A stretch of DNA of 64,000 nucleotides. It comes from a bacterium. Its GTDB lineage: Bacteria; 4484-113; JAFGCY01. The notes under the pieces were generated by a model, which saw nothing but the letters and a program-made list of their open reading frames with translations, was not told the origin of the DNA and made no database searches. A program made the position numbers and the translations under genes. The stretch spans positions 589,686 through 653,685 of the forward strand of contig JAWLAZ010000002.1 in NCBI GenBank assembly GCA_041395205.1. Direction: 5' to 3'. Numbering within the stretch: position 1 is the first letter of the stretch; every line of letters starts with the position of its first letter. Positions 1-64,000 of the stretch are shown here, in pieces.

Positions 1-160
1 GCTGGATCTGGACCCCCTTGGAGTTGTAGACCTCAACCCAGGCATTCGCCGTCTGGTTGCCGGCCTTGGTCACGACGCTGATCTCCGCATTGCCCTCGTC
101 ATCGCAGGATACGAACAGGATGGCAAGCAGGAACAGGCCGATAAGAGCAATTTTCCTCAT
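1..160 (-). CDS. lipoprotein precursor, N-terminal fragment; the gene continues beyond the window start
   Basis: Reverse complement of 1-160 reads MRKIALIGLFLLAILFVSCDDEGNAEI..., giving a signal peptide plus lipobox (LFVSC). A GAGGTG RBS lies ~5 nt upstream of the ATG (cat at 158-160). Composition is GC-rich like the host genome. Confidence 0.4.
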   Translation of the reverse strand, partial: MRKIALIGLFLLAILFVSCDDEGNAEISVVTKAGNQTANAWVEVYNSKGVQIQ

Positions 161-576
161 TATTCACCTCTTGCGGTTGGAAAACTGAATTCTAGCTCAT
201 GCACTGGCGCAATGCAAAACACCGGACTCAGCAGGTTGCTGTGATCGCCCGGTTCCGGCTAGCACAGCGGCCTTTCAGAACTTGGGACAAGCGATTTCGA
301 GTATCTCCTCGTCCAGGTTCTCACACAAGCTATCAGTGATTTTGGGGTCTTCGAAAGTGGTTGCAACCAGCTTCACAAAGTCAACACTCACGAAGTAGAC
401 AATCCGATTTCAACAGGGAGCTTTACAAACAACTTAACGGAAGTAAACACAACTGGGAATTTCAGGGTAGAATATCGTAGCAGGCACACGCGGGTAGCTC
501 GCGGTTGCGGAACAGAAGCAATATGTTTCTGTGGCAGCGCCCAATAGGGTCAAGCGAGTCCGGGGCCTGCTTTTTG

Positions 577-1344
577 CTAAAAATACTCCGAAGCCCATCT
601 GTGAATCGGGAACTCGTCCAGGAACCTGGCCTCCGCAGGGGGTGGGATTATCTTTAGACCGTATCTATATGCCTTTCCTTCATATCTATAGATTCTTCTT
701 CTCATATGCCAAACATATCTAGGTTCTGTAAAACCATATCTATGCTCAATTGCATAATAGTAGCTGGATGCAACAACATCGGCAATTATCAATCCTTCCA
801 ACTTTGCATGCTGCTTGATATGGAAGTTCTCCGGCACGATGTAACTCCATTCAATTCCTGCATTACTACTTGTGGTTGCCTCTCGCATTTTGACAAAATT
901 TTCAGATAATTCATCATACGGCATGGTTCTCTGGGAAAACGTGATCCGAACGGGTTCTGAACATCTGGAATCTCTGGCATACCAGGAAACTCTCTCGAGT
1001 AAGTATCTGATCAGATAGTTGTATAATCTGTGATTTCCCCGGTAGCTGTCAGGATTGGTGAGACTTGGCTTGTGGCAGGCAATGGTGATTGTGATTAACG
1101 GGTGCTGGCCAACAGCAACTGACAATGGGAGTCGCTTTTCGTGTGACAGTTCCTGGAAGTGAATCGGCTTGAGGGATGTCCTCTTTATTCTCTCTTTGTA
1201 TGGTCCAATCACGGACAGAATATTGAAATCTTCATCCTCATGCACAAGCACTGCAGAAATTATCAACCAATCAGAACTGCCTTGTCCAAACCTGAACCCT
1301 GGACAACCTGCCTCATCAATGTAACAAGATAAACCCGGAGACAT
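577..1344 (-). CDS. DUF3800-family protein
   Basis: 255-aa ORF with the N-terminal YIDEAG motif typical of DUF3800. It sits inside a visibly AT-rich islet (~170-1525) that contrasts with the GC-rich flanks. Confidence 0.6.
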   Translation of the reverse strand: MSPGLSCYIDEAGCPGFRFGQGSSDWLIISAVLVHEDEDFNILSVIGPYKERIKRTSLKPIHFQELSHEKRLPLSVAVGQHPLITITIACHKPSLTNPDSYRGNHRLYNYLIRYLLERVSWYARDSRCSEPVRITFSQRTMPYDELSENFVKMREATTSSNAGIEWSYIVPENFHIKQHAKLEGLIIADVVASSYYYAIEHRYGFTEPRYVWHMRRRIYRYEGKAYRYGLKIIPPPAEARFLDEFPIHRWASEYF

Positions 1345-1532
1345 TGCGAATTGTCATTCTCCCGCCTATCAGCATAACACTACCTAGCTTCTTGCAGCAG
1401 CCCCCCAAGTAACAAAATTCTATCATATCATGACTTTATGTTACAGCAAATATCATAAATGAAACGAAATGTCTTGTGCAAATGAATAACTGAGACGGCG
1501 TCAATCGGGTTCGTACACTTGAAAAGATGGAC

Positions 1533-1919
1533 TCAGCCCTTGACCGGGGCGTTGTCCTCCAGCCGCGGGGCCTCTTCCTCCGTCAGTTCGACGCGCAGTG
1601 GCAGGACCTGACCGGAGCGTACATTCACCTCCCGCACGGCGGGCCAGGGCTTGTCCTTGCCATCCACGAAGCGCAGCTCATAGCTTCCCGGGAGGATGTG
1701 CCTGAACTCGCCGATACCACGGATGTTCGTGCTCGTGCGGCGGCTGATGCGCCCGTCCGTGCTTTCCAGCAGGATGTCACACTGGCGCTGCAGGCCCTGC
1801 AGCGTCACCGATACGGTGATCGTGGCCGGCTCGGGATCGAAGCAGGACTGCAGCGGCAGGAGCGCCGCCAGCAGCAGCACAAGCAGGATCCGCGGGTTGC
1901 AGGGTCGCAGCGGCATCAC
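1533..1919 (-). CDS. small lipoprotein with a carboxypeptidase-regulatory-like beta-sandwich
   Basis: Signal peptide plus lipobox (LPLQSC). The mature part is ~100 aa of beta-rich sequence (SGQVLPLRVEL) resembling CarboxypepD_reg-like domains. Its terminus abuts the aminotransferase gene. Confidence 0.5.
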   Translation of the reverse strand: MMPLRPCNPRILLVLLLAALLPLQSCFDPEPATITVSVTLQGLQRQCDILLESTDGRISRRTSTNIRGIGEFRHILPGSYELRFVDGKDKPWPAVREVNVRSGQVLPLRVELTEEEAPRLEDNAPVKG

Positions 1920-1922
1920 GGC

Positions 1923-3131
1923 TCAGGCCAGGCTGGCAAAGGCCTCACGCAGCAGGTCGATGGCCTTCTGGATGTTCTCACGGCTGTTGGCATAACTCAG
2001 GCGCAGGTAGCCCTCACCGTTCTTCCCGAAGGAAGTCCCGGCCAGCAGCGCCACGCCGTAGTTCTGCAGGATGTAGCGCTGCACGTCGAGGCTGGTGCGG
2101 CCGGCCTTCTCGGTGTATTCCTTGATGTTCGGGAAGACGTAGAACGCACCCTTGGGCATCGTGCAGCTCACGCCGGGAATGCTGTTGAGGCCATCCACGA
2201 TCAGGCTGCGGCGCGCCTTGAACTCGGCGATCATCGCCTGGCTGCCGCTCTGGTCACCGAGCAGGGCCTCAATCCCCGCCACCTGGGTGAAGGCCGCGGT
2301 GCAGCTGAAGCTGTTCGTTGCAAGCAGCGTCAGGCGCTTGGCCAGCGCCGGGCTCGTCACGCTGAAGCCCAGCCTCCAGCCGGTCATCGCGTAGGTCTTG
2401 GAATGCCCGTCCAGGAAGATCAGCTGGTCGCGGAACTCCGGCACCTTCAGCATGCTGGCGTGCTCGCCCTCGTAGACGAAGCGGTTGTAGATCTCATCGC
2501 TGAGCACATAGAAGCCGTACTCACGGGCCAGCTCGGCCACGAAGTCCAGGTCGCCCTGGGTCAGCACCCCGCCGGTCGGGTTCTGCGGGGTGTTCAGGTA
2601 GAACAGCTTGGTCCTGTTGCTGACCAGCTGCTTGAGCTGCTCATGGTCAAAGCGGAAGCCGGTGTCCTCGGTGAGCGGCAGGCGCTTGATCACGCCGCCC
2701 ATCAGCTGCACCGCCGCCTCGTAGCCCGGGTAGGTCGGATCGAAGATGATCACCTCATCGCCCGGATCCACGAGCGCCATCGCCGTCAGGAACACGATCG
2801 GCTTGGCACCGGGATAGATCACGATGTTCTCGCCGGTCACGCCCTCCACGCCGTAGCGCTGGCAGACGTACTCCGCATACTTCTCACGGTGCTCCATCGC
2901 TCCGGCGCTGCCGGTGTAATGCGTATAGCCGTGGTCCAGCGCCCAGTGCGCCTTGTCGATGATGTTGCGGGGCGTGTCGAAATCAGGCTCGCCGATCTGC
3001 AGGTGCACGATGTCGCGGCCCTGGGCCTCCAGTGCCTTGGCCTGGGCCAGCACGACGAATGCATCCTCGGTACCGCAGTCGTTCAGCCGGTTGGCGAAAC
3101 GATCGGTGAAGTGCGGCTTTGCAGAGCTCAT
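1923..3131 (-). CDS. class I/II (aspartate/aromatic-type) PLP-dependent aminotransferase
   Basis: 402-aa ORF with fold-type-I aminotransferase hallmarks: NTPQNPTG motif, a DEIY-like block, and the SKTYAMTGWRLG lysine region. Confidence 0.9.
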   Translation of the reverse strand: MSSAKPHFTDRFANRLNDCGTEDAFVVLAQAKALEAQGRDIVHLQIGEPDFDTPRNIIDKAHWALDHGYTHYTGSAGAMEHREKYAEYVCQRYGVEGVTGENIVIYPGAKPIVFLTAMALVDPGDEVIIFDPTYPGYEAAVQLMGGVIKRLPLTEDTGFRFDHEQLKQLVSNRTKLFYLNTPQNPTGGVLTQGDLDFVAELAREYGFYVLSDEIYNRFVYEGEHASMLKVPEFRDQLIFLDGHSKTYAMTGWRLGFSVTSPALAKRLTLLATNSFSCTAAFTQVAGIEALLGDQSGSQAMIAEFKARRSLIVDGLNSIPGVSCTMPKGAFYVFPNIKEYTEKAGRTSLDVQRYILQNYGVALLAGTSFGKNGEGYLRLSYANSRENIQKAIDLLREAFASLA

Positions 3132-3259
3132 GGGTCCTCCAGTTCAATGCAGGCGGGTCCCCGTGCGGGTCCGCTGCTGATACGCAGAAAGTATAGCGCC
3201 AAAAGCAGTGTTAAAATCTGCTCGCGATTAAACCCCGAAAAGCCCCGGAGATCCCACAC

Positions 3260-4303
3260 ATGTCGCAGAAACCACTCGACTATCAGGCCAGCGGTGTGAG
3301 CATCGCGGCCCAGGATGAGGCCATTGCCGCCTTCCGGCGCGACGTGGAATCCACGCATGGTCCGGAAGTCGTGGCCGGAGTCGGTGCCTTCGGCGCCGCC
3401 TTCCAGCCCAGCCTTTTTGGGATCAGCGCTCCGGTGCTCGTCAACAGCACCGACAGCCTCGGCACCAAGACCATCGTCCACAGCCGCTTCGGCACATGGG
3501 AGAACGCCGGCCGAGATGTGGTGGGCTGCGTGGTGAATGACATCATCTGCAGCGGGGCGCGGCCGCTCTACTTCCTCGACTATCTCGGCATCAACAAGGT
3601 CGTGCCGGAGCAGATCCACCAGATGGTCGGCAAGGGCATCGCCGCCGCCTGCCGTGAAATCGGCTGCGCGCTGATCGGCGGTGAGATCGCGGAGATGCGT
3701 GACGTCTACAAGCCGGGCGATTTCGACCTGGCGGGCTTCGCCGTGGGGATGGTCGACCGCAGCCGGATGCTGGACGGATCAGCCTGCCGCGAGGGCAGTG
3801 TACTGATCGGCCTGCGCTCCAACGGCGTGCACTGCAATGGCTTTTCGCTGGTCCGGGCTGCCTTCAGTGAGCTCAACCACGACCAGTGGACCTGCCACAA
3901 CGAGGCCCTCGGCTCCTCGCTGGCGCATGCCCTGCTGCAACCGACTGTCTGTTATGCAAATGCGGTCGGAGAGGCCTGCAACGCAGGCCTGCTGCAGGCT
4001 GCGGCCCACATCAGCGGCGGCGGGCTGCAGGACAATGTGCCACGGGTGGTCCCGGACGGCCTGGATGTAGAACTGGATCGGGCGGCGATTTCCGTTTTAC
4101 CCGTGTTTGATATAATTCAGAGCCACGGAAACATCTCACGGGATGAGATGTGGCACGTATTCAACATGGGGATCGGGTTTGTGGTCGTGGTATCCCCCGA
4201 GGCCGTGGATGACGTAATGCGCATCTGCGGGGAGCATTCCCCGCAGTTGATCGGCAGGCTCACCCGTGGCAGCGGAGCGGCGGAACTGCGATTCAGGGAC
4301 TGA
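3260..4303 (+). CDS. purM: phosphoribosylformylglycinamidine cyclo-ligase (AIR synthetase)
   Basis: 347-aa ORF with the PurM/AIRS family pattern: N-terminal YxxSGVxI, DSLGTKT, the GGEIAEM block, and a GFSLVR C-terminal domain. Confidence 0.9.
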   Translation: MSQKPLDYQASGVSIAAQDEAIAAFRRDVESTHGPEVVAGVGAFGAAFQPSLFGISAPVLVNSTDSLGTKTIVHSRFGTWENAGRDVVGCVVNDIICSGARPLYFLDYLGINKVVPEQIHQMVGKGIAAACREIGCALIGGEIAEMRDVYKPGDFDLAGFAVGMVDRSRMLDGSACREGSVLIGLRSNGVHCNGFSLVRAAFSELNHDQWTCHNEALGSSLAHALLQPTVCYANAVGEACNAGLLQAAAHISGGGLQDNVPRVVPDGLDVELDRAAISVLPVFDIIQSHGNISRDEMWHVFNMGIGFVVVVSPEAVDDVMRICGEHSPQLIGRLTRGSGAAELRFRD

Positions 4304-4317
4304 TCCGGAGGAACAGG

Positions 4318-4692
4318 ATGAAAATCACTCTTATCAAGCTGGCAGTGCTGCTGGCCGTCGCGTCGATCAGTGCCCAGCTTTACTCCTGCGACAAGCTGCA
4401 GAACATCAAGGGCTCAATCGCCGGCCAGGTGATTGATGAGAACGGCGTGCCGATGGGCTTCACCTCCGTGGCCGTACTTGACGAGAACGGCGCGGAGCTC
4501 ACCCGTCAGACCACCAACAACGAGGGCGGCTACTTCATCAGCGAACTGAGTGCCGGCACCTATTCGCTGGAGGTCTGGGTGATGGGTACGGAAAAGATGG
4601 AGATCATCTCCGGCAACGATACGAACGTCAAGCTCGGCATCGGCAAGACCGAAACCGTTGACCTGACGGTCAAGATGCCCGAGAAGAAGTAG
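4318..4692 (+). CDS. small secreted/lipoprotein with a carboxypeptidase-regulatory-like domain
   Basis: Signal peptide MKITLIKLAVLLAVASISAQLYSC followed by a GQVIDENGVPMGFTSVAVLDENG beta-sandwich motif typical of CarboxypepD_reg. Confidence 0.6.
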   Translation: MKITLIKLAVLLAVASISAQLYSCDKLQNIKGSIAGQVIDENGVPMGFTSVAVLDENGAELTRQTTNNEGGYFISELSAGTYSLEVWVMGTEKMEIISGNDTNVKLGIGKTETVDLTVKMPEKK

Positions 4693-4739
4693 CACCGGGC
4701 CGGGTAAAGCCCGGGCAATCACTGCCGATCTATAGCGCA

Positions 4740-5552
4740 GTGACAACGAATGACTTACAAGCGAGATCCCGCAGCAGCCGCAGAGCCGGCCTGCGGGATT
4801 TCCATTTCTCCCGCATCCCGCGCCGCGGTTTCACCCGTGTGAGCCTGGTGCTGGCGATTGCCATCTTCGCGCTGGTCTCGCTGCTGGCGGGCATCCAGGC
4901 CGGCGACATCGACCTCGCGGGCATGCTCCCCGCAGGCAAGTCCGCGAAGAAGGCCGCGAAACCGCAGAACCCCCTGCTGCTGGCCAGCCCTGCTCCCAGC
5001 GACGCAGCTGCGGAAGATCCCACAGCCGCAGCGGAGGCTGCCGTGCCAACTGAACCGCTGGTCGCAGCCGTGCCCGAGGGCGCGCTGCGCATCGACGGCC
5101 GCACGCGCCAGCTGATCTGCCGTGCCTTCGGCCGGATGGACCCCGTGTTCGCCGCCGAACGGCTGACTGCCCTCAATGACAACGATGCCACGCTCGTGCT
5201 GAGCTGCCAGAAGCGCCGCGACCTGGCCTTCATCCTGGAATCAAGCGAACCCGCGGTGGCTGCCAACTGGGTCAACATCCTGCTGCAGATGGATGATGCG
5301 CAGCAGCTGCTGCCCCCCGGTGAGAGCATCCTCGACCAGGTGAACGAATCGCTTGATGCCGCACCGCCGGCCGAGGCTGACAATCTCGTGCAGCCCACTG
5401 CCGGGCCCGCCGTCGCCATGCGGCCGGACTTCATGCTCAGCCCGGAGGAGCATGCGGCCTTCCTCGCTCAATTCCCGCAGTACCGTGCCGATACGGATAC
5501 GGCGAGAGGGAGCGTGATTCCCGTGATTTCCGATTTCGAACTGACTGACTAG
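4740..5552 (+). CDS. membrane protein of unknown function, first gene of the flagellar hook cluster (possibly YlxF/MotE-like)
   Basis: One N-terminal TM helix (VSLVLAIAIFALVSLLAGIQAG). The remainder is Ala/Pro-rich. Synteny immediately upstream of fliK resembles ylxF in Firmicute fla operons. The homology call is weak. Confidence 0.45.
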   Translation: MTTNDLQARSRSSRRAGLRDFHFSRIPRRGFTRVSLVLAIAIFALVSLLAGIQAGDIDLAGMLPAGKSAKKAAKPQNPLLLASPAPSDAAAEDPTAAAEAAVPTEPLVAAVPEGALRIDGRTRQLICRAFGRMDPVFAAERLTALNDNDATLVLSCQKRRDLAFILESSEPAVAANWVNILLQMDDAQQLLPPGESILDQVNESLDAAPPAEADNLVQPTAGPAVAMRPDFMLSPEEHAAFLAQFPQYRADTDTARGSVIPVISDFELTD

Positions 5553-5595
5553 CGCGAAGGAAAGCGCAATCCATGCACTGAAAGGAGGTGCGTAC

Positions 5596-7749
5596 ATGAA
5601 CCAGCTGGCAATGCTGCCCGTTGGCGAACAGGCCCTGGCCGGGCTGCCCGCAGCGGCAGGCATACCCGGCGAAGCGCGGGGAGCCCCGCCCGATGCGGCG
5701 GCCTTCTCCCTGATGCTCGGTGAACATCTCTGGACCTTGTCCCGCCCCGGCGGGACTGGAGGGGATGAAACAGCGGAAGGCGCACTGCCCGTGGCCGGCC
5801 AGGGAGAGGCGGATGCCAATCCCCTGAAGCTGCTGCGCGGCCTGCTGGCCGAGGCCGTGAATCTCGCCGTTGACAACGCCGGTGGCGCCGAACAGCTTGC
5901 CGGGCAGCTGCTCTCGCGGATCCGTGAGGCCCTGGCCGGTCTGGCGGAGATTCCCGGAGACGGTGCCGGGACGGGCGAGTCCACAGAGCAGGCAGGCAGT
6001 GCCAGCCTGGCTGTGAACGGTGAAGGCGCAAGCATTTCACTGCCGCCGGGTCTGAGCCGCCTGCTCAACCAGGCGCGTCCTGAGCCCAGTGGCAACCTTG
6101 AGTCCGTAGCGGCCGGGGAAGCTGTGGAGCATGCTGACAGGCCGGTTCCGCATGAATCGAAACAGCAGCCTGCCAACCCTGCCCTGCTCATGCCGCTGCT
6201 GCGCCAGGTGCTGCAGGAATTCTTCAGTGAACTGCGCGCGGCGGCTCCCGAGCTGGAACTGCAGCCTGTGAGCAGCGGTCCGGCGCTTCCGCCGCCGGTG
6301 CTCGCGGCCGGCTCCGCTCCGGACAAGGCCCAGCCCAGCCCGGAGATCCCGGATCCGATCCAGCTGTTCGCCGAATCTGACAGGCCGGTCGGCAGCCCGG
6401 GCGGCCTGGAGAACACGTCCGGGCAATCCATTGACAACACCGTCACTCTGCGCAGCGCCGCACAGCCCGGCCAGTCCGGGAGCAGCCCGCTGCTGGCAAC
6501 GGACAAGGCAGTGCTCAGTCCCTCCGCGCGCTGGTTCAACAGCCAGGCGGGGCCGCAGCTGCCGCAGCCGCAGGCCATTCCCGCGATGCTGCAGGGCCCT
6601 GCGCCGACTGCCCAGCCGGCTGTCCAGCCCGCACAGCCTGGTGCGGCAGCGGCCCGGCAGCCGGTAACCGTGACCAGCCAGACCCTGGAACTGCCGGACG
6701 GCCAGTCCCTGCAGCTGCGGCTCAGGGCTGAAACTGCCAACGCACTTGACCCGACCAGCCGCTTCACGCTCAGCCTCGCCGATCCTGACAACCCGGAGGG
6801 GGAGCTGGAGATCGGCATGGAACTGAGCAGCCGCGGCCCGGACAGACTGTTCACTGCCGCTGAAATGCAGCGTGTCAGTGCTGCCCTGCAGCAGGTGCTC
6901 AGCGGTGACGGCATTGCCCAGGCGGCAGCAGCGCCCGGCCGCAGCACCACACGGATGGAGGCCAGCCCGGCCCCCGCACGCTCCGTCGCCATCCCGGAAG
7001 CGGATCTGGCAACGGAGGGCGTGGATGCCCCGGACACGGTGCAGACTGCCGGTCCCACACGCAGTACGGCTCCGGCCCACAGCGGCCAGGAAGGCAACGA
7101 AGGTGACGACTCCCCGCGGGGAGCGGCGGTTCCCGAGACGGACAAGGCCGAGGTCCAGCCGGCTGCGGCTCCCGCTGCCAGTGAGCGGGCCTCGCTGCTG
7201 AGCTCCGTGCTCAGCCGCCGGGGCAGCCATGAGCGTGGCAATGCCGCTCCCGGGCAGGACCTGCCGGGCAGTGTCAGCCAGCCCCGCGAGCGCGTGCTGC
7301 ACCCCGTGGAGAACGGCAGCCTGAGCCTGCAGCCGCAGCTCAGCGCCCATCCGCAGGCCGCGGACAGCGTGCCCGGACGCCTGCTGCAGTTCAGTGCCCC
7401 GCAGGTCGGCACCGGGATCAGCGGCTATGCCCTCGATGAACTGCGCCAGCAGCTGCTGGACAAGGTCAGCGAGTTCCGCAATGCCGGGGACGGCCTCTAC
7501 AACATGAAGCTCGATCTCTACCCGAAGGAACTCGGGCGGATGGTCGTCAATCTCGCCGTGCGCGGTGACAACGTCGCCCTGCAGGTCGCGGTGCTGAGCC
7601 GCGGCCAGCGCAGCGAGCTGCAGCGCAGCCTGGACGCCCTGAAGGACAGCCTCGAGGAGGACGGCCTGAACGTGGTGGACCTGCGCGTGCTGGACATCGG
7701 GGAGCCTGCGGGTGGCAACCGCAATGCGAGCCAGGAGGGAAGGAGCTAG
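5596..7749 (+). CDS. fliK: flagellar hook-length control protein
   Basis: 717-aa Pro/Ala/Gln-rich protein. Its C-terminal domain (YNMKLDLYPKELGRMVVNLAVRGDNVALQVAVLSRGQRSELQRSLDALKDSLEEDGLNV) matches the FliK C-terminal fold. It sits directly upstream of flgD. Confidence 0.75.
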   Translation: MNQLAMLPVGEQALAGLPAAAGIPGEARGAPPDAAAFSLMLGEHLWTLSRPGGTGGDETAEGALPVAGQGEADANPLKLLRGLLAEAVNLAVDNAGGAEQLAGQLLSRIREALAGLAEIPGDGAGTGESTEQAGSASLAVNGEGASISLPPGLSRLLNQARPEPSGNLESVAAGEAVEHADRPVPHESKQQPANPALLMPLLRQVLQEFFSELRAAAPELELQPVSSGPALPPPVLAAGSAPDKAQPSPEIPDPIQLFAESDRPVGSPGGLENTSGQSIDNTVTLRSAAQPGQSGSSPLLATDKAVLSPSARWFNSQAGPQLPQPQAIPAMLQGPAPTAQPAVQPAQPGAAAARQPVTVTSQTLELPDGQSLQLRLRAETANALDPTSRFTLSLADPDNPEGELEIGMELSSRGPDRLFTAAEMQRVSAALQQVLSGDGIAQAAAAPGRSTTRMEASPAPARSVAIPEADLATEGVDAPDTVQTAGPTRSTAPAHSGQEGNEGDDSPRGAAVPETDKAEVQPAAAPAASERASLLSSVLSRRGSHERGNAAPGQDLPGSVSQPRERVLHPVENGSLSLQPQLSAHPQAADSVPGRLLQFSAPQVGTGISGYALDELRQQLLDKVSEFRNAGDGLYNMKLDLYPKELGRMVVNLAVRGDNVALQVAVLSRGQRSELQRSLDALKDSLEEDGLNVVDLRVLDIGEPAGGNRNASQEGRS

Positions 7750-8199
7750 ATGGAGATACTGAACACCCTGCCCGCGAATCTCGCCAACGGCGTGAACCAG
7801 CGGACCGTGCGCCTGCCTGATCCGGAGAACCCGGTGATCGCCGGTCCCGAGCAGACCGACAGCGGCCAGGACTTCATGCGCCTGATGATGGAACAGCTGC
7901 GCCACCAGGACCCGCTCAATCCGGCGGACGGTGCGCAGTTCACCCAGCAACTGGCGACGATGAACAGCCTGCAGGCCCTGCTCGACATCAAGGGCCTGCT
8001 GGAGAACCAGTCCACGGGCTCGGGCCTCGATGAGGCCACCGCCCTGCTGGGCTACACGGTTGAGGGCGTGGATGCCAACGGGACCCTCGTGGAGGGCCAT
8101 GCCGACAGCGTCGAGGTGCTGGAAGGCGTGCCGATGCTGCTTGTGGGAGACAAGCTGCTGCTGCCGGGACAGGTGGTCTCGGTGCGCGAGGCACAGTAG
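7750..8199 (+). CDS. flgD: flagellar hook assembly/capping protein
   Basis: FlgD signature DFMRLMMEQLRHQDPLNPADGAQFTQQLATMNSLQ plus a C-terminal FlgD Tudor-like region. The start codon abuts the fliK stop. Confidence 0.85.
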   Translation: MEILNTLPANLANGVNQRTVRLPDPENPVIAGPEQTDSGQDFMRLMMEQLRHQDPLNPADGAQFTQQLATMNSLQALLDIKGLLENQSTGSGLDEATALLGYTVEGVDANGTLVEGHADSVEVLEGVPMLLVGDKLLLPGQVVSVREAQ

Positions 8200-8229
8200 T
8201 GGATGGACGGGAGATAGCCAGGATGGCTG

Positions 8230-8643
8230 ATGGAGGAGAGCAGGATGGTTGAGGGACTCTTGCCGGGCCAGATCCGCCCGGTGGCAGCGGGACAGCAGGC
8301 GGGGCCTGCGGTCCGCCGCCAGGAAGTGCCGGATGTGCGGTTCAGGCAGTTCCTGGACGAATCGCTCAGGAGCGACGGCGGCGTGAAGTTCAGCGCACAT
8401 GCGCTGAAGCGGATCAGCAGCCGCGGGATCGAACTGGGCAACAGGGAGATGAGTGAGATCGAGGACGCCGTCAGGCGTGCCGCCTCCAAGGGCTCAAGGG
8501 ACAGCCTGCTGATGGCGGAGGACTTCGCACTGGTTGTCAACATACCGTCGCGCACGGTGATCACGGCCATGGACCGTGGCGCCATGCGCGAGGGGGTGAT
8601 CACGAACGTTGACAGCGCCGTGTTCCTGCAGGGAACGCGGTAG
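8230..8643 (+). CDS. flagellar operon protein (TIGR02530-like), between flgD and flgE
   Basis: 137-aa protein with the VKFSAHALKRISSRGIELG motif. Position between flgD and flgE matches the 'flagellar operon protein' of Firmicutes and spirochaetes. Confidence 0.55.
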   Translation: MEESRMVEGLLPGQIRPVAAGQQAGPAVRRQEVPDVRFRQFLDESLRSDGGVKFSAHALKRISSRGIELGNREMSEIEDAVRRAASKGSRDSLLMAEDFALVVNIPSRTVITAMDRGAMREGVITNVDSAVFLQGTR

Positions 8644-8774
8644 GACAGCCCCGGCAGGGGCCAGATCAGGAGCGGTGAGCCGGACCATCCCCACCGGATG
8701 GAAGCTCAGGGACCCGCCGCCGGCAGCGGCGGGCCGCTCCTCCATGCAGCTTTCAATCATGGAGGAACCAGAAC

Positions 8775-11120
8775 ATGGCAGGCAGTGCCTTCTTCACGGC
8801 CGCGAGCGGCCTTCGTAACCACCAGTTGCGCATCGACGCAATTGCCAACAACATCGCCAACGTCAACACGACGGGCTTCAAGGGCTCGAACGTGATCTTC
8901 TCGGACGTGCTGAGCCAGACCCTGCGCGGGGCCAGCGCGCCGACCTCCAACTTCGGCGGCATCAACCCGAAACAGGTCGGGCTCGGGATGCAGATCGCGG
9001 CGATCCACAACCTGATGCAGCAGAGCGCGCTCGAGAACACCTCGCGCCCCACGGACTTCGCGATCAACGGCAGCGGCTTCTTCACACTCTCCAACGGCAG
9101 CAGCAACATGTACACCCGCGCCGGCGACTTCAACGTCGACCGTGAGGGCCGGCTCGTTGCCAACAATGGCTGGCGCGTGCAGGGCTACACCCAGCTCACC
9201 GCCGACGGCCAGAAGGTCGACCCCGGTTCCAAGATCAGCGACGTCGTGATCAACTTCGGCCAGAAGATCGAGGCCCGCCAGACCACGATGCTCAACTACG
9301 CGAGCAACCTCGACAGCTCGAGCTTCCGCTACGGCAGCGCTGACAACGAGACCGCGAGCTTCGGCTCCACCGGGATCCTGACCGTGGCCGGCGCCGCCGA
9401 GCCCTGGGCGATCGCCGCCGGGGACTCGATCACCGCTCTCTCCGCCGGACCGGAGACCATCGCCGTCAACGGCAACACCGTCACCTATGACACCAGTGCC
9501 GCCGCCGACCTCGAGGAGGCCGCGAACATCGTGACCGAGGCCATCAACATCGACCCGGTCAGCAGCCTGCAGGTCCAGGCCACCGTGCGTGAGGTCAACG
9601 GCGAGTTCCAGGTCGTGCTGCAGAGCCGCAACGCCGGCACGAGCATCGACATCACCGCCGTCAGCGACCCGGCCTCCAGCGGCCTGCTCGTCGCGCTCTA
9701 CGAGGCCCCGAGCGAACCCGGCAGCTTCCTCGTCGGCCAGAACGCCGTGACTGTCACGGATGCCAAGGCCGCCACCGAGACCACCTCCGTGCCGATGGGC
9801 GTGGGCGTGAACCGCCCGGTGGCCGGTGACAGCTTCGTGATCAACGGCGTGACCGTCACGCTCGCGACCTCCGCCGGCCTGACCGACACCGCCGAGCAGA
9901 ACGCGATCCTCGTCGCCAACTCGATCAACAACACCCCGAACATCCAGGTCACGGCGATTGCCAACCCCAACGGCACGCTGAGCCTCGTGCAGAACTACGC
10001 CGGTAAGCAGCGCCAGCCCGCCGGTGCGCCGCTGGATGCGGCCGAGGCCGACATCTACATCGACGGCACAGCCACCGCCGGCCTCGCCGCGCGCTACGGC
10101 TTCAACACCTTCCAGGACTGGGGCATCGGCGCGCTTGGTGCTGATGCGGGCATCATTGACAACGGCGAGAACGCCCGCGCCGAGCTGGTCTTCACCCCGG
10201 AGAACGGCTCGCCCGAGCTCGTGCGCTTCTTCGAGGACTGGCCCTACGACCGCAGCACCGCCCCCGCCGCCTGGTCGCCGACCTTCTACATGGCGAGCAC
10301 GCTCGCCAACGTCCAGAACAGCATCGAGGGCAGCGGCCCGGACATGCCGCTCGTGCCCGGCGTGAACATCAGCATCGACGAGCTGATGCCCGGCGTTGCC
10401 AACTTCCGCACCGAGGACGCCTTCATGCACAGCACGAGCCGCATCGTCTACGACTCGCTGGGCAACCCGCACAACCTCGTGACGCAGTTCACGCACATCA
10501 ACGAGAACGAGTGGGAGTATGAACTGAGCCTGCCCGAGGAGCCGAACATCCAGCTCACCAGCACCACGGGCCGGATCACCTTCGGCGAGAGCGGCCTGAT
10601 CACCAGTGGCAACCCGCTCAACCCGGTGAGCTTCACCGCCCCCGGGGCCCAGCCGACCTCGATCGAGCTGACCTTCGACGGCAAGGGCAAGGGCATCAAC
10701 GGCATCACGCAGTTCGCCTCGACCAGCACCACCGCCGCCCGTGAGCAGGACGGCTACCCGATGGGCGTGCTGACTGACTTCGAGGCCGACCAGACCGGCA
10801 CGCTGATCGCCTTCTATGACAACGGCCAGCGCCGCCCGATCGCCCAGCTCAGCCTGGCGACCTTCAGCAACCCCGAGGGTCTGGAGCGCGCCGGCGACAC
10901 GGCCTTCATCCCCACGACCAACTCCGGCTCCCCGGTGCAGCTGCGCCCCGGCAGCGGCGGCAGCGGCGTGGTCTTCAACGGCTTCCTGGAGCAGTCCAAT
11001 GTGGACCTCGCCCAGGAATTCACGAACATGATCATCACCCAGCGCGGCCTGCAGGCCAACAGCCGGGTGTTCACCACCCAGGACGAGATCCTCAATGAGA
11101 TCGTGAACCTGAAGCGGTAA
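8775..11120 (+). CDS. flgE: flagellar hook protein with a large inserted domain
   Basis: N-terminus MAGSAFFTAASGLRNHQLRIDAIANNIANVNTTGFKGS and C-terminus FLEQSNVDLAQEFTNMIITQRGLQANSRVFTTQDEILNEIVNLKR are canonical FlgE D0/D1 segments. At 781 aa it implies a large central insertion. Confidence 0.9.
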   Translation: MAGSAFFTAASGLRNHQLRIDAIANNIANVNTTGFKGSNVIFSDVLSQTLRGASAPTSNFGGINPKQVGLGMQIAAIHNLMQQSALENTSRPTDFAINGSGFFTLSNGSSNMYTRAGDFNVDREGRLVANNGWRVQGYTQLTADGQKVDPGSKISDVVINFGQKIEARQTTMLNYASNLDSSSFRYGSADNETASFGSTGILTVAGAAEPWAIAAGDSITALSAGPETIAVNGNTVTYDTSAAADLEEAANIVTEAINIDPVSSLQVQATVREVNGEFQVVLQSRNAGTSIDITAVSDPASSGLLVALYEAPSEPGSFLVGQNAVTVTDAKAATETTSVPMGVGVNRPVAGDSFVINGVTVTLATSAGLTDTAEQNAILVANSINNTPNIQVTAIANPNGTLSLVQNYAGKQRQPAGAPLDAAEADIYIDGTATAGLAARYGFNTFQDWGIGALGADAGIIDNGENARAELVFTPENGSPELVRFFEDWPYDRSTAPAAWSPTFYMASTLANVQNSIEGSGPDMPLVPGVNISIDELMPGVANFRTEDAFMHSTSRIVYDSLGNPHNLVTQFTHINENEWEYELSLPEEPNIQLTSTTGRITFGESGLITSGNPLNPVSFTAPGAQPTSIELTFDGKGKGINGITQFASTSTTAAREQDGYPMGVLTDFEADQTGTLIAFYDNGQRRPIAQLSLATFSNPEGLERAGDTAFIPTTNSGSPVQLRPGSGGSGVVFNGFLEQSNVDLAQEFTNMIITQRGLQANSRVFTTQDEILNEIVNLKR

Positions 11121-11144
11121 TCGCTGAGCACTGAACCTGCCTGA

Positions 11145-11177
11145 GGGCGGCCCTGCGGGGCCGCCTTCGCGCTTTTC
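11145..11177 (+). terminator. rho-independent terminator after flgE
   Basis: GGGCGGCCC-tgcg-GGGGCCGCC stem-loop followed by a TTCGCGCTTTTC U-tract. Confidence 0.7.
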
Positions 11178-11481
11178 AGGTAATGTTCAGTCCATCTCCG
11201 GAACTGAGATTGAATATCTGTATTCTTATAAGGTAATATATAGGCACCTTAAATCAAGATTTGGGTGAATCCCGGAATCCGGTCGGAACTGCAACATTTG
11301 CAGGATCTGGAAAGTCCAGATTCCGGGGGATAAATCCAAGTCAAATGACGGCTTCCGTCGGGAGGGTTGGGGTTAAGATTAGTATTAAGTGGGATTTAAG
11401 TAAGCAGGCGGGTTTCGGGATTACATTATTGGCGGGTATTCCTGATTTCCAGTACCAAACCTAGGGGTAAGTTGTCTGAAC

Positions 11482-12198
11482 ATGTACGGAGCAAGGCTTA
11501 GCGAACTGTGGGGTGTGCCCGAGGGCATCCAGCAATTCTTTCTACTGGAGCAGAAGCTGGCACTGGCGCTCAGCACTGAGCCGGTGTTCCTGGCCCGCGA
11601 GCAGTCGTCGGGCATGCGCATGTGGGTCAAGTTCTCCGACGGTTCGGATGTCTCACTGAAGCGCCTCGCGGTGGAGGCGGACGCCCTGCGTTCCATCAGC
11701 CACCCGCACATCATCGCCCTGAAGATCGACAAGCGGGACTTCGAGGTACCCTTCATCGGCTTTCCCTGGATGGCCGAGCAGCCCCTGGCCGACATGGACG
11801 TGGATGCGATGTCCACGCCGGACAGGATCCGCATGGCGCTCAGCATCCTGGAGATCATTGACCACCTGCAGGGCATGGATCATCCCGTGGCCCACAACCG
11901 GATTAACACCGAGAACCTGTGGATCTCGCCCAGCACCGGCTGGGTCAGGCTCGCCAGCTTCGGGCACGCCCTGCGTTCCCCGCTGGAGGCCGACCTGCTG
12001 GCGGACCGTGAGCAGACGCTCAACCTGCTCAGTGAACTGCTGGGGCGCGGAGCCTCCGGGGAGGAACTCAAGGACCAGATCGTTGAAACCGGACTTGCCT
12101 GGGCTGAAAGCAGGCAAAACGGAATGGATGAGCTGCATGGCCTGCTGCGCCGGCAGTTCCTGAACTCCGTCACTGCGGATCTCCAGGCAATTACCTGA
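11482..12198 (+). CDS. Ser/Thr protein kinase-like pseudokinase (catalytic residues substituted)
   Basis: Kinase-fold landmarks are present but degenerate: the VAIK-like K (MWVKF), an alpha-C glutamate (LAVEAD), HPHIIAL, VAHNRINTENLWI in place of HRDLKPEN, and SFG in place of DFG. There is no Gly-rich loop. Confidence 0.55.
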   Translation: MYGARLSELWGVPEGIQQFFLLEQKLALALSTEPVFLAREQSSGMRMWVKFSDGSDVSLKRLAVEADALRSISHPHIIALKIDKRDFEVPFIGFPWMAEQPLADMDVDAMSTPDRIRMALSILEIIDHLQGMDHPVAHNRINTENLWISPSTGWVRLASFGHALRSPLEADLLADREQTLNLLSELLGRGASGEELKDQIVETGLAWAESRQNGMDELHGLLRRQFLNSVTADLQAIT

Positions 12199-12219
12199 GC
12201 TGGGTTAGGATAGGCTTCA

Positions 12220-15200
12220 ATGTTAAAAAGGTTTGATTTCGGCAAATCTCTCAACCGGCAGGTGGAAGCGTACAAGCGGCTGAACCCCCAGCAGCAGCAG
12301 AAGCGCCGCCCCGCCCTGCTCAAGAGTCTTGAGGAATATGCCCGCCGCTATCTCGAGGAAGTGATCAACCCCAACTCCGCCAATCCCGGCCAGCTCAAGA
12401 GCGGTGCCGAGAACCTGGTGGAGGCGGCTGCGGTGCTTGACGAGACCCGCGTGGCCTTTGAGACCTTCAGTGACATGGTGGCGCGCAGCCGCAAGGTGCC
12501 CGTGGTTCCCGGCCTCGCCGGCCTGGTGGACCGCATGCTCGAGCTGGAGAGTGATTCCCGCGAGCACCGCCTGTCCCTGCTCAACTGGCGCATCACGACG
12601 GGCAACATGCGCCCCGAGCGCCATCTTTCGTACCTGAGTGAACGGGCCAGCCTCACGAATGAGGTCAGCCACTGGAAGGACTTCGCCTGGGGACTGTCCC
12701 AGATGATCAACAAGGGCACCGTCAAGCAGGGAGATGACCTCGCGGTGCGTTCCCTTGAAACCCTGATTGAGAATCGCCAGAGCCTCGGCGACAAGGCCGT
12801 GGAAGTCACGCTGATGATGGCCGAGGCCCAGATCCTGCGCAAGAACGACCGCCAGGCCGAGGACCTGCTCGTTGAGATCATCTCCGAGGGCCGCAGCGTC
12901 GGCGAGGACTTCTACCAGCTCGCCAATTCCCTGCTGGACCACCGCCCCCAGTGCTGCTGGGAGCTGCACCAGATCGTGATGGAGCATTCCATCAAGGACT
13001 ACCGCAGCGGGCGCATCGGCTGGAACGTGCTCAGTGAGCGCCTCGAGCGCACGCACCAGCACCCGCTGGAGATTGCCAACTACCTGACGGTCCACAAGGA
13101 GATGGTGCGCGACGAGAAGCTCGCCGTGTACTGCCTGAAGCGCATCGTCAAGCTCGACAGCGAGCTGATCAAGGACAAGATCGGCAACTGGTTCCGCGCG
13201 TTCCAGCATGCCAAGCAGCAGCCGCCCAGCGCCGCCAATGAGTACCTGCAGATCGCGGCGGGCAAGGTTGCCAACATTGACTTCCCCGAGCTGCCGGAGT
13301 ACGTGATCCCGGACAGCCGCCCGACCCCGGATGCCAGCGTCAACGGCGCGGGCCCGGCCCCGGGTGCCGATGCCAGCCTCGAGCTCGACCAGGAGGGCAT
13401 CATCGACATCCAGGTGGAGGAGCCCGCCCCCGTCTATGACGACGAGGAGCCGGACTTCGCCACGGAGGATGTGAAGTACGACGACGAAGAGGATGAACCG
13501 GCCTGGGAGACCGCTGCGGAGGACGATGCCGCGGTGGAAGCCGAGGACGACTTCTCGCTCGACGACCTGCCGGATGACGAGGATGAGCTGGACGAGCCCG
13601 CGGCAGCGGTGCAGCCTCCCGCGCAGGAGCCGCAGCATGTCACGGCCGTGGTCTCAGCGGACTTCGACCTGGAGCGCCTGATCGAGAGCCTCGCGGACTG
13701 CGAGCGCCCCAACCAGGTCGGCGCCGTGCTGGAAAAGCACATAAATGCTGACAAACAGAGCGTCAATGAGCTGCACGCCATCAGCCACAACATCAATTCC
13801 TCCGGGCTGGCCCCCTGGCTCGTGGAGGAATCGCACCTGTGGTTCGCCGAGCAGCTGTTCCTGCAGGATGACAGCTCCGCCGCGGCCATGGAACTGCGCA
13901 GCATCCGCGTCCCCGACGAGGAGCATGCCAGCCGCCTGCGCCAGCGCGTGGAGCGCATGTTCGGCAGCCTGGACGGGGCTCCGGCCATCGCCGCGCACGT
14001 GGCGCGCCTGGCCCTGCGCACCGGTGACTACGAATCCGCCCTGGCCCGGGCCACGATGCTGCCCGAGGGTGAGGAGGACCGCCAGAACCTGCTGAAGTCC
14101 ATCGAGCAGTGGATCAACGCCCAGGCGGACATCCCGCCGGACATGCTGTTCGCGCTGGCCAATGCGCAGCGCATGCAGTCCGAGGATCCGCTGGCCGGCT
14201 TCGAGGCCGCCACCGCGGCGAGCCTGCTGGATCTCAACAACGGCAACATCCAGCAGGGCTACAGCATCTGGGTGGAGTCCATCAACCCGCGCGACGTGCA
14301 CATGCAGCGCGCCCGCCAGGCCAGCTACCTGACAACGGAGAAGGGCCACAGCGAGCTGCTGCCGATCGCGCTCGATGAAATCGACGCACTTGACAACTAC
14401 CTCGATGAGGAGATTAGCCGCGAGCCGATCCAGTGGCTGGACAACCTGCGCCCGCTGCTGGATGACCTCGACGAGAACGACCCGGCGCGCAACCGCATGC
14501 GCTGGACGCGGATCTACCTGAACCTCACGCAGCGCATCGGCAACATCGAGCAGTTCGAGCAGGTGCTGCAGCATGCGGCATCGCTGATCGCGCCTGAAGC
14601 CACGATGGACCTCATCAATGAGTACGGCGAGAAGCTGCCCGCCGGGGTGCGCTTCACCGTGCGCTACCGCTCGCTGGTGCATGCCGGCAAGTGGCAGGAG
14701 GCCATCAGCCTGTTCGACTCCCCCGAGGAGTTCATCATCAACGACTCGATGACCATCGAGCAGATCTGCAGTGAACTGCCGGACGAGGCCCTGCTGCCCG
14801 CCACGGAGAAGCTGCTCGGGGCCTTCCGCAGCCGCAATGACAGCGGTGCCCGCCTAGGCCTGATCAAGTCCATGAGCGACCGCTACGAGTCCGGCGGGCT
14901 CGGGCTGGATTCCAACCCGCCGCTCAAGGGCCTGCTGGATGAGACCCTGATGGATCTCTGCCGCGAGGAATTCGAGCCGGCCCTGCGCTACCGCCTGCAG
15001 ACCAACCGCGACATGGGCGACCTCGAGAACGTGGCCCGCGACCTGCTGGCCCTGGCCCGCGGCCATGACGAGAAGGCACTCGCCGAGCTGGAGGAGACCT
15101 TCTACCTGATGGTCAAGGCCCCGGAGCAGTCCACCACGGTGATCGAGATCGCCGAGGTGCTGGCCACGGCCTACAGCAAGCAGAGCCCGGATGCGGCGAT

Positions 15201-18012
15201 CGCGATCCTCACCGCGGCCGGCAACAAGAATGAGAACCCCGAATGGGCCCTGCGCAAGATCTCGGAGCTGAACCTCGTGCCCCGGGACGTGGCGGGGCTG
15301 GTGCGCCTCGGCGACCTGGCCGTGGAGAATGGCAACCTCGAGGAGGGCATCACCATCGCCGGGCACCTGCTGGATGGCAACGCCCCGCTGGAGGCCCGTG
15401 AACTGGCCACGAAGCTCGTGGACAGCAATGCCAGCTCACCAGAGGCGATGATCGCGCTCGTGCGCTCGCTGCTGGTGCCGCCGGTGCGCGACCTCAAGCA
15501 GGCCACGAGCCGCCTGATGAAGCTGCGCCAGCTCTTCCAGCAGAAGGAGATCCACGCCAACGAGGCCCTGCGCCCGCTGCGCCAGTACGCCCAGGAACAG
15601 CTCGCCGACTGCAGCGACCAGGCGGACTGCATGCGCTTCAACCTGGCCCTGGCCGCGATCAGCGGCGACCAGGAGCGCGCCACCTCGCTCGTGCGCGAGA
15701 TCAATTCCAACGGTGACGAGAACAGTCCCGAGCTGCTGGAGCTGTTTGACCAGCTGGCGCTCGTGGACACCGACCTCCCCAGCGCGATCGAGGTCAGCTG
15801 GGGCCGCGCCCTGTTCAATGCAGGACGCATCGACGAATCGCTGGACCGCCTCGCCGGTCTGCGTGATGCCGTCGGCGAATATCCCGAATACATCCAGCTG
15901 CTGGAGGAGATCAAGGAGAAGGCCGCCGGGCCGGGCGCCAGCATGCAGCTGGGCGAGGCCTACCTGCGCGTGCACCTCTGGCAGCGCAGCGCTGAGGAGT
16001 ACGCGGCGGCCCTCGACAAGGACCCGAGCCTCGCCGAGCCTATCCTCACGCAGCTCAGACACCACCATGCGCTGGTGCCCAACCCGATGAAGTATCCCCT
16101 GCACCTGCTCGCGCTGAAGGCCGTGGCCCACAGCGAGCGGGTCAGCGACTGGGGCTGGGCCGTGAGCGCCCTGAACTGGCTCGTGCCGCGCTGGAGCGCC
16201 GAGGAACTCTACGAGCTGGCCAAGGACCTCTACCGCAACTACCCGAACGTGGAGATCGAGGAGGATGACCTCCCGCAGCTGCTGCTGCATCTCTACCGCC
16301 TGGCCAACAAGGTCGGAAGCCGCGCGGATGCGATCAACTACTTCAATGAGGCCCGCAAGCTGGCGGGCGGCATGAATGAGGAGCTGATCGGTGCGCTGCG
16401 CGAGCTGGACCTGAACGACCTGCCCGAGGATGAGGACCTGCTCTTCAAGATCCGCATGTTCCAGCTGGAAAGCGCGATGGTCGAGAAGGATGAGGACCGC
16501 GTCGTGGAATGCGCGGGCCTGCTGGCCCAGACCGGGGCCGAGGGCCGCGAACAGGCGGTCAGCATCCTCGGTGAATACCAGCAGCAGGCCGGTGACAGCC
16601 TGCCCGTGATCGTGGCCCGCCTGAAGCTGATCGACCTCAGCCATGCCGAGGGCCGCAACCTGTTCGTCAATGAACTGCTCAGTGCCCTGCAGGGCAACCT
16701 GCCCAAGCAGCAGGTGCGCTCGCTGATCAGCATCGTGCTCGATCTCGTGCAGGCCACCCCGGACAGCCCCGAGCTGATCGAGCTGCTGCTGCAGCTCTTC
16801 GGCAAGCTGGGCGACCAGTCCCGCGCCTGGCAGCTTTCGCTGCTCTACGTGGAGGGTGAGGAAGCCCCGGCTCCAACTGCGCTGAGCGTGATCTCCGACC
16901 TCGCTGCCGACCGCTACGCCATCGGCCAGCAGCTGGCCCGCGTGGAGATCCTGATGCTGCGCGGCGACCATGAGGCGGCAGTCGAGGCCCTGGAGGCCGT
17001 GGACGGCAGCGCACTCGGCGATCGCAGCCCCCTGGCCGTGAACCTCGCGGAGGCCCTGCTCAGCAGTCCCTCCCAGGCCCGCGCCCGCGCCTGGCTGATC
17101 GGCTGGTACCGCGCCAACGGGCGGATGGACCTCGCCGGCGACCACCTCGTGTGGGCCTATGCCACCGCTGATCCGCAGCCGCATGACTGGCTCGTGGCCG
17201 AGAAGAGCGGCGACCTCAAGTACCGCTATGCCATGCTGCTGGAGCGCATGGGCCGCCGGGATGAAGCCTTCGGGGTCTTCCAGGAAGCGCTCAGTGCCGG
17301 GCCGCAGGACAAGCTGGTGCTGGCTGCGCTCAACATCCGGCTCGCCGGGATCTATGAGGAGCAGAACCAGCTGGACCAGGCGCTGGAATTCGCCACGGCA
17401 TCCGCCGAGCTGCAGCCCGAACGGGCCAGCCTGCAGGCGCATGTCGAGAAGCTGGTGCGCGACATCAACCGCCAGCGCATCGAGGAAACCCGCAACGAAC
17501 CCGACAGCGTGCAGCGTACGCTGCGCATCGCTGAACTGGCACTCAACAACAATGAGGTCGAGGAAGCGATCAACGAGCTGCAGGCCGGCATCGGCCGCGG
17601 CCAGGTCGCGCCCGAGGTCTACCTGGTGCTGGCGGAGTGCTTCAACCTCTCCGGCGACTACAACATCGCGCGCCGGGCCTTCGCGGAACTGCTGCGCAAT
17701 GACAAGCTGGACGATGCCGACCCCGAGCTGCGCCTGCGTACGCTCTACGGACTGGCCCAGGTCGAGGAAAGCCTCAGCAACCGCGAGGAAGCGATCCGCA
17801 ACCTGGAGCAGATCCTCGTGCTGCGCCAGAACTTCCGGGACAGCCGCCAGCGTCTGGATGCCCTGTACAACCAGACCGGCGCCGCCCCGCGCGAGAGCCA
17901 GCCAGCTCCCGCGGCAACTCCGGCTCCGGCCGCCTCCTCGGACAAGTCGAGCATGATCAACGAGCTGGATGAAATCCTCTCGATGCTCGGTGACGACGAC
18001 GAGGACTCATGA
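12220..18012 (+). CDS. giant (1930-aa) all-helical acidic protein with C-terminal TPR-like repeats; unknown function
   Basis: Single uninterrupted ORF. It has a poly-acidic block (DDEEPDFATEDVKYDDEEDEPAWETAAEDDAAVEAEDDFSLDDLPDDEDELDE), helical-repeat content throughout, TPR-like repeats near the C-terminus, and an acidic DDDEDS tail. The start lies 21 nt after the pseudokinase stop. Confidence 0.7.
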   Translation: MLKRFDFGKSLNRQVEAYKRLNPQQQQKRRPALLKSLEEYARRYLEEVINPNSANPGQLKSGAENLVEAAAVLDETRVAFETFSDMVARSRKVPVVPGLAGLVDRMLELESDSREHRLSLLNWRITTGNMRPERHLSYLSERASLTNEVSHWKDFAWGLSQMINKGTVKQGDDLAVRSLETLIENRQSLGDKAVEVTLMMAEAQILRKNDRQAEDLLVEIISEGRSVGEDFYQLANSLLDHRPQCCWELHQIVMEHSIKDYRSGRIGWNVLSERLERTHQHPLEIANYLTVHKEMVRDEKLAVYCLKRIVKLDSELIKDKIGNWFRAFQHAKQQPPSAANEYLQIAAGKVANIDFPELPEYVIPDSRPTPDASVNGAGPAPGADASLELDQEGIIDIQVEEPAPVYDDEEPDFATEDVKYDDEEDEPAWETAAEDDAAVEAEDDFSLDDLPDDEDELDEPAAAVQPPAQEPQHVTAVVSADFDLERLIESLADCERPNQVGAVLEKHINADKQSVNELHAISHNINSSGLAPWLVEESHLWFAEQLFLQDDSSAAAMELRSIRVPDEEHASRLRQRVERMFGSLDGAPAIAAHVARLALRTGDYESALARATMLPEGEEDRQNLLKSIEQWINAQADIPPDMLFALANAQRMQSEDPLAGFEAATAASLLDLNNGNIQQGYSIWVESINPRDVHMQRARQASYLTTEKGHSELLPIALDEIDALDNYLDEEISREPIQWLDNLRPLLDDLDENDPARNRMRWTRIYLNLTQRIGNIEQFEQVLQHAASLIAPEATMDLINEYGEKLPAGVRFTVRYRSLVHAGKWQEAISLFDSPEEFIINDSMTIEQICSELPDEALLPATEKLLGAFRSRNDSGARLGLIKSMSDRYESGGLGLDSNPPLKGLLDETLMDLCREEFEPALRYRLQTNRDMGDLENVARDLLALARGHDEKALAELEETFYLMVKAPEQSTTVIEIAEVLATAYSKQSPDAAIAILTAAGNKNENPEWALRKISELNLVPRDVAGLVRLGDLAVENGNLEEGITIAGHLLDGNAPLEARELATKLVDSNASSPEAMIALVRSLLVPPVRDLKQATSRLMKLRQLFQQKEIHANEALRPLRQYAQEQLADCSDQADCMRFNLALAAISGDQERATSLVREINSNGDENSPELLELFDQLALVDTDLPSAIEVSWGRALFNAGRIDESLDRLAGLRDAVGEYPEYIQLLEEIKEKAAGPGASMQLGEAYLRVHLWQRSAEEYAAALDKDPSLAEPILTQLRHHHALVPNPMKYPLHLLALKAVAHSERVSDWGWAVSALNWLVPRWSAEELYELAKDLYRNYPNVEIEEDDLPQLLLHLYRLANKVGSRADAINYFNEARKLAGGMNEELIGALRELDLNDLPEDEDLLFKIRMFQLESAMVEKDEDRVVECAGLLAQTGAEGREQAVSILGEYQQQAGDSLPVIVARLKLIDLSHAEGRNLFVNELLSALQGNLPKQQVRSLISIVLDLVQATPDSPELIELLLQLFGKLGDQSRAWQLSLLYVEGEEAPAPTALSVISDLAADRYAIGQQLARVEILMLRGDHEAAVEALEAVDGSALGDRSPLAVNLAEALLSSPSQARARAWLIGWYRANGRMDLAGDHLVWAYATADPQPHDWLVAEKSGDLKYRYAMLLERMGRRDEAFGVFQEALSAGPQDKLVLAALNIRLAGIYEEQNQLDQALEFATASAELQPERASLQAHVEKLVRDINRQRIEETRNEPDSVQRTLRIAELALNNNEVEEAINELQAGIGRGQVAPEVYLVLAECFNLSGDYNIARRAFAELLRNDKLDDADPELRLRTLYGLAQVEESLSNREEAIRNLEQILVLRQNFRDSRQRLDALYNQTGAAPRESQPAPAATPAPAASSDKSSMINELDEILSMLGDDDEDS

Positions 18013-18047
18013 TGGACGTATTGAATTAGAGAAGGACTGATCGGTTA

Positions 18048-18578
18048 GTGGACAATTCATCCTCTGAGAGGGAAATGGCTGAGGAGCTCAAGGCTACACG
18101 CGTGCGCGTGCAGGATCTGGAGCTGCAGGTCGAGGACCTCTCCGAAAGAATCAGCAACATCGCATCCCAGCTCGGAAAGCTGACCAAGGTCGTGCGCCAG
18201 CTGATGTCGGGCGACGGCGCAGTGCAGAACGGCAGCGGCCCGGCGGTGGCTGAACCCGCGGCTGCAGTACCCGTCCAGCAGAGTGCATCCGAGAGCCCCG
18301 CCCCGCGCGAGAACGACATCCCGCGCGAGATGCTGCAGGCGATCCGCATGATCACCGAGAACCGCAGCGAGGATGCCCAGAAGATCGTCACCTCGCAGCC
18401 GCGTGAAATGCTGGCGGACCATCCCGGAATCGTGGCCCTCGTCGCAGCTTCCCTGCGCATCCACAAGGGCGAATTCGGCGTGGCCCGCGCGGCGCTGGAC
18501 AAGGCCCGCAAGCTGATCACGGACCAGCGCCTGATCAAGGTCGTGCGCTTCCTCGAGAAGCAGATCCCCGTCGACTAG
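18048..18578 (+). CDS. coiled-coil protein, likely co-transcribed with the giant protein
   Basis: 176-aa ORF starting 36 nt after the giant ORF stop. The N-terminal heptad-rich helix (ELKATRVRVQDLELQVEDLSERISNIASQLGKLTKVV) suggests a coiled coil. Confidence 0.5.
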   Translation: MDNSSSEREMAEELKATRVRVQDLELQVEDLSERISNIASQLGKLTKVVRQLMSGDGAVQNGSGPAVAEPAAAVPVQQSASESPAPRENDIPREMLQAIRMITENRSEDAQKIVTSQPREMLADHPGIVALVAASLRIHKGEFGVARAALDKARKLITDQRLIKVVRFLEKQIPVD

Positions 18579-18590
18579 CTCCCGGCCGGT

Positions 18591-19382
18591 TCAGGGCTCG
18601 CGCGTAGCCCCGCCCAGTTTCCACTGCCCGGCCATGAAGTCCGCGCTGCGCAGGCTGCTGCCCGCCAGGCTGGCCACATGCCGGCGTGTGAACTCCAGCA
18701 GCAGGCGTACATCCTCCGGGCCGCAGGGCTCTTCAGGATAGTCCAGCAGCGGGCGCGACTGCAGCCGCCGCCAGCTGCGCAGGCGTTCCCGGCTGATGCG
18801 GATCAGCCCGTACTCCGGCATCCCGCGCTGCAGCACCCCGGCATCCAGCAGGCCCTCGAAGGATGGCCGGCAGAATACGTCGCCCTCCAGCGGCTCGCCG
18901 CTCTCCTCATCATGGAACAGGTCCGGCAGCATGCCGTGCAGGCCGAGGAAGCGGATGCAGAATACGCAGGCCAGCGCGCAGCGCGCCTCCGCTGCGGGCT
19001 CGGAGCGCAGCAGGTTGACAACCAGCCTGTAGCCGTCGGCATTGCTGCCCTCATCGGCACTGGCGAGCCAGGAGCATTCCAGCATGAACCAGTAGAGCGA
19101 AAGCAGCTGCAGGTCCTGCTGCCAGTTGCGATGCTCGCGCCGGCTGCTGGCCCCGGTGAGGATCAGCATCCCACCTCCGCGTCCGGCGGCGGCGCTGATC
19201 TGCAGTTCGTCGGCGGGCTTGAGCTGGCCGGCGAGCTTGCTGCCGGGACGGCGCAGGCCGCGGGCCAGCAGGTTCAGTGCGCCATGCCCCGGGGTGAAGA
19301 GCCGCACGAGGCTGTCCGCCTCACCGCGCGGCAGGCTGCCCACGAGCAGGGCCGCTTCACTGCTGATCCCGCCTGGGGACAC
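18591..19382 (-). CDS. recO: DNA repair protein RecO
   Basis: RecO N-terminal OB-fold pattern (LPRGEADSLVRLFTPGHG...ARGLRR) and a Cys-containing C-terminal domain (CALACVFC). Confidence 0.7.
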   Translation of the reverse strand: MSPGGISSEAALLVGSLPRGEADSLVRLFTPGHGALNLLARGLRRPGSKLAGQLKPADELQISAAAGRGGGMLILTGASSRREHRNWQQDLQLLSLYWFMLECSWLASADEGSNADGYRLVVNLLRSEPAAEARCALACVFCIRFLGLHGMLPDLFHDEESGEPLEGDVFCRPSFEGLLDAGVLQRGMPEYGLIRISRERLRSWRRLQSRPLLDYPEEPCGPEDVRLLLEFTRRHVASLAGSSLRSADFMAGQWKLGGATREP

Positions 19383-19467
19383 GCCTGAATCATATCAGGC
19401 TGCGCAACCCCCTCGTTTCGGCTGCCAATCCTGCCTGGGGGTGTTTCACTGCGGGGCCGGTTCACTG

Positions 19468-19473
19468 TATAAT
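19468..19473 (+). promoter_or_regulatory. candidate -10 box (TATAAT) for the dockerin/cohesin gene
   Basis: TATAAT lies 18 nt after a TTTCAC -35-like hexamer and ~60 nt upstream of the GTG start at 19535. Confidence 0.3.
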
Positions 19474-19534
19474 CGGTGTGGGCTGGCTGTATTCGTTCCC
19501 ACGACTGCGGCTACTACTGGAAGGAGAAATCCCC

Positions 19535-21169
19535 GTGCGCATTTCATCTGTGAACATCGCCACGCTGCTGCTCGCCGCAATCCTGCTGGGCGCCTGCGCT
19601 GGCAATCCGGGCCTGCAGTCCGCAGCGCAGGACGGCAATGCTGAACTCGGCTATGCCAACTGGCAGCCGCAGCAGTCGATGGACCCCGTGCAGTCGCTGG
19701 ACGGCGCACTGCGCAGCAGTGCCGGCCTGCAGGCCGGTGGCTTCAGGCTCACGGCACTCGACAGCGGCAACTATCCGGACAGCCAGGTGCAGTCCGCCCT
19801 GCGCATGCAGCGCAGCGGAGACACCCTGCAGATCAGCAGCAATGTGCCGCTGGCGAGCGCCATGCTCTATCTGCAGAGCAGCACGGGCAGCGAGCACGTG
19901 CAGCAGGTCAGCTTCGGCGATCCCGCCGGCGTTGCCATCAGTGCTGAGCTGGACAACGGTGTGCAGGCCATCGGCCTGACCGGCCGCAACGGGGCCCTGC
20001 TCCCGGCCGGCAGCGTGCTTGCGAGCGTGGAGCTGGCTCCCGGAGCCGCTGCAGCCAGCCGCAGCGTGAAGGCCATTGACGCCGTCAACAACCGCGTGGG
20101 CCTGGTGGATCAGCAGAAGCTGATCGCCCAGGACAACGGCGAGGCGCTGGCCACCCTCACCTGGCGTGAGCGCTGCACCGGTGACTACGACATCAACGGT
20201 GTCGTGACCATCGCCGACATCACGCCGCTGGGCATCAACCTCAACAAGAGCTATGACAAGGAAGACCCTGACGCCTCCCCCAAGGTCGAGGTGGCGGACG
20301 GCGACTGGAACGGCCTGATCACGCTTGCGGACATCACGCCGATCGGCCAGAACATCGGCACGCAGATCGTCGGCTACGACGTCTACCGCACGACCCTCAG
20401 CGATGTCTCGGAGGATCCGACCCCGGATGTCAAGGACGCGCGCTGGTCGAAGATCGAGAATGCCAGCGATCCCGGCCTGCCGAGCGCCCCGCGCTCCGGT
20501 GCCCCGGTTACGGGTTCGCGCCTGACCTACACCTTCCTTGACAACACGATTCCCGACAGCGGCGGCAGCTATGCCTGGGCCGTGCTGCCGATCGCCGCGC
20601 AGGACCAGACACCGCGCGAGGGCCCGGTCAGCAACATCGCCAAGAGCGGCGTGAGCGCCAAGGGTGCGCCGGTGGACATCGTGATCCAGGATCCGGCCGG
20701 CAGCAGCCTGACGCTTGGCGACGAATTCTGGGTGGCGGTGCGCATCAGCGACGTGATCGGCCTGTTCAGCGCCAACATGCGCCTTGAGTACGACTCCAGC
20801 CTGCTGGAGGTCGTGGAGGTGGACACGGCGGACCAGATCCTGCCGGACTACGTGGACGGCGCCTTCAGCGGTGTGAACCTGCTGGTCGACCCGCTGTTCA
20901 TCGGGATTGACAACGTCGCTCCGGCTGACAGCCCCTACGTGCTGCTGGGCTTCAATGACACCCAGAAGCAGGGCACGCCGGTCGTGGACGGCAGTGGCAA
21001 CGTGGGCTACATCAAGTTCCGCGCCATCGCCGAGGGCAGCAATGCCGAGGCGGTGCGCTGGCCGCAGAGCTCGACCTTCATCCTGATGTGGGGTGAGGAA
21101 TTCGGCGTGCCGGCGGTGAACCCGATCCTCGGCCCGCCGCTGGATATCACGGTCGGCCCGGCGAGCTAG
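19535..21169 (+). CDS. secreted lipoprotein with two dockerin-like Ca-binding repeats and a C-terminal cohesin-like domain
   Basis: Probable GTG start at 19535 with a GGAAGGAG RBS; the upstream ATG at 19478 adds an implausible leader. Signal and lipobox LLGACAG. Dockerin-like loops are DYDINGVVTIADITPLG and DGDWNGLITLADITPIG. The C-terminus GAPVDIVIQDPAGSSLTLGDEFWVAVRISDV...LEYDSSLLEVVEV resembles cohesin modules. Confidence 0.65.
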   Translation: MRISSVNIATLLLAAILLGACAGNPGLQSAAQDGNAELGYANWQPQQSMDPVQSLDGALRSSAGLQAGGFRLTALDSGNYPDSQVQSALRMQRSGDTLQISSNVPLASAMLYLQSSTGSEHVQQVSFGDPAGVAISAELDNGVQAIGLTGRNGALLPAGSVLASVELAPGAAAASRSVKAIDAVNNRVGLVDQQKLIAQDNGEALATLTWRERCTGDYDINGVVTIADITPLGINLNKSYDKEDPDASPKVEVADGDWNGLITLADITPIGQNIGTQIVGYDVYRTTLSDVSEDPTPDVKDARWSKIENASDPGLPSAPRSGAPVTGSRLTYTFLDNTIPDSGGSYAWAVLPIAAQDQTPREGPVSNIAKSGVSAKGAPVDIVIQDPAGSSLTLGDEFWVAVRISDVIGLFSANMRLEYDSSLLEVVEVDTADQILPDYVDGAFSGVNLLVDPLFIGIDNVAPADSPYVLLGFNDTQKQGTPVVDGSGNVGYIKFRAIAEGSNAEAVRWPQSSTFILMWGEEFGVPAVNPILGPPLDITVGPAS

Positions 21170-22320
21170 GGCGGGAGGCCCGATGTAAGTCGAGGCGAGA
21201 GAGCTCCGGCTTCAGCCGGAGTGGAGGCCCGATGTAAGTCGGGCGACACGATTGCACGGAGGAGGCTACGGCCCTCCTCTTTTTGATGGCTGCGCTGAGC
21301 GCGCTGCGCGCGAGCAGCGTAGTGTGCATGAGCGGTTTTCTCGCAGAGGCGCAGGCAGAGTTCGGTCCAGCCTATGGAATGCAAGTATTCTTTCTCGCCG
21401 GCAGCGCCGGTATGCTGGTTGCTGCAATGATTTCGAGTCCCTGCGTACTGGTCTCTGAACAATCCCGCTGCATCCCTATGCCCACTGCCAATTTGACAAT
21501 GTACCGGCGCGGCCGCGGTGGGAAAAGCGCCCCGGTTTGCGTTAGCGGAACATGGAACCAGATTTTTCGGAGCCTGCCTCGTGTTTGATTGCACGGAGGA
21601 GGGCTACGGCCCTCCTCTATTTTGGGATGGCTGGCGCTGAGCCGCGCTGCGCGCGAGCAGCGTAGTGCTCGCATGAGCGGTTTTCCTGGCGCAGAGGCGC
21701 AGAGGCGCAGAGTTTTCTGGTCCAGCCTATTTGGAATGGCAGATCGATTCGCAGCATTCCCTTTCAAGCGCTGCGGGGCAGCGCCGGTACTGCTGGTTGC
21801 TGCAATGATTTCTGACTATAGTCCTCTGCGTACTCTGCGGCTCTCTGCGTTGAACAATCCCGCTGCATCCCTATGCTCCAGCATTGCCAATTTGGATAAT
21901 GTACCGGCGCGGCCCCGCCGCGATTGGGAGAAAGCGCCCCGAAGTTTGCGTTGCCAGCGGAACATGGAACCAAATTGATTTTCTCTGTGAGCTCTGTGCC
22001 TCTGTGTTTGATCAGCACATCTGCATCCCTGCCTTGTTGCCGTTCGAGCTTAGCGAGCCGCGCTGCGCGCGAGAAGGGCATTGCTCGCATGGAAAGCAAA
22101 TCAAACACAGAGTCTCAGAGGGCACAGAGTTTTCTGGTCCAGCCAAATTGGAATTGCAGATCGCTTCGCAGCATTCCCTTTCAAGCGCTGCGGGGCAGCG
22201 CCGGTACAGCTGCCTGTTGTCCATGGTTTCTGACTATAGTCCTCTGCGTACTCTGCGCCTCTGCGTTGAACAATCCCGCTGCATCCCTGCCTGGCAGCCG
22301 CCTGTTCCCTTCCCTATAAT
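21170..22320. repeat. REPIN-like composite repeat region (divergent copies of the CACAGAG / GGCAATGCGCACTTCGCGGC / CGCCGGTAC family)
   Basis: Internal ~330-bp direct duplications (21252-21580 vs 21589-21960, and 21700-21900 vs 22120-22320). Contains CTCTGCG heptad runs, the TTGAACAATCCCGCTGCATCCCT motif, and the ACCGGCGCGGCCCCGCCGCGATTGGGAG REP core. Confidence 0.7.
21258..21285 (+). terminator. rho-independent terminator (hairpin plus T5) embedded in a repeated module
   Basis: GGAGGAGG-ctacggc-CCTCCTC followed by TTTTT. The same module recurs at ~21589-21620. Confidence 0.55.
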
Positions 22321-22326
22321 CTCAGT

Positions 22327-22587
22327 ATGGCGAAAGTATCCGTATTCCAGGCCGTTTCCGAATTCCAGGCGCTGACCATCCGCGACATGCTGGATGAAAA
22401 CGGCCTGCCCTGCATGATCCGCTCGGACCAGACCGCCGGCTACAACTTCACGCCGCGCGCCTTCTACGGTGAGATCCTCGTCTTCGAGGAGGATGAGGAC
22501 CGCGCCCGCGAACTGATCGGAGGCTTCATGGGCACGCTCGGACAGCTCGCGGAATATCAGACCACTGACGAGGATGTGGATCAGTGA
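22327..22587 (+). CDS. DUF2007-family small protein (putative signal-transducing domain)
   Basis: MAKVSVFQAVSEFQALTIRDMLDENGLPCMIRSD...ILVFEEDEDRARELI fits the DUF2007 pattern. A TATAAT sits at 22308-22313. Confidence 0.55.
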   Translation: MAKVSVFQAVSEFQALTIRDMLDENGLPCMIRSDQTAGYNFTPRAFYGEILVFEEDEDRARELIGGFMGTLGQLAEYQTTDEDVDQ

Positions 22588-23405
22588 GAGGCATTCCGGC
22601 AATCAGCATCCTGGCCTGCCTGCTGGGTCTCACTGCCTGCCCGCAGGGCGGAGGCGGTGCTACCCGCACTGAATCAGCAGTGGGATCCACGCCTGACAGT
22701 TCTCACTCCCCTGCTGAGACACATGCCCCTGCTCCGGATGCCGTGCCGGATCCCGCACATGACGAACCCGTTGCCAATCCCTGTGAGACTGCGAGCGCGG
22801 ACACAGCCCCGGCGGATGGCCTGGGCCTGCCGATGCGCGGCGTGGCCCGCCGCCAGGATGGCGGCCTGCGCTTCCTGCCCTGTCACAGCCCGCTGCTTTT
22901 GGACCTCGTGGACGGCAGCGGAGAGCTGGCGGGCCTGCTCGATGAATTCGGCACGGACCTCTACGTGCAGTTCAGCGGGCTGGCGAATGGCAACGTGGTG
23001 GAACTCAGGCGACTGTGGCGCGCGGCCAGCGTCAATGAGACGATCGGCTGCCGCGAGGACCAGAGCGGCCTGCTCTACCTGATGCGCGGCAATGAACCCT
23101 TCTGGGGGGCGGAGGTCCGCGAGAGCCGGGTGATCGCCCTGCTGAGGCCCGCTGACGACGGCAGCGGCATCAGCGAGCGCCTGTTCGACATCGTGGAGGA
23201 TGAAGCCCTCGACAGCGGCCGGCTGTTCATTGCCAGCGCGCAGGAGGATGGCACGACCCTTGAACTGCGCCTGACGGAAAGCCCCTGCCGCGACAGCATG
23301 GCCGGGGACTGGTTCGGGATGCAGGCGCGGCTCAGCGTCGGCGGCAGCGAGTTCAGCGGCTGCGCCTGGCCCGGCGAGGCCCGGGTCTTCGGAGCGGAAC
23401 AGTGA
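22584..23405 (+). CDS. lipoprotein of unknown function
   Basis: Signal plus lipobox LLGLTAC. The start overlaps the upstream stop by 4 nt. No recognisable catalytic motifs. Confidence 0.5.
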   Translation: MRGIPAISILACLLGLTACPQGGGGATRTESAVGSTPDSSHSPAETHAPAPDAVPDPAHDEPVANPCETASADTAPADGLGLPMRGVARRQDGGLRFLPCHSPLLLDLVDGSGELAGLLDEFGTDLYVQFSGLANGNVVELRRLWRAASVNETIGCREDQSGLLYLMRGNEPFWGAEVRESRVIALLRPADDGSGISERLFDIVEDEALDSGRLFIASAQEDGTTLELRLTESPCRDSMAGDWFGMQARLSVGGSEFSGCAWPGEARVFGAEQ

Positions 23406-24043
23406 AGGAGCTGCTTGGCAATCTGTTCATCGTGGAACCCAGCAAGGCGACTGCGCTGAAGTATATCTCATTCCTCGTCAAACGCAGGGGTGGCAACCTG
23501 CTCTTCCCCTGCTTCTCCAACCAGTCCACGATCACGGAGCGCTTCGCCGAGCTGGATGCAATGGGCGGCGTCAGCATGCAGCTGCTGGGCGATAGCCATT
23601 TCCGCACCGCGCACTGCGATGAGGTCAGCGCGCATTTCGGCTGCAGCCTGCACTGCAGTGAGGCCGAGCGCGAGGCGGTGGAGCAGAAGTGCGTAAACGT
23701 CACAGCCTTTCCCTTTGAGCGGCACAGGCTGGCAGCGGACATCGAGGCCATCCCGACTCCCGGCCACCGGCCCGGCGGGGTCTGCTACCTCGTGAAGCTG
23801 GCGGCGGGCCGCGTGCTGTTCGCCGGGGATGCACTCTGGCACGACGGCACGGGATGGCGCAGCTACCCCTCCAGCAAGGGGCGCAGGCAGCTGATTGCCA
23901 GCTTCACTGCGCTGCAGGATATCCCGTTTGACTACCTCACCTGCAATACGAAGGTGCAGGACCAGGCAGCCTGCCTGCTGGAGCTGAAGGATGATTGGCA
24001 GCGCCGGGCCTTCCTGGATGAGCAGATCGCACTGATCAGCTGA
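23402..24043 (+). CDS. metallo-beta-lactamase-fold-like protein, apparently degenerate
   Basis: Has the TPGHRPGG and GDALWHDG motifs of the MBL fold, but no canonical HxHxDH (SHFRTAHCDE instead). Translationally coupled to the upstream lipoprotein gene. Confidence 0.4.
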   Translation: MKELLGNLFIVEPSKATALKYISFLVKRRGGNLLFPCFSNQSTITERFAELDAMGGVSMQLLGDSHFRTAHCDEVSAHFGCSLHCSEAEREAVEQKCVNVTAFPFERHRLAADIEAIPTPGHRPGGVCYLVKLAAGRVLFAGDALWHDGTGWRSYPSSKGRRQLIASFTALQDIPFDYLTCNTKVQDQAACLLELKDDWQRRAFLDEQIALIS

Positions 24044-24054
24044 GTGCTGCCGGC

Positions 24055-24627
24055 CTAGTTGTGGCCGGACTTGATGCGCATGTAGACCGCCTGCAGGATC
24101 GCGAATTCCTCCTCGGTGATCACGCTGCTTTCGTCGGCGATCAGGCGCAGCACGCTGCCGGCCTTGTCCTGCACCACTCCGGCGCGCTGGCAGTCCCGCC
24201 CGCTGAATTCGCCGCTGAAGCTGTAGCGCAGGCCTTCGGCATCACTGTAGGTGTAGTCAATTTCGTCCCAGGACCAGTTGCGGCCCTCGACGCTGCCCTG
24301 CCCCTCGCTGATCTCCGCGCCCGTGAAGCTGAAGGCCTGGCCATCCAGCTCATAGCTGTATTCCCATTCGCGCAGGCTCGACACATCCTCGCCGACCCAG
24401 CTCATGTAGTGCTCCACGAAGCGCTGCTCCGCGGGGTAGCAGGTGCGCTGGCAGATGTACTGGCGCTCCTCCAGCAGCTTGCCGGTGGGCGACATGCTGC
24501 GGATCTTGCCGGAGATGTGCACTCCGAAGATGCGCGTGGCGGCGGACTGGCCCGGGCCGTTCTGGGCCAGGGCGAGGCTGCAGGCCGTCAGCAGCCAGAG
24601 CCCGATGCAGATCAAAAATCCCCTCAT
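24055..24627 (-). CDS. secreted protein, tandem paralog A
   Basis: Start trimmed to MRGFLICIGLWLLTACSLALA (ATG at 24627) from the longer ORF 24055-24786. Shares length and C-terminal motifs with the adjacent 24668-25249 gene. Confidence 0.5.
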   Translation of the reverse strand: MRGFLICIGLWLLTACSLALAQNGPGQSAATRIFGVHISGKIRSMSPTGKLLEERQYICQRTCYPAEQRFVEHYMSWVGEDVSSLREWEYSYELDGQAFSFTGAEISEGQGSVEGRNWSWDEIDYTYSDAEGLRYSFSGEFSGRDCQRAGVVQDKAGSVLRLIADESSVITEEEFAILQAVYMRIKSGHN

Positions 24628-24667
24628 ATGCAAGTGATAGCAGAAATAGCCCGGCCCCGCAATCCCC

Positions 24668-25249
24668 TCAGCTGCGCGAAATGTTGCCACTGAGCGCGGC
24701 CCAGCGTGTGAGCATCGCAGCGTACTGCTCCTCATCCAGGCGGCTGCCGTCCTCGATGATGTAGACGAGGATCCGCCCGCTGGCATCCTCGATGCGGGTT
24801 TCGCGGTGCAGCCCGGTTCCCTCCAGGCGCAGCGTGCCCTCCACGCTCAGCCCGTCCGCCGCGGCAGGACTGACATAACGCTCATAATCCCAGGCCCAGT
24901 CCGCGCCGCCGAGCACGCCGCTGCGCTCCGCTTCACCCTCCGGGCCGGGCATACTGAATTCGCTGCCGCTGACCATGAGTTCAGTTTCGAAGCTGCGGCA
25001 GATCCCACCCGGTTCCAGCAGGCTGAGCTGTTCACGGATCAGACCCGCTGCGGGGTCCAGCGTGCGTGTCAGCAGGAATTCGGATTCGAGGAAGAGGTGG
25101 CTTGCGGGAATGTTCGTGCGCAGCCGTCCGCTGTAGTAATCAGTGCGGGGCTGCAGCGGCTCAGTGGCGGCGCTGCCGCCCAGTGCCAGCACGCAGAGCG
25201 CCAGCAGGGCGCAGCATAGATGTACCTTCCATGGCAGTAAGCGTTCCAT
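24668..25249 (-). CDS. secreted protein, tandem paralog B
   Basis: Signal peptide MERLLPWKVHLCCALLALCVLALGGSAA. Similar architecture to paralog A (C-terminal EEQYAAML vs EEEFAILQ blocks). Confidence 0.5.
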   Translation of the reverse strand: MERLLPWKVHLCCALLALCVLALGGSAATEPLQPRTDYYSGRLRTNIPASHLFLESEFLLTRTLDPAAGLIREQLSLLEPGGICRSFETELMVSGSEFSMPGPEGEAERSGVLGGADWAWDYERYVSPAAADGLSVEGTLRLEGTGLHRETRIEDASGRILVYIIEDGSRLDEEQYAAMLTRWAALSGNISRS

Positions 25250-25329
25250 GCAACCTCTGCAGAAAGGCTAACCGCCGGGAACTGACACTCAGTACTGAAG
25301 CAGGGCAAGCTATGGTGAAACCGGGCGGC

Positions 25330-26244
25330 CTAGCCCATCCGCTCGCGCAGCCAGGAGCTGCCCCAGTCGAGGATCGTGACCGCCACGAGGATGATCAGGA
25401 AGCAGGTGCTGGCCTTCTGGTACTGGAACAGGCGGATGTACTGATCCAAGAGGAAGCCGATCCCGCCCGCGCCGACGATGCCGAGGATGATCGACATGCG
25501 GATGTTGATGTCCCAGCGGTAGAGCGAGAAGGCCACGAACTGCGGCAGCACCTGCGGCAGGATGCCGAACCAGACGATCAGGTTGTTGCTGGCACCGGTG
25601 GCGCGCACGGCCTCCACGGGGGCGAGGTCCACGCTTTCGATGGCCTCGCTGAACAGCTTGCCGAGCATCCCGATGCTGTGCAGGGCGAGGGCCAGCACGC
25701 CGGGGAAGGGCCCGGGACCGACCATGAACACGAAGATGATCGCGAGGATGATCGGCGGGAAGGCGCGCAGCACATTGAAGATGAAGCGCACGGAGTTGTA
25801 GGCGATCTGCCCGGACACGCTGCCCTTCGTCAGGTTGCGCGCGGCGAGGAATGACAGGGGGAAACTCAGCAGCACCGAGAGCAGGGTGCCGACAAGGCTC
25901 ATCATCACGGTCTCATTCATTTCGTCGAGCAGCACGGGCACGGTGCCGGGCTTGGGCTGGCCGGTCTTGCGGCTGAGCACGACCTCGCCCCCGGCATCGC
26001 GCTCCACCCAGGAGAAGTCCGGATGCGCGAGATCGTACATTACGCGCTTGATGTCCTTGCCGCCGCTGATCAGCGTATAGAGGTTGAACTCGGTGCGCTG
26101 GAAACTGGCAATCAGGTAGACGAGGAAGAGCGCGGTCAAGGTCCACTTCAGCCCGGTCCAGAGCGAGTCACGCAGCGTGCGCGGCTTCTGCGGCGGGATG
26201 ATGCGCGCGGCCGGCTGGGGAGGCAGCTGCTCAGAAGTCGGCAT
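25330..26244 (-). CDS. phnE: phosphonate ABC transporter permease
   Basis: EAIESVDLAPVEAVRATGASNNLIVWFGILPQVLPQFVAFSLYRWDINIRMSIILGIVGAGGIG is the PhnE-type permease signature. Confidence 0.8.
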   Translation of the reverse strand: MPTSEQLPPQPAARIIPPQKPRTLRDSLWTGLKWTLTALFLVYLIASFQRTEFNLYTLISGGKDIKRVMYDLAHPDFSWVERDAGGEVVLSRKTGQPKPGTVPVLLDEMNETVMMSLVGTLLSVLLSFPLSFLAARNLTKGSVSGQIAYNSVRFIFNVLRAFPPIILAIIFVFMVGPGPFPGVLALALHSIGMLGKLFSEAIESVDLAPVEAVRATGASNNLIVWFGILPQVLPQFVAFSLYRWDINIRMSIILGIVGAGGIGFLLDQYIRLFQYQKASTCFLIILVAVTILDWGSSWLRERMG

Positions 26245-26989
26245 AGTGCTCCCCGTAGATCTCGCGCAGGACCTCGTCAGTCAGCTCGGCAGGCCGGCCC
26301 TCGAAGAACACGCGGCCCTGGCGGAAAGCGACGATGCGGTCGCCGTACTCCTTCGCCAGTGACACACTGTGCAGGTTGGCAATCATCGCGATCCCGTCCT
26401 CGCGACAGATGCGCACGGCGTGGTCCAGCACCACACGCGCCGTGGCCGGGTCCAGCGCGCTGACCGGTTCATCGGCGAGCAGCACGGCGGGCTGCTGGCA
26501 GAGTGCGCGGGCGATGGCCACCCGCTGCTGCTGGCCGCCGGAGAGTTCGCGCGGGCGCTTGTGCCACTGCTCGAGGATCTCCACGCGCGAGAGACAGCGC
26601 AGGGCCAGCTGCTTCTCCTCGTCGGTCCAGTGGTAGAACAGCCCGCGCCAGAGCCCGACCTGGCCGGCGCGGCCGATCAGCACATTGTTGAGCACGCTGA
26701 CGCGCGGCACCAGCCCGAAGCTCTGGAAGATCATCCCGACGCTGCGGCGCACGCGGCGGGCGTGCTCCGGCGAACTGTGAACTTCCTTCCCGCGGAACTG
26801 CACCGAGCCGTCGGTGGGCACGAGCAGGCCGTTTAAGCAACGCAAAAGCGTGGACTTGCCGGCACCCGAGCGGCCGATCACGCTCACGACCTCGCCGGGG
26901 CGGATGTGGAAGTCCACCGAGTCGAGCGCGCGCGTGCCGTCGGGGTAGGTCAGGCCAAGGCCCGTGGTCTGGAAGACTGCATCACTCAA
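26231..26989 (-). CDS. phnC: phosphonate ABC transporter ATP-binding protein
   Basis: Walker A GRSGAGKST, ABC signature LSGGQQQRVAIARAL, and a PhnC-like N-terminus. Its end overlaps the phnE start by 14 nt. Confidence 0.85.
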   Translation of the reverse strand: MSDAVFQTTGLGLTYPDGTRALDSVDFHIRPGEVVSVIGRSGAGKSTLLRCLNGLLVPTDGSVQFRGKEVHSSPEHARRVRRSVGMIFQSFGLVPRVSVLNNVLIGRAGQVGLWRGLFYHWTDEEKQLALRCLSRVEILEQWHKRPRELSGGQQQRVAIARALCQQPAVLLADEPVSALDPATARVVLDHAVRICREDGIAMIANLHSVSLAKEYGDRIVAFRQGRVFFEGRPAELTDEVLREIYGEHYADF

Positions 26990-27895
26990 GGCAATGATTC
27001 TAGCGGGAGGAAGGAGGTCTGGCGCAAGCCAGGCGCGGAGCTGCGACGCCAGTCGCGGAATCTGGAGCAGGGAGTTGAAAACAGAAAGCAGGCTCGCCTG
27101 CGCTCGGGTGGCAACGAGACATGAATGAAGCGGTTCTGAAGATTAACCACAGAGATACAGAGATCACAGAGGAAATCCGGGGGATTCGATTACCCGTTGG
27201 CAATGCGCACTTCGCTGCATTCTTTCCCAGGCGTCGCGGGGCGCTGCCGGTACATGATCCGAATTGGCAATGAACGAAAATACATGAATACAGGAATTCT
27301 TTAACGCTATGGCGCGAAGCCGCGAAGGAAGATATGAGATGAGTTTCCCCATTTGAAGTCTGTACCGGCGTCGCCCTGCGACGCTAGAGAGGGATTGTCA
27401 CGAAGCAATCTGCAATTCCAGTTTTGCGGATTCAGAAACCTCTGTGCGCTCTGTGGCTCTGTGTTTGACATTTCTTCCATACTCGCTGCGCTCGGCTGGC
27501 AACGTGGCGGGGATGCAGCGGGTTTATTCAAACACAGAGGCGCAGAGATCACAGAGAAATTCAATTGGGGTCGGTGTTCCGTTGGCAATGCTTACTTCGC
27601 GGCGTGCTCTCCCAGGTGTCGCGGGGCGCGGCCGGTACACTTCTTCACGGTTCACGGTTCACGGTTCACTCTTCACGGTTCACGCTTCACGGTTCACGCT
27701 TCACCCCTGACACCCATTGCCGAGCTGGCGCTCGACCTCCAGATTGTGCGACATCAAGTGTCGCACCTCCCCGCTCGACCTCCAGATTGTGCGACAGCAA
27801 GTGTCGCACCTCCCCGCCAGACCTCCGACACACCGCTCAACAAAAAAGGGAGCGCCGCGGCGCTCCCTCAAGGTGGTTCGATGATCTGAACGGGC
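26990..27895. repeat. REPIN-like composite element (type-1 units in both orientations, then a (TTCACGG)n microsatellite and type-2 REP hairpins)
   Basis: AACCACAGAGATACAGAGATCACAGAG...GTTGGCAATGCGCACTTCGC...GCGTCGCGGGGCGCTGCCGGTAC at 27131-27253. An inverted copy starts TGTACCGGCGTCGCCCTGCGACGC at 27361. Tandem ttcacgg at 27641-27700. A 47-bp unit duplicated at 27721-27830 contains CCGAGCTGGCGCTCGACCTCC. Confidence 0.75.
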
Positions 27896-27898
27896 TGT

Positions 27899-28102
27899 CT
27901 AGCCGTCCACCTCGAAGGTGATCTTGCAGGTCACGCGGTACTTGGCGACCACGCCCTCCTTGACGGTGACGCTCTGGTCCTGGATCCAGGCACTCTTGAT
28001 GTTGCGGACGGTCTTGCTGGCGTGGTTCACGGCATTGCAGGCCGCGTCCTCCCAGCTCGTCTCGGAATCCGCCATGATCTCGACGACTTTCAGTATCTTC
28101 AT
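27899..28102 (-). CDS. dodecin-family (flavin-binding-like) small protein
   Basis: MKILKVVEIMADSETSWEDAACNAVNHASKTVRNIKSAWIQDQSVTVKEGVVAKYRVTCKITFEV matches the dodecin/DUF1458 pattern (about 68 aa). The longer ORF to 28171 is probably a leader artefact. Confidence 0.55.
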   Translation of the reverse strand: MKILKVVEIMADSETSWEDAACNAVNHASKTVRNIKSAWIQDQSVTVKEGVVAKYRVTCKITFEVDG

Positions 28103-28190
28103 CTGATCGCTCCTCGATTCGGGGACCTCGCAGCGGCCCCGTGTGATGACACAAATATAGCGTACCGCCATTTAACCAACGTTCAGTCGG

Positions 28191-29969
28191 TTATTCATCC
28201 TTCTGCTGTTTCTCCTGCTTCCGCTGCTCATCCTGCTTCTGTTCCTGCCGCTCAGCAGGCTTCGGCTCAGGCGCGGAAGGAGCCGGCGCTCCGGCCACGG
28301 CCACTTCATTCGTGCCGCCGAGGATGATCAGCGACTGGTCGCTGTCGAGGCCTTCAGCCACGAGCAGCAGCAGTTCATCATCGAGGGGCTGGGCCAGGCT
28401 GACATTCAGCGAGATGCGGCGGCCGTTCTTCTCATACCATTCATCGAGCCGCTGCTGGATCTCCGCCGCCTGGGCGCCGGGCGGGAAGCTGAAGACGCGC
28501 AGGCCCTGCTGGCTGCCGAAGATCGTGAAGCCCGGCAGCAGTTCATTGTTGCCCTGGCTGCTTTCCAGCACCTGGTAGCTGTAGCCGCTGCCGCCCTCGG
28601 GCTGCGGGGCCCAGACGCGGAAGCCGGAGGGGAAGTCCGCCGCGCCGGGGAAGGCCGCGGGCGCGCTCGCGGCATCGTCCATCACGATGAAGCGCGAAGG
28701 CTCCGGGGCCGTGCTGAAGAAGCTCTGCAGATATTCGCCATGCTCGGTGGCCGGCGTCCAGCTCAGCCGGCCCTCGCCGGGTTCGGCCAGCCAGGCATGG
28801 GTGCTGGCCCCGCCATCACCGACCCAGGCCACGGCACAGTCCGGAGCGGCGTTGCCGATGGACTGCGCCATGCCGAAGCTGCCATTGGTACCTAGAGGCC
28901 AGGCATCATCGGTCTGCCAGAATCCGTTGGCAAGCGCATTGCCGCTGGCATCAGCCGTGGACTGGACATTATGGGCCGGATCATTCATGTTGACATCGAA
29001 GTGGAACGAGAAGCTGCCCGGCTGCGGATCAGCACTCGGCCGTGCGGATTCACCGAACAGGGCCAGGCTGCCGTAGGCGCGGCATTCACCCTGGGCCACG
29101 GAGAGGATCTGCTGCGGCGGCAGCATGCCCTGCAGGCCGTGGTCGAGCTGGGTCTCCGGGCTGTAGCGCCCGAGGTAGATCCGTCCGCCGCCGCCGTGCA
29201 CGAGCGCACTGATCGGGCTGTTGGCGGACTCACCGGCGAACAGATCGGCGATCCGCCCGAGTGCCGGATCCGTCGCCGGGAAGGGATCGCGCTGGCCCTG
29301 GACCACAATCTGCGCCGGACCGGGACCGGCCGGCTCGAAGAGCGTGGTGCCAGTCACCTGTGGATCACGCATCCCGGTGCGCTCCTCGATCAGGCTCACG
29401 AGGCGCTGCAGTTCATGCTCATTCACCCGGCGCGCGGAGAGGGCCACGCGGGTCTCGTCACCGGCGGAGCGCACGCGCAGTGCCAGCTGCCCGGCGCTCT
29501 GGCCGAATTCGCTGCGCCAGTCATCGAGCGCGTGGTTCAGCCCGCTTTCACTGCTGCTGAAGGCCGGCTGGCCGGCCAGTTCATAGACGATGGTGTAGCC
29601 GTCGCTGGAGGCCCAGGCCGGCTCAGGGCCGAGCGGTGCCTGACGCAGAGGCAGCAGGCTGGCCAGCCCAGTCACGGCCAGCAGCAGGGCGCAGGCCAGT
29701 ATGGCCCGCAGCCTGCCACCGGGGCCGCCCAGTAATCCCATCAGTCCCGTATTGTCTTGCTCAGGCAGCTCCGCCAGGCAGGCGACCTCGTTCAGGAGTG
29801 CCGTACGCCTGGGTTCGACCGCATGCACAGCAGCCGCGTCCTCCAGCAGGGCGTTGTCGGCGATCAGCTGCTGCAGGTATTCATCGGCCTGCACCAGGCG
29901 CTGCTCCGCCTCGCTGAGCTGTGCGACGGAAGTGATCCGTTCCAGGAGAATCCGTTCTTCAACATTCAT
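28191..29969 (-). CDS. putative membrane-spanning anti-sigma factor with a large periplasmic domain
   Basis: Overlaps the ECF sigma gene stop by 11 nt. Has an N-terminal cytoplasmic helical segment, one TM helix (ILACALLLAVTGLASLL), and a ~480-aa extracytoplasmic domain with a charged KQ/E-rich tail. Confidence 0.5.
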   Translation of the reverse strand: MNVEERILLERITSVAQLSEAEQRLVQADEYLQQLIADNALLEDAAAVHAVEPRRTALLNEVACLAELPEQDNTGLMGLLGGPGGRLRAILACALLLAVTGLASLLPLRQAPLGPEPAWASSDGYTIVYELAGQPAFSSSESGLNHALDDWRSEFGQSAGQLALRVRSAGDETRVALSARRVNEHELQRLVSLIEERTGMRDPQVTGTTLFEPAGPGPAQIVVQGQRDPFPATDPALGRIADLFAGESANSPISALVHGGGGRIYLGRYSPETQLDHGLQGMLPPQQILSVAQGECRAYGSLALFGESARPSADPQPGSFSFHFDVNMNDPAHNVQSTADASGNALANGFWQTDDAWPLGTNGSFGMAQSIGNAAPDCAVAWVGDGGASTHAWLAEPGEGRLSWTPATEHGEYLQSFFSTAPEPSRFIVMDDAASAPAAFPGAADFPSGFRVWAPQPEGGSGYSYQVLESSQGNNELLPGFTIFGSQQGLRVFSFPPGAQAAEIQQRLDEWYEKNGRRISLNVSLAQPLDDELLLLVAEGLDSDQSLIILGGTNEVAVAGAPAPSAPEPKPAERQEQKQDEQRKQEKQQKDE

Positions 29970-30513
29970 GTGAATTGCCTCCGGCCGCCTCCACGGGCCG
30001 TCCCTTCATAGCAAAATGACTGAACCCCTCCGCCTGCAGGCGCTCCCGCAGGCTGCGGCGGCCGCGCATCAGGCGCAGGCGCACCGCACTGCCGCTCAGC
30101 CCGGTGATCACCGCGATCTCCTCCGTGCTGAGCCCTTCCATGTAGAACAGGCAGATCACCTCGCGATTCTGCTCCGGCAGGCTGTTGAGCACCGCCCAGA
30201 GATGGTTCTGCGCCGTGCTCTGGCTGTCGATGTGCCAGACCTGGCGCACGCCCTCCAGGGTGCGCTCGCGCGTGTCGCGCCGCCGGCAGCGGTCGATGAA
30301 GCGCCGGTGCACGATGCTCAGCAGCCAGGAACGGAAACTCTCATCCTCGCGCAGGCTGTCCAGCCGCCGCAGTGCCTGCAGCAGCGAGTCCTGCAGCAGG
30401 TCCTCAGCGTCCTCGCGCGTGCTGCAGAGGCGCGCGCAGAAGCGCCAGGCCAGGCTGTAGATCCCGTCCGTAAGCAGCAGGTCGAAGCGCCTGCGGATAT
30501 CCGCATCCAGCAT
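29959..30513 (-). CDS. ECF-family RNA polymerase sigma-70 factor
   Basis: Region 2 (DAEDLLQDSLLQALRRL...FRSWLLSIVHRRFIDRCRRR) and region 4 (LPEQNREVICLFYMEGLSTEEIAVITGLSGSAVRLRLMRGRRSLRE). Confidence 0.85.
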   Translation of the reverse strand: MLDADIRRRFDLLLTDGIYSLAWRFCARLCSTREDAEDLLQDSLLQALRRLDSLREDESFRSWLLSIVHRRFIDRCRRRDTRERTLEGVRQVWHIDSQSTAQNHLWAVLNSLPEQNREVICLFYMEGLSTEEIAVITGLSGSAVRLRLMRGRRSLRERLQAEGFSHFAMKGRPVEAAGGNSHEC

Positions 30514-30576
30514 GCTGATTCCTCAGACGCGGGAGCGGCGGCGGATTGTTGCGCGGGAGCGGGAAATTCCCGCGGG

Positions 30577-30978
30577 TTATGCGCGCTGCGGGAGGCTGGC
30601 GACCAGCAGGTCGAGGCTGTTGCCGCCGTTGTGCTCCAGCTGGGCTCGCTCCCATTCAGGGAAGAGCCAGAGCGGGAGTCCCTTCAGGCTGCGCAGCAGG
30701 GTGGCCAGTTCGCTGGCCTGTTTCGCGGCCTCGATATGCTCGCTGAGGCGGTTGCGCAGCAGGCTCGCGAGCTCCGCCACACCCAGGCGCTGGCTCAGGG
30801 CATGGCGGCGCTTCATGCGGCGCAGCAGGCCCGACTCATCCTTGAGGATGGCGTGGGCTTCGCTGTCAGTGAAGCCGCTGCTCCTGAGCGCGTCCTTGTG
30901 CAGCTCACCCGAGCTGAGCAGGCACCAGAGCAGGGCGCGCACGGTGGGGTCGTCATGCAGTTTTTCACAAGGAGACAT
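30577..30978 (-). CDS. hypothetical protein upstream of the ECF sigma gene
   Basis: ATG at 30978 preceded by a GGGAGAGGA RBS; the ORF track's longer start at 31017 lacks an RBS. 133 aa, helical composition. Confidence 0.4.
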   Translation of the reverse strand: MSPCEKLHDDPTVRALLWCLLSSGELHKDALRSSGFTDSEAHAILKDESGLLRRMKRRHALSQRLGVAELASLLRNRLSEHIEAAKQASELATLLRSLKGLPLWLFPEWERAQLEHNGGNSLDLLVASLPQRA

Positions 30979-31029
30979 ATGTCCTCTCCCCGGCGGGGCG
31001 GTGGAATGCTGAAGCAACCCCGCGGCATA

Positions 31030-32160
31030 CTACACAAAAATTACCATAATGCGAATATTTGTCAAGGAATAGCAATGTTAATGCAGATTGAAGGCAGGAG
31101 GCAAAAGGCAGAAGGCAGTGGTCAGGAGCGCCGGAGGATGCCGGGGGAAACGAGGCAGGGAAGATGCGGTTTTGAAGATAAACCACAGAGATACAGAGAG
31201 CGCAGAGGAATCCTGAAAGAAACTATTGCCAATACCAGCAGGACCGGCGTCGCCCTGCGACGCTTGAAAGTAAATGCTGCGAAGTAATCTGCAATTCGAA
31301 TTTCCAGATTCAGAAAACTCTGTGGGCTCTGAGTCTCTATGTTTGACACTTCTTCCTGGCTCGCTGCGCCCGGGTGGCAACGAGGCGGGGATGCAGCGGT
31401 TATGAAGACTAACCACAGAGATACAGAGAGCGCAGAGGAATCCAATTGCGATCGGTGATCCGTTGGCAATGCGTACTTCGCGGCAGCTTCTCCCAATCGC
31501 GGCCGGGCCGCGCCGGTACATTTTCTGTTTGGCAATGCAAGGTCATCATGTAAACGATGTCCTGGCACTAAATCATGTAAACGATGTCCTGGCACTCATC
31601 ACTAAGGCGCTAAGCCGCTAAGGAAGAGAAGTGAAGTTCATCCCCACATGCAGCTGTACCGGCGCGGCCCCGCCGCGCTTGAAAGTGAATGCTGCGAAGT
31701 ATTCTGCAATTCGAGTATTGCAGATTCAGAAGACTCTGTGGGCTCTGTGGCTCTGTGTTTGACAATTCTTCCAGGCTCGCATGCGCTCGATTGGCAACGA
31801 GGCAGGGATGCAGCGGTTCTGAAGATAAACCACAGAGATGCAGAGAGCGCAGAGAAATTCAGTTGGGATCGATTACCCGTTGGCAATGCGCACTTCGCGG
31901 CATGCTCTCCCAGGCGTAGTGACGGAGTGTAGCTCTTAGAGCCACAGGGCCTTGTTGGTCTCAGACCAACACTCCGCCGAGCTGGCGCTCGACCTCCAAT
32001 GGCACAGCTGCGCGGCATGCCCTCCCAGGCGTAGTGACGGAGTGTAGCTCTTAGAGCTACATGGCCTTGTTGGTCTCAGACCAACACTCCGCCGAGCTCG
32101 CGCTCGACCTCCAATGGCACAGCTTCGCGTCGCAGCACATCCACGGTATACTCAATGACG
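31030..32160. repeat. REPIN-like composite repeat region (type-1 units in alternating orientation plus type-2 REP hairpins)
   Basis: Type-1 units in both orientations across 31100-31930, with a 26-bp direct repeat at 31545-31596. Two ~120-bp units at 31920-32150 each end in CCGAGCTGGCGCTCGACCTCC. Region 31393-31918 is duplicated at 35599-36118. Confidence 0.8.
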
Positions 32161-32188
32161 TAGGGTATGCATCACACAGGGGTGGTAA

Positions 32189-33214
32189 ATGTATAGATGG
32201 ATCATTGCATTGCTGAGCGCAGTTTTCATGCTCGCTGCCATTGCTCATGCGCAGGAATCCGGCGACATTGCAGCAAGCGAGGAATATGAGCCACCGCCGA
32301 TTGAGATCGTTGCGACAAATGCCGCCGGGTACGAAATGGTGTACTTCGGCATGCCCTATTTCAGCGTCGATTATTCGATACTTGACGATGCCACGGAAGC
32401 CCGCGTAGGCTGGAGCTGGATCAGTTCAGGCGAACCGCTGCTGTTCGAGTTCGACGGTCCATTGTCAGATCCCCGCGTGGACCCGCTCAACCCCGGCAGC
32501 TGCCCGGACGGCGTGGATCCGGCGGCGATGGCGGCTGTCGTTTCAGCCGAATGCATCATCCGCATGCCGGGGGTGGAGTATGCCTCGCGCTGGCCGCTGT
32601 ACCCGATCGGCCGCGTCTACCAGGCACAACTGCCGGAGGGCGGGATGGCCTGGGTGCGCACCGCCGCGAATGCCCCGCCGCTGGAGAATCTCGTTGCCAA
32701 TCTGGAGGGAGCCAGCTATCCCTTCGAGGAAGTGGAGCCACTGAGTGCGATTCTGGCAATGCAGCAGGGCGGACCCGCCCATGACCGCAGTGCAGACTGG
32801 AGATTGGAGGAGCAGCTGGCCGATGCTGACATGCACAGCTTCCTGGCCTACCACGGCAGGGAGGAGCGCGCTGCCGCACTGCTGGGGGCGCATGCCTGCC
32901 TGGAGCGGATGCTTGAGCTGTACCGCGAGCGGCACGGGGAGTACCCGCAGCGGATCGCGGAGCTGGCCCATGTCCCGGGGGCGGTCTGTGCTGCCCTGCC
33001 CCACAGCCCCTGGGACTTCGATCTGGAACTCGGGCATGCCGATCCCTTCACGGTTGGCAACGGTGACGTGCTCTACCTGCCCGTACTGAACGGGCAGCAG
33101 GCGGTGACGGAGTATCAGCTGCTGCTGATCTGCGATGAGCTGTTGCCGGACTGCATCGAGCACGAACTGGAAGCACTGCCGCGTGGACTGCATGCACTGG
33201 AGCCAAGGAAGTGA
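32189..33214 (+). CDS. secreted hypothetical protein
   Basis: Signal peptide MYRWIIALLSAVFMLAAIAHA. 341-aa uninterrupted ORF in the native GC-rich codon style. Confidence 0.55.
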   Translation: MYRWIIALLSAVFMLAAIAHAQESGDIAASEEYEPPPIEIVATNAAGYEMVYFGMPYFSVDYSILDDATEARVGWSWISSGEPLLFEFDGPLSDPRVDPLNPGSCPDGVDPAAMAAVVSAECIIRMPGVEYASRWPLYPIGRVYQAQLPEGGMAWVRTAANAPPLENLVANLEGASYPFEEVEPLSAILAMQQGGPAHDRSADWRLEEQLADADMHSFLAYHGREERAAALLGAHACLERMLELYRERHGEYPQRIAELAHVPGAVCAALPHSPWDFDLELGHADPFTVGNGDVLYLPVLNGQQAVTEYQLLLICDELLPDCIEHELEALPRGLHALEPRK

Positions 33215-33242
33215 TGGCAATTGCACATATTAGAATGAACCG

Positions 33243-34679
33243 GTGATGACAAGGGGACGGGAGACAGAATCTGTGATGGAGCTGCGGCAGCCCGACAACC
33301 CCGTTGAGCTGCTGCTCGAGCGCCTGCACAGGCAGTCACGCGAGTACCGGCGGGGCTGGTTCAGCCGGCCGATGTTCGTCACCATCGCGGCAGTGCTGTT
33401 CCTGATCACCGTGATCCTGATCAGCCGCCAGCACTGGGCGCTGTCCCTGCATGACCCGCTGGCCACCAATCCGCTGTATGTGCAGTCCAGCCGGATCGTG
33501 GCCGTGATGGCCTGCCTGTGGTTCTACTTCAACCTCTCAATGCTGATGGCCTTCTCGCGGACGCTCAGCGCCGCCAGCCAGGGGCTGCAGCTCCTGTCAA
33601 CGGGACGTACGCGCAGCAATGCGCTCAGGATTGACGACCTGCTGCAGGGCAACCCGCTGGACAGCGCGACGATCCTCGACGGCCTGACGGCCTTTCACCG
33701 CCGGCGCTTCGCACCGCTGCTGTGGTTCCCGTGTTTCTATGTGCTGCTGGGTGCGGTGCTTAAGTTCCCATTACCATTGTTTGAAAACGGGAAAGTGCAA
33801 TGGCACTGGCAGTTCCTGCTGTTTCCGCTGGTTGCGCCGCTTTTCTACTTCATCTGCATGGCGGTGTTCTGCCTGCTGCTGCATGTGGGCATCCTGGTCG
33901 GCCGGCGGATCGCGCATCCCGTAGGCCAGCAACTGATGCTGTGGCTGCTGATCGGCGCGCCGCTGCTTGTGATGTTGCTTGTACAGCTGGTGATTCGCGG
34001 CCAGGGCATACCGCAGGACAGCGCGAAACTGCTCAGCCTGGCAGCGATCGGCCTGATGCTGCTGGTCCCGCTGCTGCTGTCCAGACTACTACGTGGACGT
34101 GCGCTTGCTGCGATCGAGGCCATTGCCAGTGGACAGTATGACAGGCAGGCGCTGGAAGCACGCAGCTCGGCTGGCAGTGAGCGGGACAGCGCTCCCTCAA
34201 GCCTGCTGAAGCCCGTGTACGCAATAGTGCTCGGCCTGCCGCTGTTGCTCGCCATGAGTGTGTTCATACACACTTTGAAGATGCAACCGCTGCAAGTGGA
34301 CACTGGCGACCCCTTCTTTGACTGGTACTTCGGCTATGCCCAGCAAACGGTCGAACGGTTGTGGATGAAGGGGCTGGATACGACTCCGGCTGATTCCGAG
34401 GATCCGGGTACGGATCTTGGTGGCGGGCATTACTACATCCATGAGCTGATGCAGCAGGCGGAACCGCAGTTCGGCGATGACCCGCGCTGGCAGCGGCTGC
34501 GCTATGAACTGCTGCGCAATGCAGCGGAAGAACCGCTGGCATTCGAGTTTGAAGGTGCAGCGGACAATGAGGAGCTTGCGAGCAAACTCATGGCGGACGC
34601 AATTGCCAGTGGCGTTGAAAATCCACCGGGGGGAGCTGTGGCTGTTCCAGGAGCGCTGGACGGAGTTTCGGGAGGCTGA
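33243..34679 (+). CDS. polytopic membrane protein; likely the N-terminal part of a longer gene interrupted by a G6-tract frameshift
   Basis: Multiple TM helices. The last ~15 codons after the GGGGGG run (34628-34633) look non-protein-like, while the +1 frame continues a plausible protein into the 34477-35553 ORF. Confidence 0.5.
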   Translation: MMTRGRETESVMELRQPDNPVELLLERLHRQSREYRRGWFSRPMFVTIAAVLFLITVILISRQHWALSLHDPLATNPLYVQSSRIVAVMACLWFYFNLSMLMAFSRTLSAASQGLQLLSTGRTRSNALRIDDLLQGNPLDSATILDGLTAFHRRRFAPLLWFPCFYVLLGAVLKFPLPLFENGKVQWHWQFLLFPLVAPLFYFICMAVFCLLLHVGILVGRRIAHPVGQQLMLWLLIGAPLLVMLLVQLVIRGQGIPQDSAKLLSLAAIGLMLLVPLLLSRLLRGRALAAIEAIASGQYDRQALEARSSAGSERDSAPSSLLKPVYAIVLGLPLLLAMSVFIHTLKMQPLQVDTGDPFFDWYFGYAQQTVERLWMKGLDTTPADSEDPGTDLGGGHYYIHELMQQAEPQFGDDPRWQRLRYELLRNAAEEPLAFEFEGAADNEELASKLMADAIASGVENPPGGAVAVPGALDGVSGG

Positions 34680-35553
34680 GATCAGCCAGCCGCCGGGACT
34701 GACTACGGAGCAGGCGGATATGCGGCATGCTGAACTGCTGGAGGAAATCAGGCAGCTGGCAGCGCACCTCAATGAAGCGACCCCGCTGTACTGGATCGCA
34801 GTATCGGACATGAGACTGGACGATGATGAGCGCATCTCCCTGATCCGCGATGGCAACGCGATGCAGTGCAGCTTCCATACCGGGCACTTCCGCATGGAGC
34901 TGGCGCGATCCATCCCGGCTGAAATGCAGATCCAGCGCGACCAGATCCTCTGCGCCATGCAGCCCTATGAATACATAATGAGCGAGCCGTACACGGTTGT
35001 CAATGGCATCGAGCTGAAGAAGCTGATTGAGCGCCTGGCAGCACAGCAGGACCTGGCGGCCCTGGATGAGATCAACCGGATGCTGTGCCGGCTGATGGCA
35101 ACGGAGGACATCAGTGACATCAATCCGCTGATGCTGCTTTCCTGCATGGGCAAGTTCGGCTCGGAGGTGCAGGCCAACTGCAAGCTGACAGCGGAGCAGG
35201 CGCAGGCGCTGAGGGAGTACGACCAGCTCAGGCGTAGCTTGCAGGATGACAACAAGAACATGCGGCGCAACTGGCCCTGGGACTTCACGGTGCAGCTGGA
35301 CCGGACGAGCGCGGAGTACCTGCCGGATGCGCTGCCTGATGCGCTGTTCGCGCCGCTTGCTGCGCTGGAATACAGGCTCAGCCTCGGACGCCTGTTCGCA
35401 TCCAGCTTCCACTATGAAATAAACACGATGACGCAGCAGCTGATCGATGAACTGGACTGGAGCCGGCGGCACATGGATGAGATCGAGCGGCTGTCACAGT
35501 TCGACTTCGAGACGCTCAGCTGGCGGAATGAGCATGCAGGGGATGATGAGTAG
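34633..35553 (+). CDS. cytoplasmic C-terminal portion of the same putative membrane protein (+1 frame after the G6 tract)
   Basis: From ELWLFQERWTEFREAEISQPP onward the translation is protein-like. The upstream part of ORF 34477-35553 (MTRAGSGCAMNCCAM...) is not. With G5 instead of G6 the two ORFs fuse in frame. Confidence 0.45.
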   Translation, partial: ELWLFQERWTEFREAEISQPPGLTTEQADMRHAELLEEIRQLAAHLNEATPLYWIAVSDMRLDDDERISLIRDGNAMQCSFHTGHFRMELARSIPAEMQIQRDQILCAMQPYEYIMSEPYTVVNGIELKKLIERLAAQQDLAALDEINRMLCRLMATEDISDINPLMLLSCMGKFGSEVQANCKLTAEQAQALREYDQLRRSLQDDNKNMRRNWPWDFTVQLDRTSAEYLPDALPDALFAPLAALEYRLSLGRLFASSFHYEINTMTQQLIDELDWSRRHMDEIERLSQFDFETLSWRNEHAGDDE

Positions 35554-35554
35554 G

Positions 35555-36620
35555 GATGTGGCTCGCCTTTTGCTCTGATGGCAACGAGGAAGGATGAGGC
35601 GGTTATGAAGACTAACCACAGAGATACAGAGAGCGCAGAGGAATCCAATTGCGATCGGTGATCCGTTGGCAATGCGTACTTCGCGGCAGCTTCTCCCAAT
35701 CGCGGCCGGGCCGCGCCGGTACATTTTCTGTTTGGCAATGCAAGGTCATCATGTAAACGATGTCCTGGCACTAAATCATGTAAACGATGTCCTGGCACTC
35801 ATCACTAAGGCGCTAAGCCGCTAAGGAAGAGAAGTGAAGTTCATCCCCACATGCAGCTGTACCGGCGTCGCCCTGCGACGCTTGAAAGTGAATGCTGCGA
35901 AGTTGCTAGATTCCCACCTTGGCCAGGCCCAGAAAACTCTGTGGGCTCTGTGGCTCTGTGTTTGACAATTCTTCCAGGCTCGCATGCGCTCGATTGGCAA
36001 CGAGGCAGGGATGCAGCGGTTCTGAAGATAAACCACAGAGATGCAGAGAGCGCAGAGAAATTCAGTTGGGATCGATTACCCGTTGGCAATGCGTACTTCG
36101 CGGCATGCTCTCCCAGGCGTCGCGGGGCGCCGCCGGTACTCACTTCCGATGGGATATTTCTTCCTGCATTCCTTCGCGACTTCGCGCCTTGGCGTTGAAG
36201 AAATCCATACCGCATTGCCTCGTTGTCATTCGAGTCAGGCTGTGGCGTGACGAGGCGCGCAACCGCGCGAGCAGTAACATGCTCGCCTGCAGGGTTTTAT
36301 TGGCGCAGAGGCGCAGAGAATGAAGATGCGCAGAGAAATGCGATGTCACTGGGCTCATTGCTCAATCGTCATTGCTCATTGCTTCGCGGCATGCTCTCTC
36401 AGGCGTCGCGGGGCGCCGACGCTACACGTCTTCACGGTTCACGCTTCACTCTTCACGGTTCACCCTTCACTTCCGGTCCGGCTTGCGCTGGTCAACCACG
36501 CCGAGCTCGCGCTAGACAGGCATGTTGTGCGACCTGCGCCGCACCTCCCCGCCTGATCTCCGGCAGCAATGAACTAATCCATCTCCCCACGGGTACTAAT
36601 CCGCATTGAATTGACTTGCC
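35555..36620. repeat. REPIN-like composite repeat region, near-identical duplicate of 31393-31918 plus a (TTCACGG)-like microsatellite
   Basis: 35599-35872 matches 31393-31665 almost base for base, and 35925-36118 matches 31700-31918. A 26-bp direct repeat lies at 35748-35799. A ttcacgg-type tandem lies at 36421-36475. Confidence 0.8.
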
Positions 36621-36960
36621 GCCTCAGCCGAGGCTTCGGCGGTCTGAATCCTCTTGCCATCTCACCCGAGGGCTCGATGGTCTGCAGGATTTCGCGAAAC
36701 CGGTTCCGCTCAACCTGCGTGGGTCATCCATAGCAAACGGGTCACGCTGAAGTTGCAGGTGGTTGGAAGATGCATCGCGCAGGCAGCGAGAAGCTTTGCT
36801 TGGAGCTGTACTGCAGACCGACGAACGCTTGCGTGAGTCGGCAGAAGAATTCAGACCACTGAGCGCTTGCATCGCGCAAGAGGAGCGGAACTCGTTTCGC
36901 TCCGGTTTGCAGACCATCGAGTCTTTGGACGAGATGGCAAAGCAATTGACGCCGGGCTGC
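36600..36960. repeat. type-3 repeat copy (GGTCTGCA[A/G]TACAGCTC[A/C]AAGCAAAGCTTCTCGCTG family, inverted orientation)
   Basis: CAGCGAGAAGCTTTGCTTGGAGCTGTACTGCAGACCG at 36779-36820 is the reverse complement of the units at 43525 and 43690. A related GCGCTTGCATCGCGCAAGAGGAGCGG segment follows. Confidence 0.55.
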
Positions 36961-37021
36961 CCGCTCGCTATAATGCGCAGCTTCACTCGCAGCAGGCGTA
37001 TTTCGAGGAGACGAGGCAGCC

Positions 37022-38188
37022 ATGGAATTCATGCTTTCCAAGAACCGCAAGATCAAGCTGGCCCTGGGGTTCAGCGACATCTCCCTGATCCCCGGCGAGA
37101 GCACGGTCGACCCGAATGATGTCGACGTCTCCTGGCAGCTGGGCGAGCAGAGGTTCGAGCTGCCGATCCTCGCCGCCGCCATGGACGGCGTGGTCGATGT
37201 GAATATTGCGCGCATGTTCGGCGAATGGGGCGGGCTCGGAGTGCTGAACCTCGAAGGCATCTACACCCGCTACGACGACTACCAGGCGATCCTCGACCGG
37301 ATCGTGGCCGCTGACAACGAGGAGGCCACGAAGATCTTCCAGGAGATCTACCGCGAGCCGGTCAAGCCTGAGCTGATCGCCAAGCGCATCAGGGAGATCC
37401 AGGCCGGCGGCGTGAAGGCTGCGGGCTCGCTGACGCCGGCCGGGATGATCAAATTCGGCCAGGTGGCCGAGGACAGCGGGATCGACATCCTCGTGCTGCA
37501 GAGCACCGTGACCAGCATGCGCCACCGTTCGAAGAGCGGCAACGTGCTGGACATCGCCGAACTGATCAACCGCGTCAAGGTGCCGCTGATGGTTGGCAAC
37601 GTGAGCGGCTATGAGATCACCTACTCGCTGATGGAGGCCGGTGCGGATGCGATCTTCGTCGGCGTCGGGCCGGGCCAGGCCTGCACCACCCGCGGCGTGA
37701 CCGGCGTGGGCGTGCCGCAGATCACCGCCACCGCGGACTGCGCGGCGGCCCGTGACGACTTCTACGTGCAGACCGGCAAGTACGTCGCGATCATCACCGA
37801 CGGCGGGATGCGCAAGGGCGGCGAGATCTGCAAGGCGCTGGCCACGGGTGCCGACGCGATCATGACCGGCAGCATCTTCGCCGGCTGCCCGGAGAGCCCA
37901 GCCACCCCCTACCACTGGGGCATGGCGACACCGGACCCGAACCTGCCGCGTGGCACGCGGGTCAAGAGCGACGTGCATGTGCCGCTCAAGCAGGTGCTGT
38001 TCGGGCCCAGCCAGGTGACCGATGGCACGCAGAACCTCGTGGGTGCGATCAAGAGCTCGATGGGCCTGTGCGGCGCGCAGACGATCCGTGAATTCCACAA
38101 TACGGACATCGCCTTCAGCTTCAGCTTCATGACGGAAGGCAAGGCGCTGCAGATCGGCCAGCAGGTCGGGATGGGCTCGAAGAAGTAG
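37022..38188 (+). CDS. IMP dehydrogenase/GMP reductase-family protein lacking CBS domains (GuaB3-like)
   Basis: 388-aa TIM-barrel pattern with the catalytic Cys loop [11 protein letters not shown] and the phosphate-binding [18 protein letters not shown] motifs. There is no CBS pair. TATAAT at 36963-36968. Confidence 0.75.
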
Positions 38189-38456
38189 GCAGGAACACAA
38201 AGCTCATGCGCCAGGATGGAAAAAGGCCCCGGGGCCTGAGCACGGCTCTGTGAGGAGCCGGGGAAGAATCCCGGGGACAACCGGTTCATTATACCGGGAG
38301 CAACCTTCCCTGGCTGCTGAGCACGACGTCCATTGAATACTCAGGCCGCCGGTTTTGCACGGAATTCGCCAATAATCGAAATCAGCTCGCCTTAGTACTT
38401 CCGGCTCTTGTCAGACACGACTATAATCAGGTATGGTAATATCTGCTACCGCGTAA

Positions 38457-39290
38457 GTGCGCGGTCCCATCAGTCTTTATCAAGCTGATTATTCGGAAGA
38501 GGTTTTACTAGTGCTAGAGCATATCGACCGTCGGCTCGCGCAATTCTGCGATCCTGTCCGGGAAAACATCTACACCCGCGACCGGACTGCGTGCGACCAG
38601 ATTCTCACTGAGGCCTGGCGCTGGCTGTCGCAGCAGAAGATTTCCTCTGACGAACTGCAGGCCATGAAGATGGTGCTGCACTTCCTGGAGTTCCAGGTCA
38701 GCGATGCCTTCACCGAGGACAAGGACCAGCAGCGCCAGCAGATCCTCTATGTGCTGCGCAGCATGAGTGAGCCGATCATCGACCCGCTCTCCTCCGTGAT
38801 GCAGGCCCGGATCCTCCTGACCCTGCGCTGCTGGGCACACCGCTCCTACGACGTGCGGCTCTCGCTCAAGCAGTTCCAGCAGTGGTTCAACATGATTCCC
38901 GAGATCGACATCGATTCCAAGTGCTGGAACTACATCTCGTTCTGGGCCTTTGATACGCGCGCCGATGACTACCTGAAGGCCGCCTACCGCTACTTCCTCA
39001 CCAGTCCGCTGGACTTCATGGTGGACTTCAGCCGCCAGCGCCTGAAGGTGATGGTCGGGCTGATCGAGGGTACCTGCAAGGTGCGCGACGTGGAGCGCCT
39101 GATCGAGCTGATGCCGCACTACTACCACATCCGCTGGTTCATGAAGAACATCATCCCGTTCTGCAAGCGCCTGCAGCTCTGGACCCCCGCGCTCGAGGGG
39201 GCCTTCAGCGTCAAGAGCCGCGAGCTGATGGAATCGCCGCAGGTCCCGCCGCGCACCGTGCCGCAGGGCCGCAAGATCCTCAACTTCTGA
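38457..39290 (+). CDS. hypothetical protein, tandem paralog 1
   Basis: 277-aa ORF; the true start may be the GTG at ~38511 (VLEHIDRRLAQFCD). Shares conserved blocks with the next gene: CWAH, NYISFWAF, YRYFL, FMVDFSRQR.KVM, LIELM, and a terminal K-I-x-L-N-F. Confidence 0.55.
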   Translation: MRGPISLYQADYSEEVLLVLEHIDRRLAQFCDPVRENIYTRDRTACDQILTEAWRWLSQQKISSDELQAMKMVLHFLEFQVSDAFTEDKDQQRQQILYVLRSMSEPIIDPLSSVMQARILLTLRCWAHRSYDVRLSLKQFQQWFNMIPEIDIDSKCWNYISFWAFDTRADDYLKAAYRYFLTSPLDFMVDFSRQRLKVMVGLIEGTCKVRDVERLIELMPHYYHIRWFMKNIIPFCKRLQLWTPALEGAFSVKSRELMESPQVPPRTVPQGRKILNF

Positions 39291-39347
39291 AGCCGGGCGC
39301 AGGCGTCCTCGGCTAGAATCTTTGCACCCCGTTCCCGGCTGGCAGGC

Positions 39348-40149
39348 ATGATCCAACACCTCGACAACTGGCTGGCGCAGTACCGCACCCCCTTCTGGGA
39401 GGCGATCTATCTTGACAACAACGCGGCCTGCCAGGCCAGCCTGCAGCAGGCGCGCGATGCGCTGGCGAATGCGCCCTTCAGCGAGGATGAGCGCCAGGCG
39501 CTGGGGGTCTACGTCGACTTCATGCAGTACCAGCTCAAGCACTACTTCGCTGCCAACGCCATGCAGCGCGCCGAGCTGGCCCGCGGGCAGATCGTCAGCA
39601 TCAGCATGGCCAGCCGCGGCCCGCTGGCAACGGTGATGGAGGCCCGCTGCAGCCTGACCCAGCGCTGCTGGGCACACGCGATGCACGGGATCGGGATCCC
39701 GCGCGGGCATGTTGACAGGTTCTTCGGGCAGGTCCCCGAGGAGGACCGCGACCACCAGTTGATGAACTACCTCTCCTTCTGGGCCTTCGCGATGCGGGAC
39801 CTGGACTACATGGAGCAGAGCTACCGCTACTTCCTGCTGGTGCCGGTGGAGTTCATGGTGGACTTCAGCCGCCAGCGCGTGAAGGTGATGCAGGCCGCGC
39901 TGCGCCTGGAGCTGGAACGCCACGACCTGCTGCGCCTGATCGAACTGATGCATCCGCCGCCAACTGATGCCGCACCGTATGCATGCCGCCTGGTTCGAGA
40001 AGCTGCTGCTGCCGGTGCTGGAGGAAAAGAAGCTGATCAGCGAATCAACGATCGCGGCCTTCGAGCAGAAGCGCAGCGAACTGCTGGCCCGCCCGCCGGC
40101 GGTGCCGCCGCGCAGCCAGAGCCCGGGGAAGATCTCGCTGAACTTCTAG
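39348..40149 (+). pseudogene. tandem paralog 2, disrupted by a 19-nt insertion/duplication (frameshift)
   Basis: Frame 1 is paralog-like up to LIELM (39949). The conserved C-terminus MPHRMHAAWFEKLL...PGKISLNF continues in another frame (39967-40149). Between them lies a duplicated AACTGATGC (39943-39951 and 39962-39970) with a 10-nt spacer, a 19-nt period. Confidence 0.5.
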
Positions 40150-40380
<231 letters not shown>

Positions 40381-40383
40381 TCT

Positions 40384-41241
40384 TCAGCTCAGTCCGACGA
40401 GGCCGGCGACGTAGCTCTGGCGGCTGCTGTGCTTGAGCGCCACCGCGATCAGCGCGGCCTTCAGCACCTCCGTCCAGTGCGAGCCGAGCACGCTCATGTG
40501 CTCAGCGCGGCCGCCCGGCAGGGGCTCGCCGAAGCGCTCGAAGAACACCGCCATGTGCATCACGATCTGCGGATTGACGATGTGCGAGGAGGTCAGCACG
40601 CGGTCCAGCCTTGTGTAGGGGATCTCGAGCACGCTGTTCTCGCCCCAGATGCTGCTGGCTTCACGGTCCCGGCGCACGAGGATCAGGCGGCGGTCGGTGA
40701 TGCAGAGAGCGCGGCCGTTCTTGCCGCTCAGTTCATGGCGGATCTGCTCGTCATCCTCGAGCATGAAGTTCACCTTGCGGCCGAGCTCCTCGGGCAGCTC
40801 ACTGCGGGTGCGCGCCGCCGGGAGGTCGATCAGCAGGCGGTCCTCCTGCAGCTGGATCTGGTACTGCAGCTCGAGGATCAGCTGGAAGGCGGTGTCGATG
40901 GCGTCGTTCTCACCGAACCACTCGGCGAAGACCTGGCCCTGGGCATTCGTCAGCTTGAGCTTGAAGCCGCTGGGACGCGTACCGTTGATGTAGTGGGGGC
41001 AGAGGTCGTCAATCTCGAGACCGCAGATTTCCCTGAGGCTGATCTCACGCACGCGGATGGAGCGCTTGAGAAAGTTCGAGCGCATACTGAGGTCTAGTAA
41101 CCTCTGGTCCGTCAGAGCGAGAGCCTGGCTCTGCGTCACCAGCACATCATGCAGGAGGAGTTCTCCTTCCTGCAGCTGGTCCTTGATCGCCTTCCCAAAT
41201 ACTCCCGATGACTGACTAGTCCTGTTATTCCAGGGAGCCAT
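40384..41241 (-). CDS. hypothetical cytoplasmic protein
   Basis: 285-aa ORF with no signal peptide. An AT-rich promoter-like region lies upstream at 41242-41360. Confidence 0.5.
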   Translation of the reverse strand: MAPWNNRTSQSSGVFGKAIKDQLQEGELLLHDVLVTQSQALALTDQRLLDLSMRSNFLKRSIRVREISLREICGLEIDDLCPHYINGTRPSGFKLKLTNAQGQVFAEWFGENDAIDTAFQLILELQYQIQLQEDRLLIDLPAARTRSELPEELGRKVNFMLEDDEQIRHELSGKNGRALCITDRRLILVRRDREASSIWGENSVLEIPYTRLDRVLTSSHIVNPQIVMHMAVFFERFGEPLPGGRAEHMSVLGSHWTEVLKAALIAVALKHSSRQSYVAGLVGLS

Positions 41242-41363
41242 CCACTAACAGTTTACACAATTAACCTTTCCTTTACAAATAATAAAAAATAAATCCAGCT
41301 AAAATAGGCAAATCTACACTGACTGTCGGTTAAATTCCCATCAAATTGCTACATTTCGCACAT

Positions 41364-41951
41364 TCAGAGCAGGGATATTCCGGCTTTTTCCAGCATCTGC
41401 GCCGTTCTGACCAACGGCAAACCGACGATATTCGGGTAATCGCCACTGATCCGCTCGACGAGCAGGCTGCCCAGATCCTGGATGGCGTAGGCACCGGCCT
41501 TGTCCCAGGGCCGGGCCCGATCAAGGTAGCGCTGCAGAGCTTCCTGCGGCAGCTCACGGAAGCGGACCTCCGTCCGCTCCAGCTCCTGCAGGCAGAGCCC
41601 ATCTGCGCTGCGCTGCAGCACGACGGCGGTGGCAACGTGGTGCACGCGGCCGCTGAGCAGGCTCAGCATGCGCAGGGCATCCGTCGGATCGGCGGGCTTG
41701 CCGAGGCGGTGCTCGTCGAGCAGCACCATGGTGTCGGCACTGAGCACGAGGCTCTCCGGGTTGGCGAGGCTGACCGGCCGGCCCTTGCGCCGCGCCAGCT
41801 CCAGCATGCGTGCCGGGAAGTCGCCGATGGAGGCTTCCGCGAGCACGGCGTCCTCATCGAGCTCCGGGCCGGTTTCCACTGAGTAAGTGACGCCGATGCT
41901 GTCCAGCAGGGCACGACGGCGCGGGGACTGTGAGGCGAGGATCAGCTGCAT
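41364..41951 (-). CDS. maf: Maf-like nucleoside-triphosphate pyrophosphatase (septum formation protein Maf)
   Basis: From MQLILASQSPRRRALLDSIGV, the canonical Maf N-terminus. The longer ORF to 42209 would overlap the nucleotidyltransferase gene and is rejected. Confidence 0.8.
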   Translation of the reverse strand: MQLILASQSPRRRALLDSIGVTYSVETGPELDEDAVLAEASIGDFPARMLELARRKGRPVSLANPESLVLSADTMVLLDEHRLGKPADPTDALRMLSLLSGRVHHVATAVVLQRSADGLCLQELERTEVRFRELPQEALQRYLDRARPWDKAGAYAIQDLGSLLVERISGDYPNIVGLPLVRTAQMLEKAGISLL

Positions 41952-41991
41952 CCGGGGGATTCTAGCGGCTGCTGCAATGTAAGATTGAGCA

Positions 41992-42714
41992 ATGGCGCAT
42001 ACAGTCAAGGGCATCATCCTCGCCGGCGGCACGGGCAGCCGGCTCTTCCCGCTCACACGCGTGACCAACAAGCACCTGCTGCCGGTCGGGCGCAAGCCGA
42101 TGATCTTCCACCCGATCGAGAAGCTGATCGAGGCCGGCGTGCAGGACATCCTGATAGTGACCGGCACCGAGCACATGGGGGCGGTGGTCGGCCTCCTGGG
42201 CAGCGGCAAGGACTACGGCTGCCGCTTCACCTACAAGGTGCAGGATGAAGCGGGCGGGATCGCCCAGGCGCTCGGGCTGGCGCGCAACTTCGTCGGCAGC
42301 GACCGGATGTGCGTGATCCTCGGTGACAACATCTTCGAGGACCCGATCACGGATGCCGTGCGCGAGTTCAGCGAGGCAGCGGCAGGCAGTGCGCGGCTGA
42401 TGCTGAAGCCCGTGGATGACCCGCAGCGCTTCGGCGTTGCCACCGTCGAGGGTGACAGGATCACGAAGATCGTGGAGAAGCCGGCGGAACCGGAGAGCAA
42501 CCTGGCGGTGATCGGCGTGTACATGTATGACAACGGCGTGTTCGACGTGATCTCGACGCTGAAGCCCTCGGGGCGTGGCGAGCTGGAGATCAGCGATGTC
42601 AACCAGCACTACGTCGAACAGGGCATGGTGAGTTACAGCGTGCTCAGTGGCTGGTGGACGGACGCCGGCACCTTTGAAAGCCTCGCCCAGGCTAACCGGC
42701 TCGTGGGGGAATAG
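41992..42714 (+). CDS. sugar-phosphate nucleotidyltransferase (RmlA-like, short form)
   Basis: GIILAGGTGSRLFPLT...NKHLLPV...KPMIFHP N-terminal signature of glucose-1-phosphate thymidylyl/uridylyltransferases. 240 aa. Confidence 0.75.
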   Translation: MAHTVKGIILAGGTGSRLFPLTRVTNKHLLPVGRKPMIFHPIEKLIEAGVQDILIVTGTEHMGAVVGLLGSGKDYGCRFTYKVQDEAGGIAQALGLARNFVGSDRMCVILGDNIFEDPITDAVREFSEAAAGSARLMLKPVDDPQRFGVATVEGDRITKIVEKPAEPESNLAVIGVYMYDNGVFDVISTLKPSGRGELEISDVNQHYVEQGMVSYSVLSGWWTDAGTFESLAQANRLVGE

Positions 42715-43200
42715 GAGCTACCCGCTTAAGCGGGGAGGCAACGGGGGTCGGGTTTCGGGTTTCGGTGATCGGCAGATAGGCTCGCATGCGCTCGGGTTGG
42801 CAACGGGGACGACTCGGGCGGAGCGGAAGATTATCCATCAGAGCGATTCCTGGGCTGGCTGAGCACGCAATGGAATATGGCGGGCGTGAACGCCCTTCCA
42901 CCGCTAGCAGGGCGTTTACGCCCCGGAAATGAGAGTGGCATCTGCATTTCCAACACGACCCCCGGAATCAGCAGAAGGACCGGCGCCGCCCCGCGGCGAT
43001 TGGGAGATGGCGCAGCAAGCTGCTAGTGTCCATCCAATACGAGGAAGCACCGGCGCTGGGACAGTCTATTCCTGCGAACTGACCGTTCGCAGTCCGGCGG
43101 GCTGAATGCCCGCGCTCCGCGCCGAGCTGGCGCTCGACCTCCCCGCCTGGCTTGCGCCAGACCTCCGTGGGCGGGAAATAATCCGCTGCTGTTTTCCGAA
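42715..43200. repeat. REP hairpin cluster (type-1 and type-2 units)
   Basis: GACCGGCGCCGCCCCGCGGCGATTGGGAG at 42981, and CCGAGCTGGCGCTCGACCTCCCCGCCTGGCTTGCGCCAGACCTCC at 43120-43170. Confidence 0.6.
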
Positions 43201-43277
43201 CAACGGGGGCAGTGCAGCGTCTGGATTATTACCAGTTCGACGATACAGGTTTTCACGACACAGCAACTCCTGACCTG

Positions 43278-43313
43278 GTGAACCCCGCGACGCATCGGGG
43301 TTCACTTTTTTTC
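43278..43313 (+). terminator. strong orphan rho-independent terminator (10-bp stem, T7)
   Basis: GTGAACCCCG-cgacgcat-CGGGGTTCAC followed by TTTTTTT. No protein-coding gene lies upstream on this strand for >500 nt. Confidence 0.6.
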
Positions 43314-43464
43314 TTAGCCCGGAAAGTGTTCCCCCCAAAAAGACCAGAAACAGTTCCCCTATTTCTTAGAACAAATCCGCAGCGGGGGTGGTCTCTCTAA
43401 TTACCAGTTCACATTGGCAGTCTTCAGAAACCGCAAGGGAGTTCTGATTTGACAGCGATGTAAG

Positions 43465-43498
43465 AGGCGCCGATTCAGCCCGGCGCCTTTTCCTTTTC
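43465..43498 (+). terminator. second orphan rho-independent terminator
   Basis: AGGCGCCG-attcagc-CCGGCGCC followed by TTTTCCTTTT. Confidence 0.5.
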
Positions 43499-43499
43499 T

Positions 43500-43900
43500 A
43501 GTTGCCCGCTCATGCAAGCATTCGCGGGTCTGCAATGCAGCTCAAAGCAAAGCTTCTCGCTGATTGCCCCTGCAGGAGATGTTTCGTTTGGGAGATGTAA
43601 CTTCAGCGCGACCCGGACGGCTTTGCCGGCCGCAGCGCCAGACCAGATTCTGTTTCCATCTCGTGCAATCCCGCCTTTGGCGGGACTCGATGGTCTGCAA
43701 TACAGCTCAAAGCAAAGCTTCTCGCTGATTGCGCGATGCGTCTTCAGGTGCTCAATTGCCAGACTGACATCTGGCCTCCTGTAACTTCAGCGCGACCCGG
43801 ACGGCTTTGCCGGCCGCAGCGCCAGACCAGTGAACCTTCAGGTGAACTGGAAACAAAATGCGATGGACCGCGGCAGGCAGCCCATCGCAACACACACACA
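43500..43900. repeat. type-3 repeat pair (two ~165-bp direct units)
   Basis: GGTCTGCAATGCAGCTCAAAGCAAAGCTTCTCGCTGATTGC at 43525 and again at 43690. GTAACTTCAGCGCGACCCGGACGGCTTTGCCGGCCGCAGCGCCAGACCAG at 43600 and again at 43780. TTGCCCGCTCATGCAAGCATTCGCGGGTCTG at 43503 recurs inverted at 60140. Confidence 0.7.
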
Positions 43901-43934
43901 CTGCGCCGGAGGATCTACCTCCGGCTGTTGTCAT

Positions 43935-44960
43935 CTAGATGTCGTCGTCAGCGAGGATCTCATCCTCGTCCTCGAAGTCCTCATCATCCACGTCCGGCAC
44001 CGGCACGCCGAGATCCGCTTCCGCCTCTGAGCGCTGGCCATTGGCCCTGAGGTCGATCCCGTCACGGCGCTTCCACTCGATCAGGAAGGCCGCCACGTTC
44101 TGGCTCAGATGGATGCTCACCCCGCGCGGGTTGTCATCCCAGTCGCTGCTCTCCGCCACACCGTCGCGCAGCTCCATCCCGTACTTCTCCAGGTTGAGCT
44201 TGGAGAGGCTGCCCGTGGCCTCGAGCCGCAGGGCGTAGTCCTCGGGGATGTGCAGCGTGATGCTGCCGGCGTTGTTGCGCACGTCCATCTCCACGCGGTC
44301 CTCGCGCCTGCCGAGCAGCAGCACCATGTTGCCGGCCTGGTTGTCAATCTCCAGGTCCTTCACATCGAGTTCGCTCAGATCGAAGTGCGCATCCGCCGCC
44401 GCATTGTGCAGGCTGGCGACGTAGGCCACGTCCGGATTGAGCTTCAGGCCGCTGCGCCCGATGCTGTGCTTGAGCGTGACATCGGCCTTGCCGCCCTTCA
44501 CGTCGCTGAGGATCACCGGCTCCGTGGGGGTGTTCTTGACCTTGCCCTGGATCAGCGGGCTGCCGCTTTCACCGCCCTTGACCTTGACGCGCCCGGCGCG
44601 GATGTCGAGCGTGAGGTTGCAGCGCTTGATGCCATCCGGGATCTCGACCTTGACGGGGAAGTCCCTGAGCTCCGTGTAGCGTGCGGCCTTGCTGCGCTTG
44701 TACTGGCGCTGGGTGCGGCGGAAGGTGTCAACGAGCGAGTTCTGGAACTCCACCGCGACCTCGCCGAGATTCTCCAGGTTGATCTTCGGCAGCTTGATGT
44801 TCGGCACATCGAAGCGCGTGCCGGCACTGCCGGCGGCTCCGCTGCGGCTGCTTTCGCGGCTTTCCGAATCCTGCAGGGCGTTGATCAGCTTCAGCCCCTC
44901 CTCGGGGGTCAGCCGGCCTTCCTGCACCATTTCCAGGATCTTGATCTTCTCTCTGCTCAT
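43935..44960 (-). CDS. DUF4097-like (putative adhesin / LiaG-like beta-helix) protein with an N-terminal SHOCT-like helix
   Basis: Start at MSREKIKILEMVQEGRLTPEEGLKLINAL (the internal M of ORF 43935-45014). Repetitive beta-strand segments are typical of DUF4097. Acidic C-terminal tail. Confidence 0.5.
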   Translation of the reverse strand: MSREKIKILEMVQEGRLTPEEGLKLINALQDSESRESSRSGAAGSAGTRFDVPNIKLPKINLENLGEVAVEFQNSLVDTFRRTQRQYKRSKAARYTELRDFPVKVEIPDGIKRCNLTLDIRAGRVKVKGGESGSPLIQGKVKNTPTEPVILSDVKGGKADVTLKHSIGRSGLKLNPDVAYVASLHNAAADAHFDLSELDVKDLEIDNQAGNMVLLLGRREDRVEMDVRNNAGSITLHIPEDYALRLEATGSLSKLNLEKYGMELRDGVAESSDWDDNPRGVSIHLSQNVAAFLIEWKRRDGIDLRANGQRSEAEADLGVPVPDVDDEDFEDEDEILADDDI

Positions 44961-44979
44961 GTTGTCCTCTCCAATTGAT

Positions 44980-45213
44980 CTATGCCGCGGCAGCCAGCCT
45001 GTCGACCGGAACACTGCGCTTCATCCACAGCAGGCAGGAGCCCCGCTGGGTGTCACCCAGCATCCGTGAGACGCTCTGCAGTTCCGCTGCCTCCAGCGGC
45101 TGCCAGCCCTGCCTGCGCAGGGTACTGATCAATTCACCCAGTTGTCCCAGCTCCACGTCCGAGACATCACGAAACATGTATTCCACACTGAACCGCATCG
45201 TTTCCCTTCCCAC
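44980..45213 (-). CDS. small hypothetical protein between the DUF2089 and DUF4097 genes
   Basis: 77-aa ORF located between the two genes; no motif recognised. Confidence 0.3.
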   Translation of the reverse strand: MGRETMRFSVEYMFRDVSDVELGQLGELISTLRRQGWQPLEAAELQSVSRMLGDTQRGSCLLWMKRSVPVDRLAAAA

Positions 45214-45225
45214 TGACGCCCGGCG

Positions 45226-45645
45226 TCAGTCCCTGAGGCGGCTCTCGGCCTCCTCGACCGTAAGCTCACCCCGCTCCAGGGCCGCGAGGATCTCCTCACG
45301 GCTTTCATGATCATCTTCATCTGCAGCGGCGGCCGCCGCCTCACCGGCGTAGGCCCCGCCATCCATCCCGAGGCTGGCCAGAAGCTGGTCAAGCCGGCCG
45401 CGGACCGTCGGATAGCTGATGTTCAGCACCGACTCAACCTCCTTCAGGTTGCCGCGGCAGGACAGGAAGGTCCGCAGGAACTCCAGCTTGTCCTGGGGCA
45501 GGCGGGCGAACTCATTGGCCATGAATACGCCGTTGAGCTCGGTGTCGCACTCATTGCAACGCAGGTGCGTGACGCTGAGCTGCCCGCTGCACACGGGACA
45601 TTCGGAAATCAGCCTGTTGGCCTTCTTGTTGTTTCTGAACATCAC
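45226..45645 (-). CDS. DUF2089-family protein (zinc ribbon plus HTH, SHOCT-like C-terminus)
   Basis: CPVCSGQL...CNECDTEL zinc ribbon, an HTH-like LKEVESVLNISYPTVRGRLDQL segment, and a C-terminal ILAALERGELTVEEAESRL. Confidence 0.55.
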   Translation of the reverse strand: MMFRNNKKANRLISECPVCSGQLSVTHLRCNECDTELNGVFMANEFARLPQDKLEFLRTFLSCRGNLKEVESVLNISYPTVRGRLDQLLASLGMDGGAYAGEAAAAAADEDDHESREEILAALERGELTVEEAESRLRD

Positions 45646-46110
45646 ATCAGCATAGTAACAAGCATTTTCAACTATGTCAAGATCATTTTTGAAAATATTG
45701 AGGTTGATCTTTCGAATTAGCTTCAGGTAAGTAAGAAATGCGCAGTTTTTCTGAGATTGGACTTCAGATGTGGAAAGGAGGAAGAGGAAGATATGGGAGG
45801 GAGAGGAGAGAGAAGATCAACCACAGGGAGCACGGAGAACACGGAATCAGAAGCAGAATGAGAATCAGCAGAGGGGACGGCGGCAATTGGGAGGGGCTCT
45901 TGCGGAGTGCCACTTTCATTTCCCGGGCGTAAACGCCCTGCTACTGGTGGAAGGGTGTGGCAGTTGCATATTCCTTCAGGAGGTAACTTAATGGAGAAGG
46001 ACCGGCGCCGCCCTGCGGCGATTGGGAGGGGCTCTTGCAACCCCTTTGGAACCATCAAAACAAAGAAGGACCGGCGCCGCCTGGCGGCGATTGGTAGATG
46101 GCGTTACGAT

Positions 46111-46599
46111 TCAAGCTCCACCAGTCCGCCGAAGTTCATCCAGATGCGGATTGTAGAGAATGTACTGGCGAATGCGGTTCAGGGATACTTCGCTGTTCAC
46201 GATCTTCTCGTGGAATCCGTTCTGCCAGATTGCCAGTCCAGGATTTCCCGTTGTCAGGCGCGCTTCCTTCGTCACGGCCCCCTTGAATGAATTGATCACG
46301 GTTCCCAGCTTGGGTGGCCGTTCAGCATCAGCACCGTGGTGCTCTAGAAGCAGCAGGGCATGCAAGTGATTCGGCATGATTCTGTAAAGGTCATTGCTGA
46401 CATTGCTGTAAACCTGATTGTTGCGTTGCCAGATTTCATCGGCAATCCTGCCAAGCATGCTCAGTTCCACGGTGTTCTGCTGTCCGATCCTGCCGAAGAG
46501 ATTCCTGTTGCCAGCAGTGCAGATGGTGACGAAGTAGTAGCCGGGGGTGGAGTAATCATATCCGGCAAGACGATTGGAGTTTCTTTTGGGAACCAACAT
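46111..46599 (-). CDS. REP-associated tyrosine transposase (RAYT, IS200/IS605-like Y1 HUH), copy 1
   Basis: From MLVPKRNSNR. HUH motif IMPNHLHALL, catalytic-Tyr motif IRQYILYNP, and YYFVTICTAG near the N-terminus. The longer ORF to 46806 reads through the adjacent REP array and is rejected. Confidence 0.7.
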   Translation of the reverse strand: MLVPKRNSNRLAGYDYSTPGYYFVTICTAGNRNLFGRIGQQNTVELSMLGRIADEIWQRNNQVYSNVSNDLYRIMPNHLHALLLLEHHGADAERPPKLGTVINSFKGAVTKEARLTTGNPGLAIWQNGFHEKIVNSEVSLNRIRQYILYNPHLDELRRTGGA

Positions 46600-47010
46600 A
46601 TGGCAATAATAGGGCAATTTGTGGCACTCCGCAACTATGCCTCCCAATCGCCGCGGGGCGGCGCCGGTCCTTTGCTCGTCTCGATGGATCCTGCATCTCT
46701 TTGCTGCGCCATCTCCCAGTCGCCGCGGGGCGGCGCCGGTCCTGCCTCGTGTTGGATGGACTCTAACCGGTGGCTGCATTACCTCCCAATTGCCGCGGGG
46801 CGGCACCGGTCCTGCCTCGTGTTGGATGGACTCTAGCCGGTTGCTGCATTACCTCCCAATCGCCGCGGGGCGGCGCCGGTCCTGCCTCGTGTTGGATGGA
46901 CTCTAGCCGGTTGCTGCATTGCCTACCAATCGCCGCGGGGCGGCGCCGGTCCTTCCTCGTGTTGGATGGACTCTAACCGGTGGCTGCATTACCTCCCAAT
47001 TGCCGCGGGG
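46600..47010. repeat. tandem array of five ~76-bp REP units adjacent to RAYT copy 1
   Basis: Unit CCTCCCAATCGCCGCGGGGCGGCGCCGGTCCTGCCTCGTGTTGGATGGACTCTAGCCGGTTGCTGCATTA repeated 5 times with few substitutions. The core CGCCGC-GGG-GCGGCG is a hairpin. Inverted copies occur at 42981, 45995 and 46065. Confidence 0.8.
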
Positions 47011-47027
47011 CGGCACCGCTACCCTCC

Positions 47028-47110
47028 CTGACCACTGACTTCTGACCATTGACCACTGACTTCTGACCACGGACCACTGACCACTGACCACTGACCACTG
47101 ACCACTGATT
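47028..47110. repeat. (CTGACCA)n heptamer tandem array
   Basis: About 11 tandem heptamers of the CTGACCA/CTGACTT type, between the REP array and the divergently transcribed 47176 gene. Confidence 0.7.
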
Positions 47111-47175
47111 ACCCTCCACTGTTTTGCGGCAATTGCTGCTATCTACATTAATTCATTCTGAATAATGGCCTATTA

Positions 47176-48318
47176 TTAGGTGTCATGACTCCACTTTTTG
47201 CGCTTTTTCGTCCGTTTTTGCCCGTCTGCGCCGCCCTGATATTGCTGCTGGCCAGTGTAGATGCGGCCTCCGCCCAGTATTACGAGCCCTTTGAGCAGGG
47301 CTATGAACTGCAGGCCGTCACCGATCAGAACAGCCTGCTGCAGTGCAGCCCGGCCCCCGATGTGATCGCCGCCCAGCAGGCTTCGCGACCCGGCACGAGT
47401 CTCAGTTGCCTGCTGAAACTGCAATCCGGGATGATGCGCGTGCTGGAGCAGGAATATGTGGAGGACCTCGACCCCTTCTTCGCCGAGCAGCGCATGCTGC
47501 CGGCCAGGGACTGGGCCGGTTTCCACCGCAAGCAGTGGCAGGCCAACTACTCCACTGAGGCCGGGCAGGTCTACATCGGCGTCGGAATACACTATGAGGA
47601 CAACGAATACTGGGGCCTCGGGACGATCTGCAGCTACCTGCGCAGTGCCGACGGCAGCTTCCGGATGATCGCGCACCATGACCTGGGGCATGAATACATC
47701 GGCCGGGTCTTCGTACTGGATGCCAACCACGACGGCAGGCTGGACGTGATCGCCTCCTGGATGACGGGGGCCGGCAGCGGCGGCGGCGTGGACCTGCTGA
47801 CGGTCAATGAGGATGGCGGGATCAGCTACTTCGGTGACAGCGCAGAGCCCTCGGACTTCGCCAGCTCGCTGTGGAGCGCGCATGGCTCCGTGGAACTGAC
47901 GGACTATGACAACGACGGCGACTGGGAGCTGCAGCTCAGCTTCCCACTGTTCTTCAGCGCAGCCGGCTACTACTACCGCGACATCGTCAGTTTCGACAGC
48001 GCGGAGAACGCCTGGAGCTGGGACCCCGGCTTCGCGCCCGATTACTACGTCTCGCAGGACCGCTTCTATGAAAGGCTGTACGGCCAGGTGCAGCGGCTGG
48101 TGCATGACCCGGAGCAGTTCCACCGCGATACCGATGATTACTTCATGCAGTATTCCTGCTTCATTGACGGCGAGGAGTACAGCCTCGCACCCTTCATCAG
48201 CGATGACGGCATAATCAATGATGAACTGGTGGAGGAACTGCGTCTGATCGTGGAAGGCGGCGAGGAAGCAGTGCAACCCGTCGGCCGGATCCTGAATCTG
48301 AACATGCATGAGGCCTGA
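47176..48318 (+). CDS. secreted protein with FG-GAP/VCBS-like Asp-rich loops, tandem paralog 1
   Basis: Signal peptide. DANHDGRLDV and DYDNDGDWE calcium-binding-like loops. Similar in length and motif order to the next gene. Confidence 0.5.
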   Translation, partial: LGVMTPLFALFRPFLPVCAALILLLASVDAASAQYYEPFEQGYELQAVTDQNSLLQCSPAPDVIAAQQASRPGTSLSCLLKLQSGMMRVLEQEYVEDLDPFFAEQRMLPARDWAGFHRKQWQANYSTEAGQVYIGVGIHYEDNEYWGLGTICSYLRSADGSFRMIAHHDLGHEYIGRVFVLDANHDGRLDVIASWMTGAGSGGGVDLLTVNEDGGISYFGDSAEPSDFASSLWSAHGSVELTDYDNDGDWELQLSFPLFFSAAGYYYRDIVSFDSAENAWSWDPGFAPDYYVSQDRFYERLYGQVQRLVHDPEQFHRDTDDYFMQYSCFIDGEEYSLAPFISDDGIINDELVEELRLIVEGGEEAVQPVGRILNLNMHEA

Positions 48319-49354
48319 CATGAAACTGGCAATCACCGCCGGCCTGCTACTGGCAACGCTGCTCATCTCCCCTGCCCTGGCGCAGTTTGAGCTCAACCCC
48401 GCGGATGAGCCTGCCACGCTGCCGATCCCGGTCGGGATGGGCCTGCTGGCCAGCGAGGAATACTTCCACCAGCGCTTCCCGGATGAGGATGCCGCGCCGG
48501 ACTTCCTGCTGCGCTACCATCCGGCGGCGCATGCGCTCCTGGGCTGGGACGGGATGGACGGCCTGGGGGGCTACCGCGCGGAGGAGCATCTGCTGGACTC
48601 CGCCGAGGGCCAGCCCCTGCTCGGTGAGGCGGATGAGCGCTTCGACTCGCTGGAGATCGCGGTGTTTGGAATCGCCGAGGGCCGGCTGGAGCTTTACGAC
48701 CATGCCTCGGGCCAGCCCGTGCTCAGGCAGACGGTGGAGTTTCCGCCGGTTTCCGCGGAGTATGTCTGGCTGGTGGATCTGACCGGCGATGGCCGCAGCG
48801 AGGTGGTGGTTTCCGGGATGACCGGGATCAGCAACGGCGGCGGGGCCTATGTGTTCCGGATGCTGGACGACGGACGGCTCGAGGCCATCAGTGAAGGTGA
48901 GGAAGGCGAGTTCTGGCCGCAGATGCTGTGGAGCTTCTATGGCTCGCTGGAGCTTCTGCGCACGGCGGACGGGCACTGGGTCTACCGCAGCATTTCCCCC
49001 GTCGGCCGCAATCTCAGCGACTACTTCTGGAGCTGGTTCTACGAATGGGATGCGGCTTCCGGGCGTTTCGTGATGGACGGTCCGTCGTATCATGCCGAGA
49101 AGCGGCAGCAGTATCAGTTCTTCCAGCGCTTCCAGCAGGTGCTGAAGGATTTCCTGGCGGACCCGGCGGCGTTCAGCATCGACGACCCGGCACTCGGCTA
49201 CAGCTATGGCTTCTCCGATGATGACGGTGACTACAGCCTGGACTGCTTCACGGATGAGGATGGCAGCATCCTCGACTGGCTGCTCGAGGAGACGATCACG
49301 GAGCTGGATTACATGCTCGCGGATCCCGTGGATGGATCGGACCGGATGCAGTAA
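48308..49354 (+). CDS. secreted protein, tandem paralog 2
   Basis: Signal peptide MKLAITAGLLLATLLISPALA. DLTGDGRSEV loop. Collinear with paralog 1 (MTGxxxGGG block, C-terminal D/E-rich segment). Confidence 0.5.
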   Translation: MRPDMKLAITAGLLLATLLISPALAQFELNPADEPATLPIPVGMGLLASEEYFHQRFPDEDAAPDFLLRYHPAAHALLGWDGMDGLGGYRAEEHLLDSAEGQPLLGEADERFDSLEIAVFGIAEGRLELYDHASGQPVLRQTVEFPPVSAEYVWLVDLTGDGRSEVVVSGMTGISNGGGAYVFRMLDDGRLEAISEGEEGEFWPQMLWSFYGSLELLRTADGHWVYRSISPVGRNLSDYFWSWFYEWDAASGRFVMDGPSYHAEKRQQYQFFQRFQQVLKDFLADPAAFSIDDPALGYSYGFSDDDGDYSLDCFTDEDGSILDWLLEETITELDYMLADPVDGSDRMQ

Positions 49355-49415
49355 CCATTGACTCCCGCCTGCGTCATGTTATTTAGTTAGATGTACGTAC
49401 GGTGAAGGAGCGGAC

Positions 49416-50756
49416 ATGAAGCGTGGACTGGCTGGGATCGGACTGAGCGTGCTGGCGCTGTTGCTGACTGCGCTGCATGCCGCATCCTGTGGCGGAGCAT
49501 CCGCCGCCGGTTCAGTGGATTCCGCTCCCGTTATCCAGGCCGCAGCGGCTCCGGCCTTCCCGCTGGATGACCCGCATTTCTCGCGCCAGGTGAAGGCGCT
49601 GGAAACCCTGGACGGCACGCAGACCTACTCCGACTGCGGAGCTCCGGGCTTCGCCGTGCATGACACGATCGCCACGGTGGGCGTGCTCGCCAGCAGCGAG
49701 GCCCAGCCCAGCGCCTGGGCGGTCTACCGCTTCCCGCTGAACAACCCCACCGACCTTGAATCGATCAAGGTCACCCTCCACCAGGGCAAGCTGGACGATT
49801 ACTACTACGTGATGCTGGCTGACTACACCAGCAAGCGCTGGCAGCTCGTCGGGCAGAAGCTGTCCACCTCCCAGGTGCTGCCGGCGGACTGGCAGGGCCT
49901 CGACATCACCAGCCCGGCCAAGTTCGTCTATATCGCTGTGATCGTGGTGGACGGGCGCGACATCAACATCGCCGGGCTGGAGTCCAGCATCACGCAGGGA
50001 AATGGAGGGGACTACCCGATCTACGACGACTTCGAGGACAACGACACGCTTGACACCTGCTATCCGATCGGCGTGGGCAGCTATGTTGCCAGCACGCATG
50101 ACGACTTCGTGCCCGAGATGCTGGAGATTGACGAGGCCCAGGACCACTGGGACTTCTACTGCATCGACCTGAATGCCGGTGAGCACTTCACCGCCACGCT
50201 GGAGTATGAGTACGTCAACCACTTCGACCAGCCCAACGGCACCTTCAACGATCTCGACATGCTGATGTACGCGCCGGGTGTGATGGACCTGCCATTGGAC
50301 AACTTCAATGAGCAGTGGAGCAGCATCCGCATCTACTTCACGAACATGGAGCTCGTGAGCTTCGTGGCCCCCGGCACTGGCACCTACCGCATCGGGATCC
50401 GAGGCGACCTGGGCGACCAGTTCTCGGCGGACAGCAATGCGGAGTACGTGCTGAAGACCTTCGTGAGTGCGGATACGCACAAGGTCAGCGGCTTCATCAC
50501 GCAGAATGAGCAGGAACCGGACAAGAAGTTCCTCGTGGTGCTGACGCCGGGCAACTTCAGCGGCGTGACCTCACTGGAGGCCGCACCCCACGGCGGCTAT
50601 GAAATCAACGGCGTGCCGGATGGGACCTACACCATGGAAGTGCGCGGCAGCGCGGCCTGGAACCAGCATGACTACACCTATCCGAATACCAAGCAGGTGG
50701 TGGTCAGCGGCGGCGACGTGAACATCAGCATGAGCATCGACCCCTTCCCGGGCTAG
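49416..50756 (+). CDS. lipoprotein with a PPC-like domain and C-terminal carboxypeptidase-regulatory-like domain
   Basis: Lipobox LHAASCGG. GTGTYRIGIRGDLGDQFSADSNAEYVLKTF resembles pre-peptidase C-terminal domains. The C-terminal KVSGFI...GVPDGTYTMEV resembles CarboxypepD_reg. Confidence 0.5.
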   Translation: MKRGLAGIGLSVLALLLTALHAASCGGASAAGSVDSAPVIQAAAAPAFPLDDPHFSRQVKALETLDGTQTYSDCGAPGFAVHDTIATVGVLASSEAQPSAWAVYRFPLNNPTDLESIKVTLHQGKLDDYYYVMLADYTSKRWQLVGQKLSTSQVLPADWQGLDITSPAKFVYIAVIVVDGRDINIAGLESSITQGNGGDYPIYDDFEDNDTLDTCYPIGVGSYVASTHDDFVPEMLEIDEAQDHWDFYCIDLNAGEHFTATLEYEYVNHFDQPNGTFNDLDMLMYAPGVMDLPLDNFNEQWSSIRIYFTNMELVSFVAPGTGTYRIGIRGDLGDQFSADSNAEYVLKTFVSADTHKVSGFITQNEQEPDKKFLVVLTPGNFSGVTSLEAAPHGGYEINGVPDGTYTMEVRGSAAWNQHDYTYPNTKQVVVSGGDVNISMSIDPFPG

Positions 50757-50850
50757 GAGGTCTGGCGCGAGCCAGGCGCGGAGGTCGAGCGCCAGCTCGG
50801 CGCGGAGGTCTGGCGCAAGCCAGGCGCGGGAGGTCCGGCGCAAGCCGGAA
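50757..50850. repeat. type-2 REP hairpins (inverted orientation) flanking RAYT copy 2
   Basis: GGAGGTCGAGCGCCAGCTCGG and GGAGGTCTGGCGCAAGCCAGGCG units, which are reverse complements of the units at 51601-51700. Confidence 0.7.
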
Positions 50851-50853
50851 TCC

Positions 50854-51474
50854 TCACTCCTTTCGCAATACGCGTCGGGGATCCACTGTATCCATCAGCG
50901 ATTCCAGACTGAAGCCATGCACACTGCTGTGTTGCCAGTCCGTCTGGCAAGCTGCCAGACCTGCCTTGACCGGATTGTCATGAATGTAGTCAAGCGTATG
51001 CTTCAGATGGTCAAGGCTGCGCATCGCCCGGTCAAAGTAACTGCCCTGCCAGAGTTTCCCCGATCTGCCGAGCAGGCGATTGATGCGCAGGGAGGAACGT
51101 GACTTGAGCAGTCGGACCGTATCACCCAGCCGGGCATGCTCCAGCTGCCTGATCAGCAGATGGACATGGTTTGGCATCACCACCCAGGCCAGTAGTGAGT
51201 AATGATCCTCCGCTGTCTCCATAAGGACATCCCTGAATGCAATGGCAGCACCTGCCGATGCCAGCAGACAGGTTCCCAGACAGCGATCCAGCTGATCATC
51301 CATAGTCTGGAACACACGCTCGCCGTCCAGCCTGCCCTGGAAGCTGTTGTGTGAGCGGCGCTCCCGAGGTGCGGCATCAGCCAGCACGAACGTCAGGAAC
51401 TGCAGGCAACCCTTATCGTCAAAATGCGGCAGATTGTCGTGCTTGTAGAATCCGCGATGAGTATCAGGCTTCAT
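50854..51474 (-). CDS. REP-associated tyrosine transposase (RAYT, IS200-like), copy 2
   Basis: HUH motif VVMPNHVHLLI, catalytic-Tyr motif LDYIHDNPVKAGL, and an N-terminal FLTFV strand motif. It is a distinct sequence from copy 1. Confidence 0.7.
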   Translation of the reverse strand: MKPDTHRGFYKHDNLPHFDDKGCLQFLTFVLADAAPRERRSHNSFQGRLDGERVFQTMDDQLDRCLGTCLLASAGAAIAFRDVLMETAEDHYSLLAWVVMPNHVHLLIRQLEHARLGDTVRLLKSRSSLRINRLLGRSGKLWQGSYFDRAMRSLDHLKHTLDYIHDNPVKAGLAACQTDWQHSSVHGFSLESLMDTVDPRRVLRKE

Positions 51475-51589
51475 GCCATGATTATATTTCTTATTTACTT
51501 TATGTCAAGGGATAGATGTTGAGGTTGTACATGAGTTCATCCGGAGCGGGTTCCGGATGGTGAGGGTGCAGGATGGACCGGCTTGCGCC

Positions 51590-51720
51590 GGGATACCATT
51601 GCCGAGCTGGCGCTCGACCTCCGACGCCTGGCTTGCGCCAGACCTCCGTTGTCCGGCTTGCGCCGGGATACCGCGCCGAGCTGGCGCTCGACCTCCATCG
51701 CCGAGCTGCCCCTCCCCCTC
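51590..51720. repeat. type-2 REP hairpins (forward orientation) on the other flank of RAYT copy 2
   Basis: CCGAGCTGGCGCTCGACCTCC occurs 3 times and CGCCTGGCTTGCGCCAGACCTCC once. Together with 50757-50850 these form inverted REP doublets around the RAYT gene. Confidence 0.7.
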
Positions 51721-51921
51721 CAATGATGTAACCCGTATCGCGCACGGGCGTCCCTAGATATGTGTTGGACGGGTGCATTGATGGGACCGCTCCAGAACTT
51801 CCGGTACATTAACGGAGCTGGCCCCGGCAAGCAGGCACCGCGGGCTGAAAGTTGTTATCATTAACAGTTGTTAAGAACCGGTAATACCCGAGATTCCCAC
51901 AGACCAGAACTGCGAGGACCG

Positions 51922-54900
51922 ATGGTTATGACAGGAAAGATTCTAGGCAGACTGACGACCCTGCTGGCGGGCGCGGCGCTTTTCGTGCTGGCCTCCTGCG
52001 GTGGCAGCGGCGGCGGGCTGGACAGCCTGGACACGTCCGCCAGCGAAAGCTGGCCCGTGCACGGCTACCAGGACGCGGCGCGCAGCGGCAGCTTCATGGT
52101 GGTGGCGGTGGATGACACCGAGCGCAGCATCGTGGAGCCGACCAGCCGCCTGAGCCTCGAGGTCGAGGCCGGGGATGGCGGGCAGTACGTGCGCGTGTTC
52201 GGCAGCGGGCTTGAGCCCAGCAACCACGCCTACCTGCACCTGGCCTATGATCCCGCCAGCGTGCGTCCCGTGACCGCCGGGGCCGGGCGTGAGATCGCCG
52301 GCGACAGCATGTTCGTGAGCGTGACGAGCGAACCCGGGCTGGTGGCGATGGGCATCGGCACGATCGGCGGCCGCGAGGTGATCGCGGGCGAGGTTGAGCT
52401 GGCCGAGGTCTTCTTCGCCGACGGTCCGGCCCTGATGCTCGGGCGCGGGACTTCCGCCGTGGCCCAGAGCCCGGTCAACACCCTGCGCTGGGACGGCACA
52501 GATCCGACCAAGCTGCTCTGGAACTACCGCAACACCGGCGACTACGACCAGAACCGCCAGGTCGGCATTTCCGACATCACCCCGATCGGCATCTACCTCG
52601 GCAAGAGCAACACCGAGAGCGACTGGTTCAAGGCAGAGCCGAGCGACGGTGACAACAACGGCGTGATCAACATCTCCGACATCACCCCGATCGGTGTCAA
52701 CTACAACAACCAGGTCTCCCAGTACCGGATTGACAGCGCGGCTTCCGAGAGCGGCAGCTTCAGCGGCACCGGCAGCAGCGTTGACTACGAACAGCACATC
52801 AAGCCCGCCGGCGGCGGCTTCTACAGCTTCGAATTCAGCCTCAGCCCGCTCCCCGCGGACGGGATGTGGTTCGCGGTCACCGCACTTGACAACGGCAACC
52901 CGGCCTCCGCCCATTCCAACGCCGTGCAGTACGGCGGCAGCGGCGGCGGCGGCTCCGCCCCGCAGAACCTCAGCGGCATCGTGAACGGTGCCAACTTCGA
53001 GCTCAGCTGGCAGGCCCCCGCCACGGGCACGCCTGACGGCTACAACGCCTATGTGAGCAGCACCGCCGGAATGAGCGGCGCGCTCAAGCTCAACAGCGCG
53101 CTGGTCAGCGGCACGAACTACATCGTGCCGAGCACGATCTCCACCGGCGGCACCTGGTACTTCGCCGTGACCGCGATGAGCGGCACGGACGAGAGCAGCT
53201 ACAGCAACATCTGGACCAACGCCGTGGGCGGTGACACCGACCCGCCGGCCTGGAGCGGCACCGACATCGGCATCAAGGCCGCGACCCCCGGTGACGCCAG
53301 CGTCAACGTGGAGTGGTACACCGCGACGGACACCAGCGTGCCCGTGACCTACAACGTCTACTACGCCGAGACCGGCACGGGCATCAACTGGAACACCCCG
53401 CAGCTGACCGGCCAGAGCGGCACGAGCGCGATGGTCAACGGCCTGACGAACGGCACGAGCTACGACTTCGGCGTGCGCGCCGTGGACAGCGCCAGCAACG
53501 TGACGACGAACGAGAACTTCCTGAGCGCCACACCGACGGCCGGCGTTGACAACACTCCTCCGGCCTGGTTCCAGGGCGAGGGCATCAAGACGGCCGAACC
53601 TGACAACCAGACCGTGGCCGTGACCTGGTACAGCGCGGTGGATGCCACCAATCCGCCGGTGAGCTACCTGCTGTATTACGTCGAGGACACCGAGGCCTTC
53701 GACTGGGACAACCCGCAGGAGGTCTTTGACAGCAGCATCACCAGCCATACGGTGATCGGCCTGACCAATGACCAGCGCTACAAGTTCGCGGTCAAGGCCC
53801 AGGACAGCGCCGTCCCGCCGAACCGCACGGCGAACGAGAACTTCCTCTACGCCACCCCGCAGATCTTCCCCGGCTCCGGCCAGATCGGTGCAGTGACCGC
53901 CAGCGACACAGCCAGCGTGCGGATGCCCGGCGAGGAGGTGCCGCGCATCTTCAGCGTGGACCGCGGCACGGCCCTGAACTACACGACCTGGACCGGCAGT
54001 GCCTGGGTCACGCAAGACCTGAACACGATCCTCTCCAACCCGGACCGCAAGTACCACCCGCAGGCCGTGGCCCGTGGCAATGACATCCATGTGGTGTTCG
54101 GCACGCCCAATGCGATCTATGAGCTGCATGGCGACAAGGACAGTGACCCCAGCACCTGGACACTGACGACGATTGCCAGCAGCGGAATCAACTCGATCTT
54201 CGGGATCGGCCTGGATTACAGTGCCACGGACGACTACTTCGCGGTGAACTACGCCACTGACAACGGCGGCGAGAAGCTCTACTACAGTGAGCGTGATGCC
54301 GGTGCCAGCTGGACCCTGCCCACGAAGATCGCGGATGGCACGCCGCAGATCTGGCAGTGCGACATCACGATCAACGAGAATGACGGTTCACAGTGGGCCG
54401 TGGGAGCCTTCGGCGAGGCCGACTCCAACTCGGATGACCTTAAGTTCTACTACTTCACCCGGCCGAACCGCGTCGACGGCTGGACGGGCGGCCCCTCCGG
54501 CGAGGGTGGCGACGTGATGGTGGTCGACATCGATCCCAACAGCAACGTGCCGATCGTCGTCAATGCAGAGGTGCGCGTGGTTGACACCGGCTTCGGCAAT
54601 GCCCCGATCAGCGATGCGGTGGTCTACCTCTGGAGCGGCTCGAGCTGGATCAAGAACGTGCTGGAGCAGGGCGACTTCATCGTGGACCTCGGCAACTTCA
54701 CGCAGGAGACGATCCTCACCGGGCAGGACCCGCAGGTCGTGTTCTCCCCGACCGGCAAGGCCGTCGCGCTCTGGAGCAACCTGGACATGGAGGTGGACCT
54801 GATTGAGCAGTCCGCCCAGCTCACCGGCTCCTGGCGCTTCAGCCAGCGTCCGGACACCAGCTGGTCAAACCCCTCGACGATGATTCCCAACATCTCGTCG

Positions 54901-55062
54901 TCAAACTCCGTGACGGCCGGTGAGAGCTACCAGCACTGCGTGACCTGCGACCTCGGCTTCATTGACCAGGATGACAACTACATCAACCTGTTCAACAAGT
55001 ACAGCCAACGCAACAACTACGTGGAGGGTACCCTCTACTACCGCCGCCAGAGCTGGAACTGA
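51922..55062 (+). CDS. large surface lipoprotein with dockerin-like repeats, FN3 repeats and a C-terminal beta-propeller-like region
   Basis: Start trimmed to MVMTGKIL with a GAGGAC RBS; lipobox LASCGGS. Dockerin-like loops are DYDQNRQVGISDITPIG and DGDNNGVINISDITPIG. There are several FN3-like segments (PQNLSGIV...FELSWQAP, DTDPPAWSG...VNVEWY, DNTPPAWFQ...VAVTWY). Confidence 0.65.
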   Translation: MVMTGKILGRLTTLLAGAALFVLASCGGSGGGLDSLDTSASESWPVHGYQDAARSGSFMVVAVDDTERSIVEPTSRLSLEVEAGDGGQYVRVFGSGLEPSNHAYLHLAYDPASVRPVTAGAGREIAGDSMFVSVTSEPGLVAMGIGTIGGREVIAGEVELAEVFFADGPALMLGRGTSAVAQSPVNTLRWDGTDPTKLLWNYRNTGDYDQNRQVGISDITPIGIYLGKSNTESDWFKAEPSDGDNNGVINISDITPIGVNYNNQVSQYRIDSAASESGSFSGTGSSVDYEQHIKPAGGGFYSFEFSLSPLPADGMWFAVTALDNGNPASAHSNAVQYGGSGGGGSAPQNLSGIVNGANFELSWQAPATGTPDGYNAYVSSTAGMSGALKLNSALVSGTNYIVPSTISTGGTWYFAVTAMSGTDESSYSNIWTNAVGGDTDPPAWSGTDIGIKAATPGDASVNVEWYTATDTSVPVTYNVYYAETGTGINWNTPQLTGQSGTSAMVNGLTNGTSYDFGVRAVDSASNVTTNENFLSATPTAGVDNTPPAWFQGEGIKTAEPDNQTVAVTWYSAVDATNPPVSYLLYYVEDTEAFDWDNPQEVFDSSITSHTVIGLTNDQRYKFAVKAQDSAVPPNRTANENFLYATPQIFPGSGQIGAVTASDTASVRMPGEEVPRIFSVDRGTALNYTTWTGSAWVTQDLNTILSNPDRKYHPQAVARGNDIHVVFGTPNAIYELHGDKDSDPSTWTLTTIASSGINSIFGIGLDYSATDDYFAVNYATDNGGEKLYYSERDAGASWTLPTKIADGTPQIWQCDITINENDGSQWAVGAFGEADSNSDDLKFYYFTRPNRVDGWTGGPSGEGGDVMVVDIDPNSNVPIVVNAEVRVVDTGFGNAPISDAVVYLWSGSSWIKNVLEQGDFIVDLGNFTQETILTGQDPQVVFSPTGKAVALWSNLDMEVDLIEQSAQLTGSWRFSQRPDTSWSNPSTMIPNISSSNSVTAGESYQHCVTCDLGFIDQDDNYINLFNKYSQRNNYVEGTLYYRRQSWN

Positions 55063-55127
55063 ACACGGGCAGCCTGGCTGCACTGACAACGGAATCAACA
55101 AAGGCCCCGGGCAACCGGGGCCTTTTC

Positions 55128-55230
55128 AGTAGTGAGTGGTCTGTGGTCAGTGGTCAGTACCCATATTGTCCGACCAGTGATTTCTGACTACTGACTACTG
55201 ACTACTGACTACTGATTACTGACCACTGAC
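55128..55230. repeat. inverted heptamer tandem arrays (GTGGTCA)n ... (CTGACTA/CTGACCA)n at a convergent gene junction
   Basis: AGTGGTCTGTGGTCAGTGGTCAG at 55128-55160 and (CTGACTA)n(CTGACCA)n at 55175-55230 are mutually complementary, separated by ~15 nt. Confidence 0.7.
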
Positions 55231-55232
55231 CA

Positions 55233-55916
55233 CTATTCCCACAGGTCAGCCTGGTATTCGCCCTCGGGGCTTCTGTAGCCGAAGACCTCACGGAATTCGC
55301 GCTCCAGCGCATCGCCGACCTCATCGAGGGTGGGCGTGCGGCCGCTGATGCTCTCGATGCTGCCGACCTGCTTGCCGGTGATCCCGCAGGGAATGATCAG
55401 GTCGTAGAAGCTCAGGTCCGTTGTCACGTTCAGAGCCAGACCGTGGTAGCTCACCCCGCCGCGCACCGCCACGCCGAGTGCGGCGAGCTTGACCTCGCCG
55501 ACCCAGACGCCGGTCAGGCCGGGGCTGCGCCCGCTCTCGATCCCCCATTCATGCAGGGTGCGGATCAGCGTCTCCTCCAGGCCGTGCATCAGCTCGCGCA
55601 CGCCCATCCCCCGCGCGCGCAGGTTGACAACGGGATAGCCCACGAGCTGGCCGGGGCCGTGGAAGGTGATGTCCCCGCCGCGCTCGATCTCGCGCCAGTC
55701 CACGCCCAGTTCGCTCAGGCCCTCCCTGTCAACGATCAGGTTGGCACTGTCGCCGCTGCGCCCAAGCGTGATCACGGGATCGTGCTCGACGAGGATCAGG
55801 GTGTCGGGGATTTCATCCATGCGCCGGGCGGTGTGCAGTTCGAGCTGGCGCTCATAGCAGCGCGGCCAGTCCAGGCGCCCGAGGCGCAGCACATCCAGGG
55901 GCGGATGGACAGCCAT
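55233..55916 (-). CDS. lipB: lipoyl(octanoyl) transferase
   Basis: LILVEHDPVITLGRSGD, RGGDITFHGPGQLVGYP and KLAALGVAVR motifs of LipB. Confidence 0.85.
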   Translation of the reverse strand: MAVHPPLDVLRLGRLDWPRCYERQLELHTARRMDEIPDTLILVEHDPVITLGRSGDSANLIVDREGLSELGVDWREIERGGDITFHGPGQLVGYPVVNLRARGMGVRELMHGLEETLIRTLHEWGIESGRSPGLTGVWVGEVKLAALGVAVRGGVSYHGLALNVTTDLSFYDLIIPCGITGKQVGSIESISGRTPTLDEVGDALEREFREVFGYRSPEGEYQADLWE

Positions 55917-56226
55917 ATGGATATTCTATTGCAGTATGCCCGAGATGATATGGGCATTCACCACGAAGGACTCAAAGTCCGCAATGGGATACATGATCAC
56001 AAAGTGCTAGCTTTCAGATTGTGGCAGCCGGATGAGACCAGGGCGAATCAGCAGCGCATCCCTTGGTGCAGTTTCACAGCACCTCCGACAGGAGGCCAGG
56101 CAGTTTGCCTGGCAATCGCCAAGCTTACAGCTTGGCCTCCAATAGCGCAGCTACGCAGCGCAACCCATGGTGCAACTTCACAGCACCTTCGGTTTGATAG
56201 GCCCGACCGGGCCATGCGGTGGCCTA

Positions 56227-57102
56227 TCAACCACCGCTCATGCAGCGCCGCTCCGGAACATAGGCCCTCTCCCAGTTGATGCGCTTCACGCCGCCCGTGC
56301 CCTCGGCCCCGGGCTTCTCGAGCGCGAGCTTCTCACCGAGGCCCTTGAAGCTGTAGTTGGCCATCCACTCCCGCGGGCAGGCCACGAGCTCGAAGCGCGG
56401 GAAATGCCAGTGGCCATTTTCATTGACCTTGCAGACCGGCATGTCCTGGTAGCCCTCACCGACATAGGCCAGCCCGAATTCTGAATTGCGGCTGAACTGA
56501 TGCTGGTCTCCCGGCTTGACCTCCTGCAGGTAGACCCGGCGGTCCAGATCGGCGAACACGGTCTTCGTATGGTGGCCGTACTGTGCGGCCCTGGTCAGAC
56601 TTGAAAGGTCATTGGTATCCCGGGCGTCAAAGGCTGCGATCACCTTGCCGCTCTCAGCCTCCTCCACCTGGAAGAGGTAGCTGCCGCGCTGGCGCTCATT
56701 CCACTGCGGGCTGATCGTGAGGAACTGCCCGTCGCCGATGTCAAGGCGGATCTGATCAGTCTCACCTTCATGCACGGTCAGCTCGCGGGTCTCCTCGAAG
56801 AGCTTCATGCCCCAGCGGGCCTGCACCGTGAAGATGTGCTCACGCTGGCTGTGCTCGGCGGCGTCGCTGTCCACGGCCCAGCCGTGGTAATCCACGGCGA
56901 TGCTGACTTCGGTATCCGCGGGGATCACGATGTCATCGCGGCTCAGGCCGACATCACCCACGGCCGTGACTTCCTGCGCGGCATCCGCTGCCGTGCTGCC
57001 ATCAGCAGTGTCATTGCGGTCGCAACTGCCCGTCACACACAGCAGGCAGAGCAGGATCAGGCTCGCCAGAGCCTTCAGTTCGTGTCCCAGCAGTCTGTCC
57101 AT
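56227..57102 (-). CDS. lipoprotein of unknown function
   Basis: Signal plus lipobox LLCVTGSC. 291 aa. Divergent from the mocR-like regulator gene. Confidence 0.5.
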   Translation of the reverse strand: MDRLLGHELKALASLILLCLLCVTGSCDRNDTADGSTAADAAQEVTAVGDVGLSRDDIVIPADTEVSIAVDYHGWAVDSDAAEHSQREHIFTVQARWGMKLFEETRELTVHEGETDQIRLDIGDGQFLTISPQWNERQRGSYLFQVEEAESGKVIAAFDARDTNDLSSLTRAAQYGHHTKTVFADLDRRVYLQEVKPGDQHQFSRNSEFGLAYVGEGYQDMPVCKVNENGHWHFPRFELVACPREWMANYSFKGLGEKLALEKPGAEGTGGVKRINWERAYVPERRCMSGG

Positions 57103-57213
57103 GAGAATCCCCGAAACATGATTATCAGAAACTGGTTTAATTGTGCCCTATCAGCCGGGTAAAGTCAATTTGCGGGATGTTACTCTGCAGGCTCCGGCAT
57201 TTAGTGAATGAAG

Positions 57214-57309
57214 GGTACCAGTTTCAACGTCAGGATACCGGATGCAAATCAGTCTCAGTACGCCAGCCCTTTATCAGTCAGGCTGCGTGAATCAGCGGAA
57301 ACTGGTACC
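57214..57309. promoter_or_regulatory. candidate MocR/GntR operator: inverted repeat GGTACCAGTTTC ... GAAACTGGTACC
   Basis: Perfect 12-bp inverted half-sites at 57214-57225 and 57298-57309, 72 bp apart. Related GAAACTGGTTTA at 57128-57139 and GAGGTACCGGTA at 57321-57332. TATAAT at 57355-57360. Confidence 0.4.
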
Positions 57310-57372
57310 CTCTATTTTGAGAGGTACCGGTATATCGTGCACACCGGTTGCTGGATATAATCAGGATGAGGG

Positions 57373-58938
57373 ATGTTTCTATCCATAGACAAGGAGCTTA
57401 GCCAGCCCGTCTACATGCAGATCCGCGACAAGATCGTGGAGATGATCAGAGGTGGGCTGCTTTCGGCCGGCGACAAGCTGCCCGGTACGCGCGAACTCGC
57501 CACGCAGCTGGGCGTCTCGCGCAAGACCGTGCTGCAGGCCTATCTGGAACTGGCCGCCGACTCCTGGGTGGAGAGCAAGCCCGGCAGCTGCACCTACGTG
57601 CTGGACCGCGATGCCTTCACCGGGCAGAGCAATGTCGGGCGGCGCGACTACGTCTCCGAGGGGCGGCGCAGTGAGCTGGAGATCCTCCCGGGCCAGCCGG
57701 ACCATGAGGTCGCGCAGATGGACTGGAGTGACTACTCCATTCCCGCAGCCTGGTTCCGGATGCCGGCGCATTACCAGAAGTGGAAGGGCGAGGAGGAATG
57801 GATCAGCTTCAGCCGGGCCATCCCGGATGCCAAGCTCTTCCCCTTCGAGCGCATCAAGAAGGTCTCCGGCCAGATGCTGTGGGACCCGCAGGCCTACTTC
57901 TTTGACTACGGCAACCCGCAGGGCTACCTGCCGCTCTGCGAGTACATCGAGATGCAGCAGGCCCGCGACGGGCTGAATGTCGCCGACGGCCGCAATGACT
58001 TCGTGGTCTGCAGCGGTTTCCAGTCGGCGCTGAACCTGCTGCTGACGATCCTGCTGAAACCCGGCGACATGGTCGCCGTGGAGAACCCGACCTTCAACGC
58101 CATCATCAACCTGCTCGAGGCGCGCGGCATCCCGCACCGCGGGATCCCGATGGAGCATGACGGGATGGACATTGACTACCTCGAGCGCCTCGTGGAGAAG
58201 GAGAAGCCGCGCCTGCTGATCACGATCCCCACGATGCACAACCCGACCGGCGTGACCATGAGCCGGGAGAAGCGCCAGCGCCTGATCCGCATCGCGCAGC
58301 AGCACAAGCTGCCGGTGATCGAGGACAACTGGGCGATGCTGCTCGGGCACGAGGGTGAGCACCAGCCCTCGCTGAAGACGCTCGACAGCGCCGGCAACGT
58401 GATCCAGATCGGCAGCTTCTCCAAGGCCTTCCTGCCCGGCAGCCGCGTGGCCTGGGTGGTGATCCCCAGCGACCTGGCGATGACCTTCATCATTGCCAAG
58501 CGCTCGATGGACAGAAGTGACAGCTACTTCCTGCAGACGCTCGTACATGAGTTCATCAGGAAGGGCTACATGGACCTGCACTGCCGCAAGGTGGACCGCA
58601 TCTACCGCGGCAGGCGTGAACTGATGGACGAAGTGATGCGTCAGCACTTCCCGGCGGAGGTCAGCTGGAAACGCCCGCGCGGCGGCTTCAGCTACTGGGT
58701 CTCCCTGCCCGCCGGGTTCAGCAGCAAGGACCTCCTCCGGGAGGCGGTGCAGGCCGGGATGGACTTCGCACCGGGCAACTATTTCCATGTCGGCCGCGAG
58801 GACAACGGATACTTCCGCCTGTCCTTCAGCACGCTCAACCAGTCGCAGATCCGCCAGGGTGTGCGGCGGCTGGGGGCGGTGATCCGCCGGGTGCTGGCCG
58901 ACAGGGGCAGAGAGAAATCGAACAGGAGTGCATCATGA
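57373..58938 (+). CDS. MocR-type transcriptional regulator (GntR HTH plus aminotransferase-like domain)
   Basis: N-terminal GntR wHTH (PVYMQIRDKIVEMIRGGLLSAGDKLPGTRELATQLGVSRKTVLQAYLEL) followed by a ~400-aa fold-type-I aminotransferase-like domain. Confidence 0.8.
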   Translation: MFLSIDKELSQPVYMQIRDKIVEMIRGGLLSAGDKLPGTRELATQLGVSRKTVLQAYLELAADSWVESKPGSCTYVLDRDAFTGQSNVGRRDYVSEGRRSELEILPGQPDHEVAQMDWSDYSIPAAWFRMPAHYQKWKGEEEWISFSRAIPDAKLFPFERIKKVSGQMLWDPQAYFFDYGNPQGYLPLCEYIEMQQARDGLNVADGRNDFVVCSGFQSALNLLLTILLKPGDMVAVENPTFNAIINLLEARGIPHRGIPMEHDGMDIDYLERLVEKEKPRLLITIPTMHNPTGVTMSREKRQRLIRIAQQHKLPVIEDNWAMLLGHEGEHQPSLKTLDSAGNVIQIGSFSKAFLPGSRVAWVVIPSDLAMTFIIAKRSMDRSDSYFLQTLVHEFIRKGYMDLHCRKVDRIYRGRRELMDEVMRQHFPAEVSWKRPRGGFSYWVSLPAGFSSKDLLREAVQAGMDFAPGNYFHVGREDNGYFRLSFSTLNQSQIRQGVRRLGAVIRRVLADRGREKSNRSAS

Positions 58939-59942
58939 ACTGGGTGAGATTGATGGGAGTGCTGGCCGTGAGCGCCGGCATCTGGGGGAGCACGGGCTGC
59001 GGCAGCAGCAAATCCGACAACGGCGGGCCACAGCCGCAGGTGCTGGCTCCGCAGGAGCTGAGCGCGGCCGGGCTGGCGCGCCTGCTCGTAAACGCCGACG
59101 GATCACAGACCAGCGTGAAGGGCACGGTCTCCGTGCGCGACTTCACGGTGCTGGACAACCTCGCGAATGAACCTTCCGAAACCGAGAACAAACCGGGGAT
59201 CCTCGTGCGCGTGATCGACCCCGGTGACGACATCCTCGTGGCCGGCAACCCCGATGGCAACGGTAACTTCGAACTGCTGCTGAACGGCGCTGTGCAGCTC
59301 GGGCGGCTCGAGGTGGAATTCCGCGTCAGTGAGGACGTGGATGGCGACGGCAGCGGCGGGGACACGATCCGCCAGACCGTGCCGCTCTACCTGCAGCAGG
59401 GCCGCGTGCACAATGTGGATGTGGAGATCAGCCGCGCCACGGCGCTCAGCATCGACCCGGTGCTGATTCCCGAGAAGGGTGAGGCCGTACTCGCGAGCAT
59501 TGACAAGCTGGATGCCGGCGGGCACGTCGCCACGGAGCTGGCCCAGCTGCAGGCCTCGGAGAGCCTGATCTCCGACTTCGACCGCGACGGCTTCATCGAA
59601 CCCGGCGACGACATCAGCTTCGAGGATGTCAACTTCGACGGCACCGGCGACCCGCTGGAGGTTCCGGCCAGCGCCGGCCAGGGCGCGGCGGAGATCCGCA
59701 CGCTGCTCGGCACGGTGGTCTCCGTCAGTGAGGAGCGCGGACTGATCAGCATCCGTGACAACGACGGCCGGATCGTGGATGTCAACGTGAGTTACTTCAC
59801 CCCCGTGGAACGCTTCGTGGTAAGCAGCCAGGGCGGGGCCTTCTTCAGCCTGTCAATCACCGAGCTCTCGCAGCTCGACGTGCAGGTGACGGGCTTCCAG
59901 TCCGGCGGCGTGTTCACCGCGCTGTCGGTGACGACCTTCTAA
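58935..59942 (+). CDS. lipoprotein of unknown function, translationally coupled to the mocR-like gene
   Basis: Start overlaps the regulator stop by 4 nt. Signal plus lipobox STGCGSS. Confidence 0.5.
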   Translation: MNWVRLMGVLAVSAGIWGSTGCGSSKSDNGGPQPQVLAPQELSAAGLARLLVNADGSQTSVKGTVSVRDFTVLDNLANEPSETENKPGILVRVIDPGDDILVAGNPDGNGNFELLLNGAVQLGRLEVEFRVSEDVDGDGSGGDTIRQTVPLYLQQGRVHNVDVEISRATALSIDPVLIPEKGEAVLASIDKLDAGGHVATELAQLQASESLISDFDRDGFIEPGDDISFEDVNFDGTGDPLEVPASAGQGAAEIRTLLGTVVSVSEERGLISIRDNDGRIVDVNVSYFTPVERFVVSSQGGAFFSLSITELSQLDVQVTGFQSGGVFTALSVTTF

Positions 59943-60039
59943 CTTCGCTGTTCCTGTCGCAAAAGAGGGGCATCGGTGAGCAATCACGGGTGCCCCTTTT
60001 GAGTTTCTGCCTCGCGCAAGCGCTCGGCAGTCTGACCCT

Positions 60040-60200
60040 GCGGCCACGCATTCGCGTGTCCGGGTCGGGTTGAAGTTAAGCTGTTGCCAAGGAAGATGCA
60101 TCGAGCCGAAAGCACGGGGCTTAGCTCCGGGCTTATCGGCAGACCCGCGAATGCTTGCATGAGCGGGCAAGGCAAGCCGACGCTTCGCTTCGGGGCTCCC
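60040..60200. repeat. type-3 repeat copy (inverted)
   Basis: CAGACCCGCGAATGCTTGCATGAGCGGGCAA at 60140-60170 is the reverse complement of 43503-43533. Confidence 0.55.
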
Positions 60201-60244
60201 CTGACAAATATACTTCCTAGATATCCCTGCGTTAGAATCTCAAT

Positions 60245-60409
60245 ATGAAATTCACGGTTGAGGTTGAACCCGGTGAGGACGGCTGGATCATCGCTTCCTG
60301 CCCATCGCTCCCCGGTTGCCACAGCCAGGGCATGAGCCGCGATGTAGCGCTTGCCAACATCCGTGAGGCGATTCTTGCCTGGCTGGAAGCTAGCAGCAGG
60401 GATATCTGA
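60245..60409 (+). CDS. HicB-like (UPF0150) small protein, stand-alone
   Basis: 54-aa ORF MKFTVEVEPGEDGWIIASCPSLPGCHSQGMSRDVALANIREAILAWLE. Not in the ORF track because it is under 60 aa. Resembles the N-terminal domain of the nearby hicB. Confidence 0.45.
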   Translation: MKFTVEVEPGEDGWIIASCPSLPGCHSQGMSRDVALANIREAILAWLEASSRDI

Positions 60410-60443
60410 AGTCTCTTTCCAGAGATGTCACGTTGGGTTCGGG

Positions 60444-60653
60444 TTACTTCCTCAGTGCTTTCAGAAATTCATCGTCTCCCACCCCGGACATATTGATTAT
60501 CCGTTTGAGCAGTCCTTTCTTGACTTCCCGGTGACGTGGAACGCTGATGGTGAATTCCTGGCCAGGCTTGTCCATGACCATGTGGCTGCCAGTCTGGTGC
60601 CTGAATTGCCAACCCAGTCGTTCAAGAGCCTTGCGAATCCGGTCTCCTGACAC
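60444..60653 (-). CDS. hicA: HicA-family mRNA interferase toxin
   Basis: From a GTG start: MSGDRIRKALERLGWQFRHQTGSHMVMDKPGQEFTISVPRHREVKKGLLKRIINMSGV, the HicA/YcfA pattern. It lies 22 nt downstream of the hicB stop. The ORF-track start at 60731 overlaps hicB and is rejected. Confidence 0.6.
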   Translation of the reverse strand: MSGDRIRKALERLGWQFRHQTGSHMVMDKPGQEFTISVPRHREVKKGLLKRIINMSGVGDDEFLKALRK

Positions 60654-60675
60654 GATTGGCAACTGAACCAAACTG

Positions 60676-60903
60676 CTAAACCTCCACTTCTTCCGTATCC
60701 GAAAACGCAAACTCAGGAGGTAAGGTTGCACTGGAGAATTCCTTACGCATCAACCTGACCTTTATCCATCCCTGAATTGCATCCTTGATGTTTTTTAGTG
60801 CTTCATCCCGGCTGTCGCCCTGGGACAGACAGCCCGGCAGTTCAGGCACTTCTGCAATGAACCCGCCGTCTTCATCCGGAGTGATGATTACCTTGAACTT
60901 CAC
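60676..60903 (-). CDS. hicB: HicB-family antitoxin
   Basis: MKFKVIITPDEDGGFIAEVPELPGCLSQGDSRDEALKNIKDAIQGWI is the UPF0150/HicB N-terminal domain. Confidence 0.6.
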   Translation of the reverse strand: MKFKVIITPDEDGGFIAEVPELPGCLSQGDSRDEALKNIKDAIQGWIKVRLMRKEFSSATLPPEFAFSDTEEVEV

Positions 60904-61222
60904 ATGCAGATTGTACCCGAGTTACCAATAATGCAATGAGCAGGCATGAATGTCGAAGATCAGGCGGCAGCATGCCGCCGCTGAGTTCGATGGGAGCGGA
61001 GCGCGAGCATTCAGCTCGCAGGACCGGCGGCAGTCAGCCGCCGTGTCGCAAGGCAGTCTATAGATTGGCAATCAAGGATTATCCATGCGGCACGTGGTGG
61101 CATTGAGGATAGTCATGGATGATGTCTCAGGTCAGAATCACGGGCTGAATGCTCGCGCTCCCCTCCCCCGTTGCCAGGCTTACACCTGGCCTCCTCGTTG
61201 CCCGGATTGCTCCGGGCCTCCG

Positions 61223-61804
61223 TCAGTCCTCGCAGTCGATCTCCAGCAGGCGGGCGATCCAGTGCTCCGGCAGGTCGCGCTCACGCGCCGTCTCCACGAG
61301 GAAGTCGCGGTAGGCGCTGCTCGGTGGGCGGTGCTCATCATCCGTGATCGTCAGCACGTAGGTGCTGGCCACCATGCGGTTGCCACCGCGGTCGTGGATG
61401 CGCACGCTGCGGCGGTGGTAGCGGTTGGGCACGCGCAGGTGCCGCTCCAGCGGCTTCAGGTCCTTGCCCCGCAGGTTGTAGAGCACGCCCCAGACCTCAT
61501 CGTTGTCATTGTTCGTGCGGATCAGGCTGGGCAGCGAGGTCTCGCGCGGCGGGTAGAAGTACGGGAACACCAGGCGGTGGCGCGGCACGCAGACCACCTT
61601 CTCCACGCGCATGCCCTTCACGTAGCGGGCGATCGTGGACTGGTCCAGCAGCTCGTCGAAGGCGAACAGGTAGTGCACCTGGCTCGTGGCCGGCAGCAGC
61701 GCCGCGTCGTCGATCTGGCTGCCCAGCGATTCCAGCAGGGCCGCCGGCTGCACGCTGGCGGTGTCCTGGTCCTCGGATTCCTCGACATCCTCGGGACGGA
61801 TCAT
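61223..61804 (-). CDS. gamma-glutamylcyclotransferase-like (AIG2/GGCT-fold) protein
   Basis: Start at MIRPEDVEE (ATG at 61804, with an AGGGAAGA RBS). YLFAFDELL and VLYNL blocks resemble the AIG2-like fold. Identification is weak. Confidence 0.4.
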   Translation of the reverse strand: MIRPEDVEESEDQDTASVQPAALLESLGSQIDDAALLPATSQVHYLFAFDELLDQSTIARYVKGMRVEKVVCVPRHRLVFPYFYPPRETSLPSLIRTNNDNDEVWGVLYNLRGKDLKPLERHLRVPNRYHRRSVRIHDRGGNRMVASTYVLTITDDEHRPPSSAYRDFLVETARERDLPEHWIARLLEIDCED

Positions 61805-61821
61805 CTCTTCCCTGTCGTCAG

Positions 61822-62532
61822 TCAATCTGTTACCTCGTTCTCCAACCACTCGACCGTGAAATGGTGACTTGCCCAGTCCAATGATACCGCTGAGATCGAA
61901 TCCCTGCCGGGGGCCGGGGCCGAGTAGAGCTGCTTGAAGACCAGGTTGTGCCCGCTGAGCAGGTAATCCGGGGAGCTGAAGGAATCCGCCTGGCGCCTGA
62001 GGTGCTCCCAAAGCGGATGCGCGCTGTCCAGCAGTTCAGCACTGCGCCGGCTGCCGTCCAGCAGCTGCAGTTCCAGCAGGCCGCGCTCGTCGGTTGTGAT
62101 GTCCGATTCGTCCAGGCTTTCCAGGGTACACAGCAGGATCAGCTGCCCGGCGAAGGCCGGATTCTGCAGCTCCAGCGGCTCAATGCGCAGCAGCAGGCGG
62201 CGGTCCGTGCTGTAGCCGATGTGCAGGTCCGGGCAGTCCGGCTCGCGCAGCAGCTCAGCCAGGCGTTCCCCGGCCCAGTCGATGCCAAGCAGCTGCTGCA
62301 GGCTCACGAGGCTCTGGATCGCCAGGTCGTACTGGATGCGCCGGGCCAGCTCATTGCCCGCCTCAGCCTCCCGCTCGATCCCGTCCAGCGCACTGCTCAG
62401 CTGGCCGAGCAGCAGGGTTGCCAGGGCATTGCCCTCGGCGAGCGAGGGCTCTGCGCTGTCCTGCGCGATGGCATGGCCGGCCAGGGCCAGCAGGCTCAGC
62501 AGCAGGATTGCCAGGCGCGCAAAGCTTCTCAC
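61822..62532 (-). CDS. secreted hypothetical protein, translationally coupled to purA
   Basis: Signal peptide MRSFARLAILLLSLLALAGHAIA. Its start overlaps the purA stop by 4 nt. Confidence 0.5.
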   Translation of the reverse strand: MRSFARLAILLLSLLALAGHAIAQDSAEPSLAEGNALATLLLGQLSSALDGIEREAEAGNELARRIQYDLAIQSLVSLQQLLGIDWAGERLAELLREPDCPDLHIGYSTDRRLLLRIEPLELQNPAFAGQLILLCTLESLDESDITTDERGLLELQLLDGSRRSAELLDSAHPLWEHLRRQADSFSSPDYLLSGHNLVFKQLYSAPAPGRDSISAVSLDWASHHFTVEWLENEVTD

Positions 62533-63806
62533 AGCATGATCGTGGCGTTGCGGTCCGCGCCCACGGAGACGATCTTCACCGGTGCACCGGCCTCGCGCGC
62601 GATCAGCTCCAGGTAACTGTTCAGCTCCGCGGGCAGATCAGCCGCGCTGCGCAGGCTGCTGGTGCTGCACTTCCAGCCGGGCAGGGTCTCATAGACCGGC
62701 TGGCAGCGCTCCAGCACCTCGGGGGCCATGTCCGGCCAGTCCAGGCGCTGCCCGTCCAGCTCATAGGCCACGCAGACCTTGATTTCCTCAAATTCATCAA
62801 GCACGTCAGTCTTCATGATGGCGAGCTCGGTGAATCCGTTCAGCTGTGTGGCATAACGCAGCAGCGGCAGGTCCAGCCAGCCGCAGCGGCGCGGGCGGCC
62901 GCTGACCGTGCCGAACTCGGCACCGGTGCGGGCCATGGTCTGGCCGGCGGGGCCCTCGTCCTCCGTGGGGAAGGGCCCGGCACCGACACGGGTGTTGTAG
63001 GCCTTGGCAACGCCGACCACGCGGTCGAGGTCGCGCCAGCTCAGGCCGGTGCCCAGCAGGGCGCCGCCGCTGATCGGGTGGCTGGAGGTCACGAAGGGGT
63101 ACGTGCCGTAGTCAATGTCGAGCAGCGTGCCCTGCGCACCCTCCAGCAGCAGGCGGGCATCCTCGGCCACCGCGCGGCGCACCATGCCGATGGTGTCCTG
63201 CACCAGCGGGGCGAGGATCTCCACGGTCGGGGCGACCTCAGCCCAGACGGCATCGGGGTCCATCAGCTCACGTTCGTAGTATCCGGTGAACAGCACGTTC
63301 TTGCGGCTGGCCAGGGCCTTGACGCGCTCCTCGAAGTCCGGCAGCAGCATGTCTCCGGCGCGCAGGCCGACGCGGAAGTACTTGTCGGCGTAGGCCGGTC
63401 CGATACCCTGCTTCGTGGTGCCGAGCGCGGCCTTGCCCTTGGCCTCCTCGAAGTAGAGATCCTGGGTCTTGTGGAAGGGCAGCACCAGGTGCGCATGCCT
63501 GCTGATGAACAGCTCGCCGCGGTAATGCCCGAGGCGGCGCAGGTTCTCGATCTCCCAGCAGAGCGTGACCGGGTTGGCAACCACGCCGTCGCAGAGGATG
63601 CAGCGGATGCCGTCAATCAGCATGCCGCTCGGCATCAGGTTGAACTTGTAGGTCTGGCCGTCGGAGATGACGGTGTGTCCGGCGTTGCTGCCACCCTGGT
63701 AGCGCAGTACGAAATCCTGGCCGCTGGACAGCAGATGTGCCAGCTTGCCCTTGCCTTCGTCGCCCCACTGGGCGCCGATGATCGTCGTGACGGGCATGTG
63801 CCTCAC
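62529..63806 (-). CDS. purA: adenylosuccinate synthetase
   Basis: GAQWGDEGKGK P-loop, GGSNAGHTV, and a full-length (425 aa) PurA pattern. Confidence 0.95.
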   Translation of the reverse strand: MRHMPVTTIIGAQWGDEGKGKLAHLLSSGQDFVLRYQGGSNAGHTVISDGQTYKFNLMPSGMLIDGIRCILCDGVVANPVTLCWEIENLRRLGHYRGELFISRHAHLVLPFHKTQDLYFEEAKGKAALGTTKQGIGPAYADKYFRVGLRAGDMLLPDFEERVKALASRKNVLFTGYYERELMDPDAVWAEVAPTVEILAPLVQDTIGMVRRAVAEDARLLLEGAQGTLLDIDYGTYPFVTSSHPISGGALLGTGLSWRDLDRVVGVAKAYNTRVGAGPFPTEDEGPAGQTMARTGAEFGTVSGRPRRCGWLDLPLLRYATQLNGFTELAIMKTDVLDEFEEIKVCVAYELDGQRLDWPDMAPEVLERCQPVYETLPGWKCSTSSLRSAADLPAELNSYLELIAREAGAPVKIVSVGADRNATIML

Positions 63807-63937
63807 TCCTGAAAAAGAAGAATTGCCTTGTTTAAAAACACATTCTAGGCCCGGTGCATTCCGTGGTCAAATCGACCATGCACTGCTAAAATGCTAAGTT
63901 CGCGGCATCCAGATGCCGCAGACCGGATACTCATCGG

Positions 63938-64000
63938 CATGAACCTGTTGCGCTCCAGCCTGCCCTGCCTGCTCCTGCTGCTGCTCGGAGCCTGCAGCGG
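63938..64000 (+). CDS. lipoprotein precursor, N-terminal fragment; continues beyond the window end
   Basis: MNLLRSSLPCLLLLLLGACS signal plus lipobox. Truncated by the window. Confidence 0.35.

What the first reader, a model, noticed from the sequence alone, without database searches (positions are those of the whole stretch)
11178..18578. Candidate novel module: pseudokinase, 1930-aa acidic helical/TPR giant protein and coiled-coil protein downstream of flgE
After the flgE terminator, an AT-rich ~300-bp leader with short direct repeats precedes a tightly spaced three-gene unit (gaps of 21 and 36 nt). The first gene is a kinase-fold protein whose catalytic HRD, DFG and Gly-loop are all substituted (HNR/SFG), so it is likely an inactive scaffold or sensor. 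The second is a 1930-aa uninterrupted ORF with a long poly-acidic block, pervasive helical repeats, C-terminal TPR-like repeats and an acidic tail. The third is a small coiled-coil protein. The architecture (giant acidic, repeat and TPR-rich, next to flagellar genes) is reminiscent of polar landmark hubs such as HubP/FimV. No LysM or other recognisable anchoring domain is present, and I recognise no family for the giant ORF. The pseudokinase pairing points to a regulated scaffold. This is hypothesis only.
Basis: inference. Interest (0 to 1): 0.7.

Follow-up and report, generated by a model that had tools for sequence, protein, structure and literature searches.

The report
Lineage-specific pseudokinase–giant solenoid scaffold operon
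Next to the flagellar hook gene of an uncultured bacterium (candidate phylum UBP7) lies a separate three-gene operon encoding a dead kinase, a 216-kDa all-helical repeat protein and a small coiled-coil protein; it is a real, conserved, phylum-restricted unit of unknown role that looks like a soluble scaffold, and its link to the flagellum is not supported.

Summary
Three ORFs (A 238 aa, B 1930 aa, C 176 aa) sit at the stated coordinates behind a flgE terminator hairpin and a 361-nt AT-rich spacer.

- A has a complete protein-kinase fold but lacks the Gly-loop, the HRD Asp and the DFG Asp in every ortholog.
- B is not a frameshift fusion. More than 20 full-length homologs exist and dN/dS is 0.15–0.17. 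It is an α-solenoid with an acidic disordered linker, a very strongly constrained three-TPR core (ω≈0.02), C-terminal TPRs and a conserved terminal helix.
- C has an N-terminal coiled coil and a small helical C-terminal domain.
- No homolog of A or of B's N-domain was found outside candidate phylum UBP7. For the N-domain, an exhaustive profile search of 1.84 billion proteins gave 21 hits and nothing weaker.
- The operon has its own conserved promoter and long 5′UTR.
- The trio survives where the hook cluster is deleted or absent (L007, L012, L013) and, judged by gene size and position, in unrelated neighbourhoods.
- A short-B clade lacks A and has an enlarged C-like protein.
- No LysM, membrane segment or FimV domain is present.

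It is most likely a soluble scaffold complex. The HubP/FimV-like flagellar-hub reading is not supported. Interest is moderate to low.

The parts
11143..11168 (+). GC-rich hairpin (GAGGGCGGCCC / GGGCCGCCTTC) followed by TTTT; likely intrinsic terminator of flgE, separating the hook operon from the A-B-C unit
   Evidence: Inverted repeat I4, 11-nt arms, 91% complementary. The hairpin is conserved in L005, L001 and L006. The simple terminator scan did not call it because the T-run is short.
11207..11246 (+). Conserved promoter block: TTGAAT (11210-11215), 18-nt spacer, TAATAT (11234-11239). It is the 5' boundary of the conserved unit.
   Evidence: The block is nearly invariant in five close-clade loci, including L007, where the upstream DNA is unrelated. 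The distant clades carry a perfect TATAAT at the equivalent place, and six of them carry GAAAC-N25-TATAAT exactly once per locus. The sigma-70 scan threshold was not reached in the window itself, so the hexamer assignment is an inference.
11247..11481 (+). Long 5'UTR (~235 nt), conserved in sequence within the close clade; role unknown
   Evidence: Alignments A4 and A8. Folding z-score is -1.64 with almost no covariation. No Rfam match. No conserved small ORF is evident.
11482..12198 (+). Gene A: 238-aa soluble stand-alone pseudokinase (26.7 kDa). It keeps the beta3 Lys (K50) and alphaC Glu (E65) in most orthologs, and lacks the Gly-loop, HRD-Asp and DFG-Asp in all.
   Evidence: Pfam Pkinase E 5.3e-6, below the gathering score. 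PDB profile search matched 124 kinases, with motif alignment. AF2 model pLDDT 87.6. Foldseek against the PDB gave at least 1982 matches at E<=0.001, all 50 listed being kinase or pseudokinase domains, probability 1.0, TM 0.6-0.7. Alignments A1 and A7. dN/dS 0.10-0.12.
12220..18012 (+). Gene B: 1930-aa (215.7 kDa, pI 4.6) soluble alpha-solenoid
   Evidence: 18 homolog clusters of about 1800-2070 aa, plus one 1294-aa fragment. Alignment A3. Region profile. dN/dS 0.15-0.17. No TM segment.
12220..13254 (+). B N-domain (aa 1-345): family-specific all-helical solenoid with invariant SRKVPVVPGL / WRITTG / YLSERA motifs
13297..13659 (+). B acidic, variable, gap-rich linker (aa ~360-480), probably disordered
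   Evidence: Identity to distant homologs is 0.09-0.15 with gap fraction 0.28-0.45 and net charge -38. It has the highest dN/dS of any B segment against L001 (0.31), though not against L025 (0.17). Residues 396-470 have 34 D/E against 1 K/R.
15700..16239 (+). B hyperconserved core (aa 1161-1340): three TPR-like hairpins and the most constrained part of the operon. It is absent from the short-form B that also lacks gene A.
   Evidence: 64-81% identity to homologs that are ~35% identical elsewhere. dN/dS 0.018-0.027. Weak TPR_2 and BatC TPR hits. Missing in the short forms L021 and P0033.
17200..17859 (+). B C-terminal canonical TPR array (aa ~1661-1880)
   Evidence: Several Pfam TPR families above their gathering scores. 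Consensus-TPR structures E 1.2e-9.
17950..18009 (+). B C-terminal conserved amphipathic acidic helix (..ELDEILSMLGDDDEDS) after a Pro/Ala linker; candidate docking peptide
   Evidence: Consensus ILDEILSLLG is conserved in the long forms and also in the short forms (ILEGILDLLN).
18048..18578 (+). Gene C: 176-aa protein (19.3 kDa) with an N-terminal coiled coil (~aa 10-55), a low-complexity linker and a conserved helical TPR-like C-terminal domain (~aa 100-175)
   Evidence: Alignment A2. PDB profile hits to GCN4-type coiled coils, E 3.9e-7. The gene often overlaps the B stop codon in other lineages. dN/dS 0.15-0.22.

Best explanation
A-B-C is a self-contained operon confined to candidate phylum UBP7. 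It has its own housekeeping-type promoter and a long 5'UTR, and it encodes a soluble cytoplasmic scaffold complex.

B is a 216-kDa TPR-like alpha-solenoid. It has a family-specific N-domain, an acidic disordered linker, a very strongly constrained three-TPR core, a C-terminal TPR array and a terminal docking helix.

C is the ancestral partner of B and is often translationally coupled to it. It is a coiled-coil oligomerising adaptor with a small helical head.

A is a catalytically dead Hanks-type kinase domain used as a protein-interaction or switch module. It appears only together with the ~930-residue central insert of B, so it probably docks there.

The position next to flgE reflects where the hook cluster sits in many UBP7 genomes, not co-transcription or an obligatory functional link.

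Shown: gene reality, fold assignments, loss of catalytic residues, phylum restriction within the collections searched, the separate promoter element, persistence without the hook cluster, and the A/long-B correlation.

Inferred: physical complex formation, the A docking site, and a scaffold role.
For: Reality and selection:
- Full-length homologs exist.
- dN/dS is 0.10-0.22, comparable to flgE at 0.13.

Dead kinase:
- The HRD Asp is replaced by R/Q/E, the DFG Asp by S/C/I/G, and the Gly-loop by ALALST or similar, in 15 orthologs.
- The PDB profile alignment to CaMKII agrees, and the model has a kinase fold.

Solenoid and scaffold nature:
- Only TPR signals are found in B.
- The N-domain model gives generic solenoid hits.
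- No enzymatic, DNA-binding, NTPase or defence domains are found.
- No TM segments are found.

Operon:
- Gaps of 21 and 35 nt with SD sites.
- B and C overlap in L003, L021 and the P0014/P0016 contigs.
- A terminator hairpin lies before the unit and convergent recO lies after it.

Own promoter:
- A TATAAT box lies 120-250 nt upstream of A in the 13 distant-clade loci examined; the window's clade has TAATAT.
- GAAAC-N25-TATAAT is unique to this leader in six loci.
- Homology in L007 resumes exactly at the promoter block.

Independence from flagellar genes:
- The unit is intact without the hook cluster in L007, L012 and L013, with A and B homology checked and C checked where the sequence allows.
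- A trio of matching gene sizes and order sits in unrelated neighbourhoods in the P0014 and P0016 contigs.

A linked to the central insert of B:
- The short-form clade (L021, L023, L024, P0033) lacks A, the long leader and B residues ~750-1680.
Against: - No direct evidence of protein-protein contacts; multimer modelling was not available.
- The A/long-B correlation rests on a single evolutionary split.
- flgE is the immediate upstream neighbour in about 14 distinct loci from the best-sampled clades. A flagellum-related role therefore cannot be excluded.
- Whether the genomes without the adjacent hook cluster still have flagella elsewhere could not be checked.
- Broad synteny (aminotransferase, AIRS, recO, cohesin protein) is also conserved, so part of the co-occurrence is simple vertical inheritance.
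- 'Scaffold' is a default reading for enzyme-less repeat proteins.
Confidence: 0.55

Rival explanations
1. Flagellar or polar landmark hub. B would be a non-homologous analogue of HubP/FimV that recruits or positions flagellar or chemotaxis machinery at the pole, with A as a regulatory subunit.
For: flgE is directly upstream in the window and in about 13 other distinct loci from several clades. B combines a large acidic region with C-terminal TPRs, as HubP/FimV do (PMC12918733). In L004 a CheA gene lies about 9 kb downstream.
Against: No LysM, no TM segment and no FimV-domain hit. A terminator hairpin and a separate conserved promoter lie between flgE and A. The hook cluster is cleanly replaced in L007 with A-B intact. 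It is also absent next to the unit in L012, L013, the P0014/P0016 contigs and the short-form clade. No other flagellar genes lie in the window.
Confidence: 0.15
2. TPR co-chaperone or assembly factor. B would use its TPR grooves to hold C-terminal peptides of client proteins (possibly secreted or envelope proteins) during assembly, with C as an oligomerising partner, in the manner of CpoB/YbgF-like or Hsp70/90 co-chaperone TPRs.
For: TPR-like repeats run along the whole of B. The very strongly constrained three-TPR core suggests a fixed peptide ligand. C and its 913-aa counterpart in L021 have a coiled coil followed by a TPR-like C-terminus, like CpoB (weak TolA_bind_tri hit E 0.012 and TPR_2 hit E 0.084).
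Against: All three proteins lack signal peptides and TM segments, unlike periplasmic CpoB. No chaperone or ATPase gene lies in the unit. The hits to CpoB-type models are far below threshold.
Confidence: 0.12
3. Signalling module. A would retain nucleotide binding, or would be the substrate or allosteric partner of an active Ser/Thr kinase encoded elsewhere, and B would be the TPR platform that couples it to targets, as with the PknG TPR domain.
For: A keeps the beta3 Lys and alphaC Glu in most orthologs, and the catalytic-loop Asn in many. Kinase-TPR partnerships are known (PMC8546545; 10.1101/2025.01.12.632604).
Against: The Gly-loop and both catalytic Asp residues are gone in all orthologs. 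K50, E65 and N145 are themselves lost in the L004/P0041 clade. No active kinase, phosphatase or FHA gene is nearby. The short-form clade works without A.
Confidence: 0.13
4. Artefact. The giant ORF would be a chance open frame or a fusion of frameshifted genes in a GC-rich genome.
For: GC-rich genomes produce long spurious ORFs; many overlap B on the opposite strand.
Against: More than 20 homologs of the same length at 30-96% identity. dN/dS is 0.15-0.17 with region-specific constraint. The N-domain gives a confident AF2 model.
Confidence: 0.01

Closest known systems
HubP / FimV polar landmark proteins (Vibrio, Shewanella, Pseudomonas)
   Same: A large protein with an extensive acidic region and C-terminal TPR-type repeats. 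In this window it sits beside flagellar genes.
   Different: No periplasmic LysM-like domain, no transmembrane segment and no FimV C-terminal domain match. The N-domain is family-specific. The protein is soluble, it has pseudokinase and coiled-coil partners, and its flagellar adjacency is not conserved.
Bacterial Hanks-type pseudokinases (the seven families of the bacterial STK atlas; the MviN-linked pseudokinase domain; YukC/EssB of T7SSb)
   Same: A eukaryotic-type kinase fold with catalytic residues lost, presumably used for protein-protein interaction or scaffolding.
   Different: A is a 238-aa stand-alone soluble domain with a compact C-lobe. It keeps the VAIK-Lys/alphaC-Glu pair in most members and loses both catalytic Asp residues. 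In the atlas, VAIK-Lys substitutions occur in all seven families (10.1101/2025.01.12.632604). A is found only in UBP7 and always directly upstream of the long form of B.
Kinase-TPR partnerships such as PknG (kinase fused to a TPR domain)
   Same: A kinase-fold module working with a TPR platform.
   Different: PknG is an active kinase with the TPR fused in cis (PMC8546545). Here the kinase fold is dead, it is a separate polypeptide, and the TPR partner is about 2000 aa.
CpoB/YbgF (coiled-coil trimerisation domain plus TPR domain)
   Same: C, and its 913-aa counterpart in L021, have an N-terminal coiled coil, a linker and a small TPR-like C-terminal domain.
   Different: C has no signal peptide. 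There are only sub-threshold hits to the model and no Tol-Pal context. This is architectural resemblance only.
Eukaryotic giant alpha-solenoids (separase N-terminal region, TTC29, TFIIIC subunit, huntingtin, exportins)

Membership tests
HubP/FimV polar landmark family | Periplasmic LysM-like peptidoglycan-binding domain (PMC12918733) | tested here: not met
   No LysM hit in Pfam or NCBIfam scans of B, including segment-wise scans at E<=1.
HubP/FimV polar landmark family | Transmembrane region | tested here: not met
   The best 19-residue Kyte-Doolittle window in B scores 1.08, against a threshold of ~1.6. A and C are also below threshold.
HubP/FimV polar landmark family | Extensive acidic cytoplasmic region | tested here: met
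   B has pI 4.63. Residues 396-470 have 34 D/E against 1 K/R.
HubP/FimV polar landmark family | C-terminal FimV-type TPR domain | tested here: not met
   C-terminal TPRs are present, but no FimV-domain model was hit in NCBIfam or Pfam; only generic TPR families matched.
HubP/FimV polar landmark family | Polar localisation and recruitment of flagellar or chemotaxis clients | not testable with these tools
   Needs microscopy or interaction assays in an uncultured lineage.
Active Hanks-type Ser/Thr protein kinase | Glycine-rich loop GxGxxG | tested here: not met
   The loop reads ALALST in the window and is equally Gly-free in all 15 orthologs.
Active Hanks-type Ser/Thr protein kinase | Catalytic HRD aspartate | tested here: not met
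   H138-N-R in the window, and H-x-R/Q/E in all orthologs. The PDB profile alignment places this opposite the HRD of CaMKII.
Active Hanks-type Ser/Thr protein kinase | Metal-binding DFG aspartate | tested here: not met
   S159-F-G in the window, and S/C/I/G-F-G/M/S in orthologs. It aligns to the DFG of CaMKII.
Active Hanks-type Ser/Thr protein kinase | beta3 Lys - alphaC Glu salt bridge | tested here: inconclusive
   K50 and E65 are present in most orthologs but replaced in the L004/P0041/P0042/P0045 clade.
Pseudokinase (protein-kinase fold without catalytic residues) | Bilobal protein-kinase fold | tested here: met
   AF2 pLDDT 87.6, pTM 0.84. Foldseek against the PDB gave at least 1982 matches at E<=0.001; all 50 listed are kinase domains (probability 1.0, TMq 0.57-0.70), including the IRAK3 pseudokinase. 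124 kinases matched by sequence profile.
Pseudokinase (protein-kinase fold without catalytic residues) | Loss of at least one of VAIK-Lys, HRD-Asp, DFG-Asp, conserved across the family | tested here: met
   HRD-Asp and DFG-Asp are absent in all 15 aligned sequences.
TPR repeat proteins | Tandem 34-residue helix-turn-helix repeats recognised by TPR models | tested here: met
   TPR_2, TPR_14, TPR_19, TPR_8, TPR_12 and others score above their gathering cut-offs for residues 1661-1930. Consensus TPR structures E 1.2e-9. Elsewhere in B only sub-threshold TPR signals are found.
Flagellar hook operon (fliK-flgD-flgE unit) | Co-transcription with flgE | tested here: inconclusive
   The terminator hairpin and a separate conserved promoter argue against it. 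No transcript data are available.
Flagellar hook operon (fliK-flgD-flgE unit) | Consistent co-occurrence with flagellar genes | tested here: not met
   The hook cluster is absent next to an intact unit in L007, L012, L013, the P0014/P0016 contigs and the short-form loci. Genome-wide flagellar content of those organisms was not testable.
Anti-phage defence systems (PADLOC) | Match of components to known defence protein models | tested here: not met
   B and C have no hits. A has only generic kinase-domain similarity to PD-T4-6 and Mad6 kinases.

The most novel reading that the evidence does not exclude
The B-C pair, with A as a later regulatory add-on, could be a previously unknown, phylum-specific cytoplasmic organiser. 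It would be a membrane-independent, non-homologous functional analogue of HubP/FimV/PopZ-type hubs that positions large machines (the flagellar basal body in flagellated UBP7 lineages, other clients elsewhere). The dead kinase would bind the very strongly constrained three-TPR core as a conformational switch.
Probability: 0.12. Interest if true: 0.6.

Novelty: new variant of a known kind. Interest (0 to 1): 0.35.

Why it matters
If the complex is real, it adds a new stand-alone bacterial pseudokinase family and a giant soluble solenoid partner to the short list of bacterial pseudokinase-based scaffolds. It also gives a conserved, apparently single-locus marker operon for the uncultured phylum UBP7. 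The natural variants form a ready-made comparative series for working out which parts interact: long B with A, short B without A but with a five-fold enlarged C-like protein, and lineages with or without the adjacent hook cluster. It does not at present bear on a long-standing open question, and the flagellar connection that made it attractive is weak.

Tried and rejected
- Rfam (gathering over the whole window; E-value mode on the leader) found nothing meaningful.
- RNA structure in the 5'UTR: z = -1.64 and almost no covariation among five sequences, so no claim of a structured element.
- The leader's 'direct repeats' are two-copy chance-level matches.
- A sigma-28 reading of the conserved cGATAT element was considered by eye and rejected, because the upstream element spacing (25 nt from GAAAC) does not fit TAAA-N15-GCCGATAA. 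GATATAAT also occurs at two other places in the window, at least one just upstream of a gene start, so it is probably the general -10 box.
- No small leader ORF is evidently conserved.
- Defence-system reading: PADLOC gave only generic kinase hits.
- PDB sequence-profile searches of B and C gave only TPR and coiled-coil hits.
- Exact-sequence look-up of window protein A found no record.
- DNA for the P0014 and P0016 contigs could not be fetched. A/C homology there rests on gene size and position only, although L022, from the same clade as P0014, does show A directly upstream of B.
- The hhalign match between the L021 913-aa protein and C is weak (probability 32%, E 4.7e-4, N-terminal coiled coil only). 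Calling it a C homolog is tentative.
Full report
**1. Observation**

- A: 11482..12198, 238 aa.
- B: 12220..18012, 1930 aa.
- C: 18048..18578, 176 aa, GTG start.

The gaps are 21 and 35 nt, and each holds a Shine-Dalgarno site. Upstream lie a YlxF-like ORF, fliK, flgD, a TIGR02530 flagellar gene and an unusually long flgE of 781 aa. Downstream, recO converges on C with 12 nt between them.

After flgE there is a GC-rich 11-bp hairpin at 11143-11168 with a short T-run. A 361-nt spacer follows, with GC 0.48 against 0.64 for the following 3 kb. The 'short direct repeats' in the spacer are two-copy, chance-level matches. No other flagellar or chemotaxis genes occur in the 64-kb window.

**2. Gene A is a genuine pseudokinase**

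- The Pfam Pkinase hit is sub-threshold (26.5 bits against a cut-off of 31.7).
- A family profile matches 124 solved kinases. In the CaMKII alignment, A's H-x-R sits on HRD and S-F-G sits on DFG.
- In 15 orthologs down to 27% identity, the HRD Asp is always R/Q/E, the DFG Asp is always S/C/I/G, and the Gly-loop contains no glycine pattern.
- The β3 Lys (K50) and αC Glu (E65) persist in most orthologs but are lost in one clade.
- An AF2 model (pLDDT 87.6) shows a β-rich N-lobe, an αC helix and a compact helical C-lobe.
- Foldseek returns at least 1982 matches at E≤0.001. All 50 listed are kinase or pseudokinase domains at probability 1.0 and TM 0.6-0.7, including the IRAK3 pseudokinase.
- dN/dS is 0.10-0.12.
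- In the bacterial STK atlas, VAIK-Lys substitutions occur in all seven pseudokinase families (10.1101/2025.01.12.632604). A's pattern, with Lys/Glu kept and both Asp lost, in a stand-alone 238-aa protein, differs from these.
- The A family has only 15 clusters, all 232-238 aa apart from one fragment.

**3. Gene B is real, giant and family-specific**

Homologs:
- Eighteen homolog clusters were found. Seventeen are about 1800-2070 aa and one is a 1294-aa fragment. All come from MAGs.
- The GTDB species-representative scan found seven loci. All are labelled UBP7, 'bacterium' or 'Planctomycetales bacterium', and they include the complete genome HK-STAS-UBP7_A-1.

Layout by region:
- A conserved N-domain (1-345).
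- A gap-rich acidic linker (360-480); residues 396-470 have 34 D/E against 1 K/R.
- A helical body.
- A hyperconserved core (about 1161-1340).
- A second helical stretch.
- Canonical TPRs (1661-1880).
- A Pro/Ala linker.
- A conserved acidic amphipathic terminal helix.

Selection: dN/dS is 0.15-0.17 overall, 0.02-0.03 for the core, and up to 0.31 for the linker.

Fold and family:
- Only TPR models hit B, significantly at the C-terminus and weakly elsewhere, including the core.
- An exhaustive HMM search with the N-domain profile over 1.84 billion representatives found 21 proteins, all E≤2.5e-22, and nothing weaker. The domain has no detectable relatives outside the family.
- No TM segment or signal peptide is present in A, B or C.

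**4. Gene C**

C has an N-terminal coiled coil (GCN4-type hits, E 3.9e-7), a low-complexity linker and a conserved ~75-aa helical C-terminal domain. It evolves fast (26-31% identity at the distances where B is ~40%) but remains under purifying selection (ω 0.15-0.22). In several lineages its start overlaps the B stop codon.

**5. Its own promoter and leader**

- Within the close clade the spacer is conserved in long invariant blocks. In L007 the conservation begins exactly at the promoter block (window ~11207), even though the DNA upstream is unrelated.
- All the distant-clade loci examined carry a perfect TATAAT 120-250 nt upstream of A.
- In six loci the composite GAAAC-N25-TATAAT occurs exactly once per ~20-kb locus, always in this leader.
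- The window's clade has TTGAAT-N18-TAATAT.
- GATATAAT also occurs at two other places in the window, at least one just upstream of a gene start. It therefore looks like the general -10 box rather than a flagellar-specific promoter.
- The ~235-nt 5'UTR shows no convincing structure (z -1.64, little covariation) and no Rfam match.

**6. Co-occurrence and the flagellar link**

A-B-C, or A-B where the contig ends, is found with flgE immediately upstream in about 14 distinct loci: the window, L001, L003, L005, L006, L008, L011, L014-L018, L020 and L025-L027. There are clear exceptions:

(a) L007 is 75% identical in B and is nested among hook-bearing sisters. The whole 6.5-kb ylxF-fliK-flgD-flgE cluster is cleanly replaced by 460 nt of unrelated DNA, while the promoter, the leader, A and the available part of B are intact.

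(b) L013 and L012 read AIRS, CarboxypepD_reg, leader, A, B, then C or a 67-aa coiled-coil remnant of C, then recO, with no hook cluster.

(c) The contigs of P0016 and P0014 carry [227/225 aa]-[B 1815/1818 aa]-[164/161 aa] in two quite different neighbourhoods. DNA could not be fetched, so the identity of the flanking genes there rests on size and position. L022, from the same clade, does show A directly before B.

The trio therefore behaves as a unit that does not depend on the hook cluster or on the surrounding synteny. Whether the organisms without the adjacent cluster are non-flagellated could not be tested.

**7. A natural deletion series**

A distinct clade (L021, L023, L024, P0033) encodes a 910-911-aa short B. 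It keeps the N-domain, the first helical segment (equivalent to residues 502-750), the C-terminal TPRs and the terminal helix. It lacks residues ~750-1680, including the hyperconserved core.

In this clade there is no gene A and no long leader, and B follows the lipoprotein gene after ~40 nt. The ORF overlapping the B stop (ATGA) is a 913-aa coiled-coil repeat protein. Its first 50 residues weakly match the start of C (hhalign E 4.7e-4, probability 32%), and it ends in a TPR-like motif.

So B plus a coiled-coil partner is the common core. A, the leader and B's central insert appear together. This is one evolutionary event, so it is only suggestive that A docks on the insert or core.

**8. Mechanism**

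The most economical reading is a soluble cytoplasmic scaffold:
- B provides several TPR-type binding surfaces separated by a disordered acidic linker.
- C oligomerises through its coiled coil.
- A is a non-catalytic interaction or switch module.

Complex formation, the docking site and the cellular role are inferences. Rivals that cannot be excluded are a flagellar or polar hub analogue, a TPR assembly factor, and a signalling platform. The artefact reading is refuted.

**9. Comparison with known systems**

HubP/FimV are defined by a LysM-like domain, a TM segment, an acidic cytoplasmic region and a C-terminal FimV TPR domain (PMC12918733). Only the acidic region is met here, so B is not a member of that family.

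A qualifies as a pseudokinase but matches none of the described bacterial families by motif pattern. PknG-type kinase-TPR pairs (PMC8546545) and pseudokinase scaffolds such as YukC/EssB (PMC9600267) are functional precedents, not relatives.

**10. Verdict**

The flagellar-hub hypothesis is not supported. This is a phylum-restricted, uncharacterised scaffold-type operon built from known kinds of parts in a new combination. It is moderately interesting for pseudokinase and UBP7 biology, but it is not a surprise to specialists and has no direct bearing on a major open question.

Noticed in passing
L013:3983-4018, L015:2211-2246, L016:9060-9095, L017:9041-9076, L018:977-1013, L020:9064-9098; window 11207-11246: An operon-specific promoter signature, GAAAC-N25-TATAAT, occurs exactly once per locus, always upstream of gene A. 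The window's clade uses TTGAAT-N18-TAATAT instead. The fixed 25-nt spacing is too long for a standard -35/-10 pair, so GAAAC may be a regulator site or an UP-like element.
   Followed up: partly
L021:9995-15471 (also L023, L024, P0033): A short-form clade: a 911-aa B lacks the central ~930 residues, gene A is absent, and the overlapping downstream ORF is a 913-aa coiled-coil protein with repeated ELEARE..P.P.DH..EL.EL units. It looks like an expanded counterpart of C.
   Followed up: partly
L007:8548-9012: A clean replacement of the entire 6.5-kb ylxF-fliK-flgD-TIGR02530-flgE cluster by 460 nt of unrelated non-coding DNA in one MAG (JAHEFU010000041.1). Its closest sisters (L025-L027) keep the cluster. 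This may mark loss of motility in that lineage.
   Followed up: partly
window 4740-5552 (+): A 270-aa ORF directly upstream of fliK has no significant Pfam hit. Its L014 ortholog carries a weak MgtE_N hit, which suggests a YlxF/MotE-like flagellar protein that belongs to the hook cluster.
   Followed up: no
window 12220-12264: The NCBI annotation of the identical protein (P0001, 1916 aa) starts 14 codons downstream. The invariant N-terminal motif F5-D6-G8-K9-L11 shows that the longer 1930-aa start is correct.
   Followed up: yes
window 8775-11120; L014:6049-8955: FlgE is unusually long in this phylum: 781 aa here and 968 aa in L014. The extra material lies between the D1 and D2 regions.
   Followed up: no
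window 28191-30513 (-): An ECF-type sigma factor (184 aa, 29959-30513) overlaps the start of a 592-aa ORF with no Pfam hit (28191-29969). This may be a sigma/anti-sigma pair.
   Followed up: no
window 50854-51474 (-): An IS200-like (Y1_Tnp) transposase gene, which is the only mobile-element signal seen in the window.
   Followed up: no
window 19478-21169 (+): A cohesin-domain protein (563 aa) followed by DUF2007 genes is conserved downstream of recO in nearly all UBP7 loci. Cohesin domains are unusual outside cellulosome-type systems.
   Followed up: no
window 4109-4116 and 57354-57361 (+): GATATAAT occurs twice in the window against 0.16 expected. One copy is inside the 3' end of the AIRS gene, ~200 nt before the lipoprotein/hook-cluster genes. 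The other is 12 nt before the GntR-aminotransferase ORF. It is probably the lineage's general -10 element, and the second case hints at a near-leaderless transcript.
   Followed up: no
whole window: A large share of the ORFs tested (at least 20 of about 45) have no Pfam family at E<=0.001, which is consistent with a poorly characterised candidate phylum.
   Followed up: no

Follow-up and report, generated by a model that had tools for sequence, protein, structure and literature searches.

The intergenic DNA between positions 31,030 and 32,160 of the window (the whole 64,000-nucleotide stretch analysed here) is probably a REP cluster, one of several on the chromosome of a member of the Sumerlaeota (UBP7), with the REP1 hairpin of RAYT1 as the building block, RAYT2 and its REP2 repeats interleaved, and arrays that recombination has remodelled and whose copies would have been seeded by a RAYT. 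The heptad triplets that occupy the spacer of the repeated unit recur in many other phyla, and are discussed separately below.

Extent and position of the arrays

Five intergenic loci in the window carry a recurring, self-complementary unit of ~285 nt (Table 1). When the 31030–32160 segment was used as a BLAST query against the window, copies were recovered at 21692–22292 (on the opposite strand), 27089–27642 and 35559–36139, together with internal copies at 31141–31917 and fragments at 42778–43007. Pattern counts over the whole window ranged from 12 to 21, compared with 0–0.25 expected by chance: the heptad triplet gave 15 matches (12 of them exact; expectation 0.00) and the REP core gave 21 (expectation 0.25). 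These two analyses bear out the recurrence at five loci described in an earlier note on this DNA, and the three parts named there (the heptad triplet, the GTTGGCAATGCG.ACTTCGCGGC block and the terminal REP) were all found, in both orientations. The element, given previously as ~240–330 bp long, does recur, but its full unit measures ~285 nt and is repeated with a period of 415–417 nt (385 nt at 27145/27530).

Some 28 extragenic REP1 copies lie within the 64-kb window, and the arrays, taken together with the REP arrays related to them, add up to ~5.6 kb (summed array spans), which is 8.8% of its length and close to the tenth that had been estimated. The view that such elements fill most long intergenic regions holds for the five loci but not for the region at 59.9–61.1 kb, which has none of these repeats. 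The 31030–32160 locus sits between divergent genes and not at gene 3' ends, which is a point against the RAYT/REP explanation. The repeat at 31896–32129 is a separate one that bears the second REP family. The direct repeats reported at 31545–31596 and 35748–35799 are present, with a unit of 27 nt in 1.9 copies instead of 26 bp, as is the (TTCACGG)n microsatellite, the spans of which we place at 27644–27704 and 36419–36471. The octamer triplet at 31602–31625 is conserved in the relative CP060262 (L187), and a 564-nt block, 94% identical, is common to two loci 4.2 kb apart. A search for tRNA genes returned none.

Table 1 Positions of the repeat arrays, their modules and the two RAYT genes in the window.
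Feature	Positions	Strand	Details and support
Divergent array, two full units	21497–22265	−	~30-nt insertion in the centre; 417-nt period
Array	27003–27826	+	REP2 (reverse) 27003–27030; right half 27089–27255; spacer; full unit 27357–27642; (TTCACGG)n 27643–27704; REP2-bearing 43-nt tandem 27719–27826
Truncated right half	31141–31213	+	Centre C and heptad triplet H, abutting the next unit; 88–89% identical to 31370–31443 and 31793–31858; heptad match at 31184
Full 285-nt unit U2	31236–31523	+	Left side: REP1, tag first, 31241–31263, arm a, CTCTGTG-type triplet 31318–31341, centre; right side: CACAGAG triplet 31414–31437, arm A 31463–31485, REP1 31497–31519 (tag last); unit alignment and REP1 matches; 85.5% identical to 31651–31912
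Variable tail-tail spacer between two REP1 copies	31524–31650	+	27-nt ×1.9 tandem repeat 31545–31596; octamer triplet CTAAGGCG CTAAGCCG CTAAGGAA 31602–31625
Unit U3	31651–31917	+	3' REP1 replaced at 31917 by the 115-nt repeat; C-H-A part 99% identical to 35975–36120
115-nt ×2 tandem repeat	31896–32129	+	REP2 copies 31975–31997 and 32090–32112, small palindromes; TRF and REP2 matches
Array	35559–36471	+	Right half 35559–35723; spacer; full unit 35854–36142; extra GCGCAGAG-type right half 36143–36428; heptamer repeat 36419–36471
Partial copy	42778–43167	+	Centre fragment 42778–42808; REP1 42973–43006; REP2 43115–43167
Two REP1 copies, 3' side of RAYT1	45995–46097	+	Tag first
RAYT1	46114–46599	−	162 aa; HUH motif NHLH; Tyr motif YILYNP
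Six REP1 copies, 5' side of RAYT1	46638–47024	−	70-nt tandem array, inverted relative to 45995–46097
REP2 tandem units flanking RAYT2	50756–50846	−	24-nt units
RAYT2	50854–51474	−	206 aa; NF047646 94.8 bits (cut-off 80); PF01797 E = 3.6e-10; 4ER8 E = 2.3e-8
REP2 tandem units, other RAYT2 flank	51596–51722	+	25-nt units, inverted orientation

Spurious open reading frames of 100–180 aa overlap the arrays, as might be expected if the units were decayed fragments of a protein-coding insertion sequence, the possibility that the earlier note had set against its own proposal. For ten of these ORFs Pfam returned no match at E ≤ 0.01, the two RAYTs used as queries in translated searches found nothing inside the arrays other than hits at E > 2, and conservation tracks the palindromic DNA modules and not a reading frame. 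We regard this origin as effectively refuted by the ORF/Pfam and translated searches, and assign it next to no probability.

The REP1 hairpin and the composite unit

In REP1, the unpaired tag at the 5' end, G(T/G)A(C/G), is followed by CG, by a 7-bp stem (GCGNNGC) that closes a loop of 3 nt, and by a short tail that is conserved (..TGGGAGA or TTGAAAG). Among 31 REP1 variants both sides of the stem change in six of the seven pairs, with 84.8% of cells paired, and the covariation score of 0.33 compares with 0.08 for shuffled sequences (none of 500 reached the observed value) and with at most 0.084 for slid partners. Judged by its stem, which carries compensatory changes, the terminal hairpin is a genuine REP. 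The tag position is conserved and reads GTAC or GGAC in most copies: GGAC (..CCGGTCC) is found in the copies beside RAYT1 and GTAC in most array copies, while GTAG occurs in seven of the 31 aligned variants (one at window position 36403, four in L186 from the relative UBA03 and two in UBA01). The stems vary as well, with a CC/GG variant at the RAYT1 flanks and TC/GA or GC/GA in most array copies. The terminal hairpin had been equated with the REP core beside the first RAYT copy; the same REP1 does flank RAYT1, but the tags differ (GGAC versus mostly GTAC), and this difference between the RAYT-flanking REP1 and most array copies counts against the favoured explanation.

Each full unit consists of two inverted REP1 copies, tags outward, around a conserved ~235-nt palindromic spacer made of three kinds of module, namely the arms (a/A), the heptad triplets (h/H) and the centre (C), in the order REP (reverse), arm a, CTCTGTG ×3, centre, CACAGAG ×3, arm A, REP (forward). 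Seven full units can be aligned, giving a consensus hairpin of 71 pairs, and the unit at 35854–36142, when folded as DNA, forms one long imperfect hairpin (−75.1 kcal/mol, z = −6.1), in line with the folding previously suggested for each locus. Compensatory changes are present at only 6 of the 71 long-range pairs, far weaker support than that for the REP stem. Long stable hairpins of this kind, in which some G-T pairs of the arms would be G-U in RNA, could also be expected of structured non-coding RNA genes. This seems very improbable, since Rfam searches of the window gave no match at the gathering threshold and only chance-level matches at E ≤ 10, promoters and terminators are not in excess, the better-folding strand is inconsistent among nine units, and the compensatory changes favour the small REP hairpin far over the long-range pairing.

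Within the four arrays, neighbouring REP1 pairs alternate in orientation in 9 of 10 cases and the linkers alternate with them, long conserved ones being followed by short variable ones; the tag-inward pairs enclose variable spacers of 54–136 nt, often heptamer microsatellites. Alternating orientation, two alternating linker classes and tandem reiteration are the hallmarks of a BIME-type cluster, and an inverted pair of REPs of the same family that folds into one hairpin is that of a REPIN, but the compactness of REPINs (~90–150 nt, with the pairing of the spacer kept and its sequence not) is missing, as the unit measures 285 nt and its spacer is conserved in sequence. The REP doublet/REPIN organization that had been proposed thus stands as regards the inverted doublets and hairpin folding, whereas the copies are arranged as REP head-head/tail-tail dimers or BIME clusters. 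Instead of the single large composite element envisaged before, three or more families of modules are combined in the arrays as in a mosaic: REP1, the heptad-triplet arms, and REP2 together with the RAYT that belongs to it. Comparison of the array boundaries with the empty sites in CP060262 revealed no target-site duplication of the sort sought for a classical MITE.

Two RAYT genes and their REP flanks

The features by which RAYT/TnpA-REP proteins are recognized (an HUH motif, a tyrosine in a YxxxNP context and a match to the family model) were all found. RAYT1 carries the motifs NHLH, WQ and YILYNP and matches NF047646 with E = 5e-14 and 52.4 bits, below the curated NCBIfam cut-off of 80; as a single sequence it also scores below the Pfam gathering score, and these sub-threshold values are a further point against the explanation that we favour. 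The RAYT1 family profile matches the E. coli TnpA-REP 4ER8 (E = 5.5e-5), and among the best 120 of 211 homologues many are named RayT. According to the motif table of PMC6006769, the RAYT subclass is ambiguous among 2.4, 2.6 and 2.7.

RAYT1 is a single-copy gene within the window and has REP1 on both sides, inverted and with the tags outward, as the cognate RAYT of a REPIN does. The RAYT1 orthologues of CP060262 and of a JGI contig have the same REP1 flanks in the same polarity, and the ends of the 285-nt unit share the polarity of the RAYT1 gene with its REP1 flanks. Judged by its sequence, the 285-nt unit looks as a non-autonomous derivative of RAYT1 and its flanks would. The REP2 repeats of RAYT2 are interleaved with REP1 in the same arrays, and a (CTGACCA)n repeat at 47028–47108 lies beyond the six-copy REP1 array.

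We infer that the units are mobilized by RAYT. When the DNA is single-stranded, folding would take place in each REP hairpin or over the unit as a whole; RAYT1 would recognize the hairpin and its tag, cut and rejoin the DNA there, and in this way seed new copies. Recombination between REP copies then lets the arrays grow, shrink and homogenize, as the comparison with relatives indicates.

Turnover of the arrays among relatives

The closest relatives are UBP7/Sumerlaeota MAGs, which are poorly characterized, as the earlier mention of an uncharacterized lineage had anticipated. UBA03 (JAGRNT01; L089/L186) has arrays at the same three intergenic sites as the window, and the array sites at 27017–27838 and 35554–36570 correspond to only 67 nt and ~6 nt in the more distant relative CP060262, in which the genes flanking the two sites are 73–95% identical. 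At the 35.7-kb locus, UBA03 lacks a segment of 286 nt that the window has between direct REP blocks, and the tail-tail spacer is replaced by a different 54-nt heptamer-like sequence in L089. The paralogous segments 31772–31917 and 35975–36120 are 99% identical, compared with 85–88% for positional orthologues, and the breakpoint of a rearrangement (an inversion or a deletion) between the window and UBA03 falls exactly at inverted REP1 copies. REP copies lie at the breakpoints of indels and rearrangements that separate close relatives, and in this manner shape genome structure in the clade.

With 85–88% identity in the array sequence and 83–97% in the neighbouring genes, the arrays evolve about as fast as, or faster than, the genes beside them, and a sign of extra constraint is absent. 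The indels, the near-identical paralogues and the absence of arrays from a relative indicate that the arrays turn over, and the same data could fit transposition, recombination, slippage or gene conversion alike. We also considered that the arrays may now be immobile, resident structural or regulatory DNA or RNA, altered by slippage, unequal crossing-over and gene conversion only, with candidate roles such as protecting the 3' ends of transcripts, binding nucleoid proteins or insulating divergent promoters from one another. The occupation of the same three sites in the window and UBA03 is consistent with this, as are the differences themselves, which are changes in unit number bounded by repeats, and the 415–417-nt periodicity and the 564-nt block fit conversion or duplication as well as they fit transposition. 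We nevertheless consider immobility unlikely, given an intact RAYT gene flanked by the same REP in three genomes, the two orthologous sites that are empty in CP060262, and levels of array identity that betray no additional constraint.

The heptad triplet outside the window

The heptad triplet had been taken for a part of the element itself; it proved instead to be a motif of many phyla that is independent of RAYTs. The CACAGAG triplet forms a hairpin arm at over 300 loci, and those from genome collections name many phyla: we found at least 120 matches in genome contigs (with titles naming many phyla, and including Methanothrix), 65 metagenome stretches, and at least 120 matches in viral contigs, where as many as 7 copies occur within 11 kb. 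Cultivable carriers include Nostoc and Sorangium. The arms, arranged in inverted pairs, read TTCACCAC(AGAG or GAAG) and then two more heptads. The triplet is fixed, with 1–2-nt spacers and a conserved TTCACCAC lead-in, and positions outside the search pattern are conserved too (A 85%, C 84%, C 95%). A metagenome scan for the composite unit returned the generic heptad motif alone. No Rfam family was found for ten heptad-hairpin loci, the matches at E ≤ 10 being at chance level; in the literature, 15–17-mers of the motif were unmatched and 11-mers gave no bacterial paper among the matches listed.

No RAYT-like gene was detected near heptad motifs in ~2.3 Mb of these loci, which led us to reject a widespread RAYT with the heptad hairpin as its REP; the flanks of RAYT1 homologues contain their own REPs and no heptads. 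A function as an intrinsic terminator was likewise discarded, as one copy (L117) lies downstream of a canonical terminator after a 5S rRNA gene and lacks a T tract. Clustering of the flanking ORFs of the heptad loci, in search of a conserved neighbour gene, yielded only generic families and, later, GxxExxY, a PD-(D/E)XK-fold protein of unknown function (PMC3424549). At 10 of 11 distinct loci, GxxExxY (PF13366) genes lie between inverted heptad arms or directly beside them, and all four loci that were picked by the protein alone are among these. Of the non-redundant H...h pairs that have 430–510 nt between the arms and a plausible ORF inside, all three enclose a GxxExxY gene, and a fourth pair (522 nt) holds only a low-complexity ORF, which we take to be spurious. 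The PF13366 homologue search returned at least 8000 candidates, all with E ≤ 1e-10; in viral contigs, the search for GxxExxY gave pattern matches and no confirmed relative.

On this basis we tentatively propose that the heptad triplets are part of a family of hairpin elements in prokaryotes and viral contigs that seems not to have been described before. Its gene-bearing form would be a GxxExxY cassette of ~0.5 kb, the ORF-less hairpins would be miniature derivatives of it or candidate binding or cleavage sites, and the Sumerlaeota arrays would represent nested RAYT/REP and GxxExxY/heptad mobilization systems. For the window, this amounts to two independent elements, in which the heptad arms derive from a separate hairpin family of many phyla, with a gene-bearing form that carries a PD-(D/E)XK-like GxxExxY gene between inverted triplets, and in which REP1 doublets and heptad hairpins inserted into or captured one another. 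We consider this conceivable, if somewhat short of an even chance. The heptad part would be recognized by a protein other than RAYT, and the two explanations are complementary. The spread of the motif over genome, metagenome and viral contigs, the heptad loci without RAYT and the adjacency to GxxExxY genes argue for such nesting, as does a REP1 pair in CP060262 with only one heptad arm between its copies. On the other hand, neither the window nor 42 kb from two relatives contains a GxxExxY gene, the window arms are placed tail-to-tail around a conserved centre and not around an ORF, the heptad arms here always lie within REP1 units and never alone, and the sample of GxxExxY loci is small (11).

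Comparison with known repeat systems

In the BIMEs of E. coli, REP copies of the Y and Z types alternate, and the linker is bound by a nucleoid protein, for example IHF or gyrase. Distinct REP subtypes alternate here as well, in the form of the TC/GA and GC/GA stem variants, with heptad triplets instead of an IHF site in the linker.

The RAYT/REP explanation that we favour finds a parallel in the REP dimers of the GTAG superfamily, as these are described in the passages considered here of the 2013 survey by Di Nocera et al. (PMC3733652). The likeness extends to the short hairpin, one end of which bears an unpaired tetranucleotide tag, the alternating copies, the clusters that reiterate dimers together with flanking DNA, the RAYT gene flanked by the same REP, and the spacers, which are conserved between outward tags and variable between inward ones, a published rule of thumb for REP dimers. 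Compared with that description, the tag here is mostly GTAC or GGAC and not GT[AG]G (GTAG appears in a minority of copies and in the relative UBA01), the spacer is a long palindrome of ~235 nt with heptad triplets where 20–100 nt is usual, and a single array combines two interleaved REP/RAYT systems. The host candidate phylum is not among the phyla named in those passages of the survey, and these findings extend REP/RAYT biology to it.

The REPIN of P. fluorescens SBW25 (Bertels and Rainey 2011; PMC3337134) is 89 bp long, with distances between REPs of 34–110 bp and spacers that keep pairing and not sequence, and its population comprises a master sequence and hundreds of copies. The arrays share with it the two inverted REPs in one hairpin, the single-copy RAYT flanked by them and a REP family of its own for each RAYT, and differ in the 285-nt unit, the modular spacer conserved in sequence and the usual arrangement in tandem arrays. 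The length of the spacer, 2–7 times that of described REPINs, and its sequence conservation do not fit the Pseudomonas model (PMC3337134), and both features weigh against our preferred explanation. The window offers an extreme case, with a unit of 285 nt, a modular spacer that is conserved, REP copies of three subtypes and two systems interleaved, and this case bears on how RAYT genes and their flanks are related to REP doublets and to BIME-like clusters, and these to one another.

Elements of the IS200/IS605 type carry a small nuclease/transposase gene between structured ends, have many ORF-less hairpin derivatives and produce no target duplication. The heptad elements resemble them in having a small gene between structured ends, many ORF-less hairpin copies and no evident target duplication, but the enclosed gene encodes GxxExxY, a protein of the PD-(D/E)XK fold (PMC3424549) with no known activity, and not a Y1 transposase. 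The heptamer repeats of cyanobacteria and Beggiatoaceae (STRR; TAACTGA, PMC4679880) provide another likeness, as they are also built of 7-nt units, intergenic, scattered over unrelated phyla and without a known mechanism of spreading, and the window likewise has plain heptamer microsatellites. In contrast to these repeats, CACAGAG forms a fixed triplet, usually as inverted hairpin arms and not as an open-ended direct array, and is linked here to GxxExxY genes. The heptad elements suggest one origin for unexplained bacterial intergenic heptamer repeats, and the conservation of the 24-nt motif in bacteria of many phyla, one genus of archaea and viral contigs, together with its tie to PF13366, provides a concrete hypothesis for the substrate of a very large family of unknown function.

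Organization of the repeat arrays

BLAST of the region 31030-32160 against the window retrieved relatives at 21692-22292 (opposite strand), 27089-27642 and 35559-36139, together with internal copies and fragments at 42778-43007, and a repeat finder returned identical families, whose copies within arrays start 415-417 nt apart. The heptad triplet (three CACAGAG, or CTCTGTG on the reverse strand) occurs 15 times in the window (12 exact) against 0.00 expected, and the REP core 21 times against 0.25. With minor corrections, these results bear out the recurring element described in the earlier note, and the microsatellites and short tandem repeats that it named were also found. Summed, the array spans cover ~5.6 kb (8.8%) of the window, whose G+C content is ~65% and lower in the long intergenic regions. 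The low-G+C stretches at 59900-61100 and 1-1500 (0.48-0.54) contain no match to REP1, the small tagged palindrome, and therefore not every long gap is filled by arrays. A search for an internal repeat at 59.9-61.1 kb found none.

Seven full units could be aligned over ~285 nt, revealing seven modules (see table). The halves of the unit are mutually complementary, giving a consensus fold of 71 pairs, and the proposed hairpin folding agrees with the result for one unit folded as DNA (z = -6.1). Covariation support for this long-range pairing (6/71 pairs) is far weaker than for the hairpin of REP1 itself, a 7-bp stem with a 3-nt loop supported by 31 variants from the window and its relatives. Two-sided changes affect six of the seven stem pairs, the two central positions reading TC/GA, CG/CG, CC/GG or CT/AG, and the covariation score (0.33, versus 0.08 when shuffled) was reached by no shuffle or slid register.

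Neighbouring REP1 pairs within arrays alternate in orientation in nine of ten cases; therefore, tag-outward pairs flank a conserved palindromic spacer of ~235 nt. Between tag-inward pairs lie spacers of 54-136 nt, which are not the same even at orthologous loci. For REP dimers, PMC3733652 gives the same rule, with conserved head-head and variable tail-tail spacers, and describes clusters as reiterated dimers plus flanking DNA; in this respect the window arrays resemble those dimers. ORFs overlapping the arrays matched no family, and the units matched no Rfam family. The tail-tail spacer also holds another triple short direct repeat comparable to the heptad triplet, the octamer triplet CTAAGGCG CTAAGCCG CTAAGGAA (31602-31625 and 35805-35828), which is kept in the more distant relative CP060262.1 (L187, 9245-9268).

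Modules of the unit, transposase genes and GxxExxY loci (L-numbers denote fetched loci)
Feature	Position	Strand	Description
Module 1	unit 5' end		REP1, tag first (G(T/G)ACCGGCG..)
Module 2			arm a (..GAATGCTGCGAAG..)
Module 3			CTCTGTG heptads x3, terminating in GTTTGA
Module 4			centre, 60-90 nt (GCTCGC.TGCGCTCG..GGCAACGAGGC.GGGATGCAGCGG)
Module 5			heptad triplet AACCACAGAG-ATACAGAG-AGCGCAGAG
Module 6			arm A (GTTGGCAATGCG.ACTTCGCGGC)
Module 7	unit 3' end		REP1, tag last (..CGCCGGTAC)
RAYT1	46114-46599	minus	162 aa; motifs NHLH, WQ, YILYNP
RAYT2	50854-51474		NF047646 score over curated cut-off; 4ER8 E = 2.3e-8
L048	5128-5646		GxxExxY gene bracketed: CCACCACAGAGACACAGAGAACACAGAGGTCGCACAGAG ... 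ORF ... CTCTGTGCAACCTTTGTGTTCTCTGTGTCTCTGTGGTGG
L318	970-1410		GxxExxY gene bracketed by variant heptad CACGAAG, sharing TTCACCAC lead-in
L131	2977-3464		GxxExxY between or beside inverted triplets
L115	6910-7459		GxxExxY between or beside inverted triplets
L326	1373-1470		GxxExxY between or beside inverted triplets

Two RAYT systems in the window

As a single sequence, the transposase RAYT1 gave weak model matches (PF01797, E = 0.014; NF047646, 52 bits versus a cut-off of 80). It has 211 homologues, many of them named RayT among the 120 listed, and the family profile matches E. coli TnpA-REP (4ER8). REP1 flanks the gene on both sides, inverted and with tags outward: one flank has two copies, the other a 70-nt x5.4 array. 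The same REP1, in the same polarity, is found around the orthologue in CP060262.1 (57% identical) and around a gene on a JGI contig (64% identical); a cyanobacterial homologue is accompanied by a different, GTAG-tagged REP. Thus, the ends of the 285-nt unit share the polarity of RAYT1 with its flanks, the palindromic spacer replacing the gene. REP1 is a selected hairpin that flanks an intact RAYT and lies in alternating doublets; its covariation and its presence on both sides of RAYT1 make the earlier REP/RAYT interpretation largely right. Adjoining RAYT1, within the REP-bounded segment, is a gene pair (43935-45645) encoding a SHOCT-like/DUF2089-C protein and a DUF2089 zinc-ribbon-HTH protein.

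RAYT2 is flanked at 50756-50846 and 51596-51722 by REP2, arranged as 24-25-nt tandem units. Unlike REP1, REP2 carries the tag GGAGGTC, and its 4-5-bp stem, which shows covarying variants, closes a loop of four bases. It also occurs in the 31030-32160 region, inside a 115-nt x2 repeat (31896-32129), and brackets the 26990-27895 array. The unit is not the single element once supposed, since REP2 is interleaved and the heptad triplet is widespread in other phyla.

Heptamer microsatellites start directly at the REP1 tag end: (TTCACGG)n does so twice (27643-27704 and 36419-36471), and (CTGACCA)n lies past the RAYT1 array (47028-47108). This position suggests repeat growth where RAYT is thought to act. 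Further cases are a GTGAACA-like run between two REPs in the relative UBA03 (L186, 13514-13568) and a GGAAGT-rich run ahead of the REP triplet of another RAYT (L193, 2735-2785). Further heptamer runs, (AGTGGGC)n, (CTGACCA)n and (CTGACTA)n (40156-40241, 40328-40378 and 55184-55234), occupy short intergenic regions without REP and resemble cyanobacterial STRR-type repeats. A separate family of 59-65-nt inverted repeats, 83-88% complementary (36766-36843 versus 43503-43567 and 43687-43745), has copies upstream of an IMPDH-like gene and in the intergenic region at 43.5 kb.

Array turnover between relatives

The closest sequences to the window are UBP7/Sumerlaeota MAGs, and two syntenic stretches, UBA03 and CP060262.1, were obtained via a neighbouring protein. 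In UBA03, with genes 83-97% identical, arrays occupy the same three intergenic sites, but only the window has a 286-nt right half between direct REP blocks, and the tail-tail spacers of the two are unrelated. The right halves at 31772-31917 and 35975-36120 are 99% identical, compared with 85-88% for their positional orthologues in UBA03; therefore, sequence has moved between loci since the two genomes split. Beyond the equivalent of position 43006, UBA03 continues as the reverse complement of 46672-46418; inverted REP1 copies sit exactly at this junction, and the difference at 43007-46647 is a REP-bounded inversion or deletion. That segment, which holds the DUF2089 gene pair and RAYT1 between inverted REP1, is joined in the opposite orientation in L186 (20751-21005). 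UBA03 also has an 801-aa ORF (L186, 2277-4682) in the intergenic array region orthologous to 26990-27895, and an Abi_2-like gene (15551-16204) in place of 33 nt of the window (38301-38334).

CP060262.1 (genes 73-95% identical) diverges further, with 67 nt in place of 27017-27838, ~6 nt in place of 35554-36570 and, at the site orthologous to 31030-32160, a different arrangement of one REP1 pair around a single heptad arm. Similar arrays occur in UBA01, where the tag is GTAG. No target duplication was visible at array boundaries. These differences show turnover compatible with transposition or recombination, with units added to, removed from and swapped between arrays at REP boundaries.

By analogy with TnpA-REP and IS200/IS605 enzymes, RAYT1 would bind single-stranded DNA at the folded REP and tag, then cut and rejoin it there, seeding copies; homologous recombination among the many REP copies would afterwards build and remodel the arrays. 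E. coli BIMEs contain an IHF-binding linker, and the heptad arms may likewise be a protein-binding linker, or else a captured second element. The window repeats are a genuine example of known systems (REP dimers, BIME-like clusters and REPIN-like doublets with a cognate RAYT), unusually large and modular, from a phylum that has been little studied.

The heptad triplet across phyla and its link to GxxExxY genes

The lead with the most novelty lies outside the window. A scan of one genome per species with the pattern CACAGAGNNRCAGAGNNCRCAGAG gave at least 120 matches, against ~4 by a rough chance expectation from pattern length and collection size. The matches listed include Planctomycetota, Acidobacteriota, Chloroflexota, Verrucomicrobiota, cyanobacteria, Proteobacteria, Firmicutes, Chlamydiae, Bacteroidota and Methanothrix. 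Viral contigs likewise yielded at least 120 matches, as many as 7 of them within 11 kb. With a variant pattern, 65 metagenome stretches were retrieved, among which L089 alone matches the unit beyond the heptad arms, save for a 45-nt REP-block match in UBA01 (L055). No RAYT or Rfam family was found at the heptad loci, and the literature searched contained no paper with the sequence.

Conservation extends to bases outside the pattern, giving the consensus TT(C/A)AC-CACAGAG-R-CACAGAG-RR-CACAGAG. For 56% of instances an inverted partner lies no more than 250 nt away, and the resulting hairpins are long and often perfect. The sites are intergenic, under-represented in divergent regions (9/90) and often 6-60 nt past a stop codon; at one locus the hairpin lies downstream of an rRNA-operon intrinsic terminator. 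The hairpin TTCACCACAGAG.CACAGAG..CACAGAG recurs in many phyla and viral contigs (L001-L185 and L195-L314; for example L003 1474-1542, L117 1147-1232, L199 and L208/L215), some contigs having at least 7 copies with conserved loops.

When all ORFs in the heptad loci were clustered, one small family stood out, GxxExxY (TIGR04256, PF13366), for which PMC3424549 lists an unknown function and multiple transfers between Bacteria and Archaea. No such gene is present in the window or the two syntenic stretches. Heptad triplets, in two dialects (CACAGAG and CACGAAG), abut GxxExxY genes at 10 of 11 distinct loci, a small sample, including all four loci picked via the protein alone. The non-redundant heptad pairs with 430-510 nt between arms and a plausible inner ORF enclose a GxxExxY gene in 3/3 cases; in a fourth pair, with arms 522 nt apart, the only ORF is of low complexity and is taken as spurious.

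Follow-up and report, generated by a model that had tools for sequence, protein, structure and literature searches.

The locus described here is very probably a REPtron, in which a gene for a Y1 HUH transposase of the RAYT type (RAYT1) is accompanied by its own mutually inverted REPs, those on one side being amplified head to tail into an array. It lies in a 64-kb stretch of DNA, hereafter the window, from an uncultivated lineage labelled UBP7/Planctomycetales. This combination of a REPtron with a head-to-tail REP cluster has already been described in the literature, and the sole unusual point is that the gene-plus-repeat cassette is placed differently in a closely related genome. By analogy with E. 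coli TnpA_REP, RAYT1 would bind the folded single-stranded hairpin together with its tag, and would cut and rejoin the adjacent DNA.

RAYT1 and its upstream gap

RAYT1 is encoded on the minus strand at 46111..46599 as a Y1 HUH tyrosine transposase of 162 aa, with the ATG at 46599 backed by homologues and the TGA stop at 46111-46113. The first-pass annotation had recognized the gene and its motifs correctly, while its length of 163 aa has to be amended to 162 aa. The product is 100% identical to MEZ5338660.1, annotated at NCBI as 'MAG: transposase' with 162 aa. The histidines of the HLHAL motif (H78/H80) and the tyrosine of YILYNP (Y146) occupy invariant columns in an alignment of 28 sequences. 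A Pfam scan of the 162-aa product and of a mechanically extended 231-aa product gave nothing at E≤0.01, so that the family was assigned by NCBIfam and by searches with a profile and a fold; among the aligned relatives, 27 of 28 match Pfam Y1_Tnp. The classification by RAYT HMMs that had been proposed returned NCBIfam NF047646 (REP_Tyr_transpos) as the sole and best family, at 52.4 bits (E=5e-14), although this score is under the curated cutoff of 80 bits, as are those of the RAYT1 orthologues (61-69 bits). A PDB search with the single sequence gave noise only (peptide deformylase, E about 0.7), and the family profile matched 4ER8, TnpA_REP, with E=3.9e-8 in an alignment spanning the HUH and Tyr motifs. 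The AF2 model of RAYT1 (pLDDT 90, pTM 0.84) has 4er8_A as its best fold match in the PDB (probability 1.00, TM 0.55), followed by ISDra2 and IS608 TnpA. RayT is also the JGI name of many homologues. The identification of RAYT1 as a Y1 HUH enzyme of the RAYT/TnpA_REP type, nearest to E. coli TnpA_REP (4ER8) by both profile and fold, is supported. In the window, tblastn detects one copy of RAYT1 and a second RAYT at 28% identity, and the ORF list holds no tnpB-sized ORF adjoining RAYT1.

Between the ATG and the first upstream REP lies a gap of 40 nt (46600..46639, minus strand), which ends in ...TATTATTGCCAT|ATG. It is identical at 37 of 40 positions in L001, a related MAG with 89-97.4% nucleotide identity per gene. 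In the orthologues of two other loci, L014 and L003, an A/T-rich -10-like box is found just 5' of a conserved TGCCAT/TGTCAT-ATG. A promoter and terminator consensus scan returned no site at RAYT1 and no terminators, and REPs are thus not intrinsic terminators. The 40-nt gap probably holds the promoter of a near-leaderless RAYT1 mRNA.

REP hairpins and the tandem array

Each REP consists of a 6-bp G+C stem with a 3-nt loop, reading CTCCCAAT-stem-CCGGTCC on the array strand and GGACCGG-stem-ATTGGGAG on the opposite strand. Folding energies of the hairpins and of the repeat units are no better than those of shuffled G+C-rich sequence (z about 0), so that the structure rests on covariation. Compensatory changes occur at 5 of the 6 core stem pairs among 32 REPs, and the covariation score of 0.30 (0.10 in shuffles) was reached in 0 of 500 shuffles and collapses when the partners are slid by 1-3 columns. 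The invariant motif 5' of the stem on one strand is G(G/T)ACCGG, with GGAC in the subtype associated with RAYT1 and GTAC in the REPs of composite elements found elsewhere in the window. This GGAC/GTAC occupies the position of the GTAG tag, a true GTAG being present there in the orthologue loci L016 and L017, and it looks like a variant tag.

Upstream of RAYT1, six REP hairpins are arranged head to tail at 46640..47024 on the plus strand, all of them matched by the covariance model (CM) on that strand with 29-53 bits. Tandem Repeats Finder (TRF) delimits the array at 46640-47018 (score 535, 88% matches) with a period of 70 bp and 5.4 copies. Unit U1 has 72 nt (46640-46711), U2 to U5 have 70 nt each (46712-46991), and U6 (46992-47024) is truncated to the REP alone with loss of its 3' flank. 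A unit is composed of a 33-nt REP and a tail of 37-39 nt, and the spacers are repeated as well, whole 70-nt units being 91-96% identical among themselves. The tandem array seen by the first-pass annotation is thus real, with a period and a copy number other than the five units of ~76 bp given there. The hairpin CGCCGC-GGG-GCGGCG, which had been attributed to every unit, is present in four of the six, and the other two carry the compensated variant TGCCGC-GGG-GCGGCA. The core pattern occurs seven times in the window against 0.09 expected, a number reached in 0 of 100 shuffles. The array is not an unrelated VNTR, since its units carry the same REP as the flanks of the gene. An unfiltered CM search found no inverted (minus-strand) REP in the array spacers, which speaks against a second, inverted REP lying decayed within every 70-nt unit, as in a doublet of the BIME or REPIN kind, and this idea was rejected.

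A mechanical ORF call fuses the array to the gene, as had been foreseen, by extending it to 231 aa from a GTG at 46806 across units 1-2 into unit 3. It is exceedingly unlikely that the array is a repeat extension at the N-terminus of the transposase, or a CRISPR-like array. An open frame does run from GTG 46806 through units 1-2, where the 72-bp spacing keeps the frame, but the 70-bp units shift it, and the extension is absent from the homologues, the five closest of which begin at the same Met or later (MLVPKR...). With regard to CRISPR, the 'spacers' are not unique but are the repeats described above, and no Rfam family, among them those for CRISPR repeats, reaches E≤1 on the array; a scan of 42-52.5 kb against Rfam gave nothing relevant. 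As judged from sequence, the array is non-coding, on the grounds that homologues lack the extension, that 70 bp is not a multiple of 3 and that NCBI calls the 162-aa product. For annotation, the lesson is that naive ORF calls over-extend such genes into G+C-rich repeat arrays.

The array would have arisen by head-to-tail amplification of one 70-bp module, a REP with about 38 nt of its flank. The spacer of U2 with the REP of U3 is identical over 64 nt to the spacer of U5 with the REP of U6, which is the signature of a 210-bp duplication. This three-unit duplication would be the last step in the growth of the array, and it would account for the presence of three hairpins in the close relative versus six here: L001 has U1 (half), U2 and U6 only. 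Growth most likely proceeds through slippage during replication or unequal exchange, in either case between adjacent REPs, with RAYT-catalysed strand transfer as the alternative route.

REPs are found on the downstream side of RAYT1 as well, in inverted orientation with respect to the array. The nearer one, d1 (46066..46098, minus strand, loop CAG, CM 49.7 bits), forms the 3' boundary of the cassette described below. Its gene-proximal flank (ATCTACCAAT) matches the 3' REP of the L001 cassette, while its loop CAG matches the resident REP at site B of L001. At 69 nt from d1 lies d2 (45997..46029, minus strand, loop AGG, CM 53.1 bits). Together with the intervening spacer, d2 and d1 make up a diverged, inverted two-unit copy of the ~70-nt module, and inverted repeats (I17/I19) pair 45996-46059 with the array at 75-76% complementarity. 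A degenerate REP with an internal deletion of ~10 nt (GGGGACGGCG|GCAATTGGGAG), read directly from the sequence, follows at 45873..45893 on the minus strand, and its full-length counterpart is present at L001 12992-13024 (CM 36.9 bits). The gene is thus flanked by six REPs upstream, and by two REPs and a degenerate one downstream in the opposite orientation. Further away, a solitary inverted copy of an extended unit is located at 42975..43056 on the minus strand (CM 53.5 bits), comprising a REP (42975-43007), its tail and the first part of another REP; the inverted repeats I7-I10 there extend over 81-83 nt with 83-86% complementarity to the array units. Inverted core copies had already been reported by the first-pass annotation, and all three are borne out (42975-43007, 45997-46029 and 46066-46098).

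In the 64-kb window, all 10 REPs of this subtype (type A) detected by the CM fall at 42975-47024, within 4 kb of RAYT1. The exact REP pattern was found three times in the related MAG, each time at the RAYT locus, and once in CP060262, which is a complete genome of 4.1 Mb from a more distant relative; JGI metagenome contigs gave no match. No dispersed high-copy population of the type-A REP was seen in the CM scan of the window or in the exact scans of the related MAG, CP060262 and the JGI metagenomes. Of the suggestion that RAYT1 has a cognate REP family, the part that holds is that the gene is flanked by inverted REPs of its own; a genome-wide spread was not seen, all 10 copies in the window being local.

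Inverted REPs flank the gene also in L001 and in all five of the orthologue loci examined (L002, L003, L014, L016 and L017, with 50-64% identity). L002 again has a tandem REP array upstream of the gene, with a 58-nt unit repeated 2.6 times and oriented to the gene as it is here, and L003 has a single upstream REP. It has been proposed that REP hairpins down-regulate RAYT expression (PMC3733652), and the array might be kept for regulation or architecture, either as RAYT-binding sites by which the promoter is autoregulated or as an insulator between the divergent promoters of RAYT1 and of the gene at 47185. The first REP ends 40 nt 5' of the ATG, just upstream of the presumed promoter, both here and in L001, and the recurrence of upstream tandem REPs in L002 is in line with such a function. 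Close relatives nevertheless have array copy numbers two-fold apart, the tail varies in sequence from lineage to lineage (58-nt versus 70-nt units), the upstream REP of L003 is only one, the consensus scan detected no promoter-like or terminator-like site, and L001 retains the repeats despite a dead gene, all of which makes a regulatory role distinctly improbable.

Relocation of the cassette in a related genome

In a blastn comparison, positions 9787-10395 of L001 align with window 46672-46064 at 96.7%, and the similarity begins and ends exactly at the outer ends of two inverted REPs. These delimit a REP-RAYT-REP cassette of 609 bp (46064..46672, minus strand) bounded by 33-nt inverted REPs. 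In L001 the cassette lies ~3 kb away, beyond a DUF2089/SHOCT gene pair, and is inverted, whereas the flanking genes are all collinear. By synteny, the L001 site corresponds to the one where the window has the solitary unit at 42975..43056. RAYT1 is a pseudogene in L001, with two disabling mutations. The description of the system as 'domesticated' was not borne out: RAYT1 has a single copy in the window, and an orthologue in another species keeps its gene context in all 9 assemblies shown, yet in L001 the cassette lies at another site, in the opposite orientation and with a dead gene. Other modules, among them a ~100-nt element and units of the array, have been shuffled as well at both sites relative to L001. 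A single inversion between the REPs at 42975 and 46640 would account for the new position of RAYT1 but was rejected, as it would also flip the DUF2089/SHOCT pair; this pair is not inverted, and at least two events are therefore needed for the relocation of RAYT1. Recent horizontal transfer of the cassette was likewise rejected, because the 97% identity of RAYT1 falls inside the range of the neighbouring genes (89-97.4%). Read from the two sequences side by side, REPs lie at the breakpoints of a wider rearrangement of the neighbourhood, which includes relocation of the whole cassette.

This relocation could have been produced by misassembly of one of the two MAGs, in which case the comparison, not the locus itself, would be affected. 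Both compared sequences are MAG contigs, that of L001 being a SPAdes contig with about 6x coverage, and the region is dense in repeats. On the other hand, the longest near-exact shared repeats have 33-43 nt, and the final k-mers of assemblers are typically longer than this. Point substitutions, the two disabling mutations and other indels also set the two versions apart, as would be expected of genuinely diverged loci. An artefact is considered very improbable.

Two further groups of elements bear on how the cassette was relocated. The second RAYT of the window, RAYT2 (50854-51474), is flanked by tandem REP arrays with a 24-25-nt period and passes the NF047646 cutoff with 94.8 bits; both RAYT2 and its REP arrays are missing from the syntenic site in L001. 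The window also contains composite elements of ~287 bp, in four full copies and one partial copy that are 79-92% identical and have iREP...REP termini. Their terminal hairpins, which had been thought to share the RAYT1 core, share their flanks with the RAYT1 REP and are related to it, but their stems differ by compensated changes, and CCGGTAC stands in place of CCGGTCC. The idea that these elements are RAYT remnants was rejected, since tblastn was non-significant (E>2) and only the terminal REPs are common to them and the cassette.

In a less likely reading, the 609-bp cassette would itself be an active autonomous transposon that has 33-nt REP termini, excises from and reinserts at REP-containing sites, and has the 287-bp elements as its non-autonomous derivatives. 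The exact bounding of the L001 similarity by the cassette REPs, the inverted position ~3 kb off between collinear flanks, the absence of RAYT2 with its arrays from the L001 site and the shared iREP...REP architecture of the composite elements are all in favour of it. Each available sequence, however, has one copy of the gene, and for a 57%-identical orthologue from another species the gene context is the same in 9 of 9 independent assemblies shown, of 17 contigs read. The differences at both sites exceed a clean insertion or excision, as other modules are shuffled, and d1 looks like the product of a crossover within the hairpin, which REP-REP recombination would explain equally well. The same end state would result from two nested inversions between inverted REPs, or from duplication and differential loss. 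The identity of RAYT1 gives no sign of recent transfer, and no mobility of tnpA_REP has been reported in the literature (PMC8266576). An active transposon is accordingly rated as doubtful, and it seems rather unlikely that the REP-bounded cassette is mobile as a unit, now or recently. If it were, the comparison would be evidence for relocation of a tnpA_REP gene, regarded as immobile in the literature, and the lineage would have been caught at a stage on the way from an IS200-like transposon to a domesticated system of the RAYT/REPIN kind, with 287-bp non-coding elements having the same REP-type termini.

Relation to known REP systems

Identification of the locus as a REPtron agrees with the systems known from E. 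coli (TnpA_REP, 4ER8), Stenotrophomonas and Marinomonas in the Y1 HUH fold, where the HUH motif is combined with a single catalytic Tyr, in the bracketing of the gene by short inverted G+C-rich palindromes whose stems have a conserved tag on one side, and in the occurrence of several distinct REPtrons per genome, here two at a distance of 4 kb. As in Marinomonas, where REPs are concentrated beside tnpA_REP (PMC8266576), the REPs are gathered beside the gene. RAYT1 is only about 18% identical to 4ER8 and does not reach the score that NCBIfam sets for a RAYT. In place of GTAG the tag reads GGAC, or GTAC in the related REPs of this window, the REP of the RAYT1 subtype is not seen dispersed at high copy number, and the cassette varies in position between close relatives, whereas tnpA_REP is reported to be immobile.

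Head-to-tail REP dimers, and REP clusters tandemly reiterated with flanking DNA, are known (PMC3733652, 2013), and with the local concentration of REPs in Marinomonas they make the tandem array less unusual than had been claimed. In those clusters, as here, the REPs are co-oriented, the unit is a REP with adjacent DNA, and the copy number varies among related genomes. They have been published mostly from Pseudomonas and enterobacteria with GTAG REPs, whereas the present array belongs to the uncultivated lineage mentioned above, has a regular period of 70 bp and directly precedes the RAYT gene. REPINs and BIMEs are also built from REPs, presumably in a RAYT-dependent manner, and BIMEs also occur in consecutive tandem copies. 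Their unit is made of two opposed REPs, unlike the unit here with one REP, all six being on the plus strand. IS200/IS605 elements share the transposase fold, and have hairpins at both ends like the cassette of ~0.6 kb. The ends of IS200/IS605 are same-strand hairpins, not inverted repeats, and the elements are multi-copy and often associated with tnpB. In contrast, the cassette ends in 33-nt inverted repeats, is seen in a single copy and has no tnpB.

The current picture of RAYTs is unaltered by this locus. Work on RAYT/REP systems has been confined almost entirely to Proteobacteria, and two complete REPtrons are present here in a UBP7/Planctomycetales-labelled lineage. Of use to REP biology are the tag, which is GGAC/GTAC here and GTAG in more distant orthologues within the clade, the local rather than dispersed amplification of the REPs, and a two-genome comparison in which REPs stand at every breakpoint, the RAYT gene has moved and the array has changed by three units. 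It may serve as a concrete, low-cost test case for whether REPtrons are mobile, and whether head-to-tail clusters are formed by RAYT action or by ordinary recombination. Related REP subtypes are present in four other intergenic clusters of the window.

A REPtron with a divergent RAYT

The locus is a REPtron, a RAYT gene with flanking REPs, and belongs to a known class; this member comes from an uncultivated lineage, and its gene already bears the annotation 'transposase'. The first-pass observation holds once its numbers are corrected, and the kind of system was identified correctly. Three features deserve attention: the variant tag, a REP population that is local and not dispersed, and the changed place of the RAYT cassette between close relatives.

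The gene, RAYT1, lies on the minus strand at 46111..46599. A mechanical minus-strand open reading frame ending at 46111 extends to 231 aa if read from the GTG at 46806, which fuses the array to the gene, as had been foreseen. The N-termini of the closest homologues (MLVPKR, MLINKR, MLVPLR or later) correspond to the ATG at 46599, and the NCBI record MEZ5338660.1 ('MAG: transposase') is exactly the resulting product; RAYT1 is therefore a real gene, encoding 162 aa instead of the 163 aa first assigned to it.

RAYT1 alone has no match in Pfam, a single-sequence query of the PDB returns only noise, and the sole NCBIfam match, REP_Tyr_transpos (E=5e-14, 52.4 bits), is under the 80-bit cutoff. A database search yields 211 homologues, many of them with Pfam Y1_Tnp and many labelled 'REP element-mobilizing transposase RayT'. 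A 28-sequence alignment (27 of its members match Y1_Tnp) shows no variation at the HUH histidines H78 and H80, at the tyrosine Y146 or at N150, and a profile of this alignment retrieves 4ER8, the E. coli TnpA_REP, with both catalytic motifs aligned (E=3.9e-8), and then the ISDra2 transposase. The best PDB match of the AlphaFold model (pLDDT 90, pTM 0.84) is 4er8_A, followed by the ISDra2, IS608 and IS200 transposases. The alignment, profile and fold results therefore uphold the HUH and Tyr motifs read from the sequence at first pass, and RAYT1 is a RAYT-type protein with intact catalytic residues. Its clade is a divergent one, and the homologues, among them sequences labelled as cyanobacterial, Chloroflexota and Planctomycetota, recall RAYT 'Group 4' (PMC5581495).

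The tandem REPs and their hairpin

The array is located 5' of RAYT1 on the gene's own strand, and Tandem Repeats Finder places it at 46640-47018 with a period of 70, 5.4 copies, 88% matches and a score of 535. Its units (U1-U6) are one of 72 nt, four of 70 nt and a last, truncated REP that runs to 47024, which gives six hairpins; the tandem hairpin array beside the gene had been recognized correctly, but not its proposed five units and ~76-bp period. The core CGCCGC-NNN-GCGGCG occurs seven times in the window against 0.09 expected, a count reached in none of 100 shuffles. The inverted copies proposed near 42981, 45995 and 46065 are indeed seen (42975-43007, 45997-46029 and 46066-46098), and structured REPs flank RAYT1 on both sides in inverted orientation. 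Each array unit contains one REP, and an unfiltered covariance-model search detects none in inverted orientation between them; the units are therefore not REPINs or BIMEs. Nor is the array a CRISPR, because its 'spacers' are themselves repeats. It is a non-coding, copy-number-variable head-to-tail REP cluster, an already known style of REP organization, and hence less remarkable beside the usual singlets and doublets than had been claimed.

On the array strand, the REP reads CTCCCAAT-CGCCGC-GGG-GCGGCG-CCGGTCC. Thirty-two REPs were compared in register, taken from the array, the inverted copies, the end hairpins of composite elements at 21.7-36.1 kb and the flanks of RAYT1 orthologues in four other loci. 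Their flanks are conserved, CCGGT being invariant, and compensatory substitutions (CG to GC or UA) are seen in all but one of the six core stem pairs. The stem covariation score is 0.30 versus 0.10 when shuffled (0 of 500 shuffles reached 0.30) and collapses after a shift of the pairing partners by 1-3 columns; in a sequence so rich in G+C, folding energy by itself gives no information. The complementary strand carries an invariant motif, G(G/T)AC-CGG, 5' of the stem. At this position the more distant orthologues L016 and L017 have GTAG-CGG, and the tag of the RAYT1 REPs seems to be a variant form of that canonical tetranucleotide. By analogy with TnpA_REP of E. coli, Stenotrophomonas and Marinomonas, RAYT1 would bind the folded single-stranded REP with its tag and cut and rejoin nearby (PMC8266576).

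Local REPs, a second REPtron and composite elements

A covariance model built from the 32 REPs finds 22 REPs in the window, in five intergenic clusters, with the CGCCGC/GGACCGG subtype confined to 42975-47024. The related MAG has three copies of the exact subtype pattern, none of them away from the RAYT locus; a more distant relative has one in its complete 4.1-Mb genome, and the JGI metagenome collection has none. A cognate REP family, as proposed, therefore does exist, but within the sequences scanned it is local and not genome-wide. REPs are likewise concentrated around tnpA_REP in Marinomonas REPtrons, a pattern put down to recent multiplication in place (PMC8266576).

In each of the five orthologue loci examined (50-64% identity), mutually inverted REP hairpins flank the gene on either side. 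Of these loci L002, from a JGI metagenome, also has a tandem array upstream; its three REPs repeat every 58 nt and face the same way relative to the gene as those of the RAYT1 array. The window also contains a second, unrelated REPtron (50756-51722). Its gene, RAYT2 (50854-51474, minus strand; 206 aa, identical to MEZ5338664.1), matches REP_Tyr_transpos at 94.8 bits, over the cutoff, shares only 28% identity with RAYT1 in a 79-residue local match, and carries its own 24-25-nt REPs in mutually inverted tandem arrays on both sides. These REPs have covarying 5-bp stems (CCGGC/CGAGC/CTGGC), a TTGC/TGGC loop and an ACCTCC tail, and further copies lie at about 27012, 27719, 31976, 32091 and 43121. 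Judged from the L002 and RAYT2 arrays, this lineage habitually keeps tandem REPs next to its RAYT genes. The syntenic site (17050-17329) of L001, the locus in the closely related MAG, lacks RAYT2 with its arrays and holds two copies of a roughly 125-nt repeat instead.

Roughly 287-bp non-coding elements, 79-92% identical, lie between gene blocks at about 4.2-kb spacing (27357-27640, 31236-31522, 31651-31940 and 35854-36142; partial copy 35440-35725; related ends 21760-22209). They end in inverted REP-type hairpins tagged GTACCGG, the stems of which differ by compensatory changes, and no RAYT with a matching tag is found in the window. They resemble the RAYT1 cassette, the 609-bp REP-RAYT-REP segment at 46672..46064, in terminal architecture, only the termini being common to both; the first-pass view that the same core ends them holds for related hairpins, but not for the CGCCGC/GGACCGG subtype itself. 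Directly after one such element, a 115-bp unit, with a RAYT2-type REP and a long stretch resembling a hairpin, is duplicated in tandem (31896-32129, 95% identical). Heptanucleotide tandem repeats (CTGACCA, CTGACTA, AGTGGGC, TTCACGG and others) occur in many intergenic regions, often adjoining REPs: at 47028-47108, abutting the array end, at 40328-40378, 55184-55234, 40156-40241, 27644-27704 and 36419-36470, and at 7114-7165 of locus L012. In the distant genome CP060262, the only REP of the CGCCGC/GGACCGG subtype likewise lies about 50 nt from a heptamer run. Run lengths differ between the window and L001.

Array and cassette in a close relative

L001 (contig JAGRNT010000004.1, GCA_020440605.1) and the window are collinear, with nucleotide identities of 89-97% for individual genes. 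Its array has only three REPs (truncated U1, U2 and U6) versus six in the window, where the U2 spacer into the U3 REP and the U5 spacer into the U6 REP are identical over 64 nt. This identity is the footprint of a 210-bp three-unit duplication, and the array is a locus of variable copy number. Together with the two-fold difference in copies, the duplication suggests that the array grows and shrinks via unequal exchange or slippage between REPs. A regulatory role of the upstream REPs is possible but poorly supported, because their number is variable, their tails are not conserved and no promoter or terminator is detectable.

The cassette, from REP outer end to REP outer end, is 96.7% identical to L001 9787-10395, which sits between a nucleotidyltransferase gene and a SHOCT/DUF2089 pair in the opposite orientation. 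At that place the window carries just one isolated inverted REP unit (42975-43056), and the order and strand of the neighbouring genes are unchanged. A single inversion is impossible, because the SHOCT/DUF2089 pair would also be flipped, while two nested inversions between inverted REPs, duplication with subsequent differential loss, and excision and reinsertion of the cassette all fit. Other modules are also shuffled at the two sites, and REPs are present at every rearrangement breakpoint. The inverted REP at 46066-46098 joins the gene-proximal flank of the L001 cassette REP to the loop of the REP resident in L001, a combination to be expected from an exchange within the hairpin. An assembly artefact seems unlikely, since the shared repeats are merely 33-43 nt and the two versions are genuinely diverged. 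If the relocation reflects real mobility, it would contradict the present literature, in which tnpA_REP genes are said to give no sign of being mobile (PMC8266576). Several points speak against frequent mobility: a 57%-identical orthologue keeps a single constant context in the nine independent assemblies covered, RAYT1 is seen in only one copy per sequence, and its identity is no higher than that of conserved neighbours.

The L001 copy of RAYT1 (9860-10348) is a pseudogene with the start ATG changed to ACG and codon 21 from TAC to TAA, deposited from an internal Met start as a 115-aa 'hypothetical protein' (MCB1216575.1). The other 13 substitutions are mostly synonymous (9/13), suggesting purifying selection until recently.

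A roughly 100-nt repeat with GGGCGTTTACGCCC / GGGCGTGAACGCCC hairpins (window 42844-42940 and 45879-45958 (inverted); L001 9660-9757 and 13093-13200) is always joined to a truncated REP and occupies the slot between the same two REPs that bracket RAYT1 in the window; its placement relative to REPs differs between the window and L001. L001 has an extra 217-aa gene with a faint Abi_2 match (4587-5240) between the IMPDH gene and the next gene, which the window lacks (38301-38334). The block 33175-35723 is only 80% identical to L001 2-2550, as against 92-97% for neighbouring genes, and is one 768-aa gene in L001 but overlapping ORFs in the window (33243-34679 and 34477-35553), suggesting a paralogue, a frameshift or a replaced allele.
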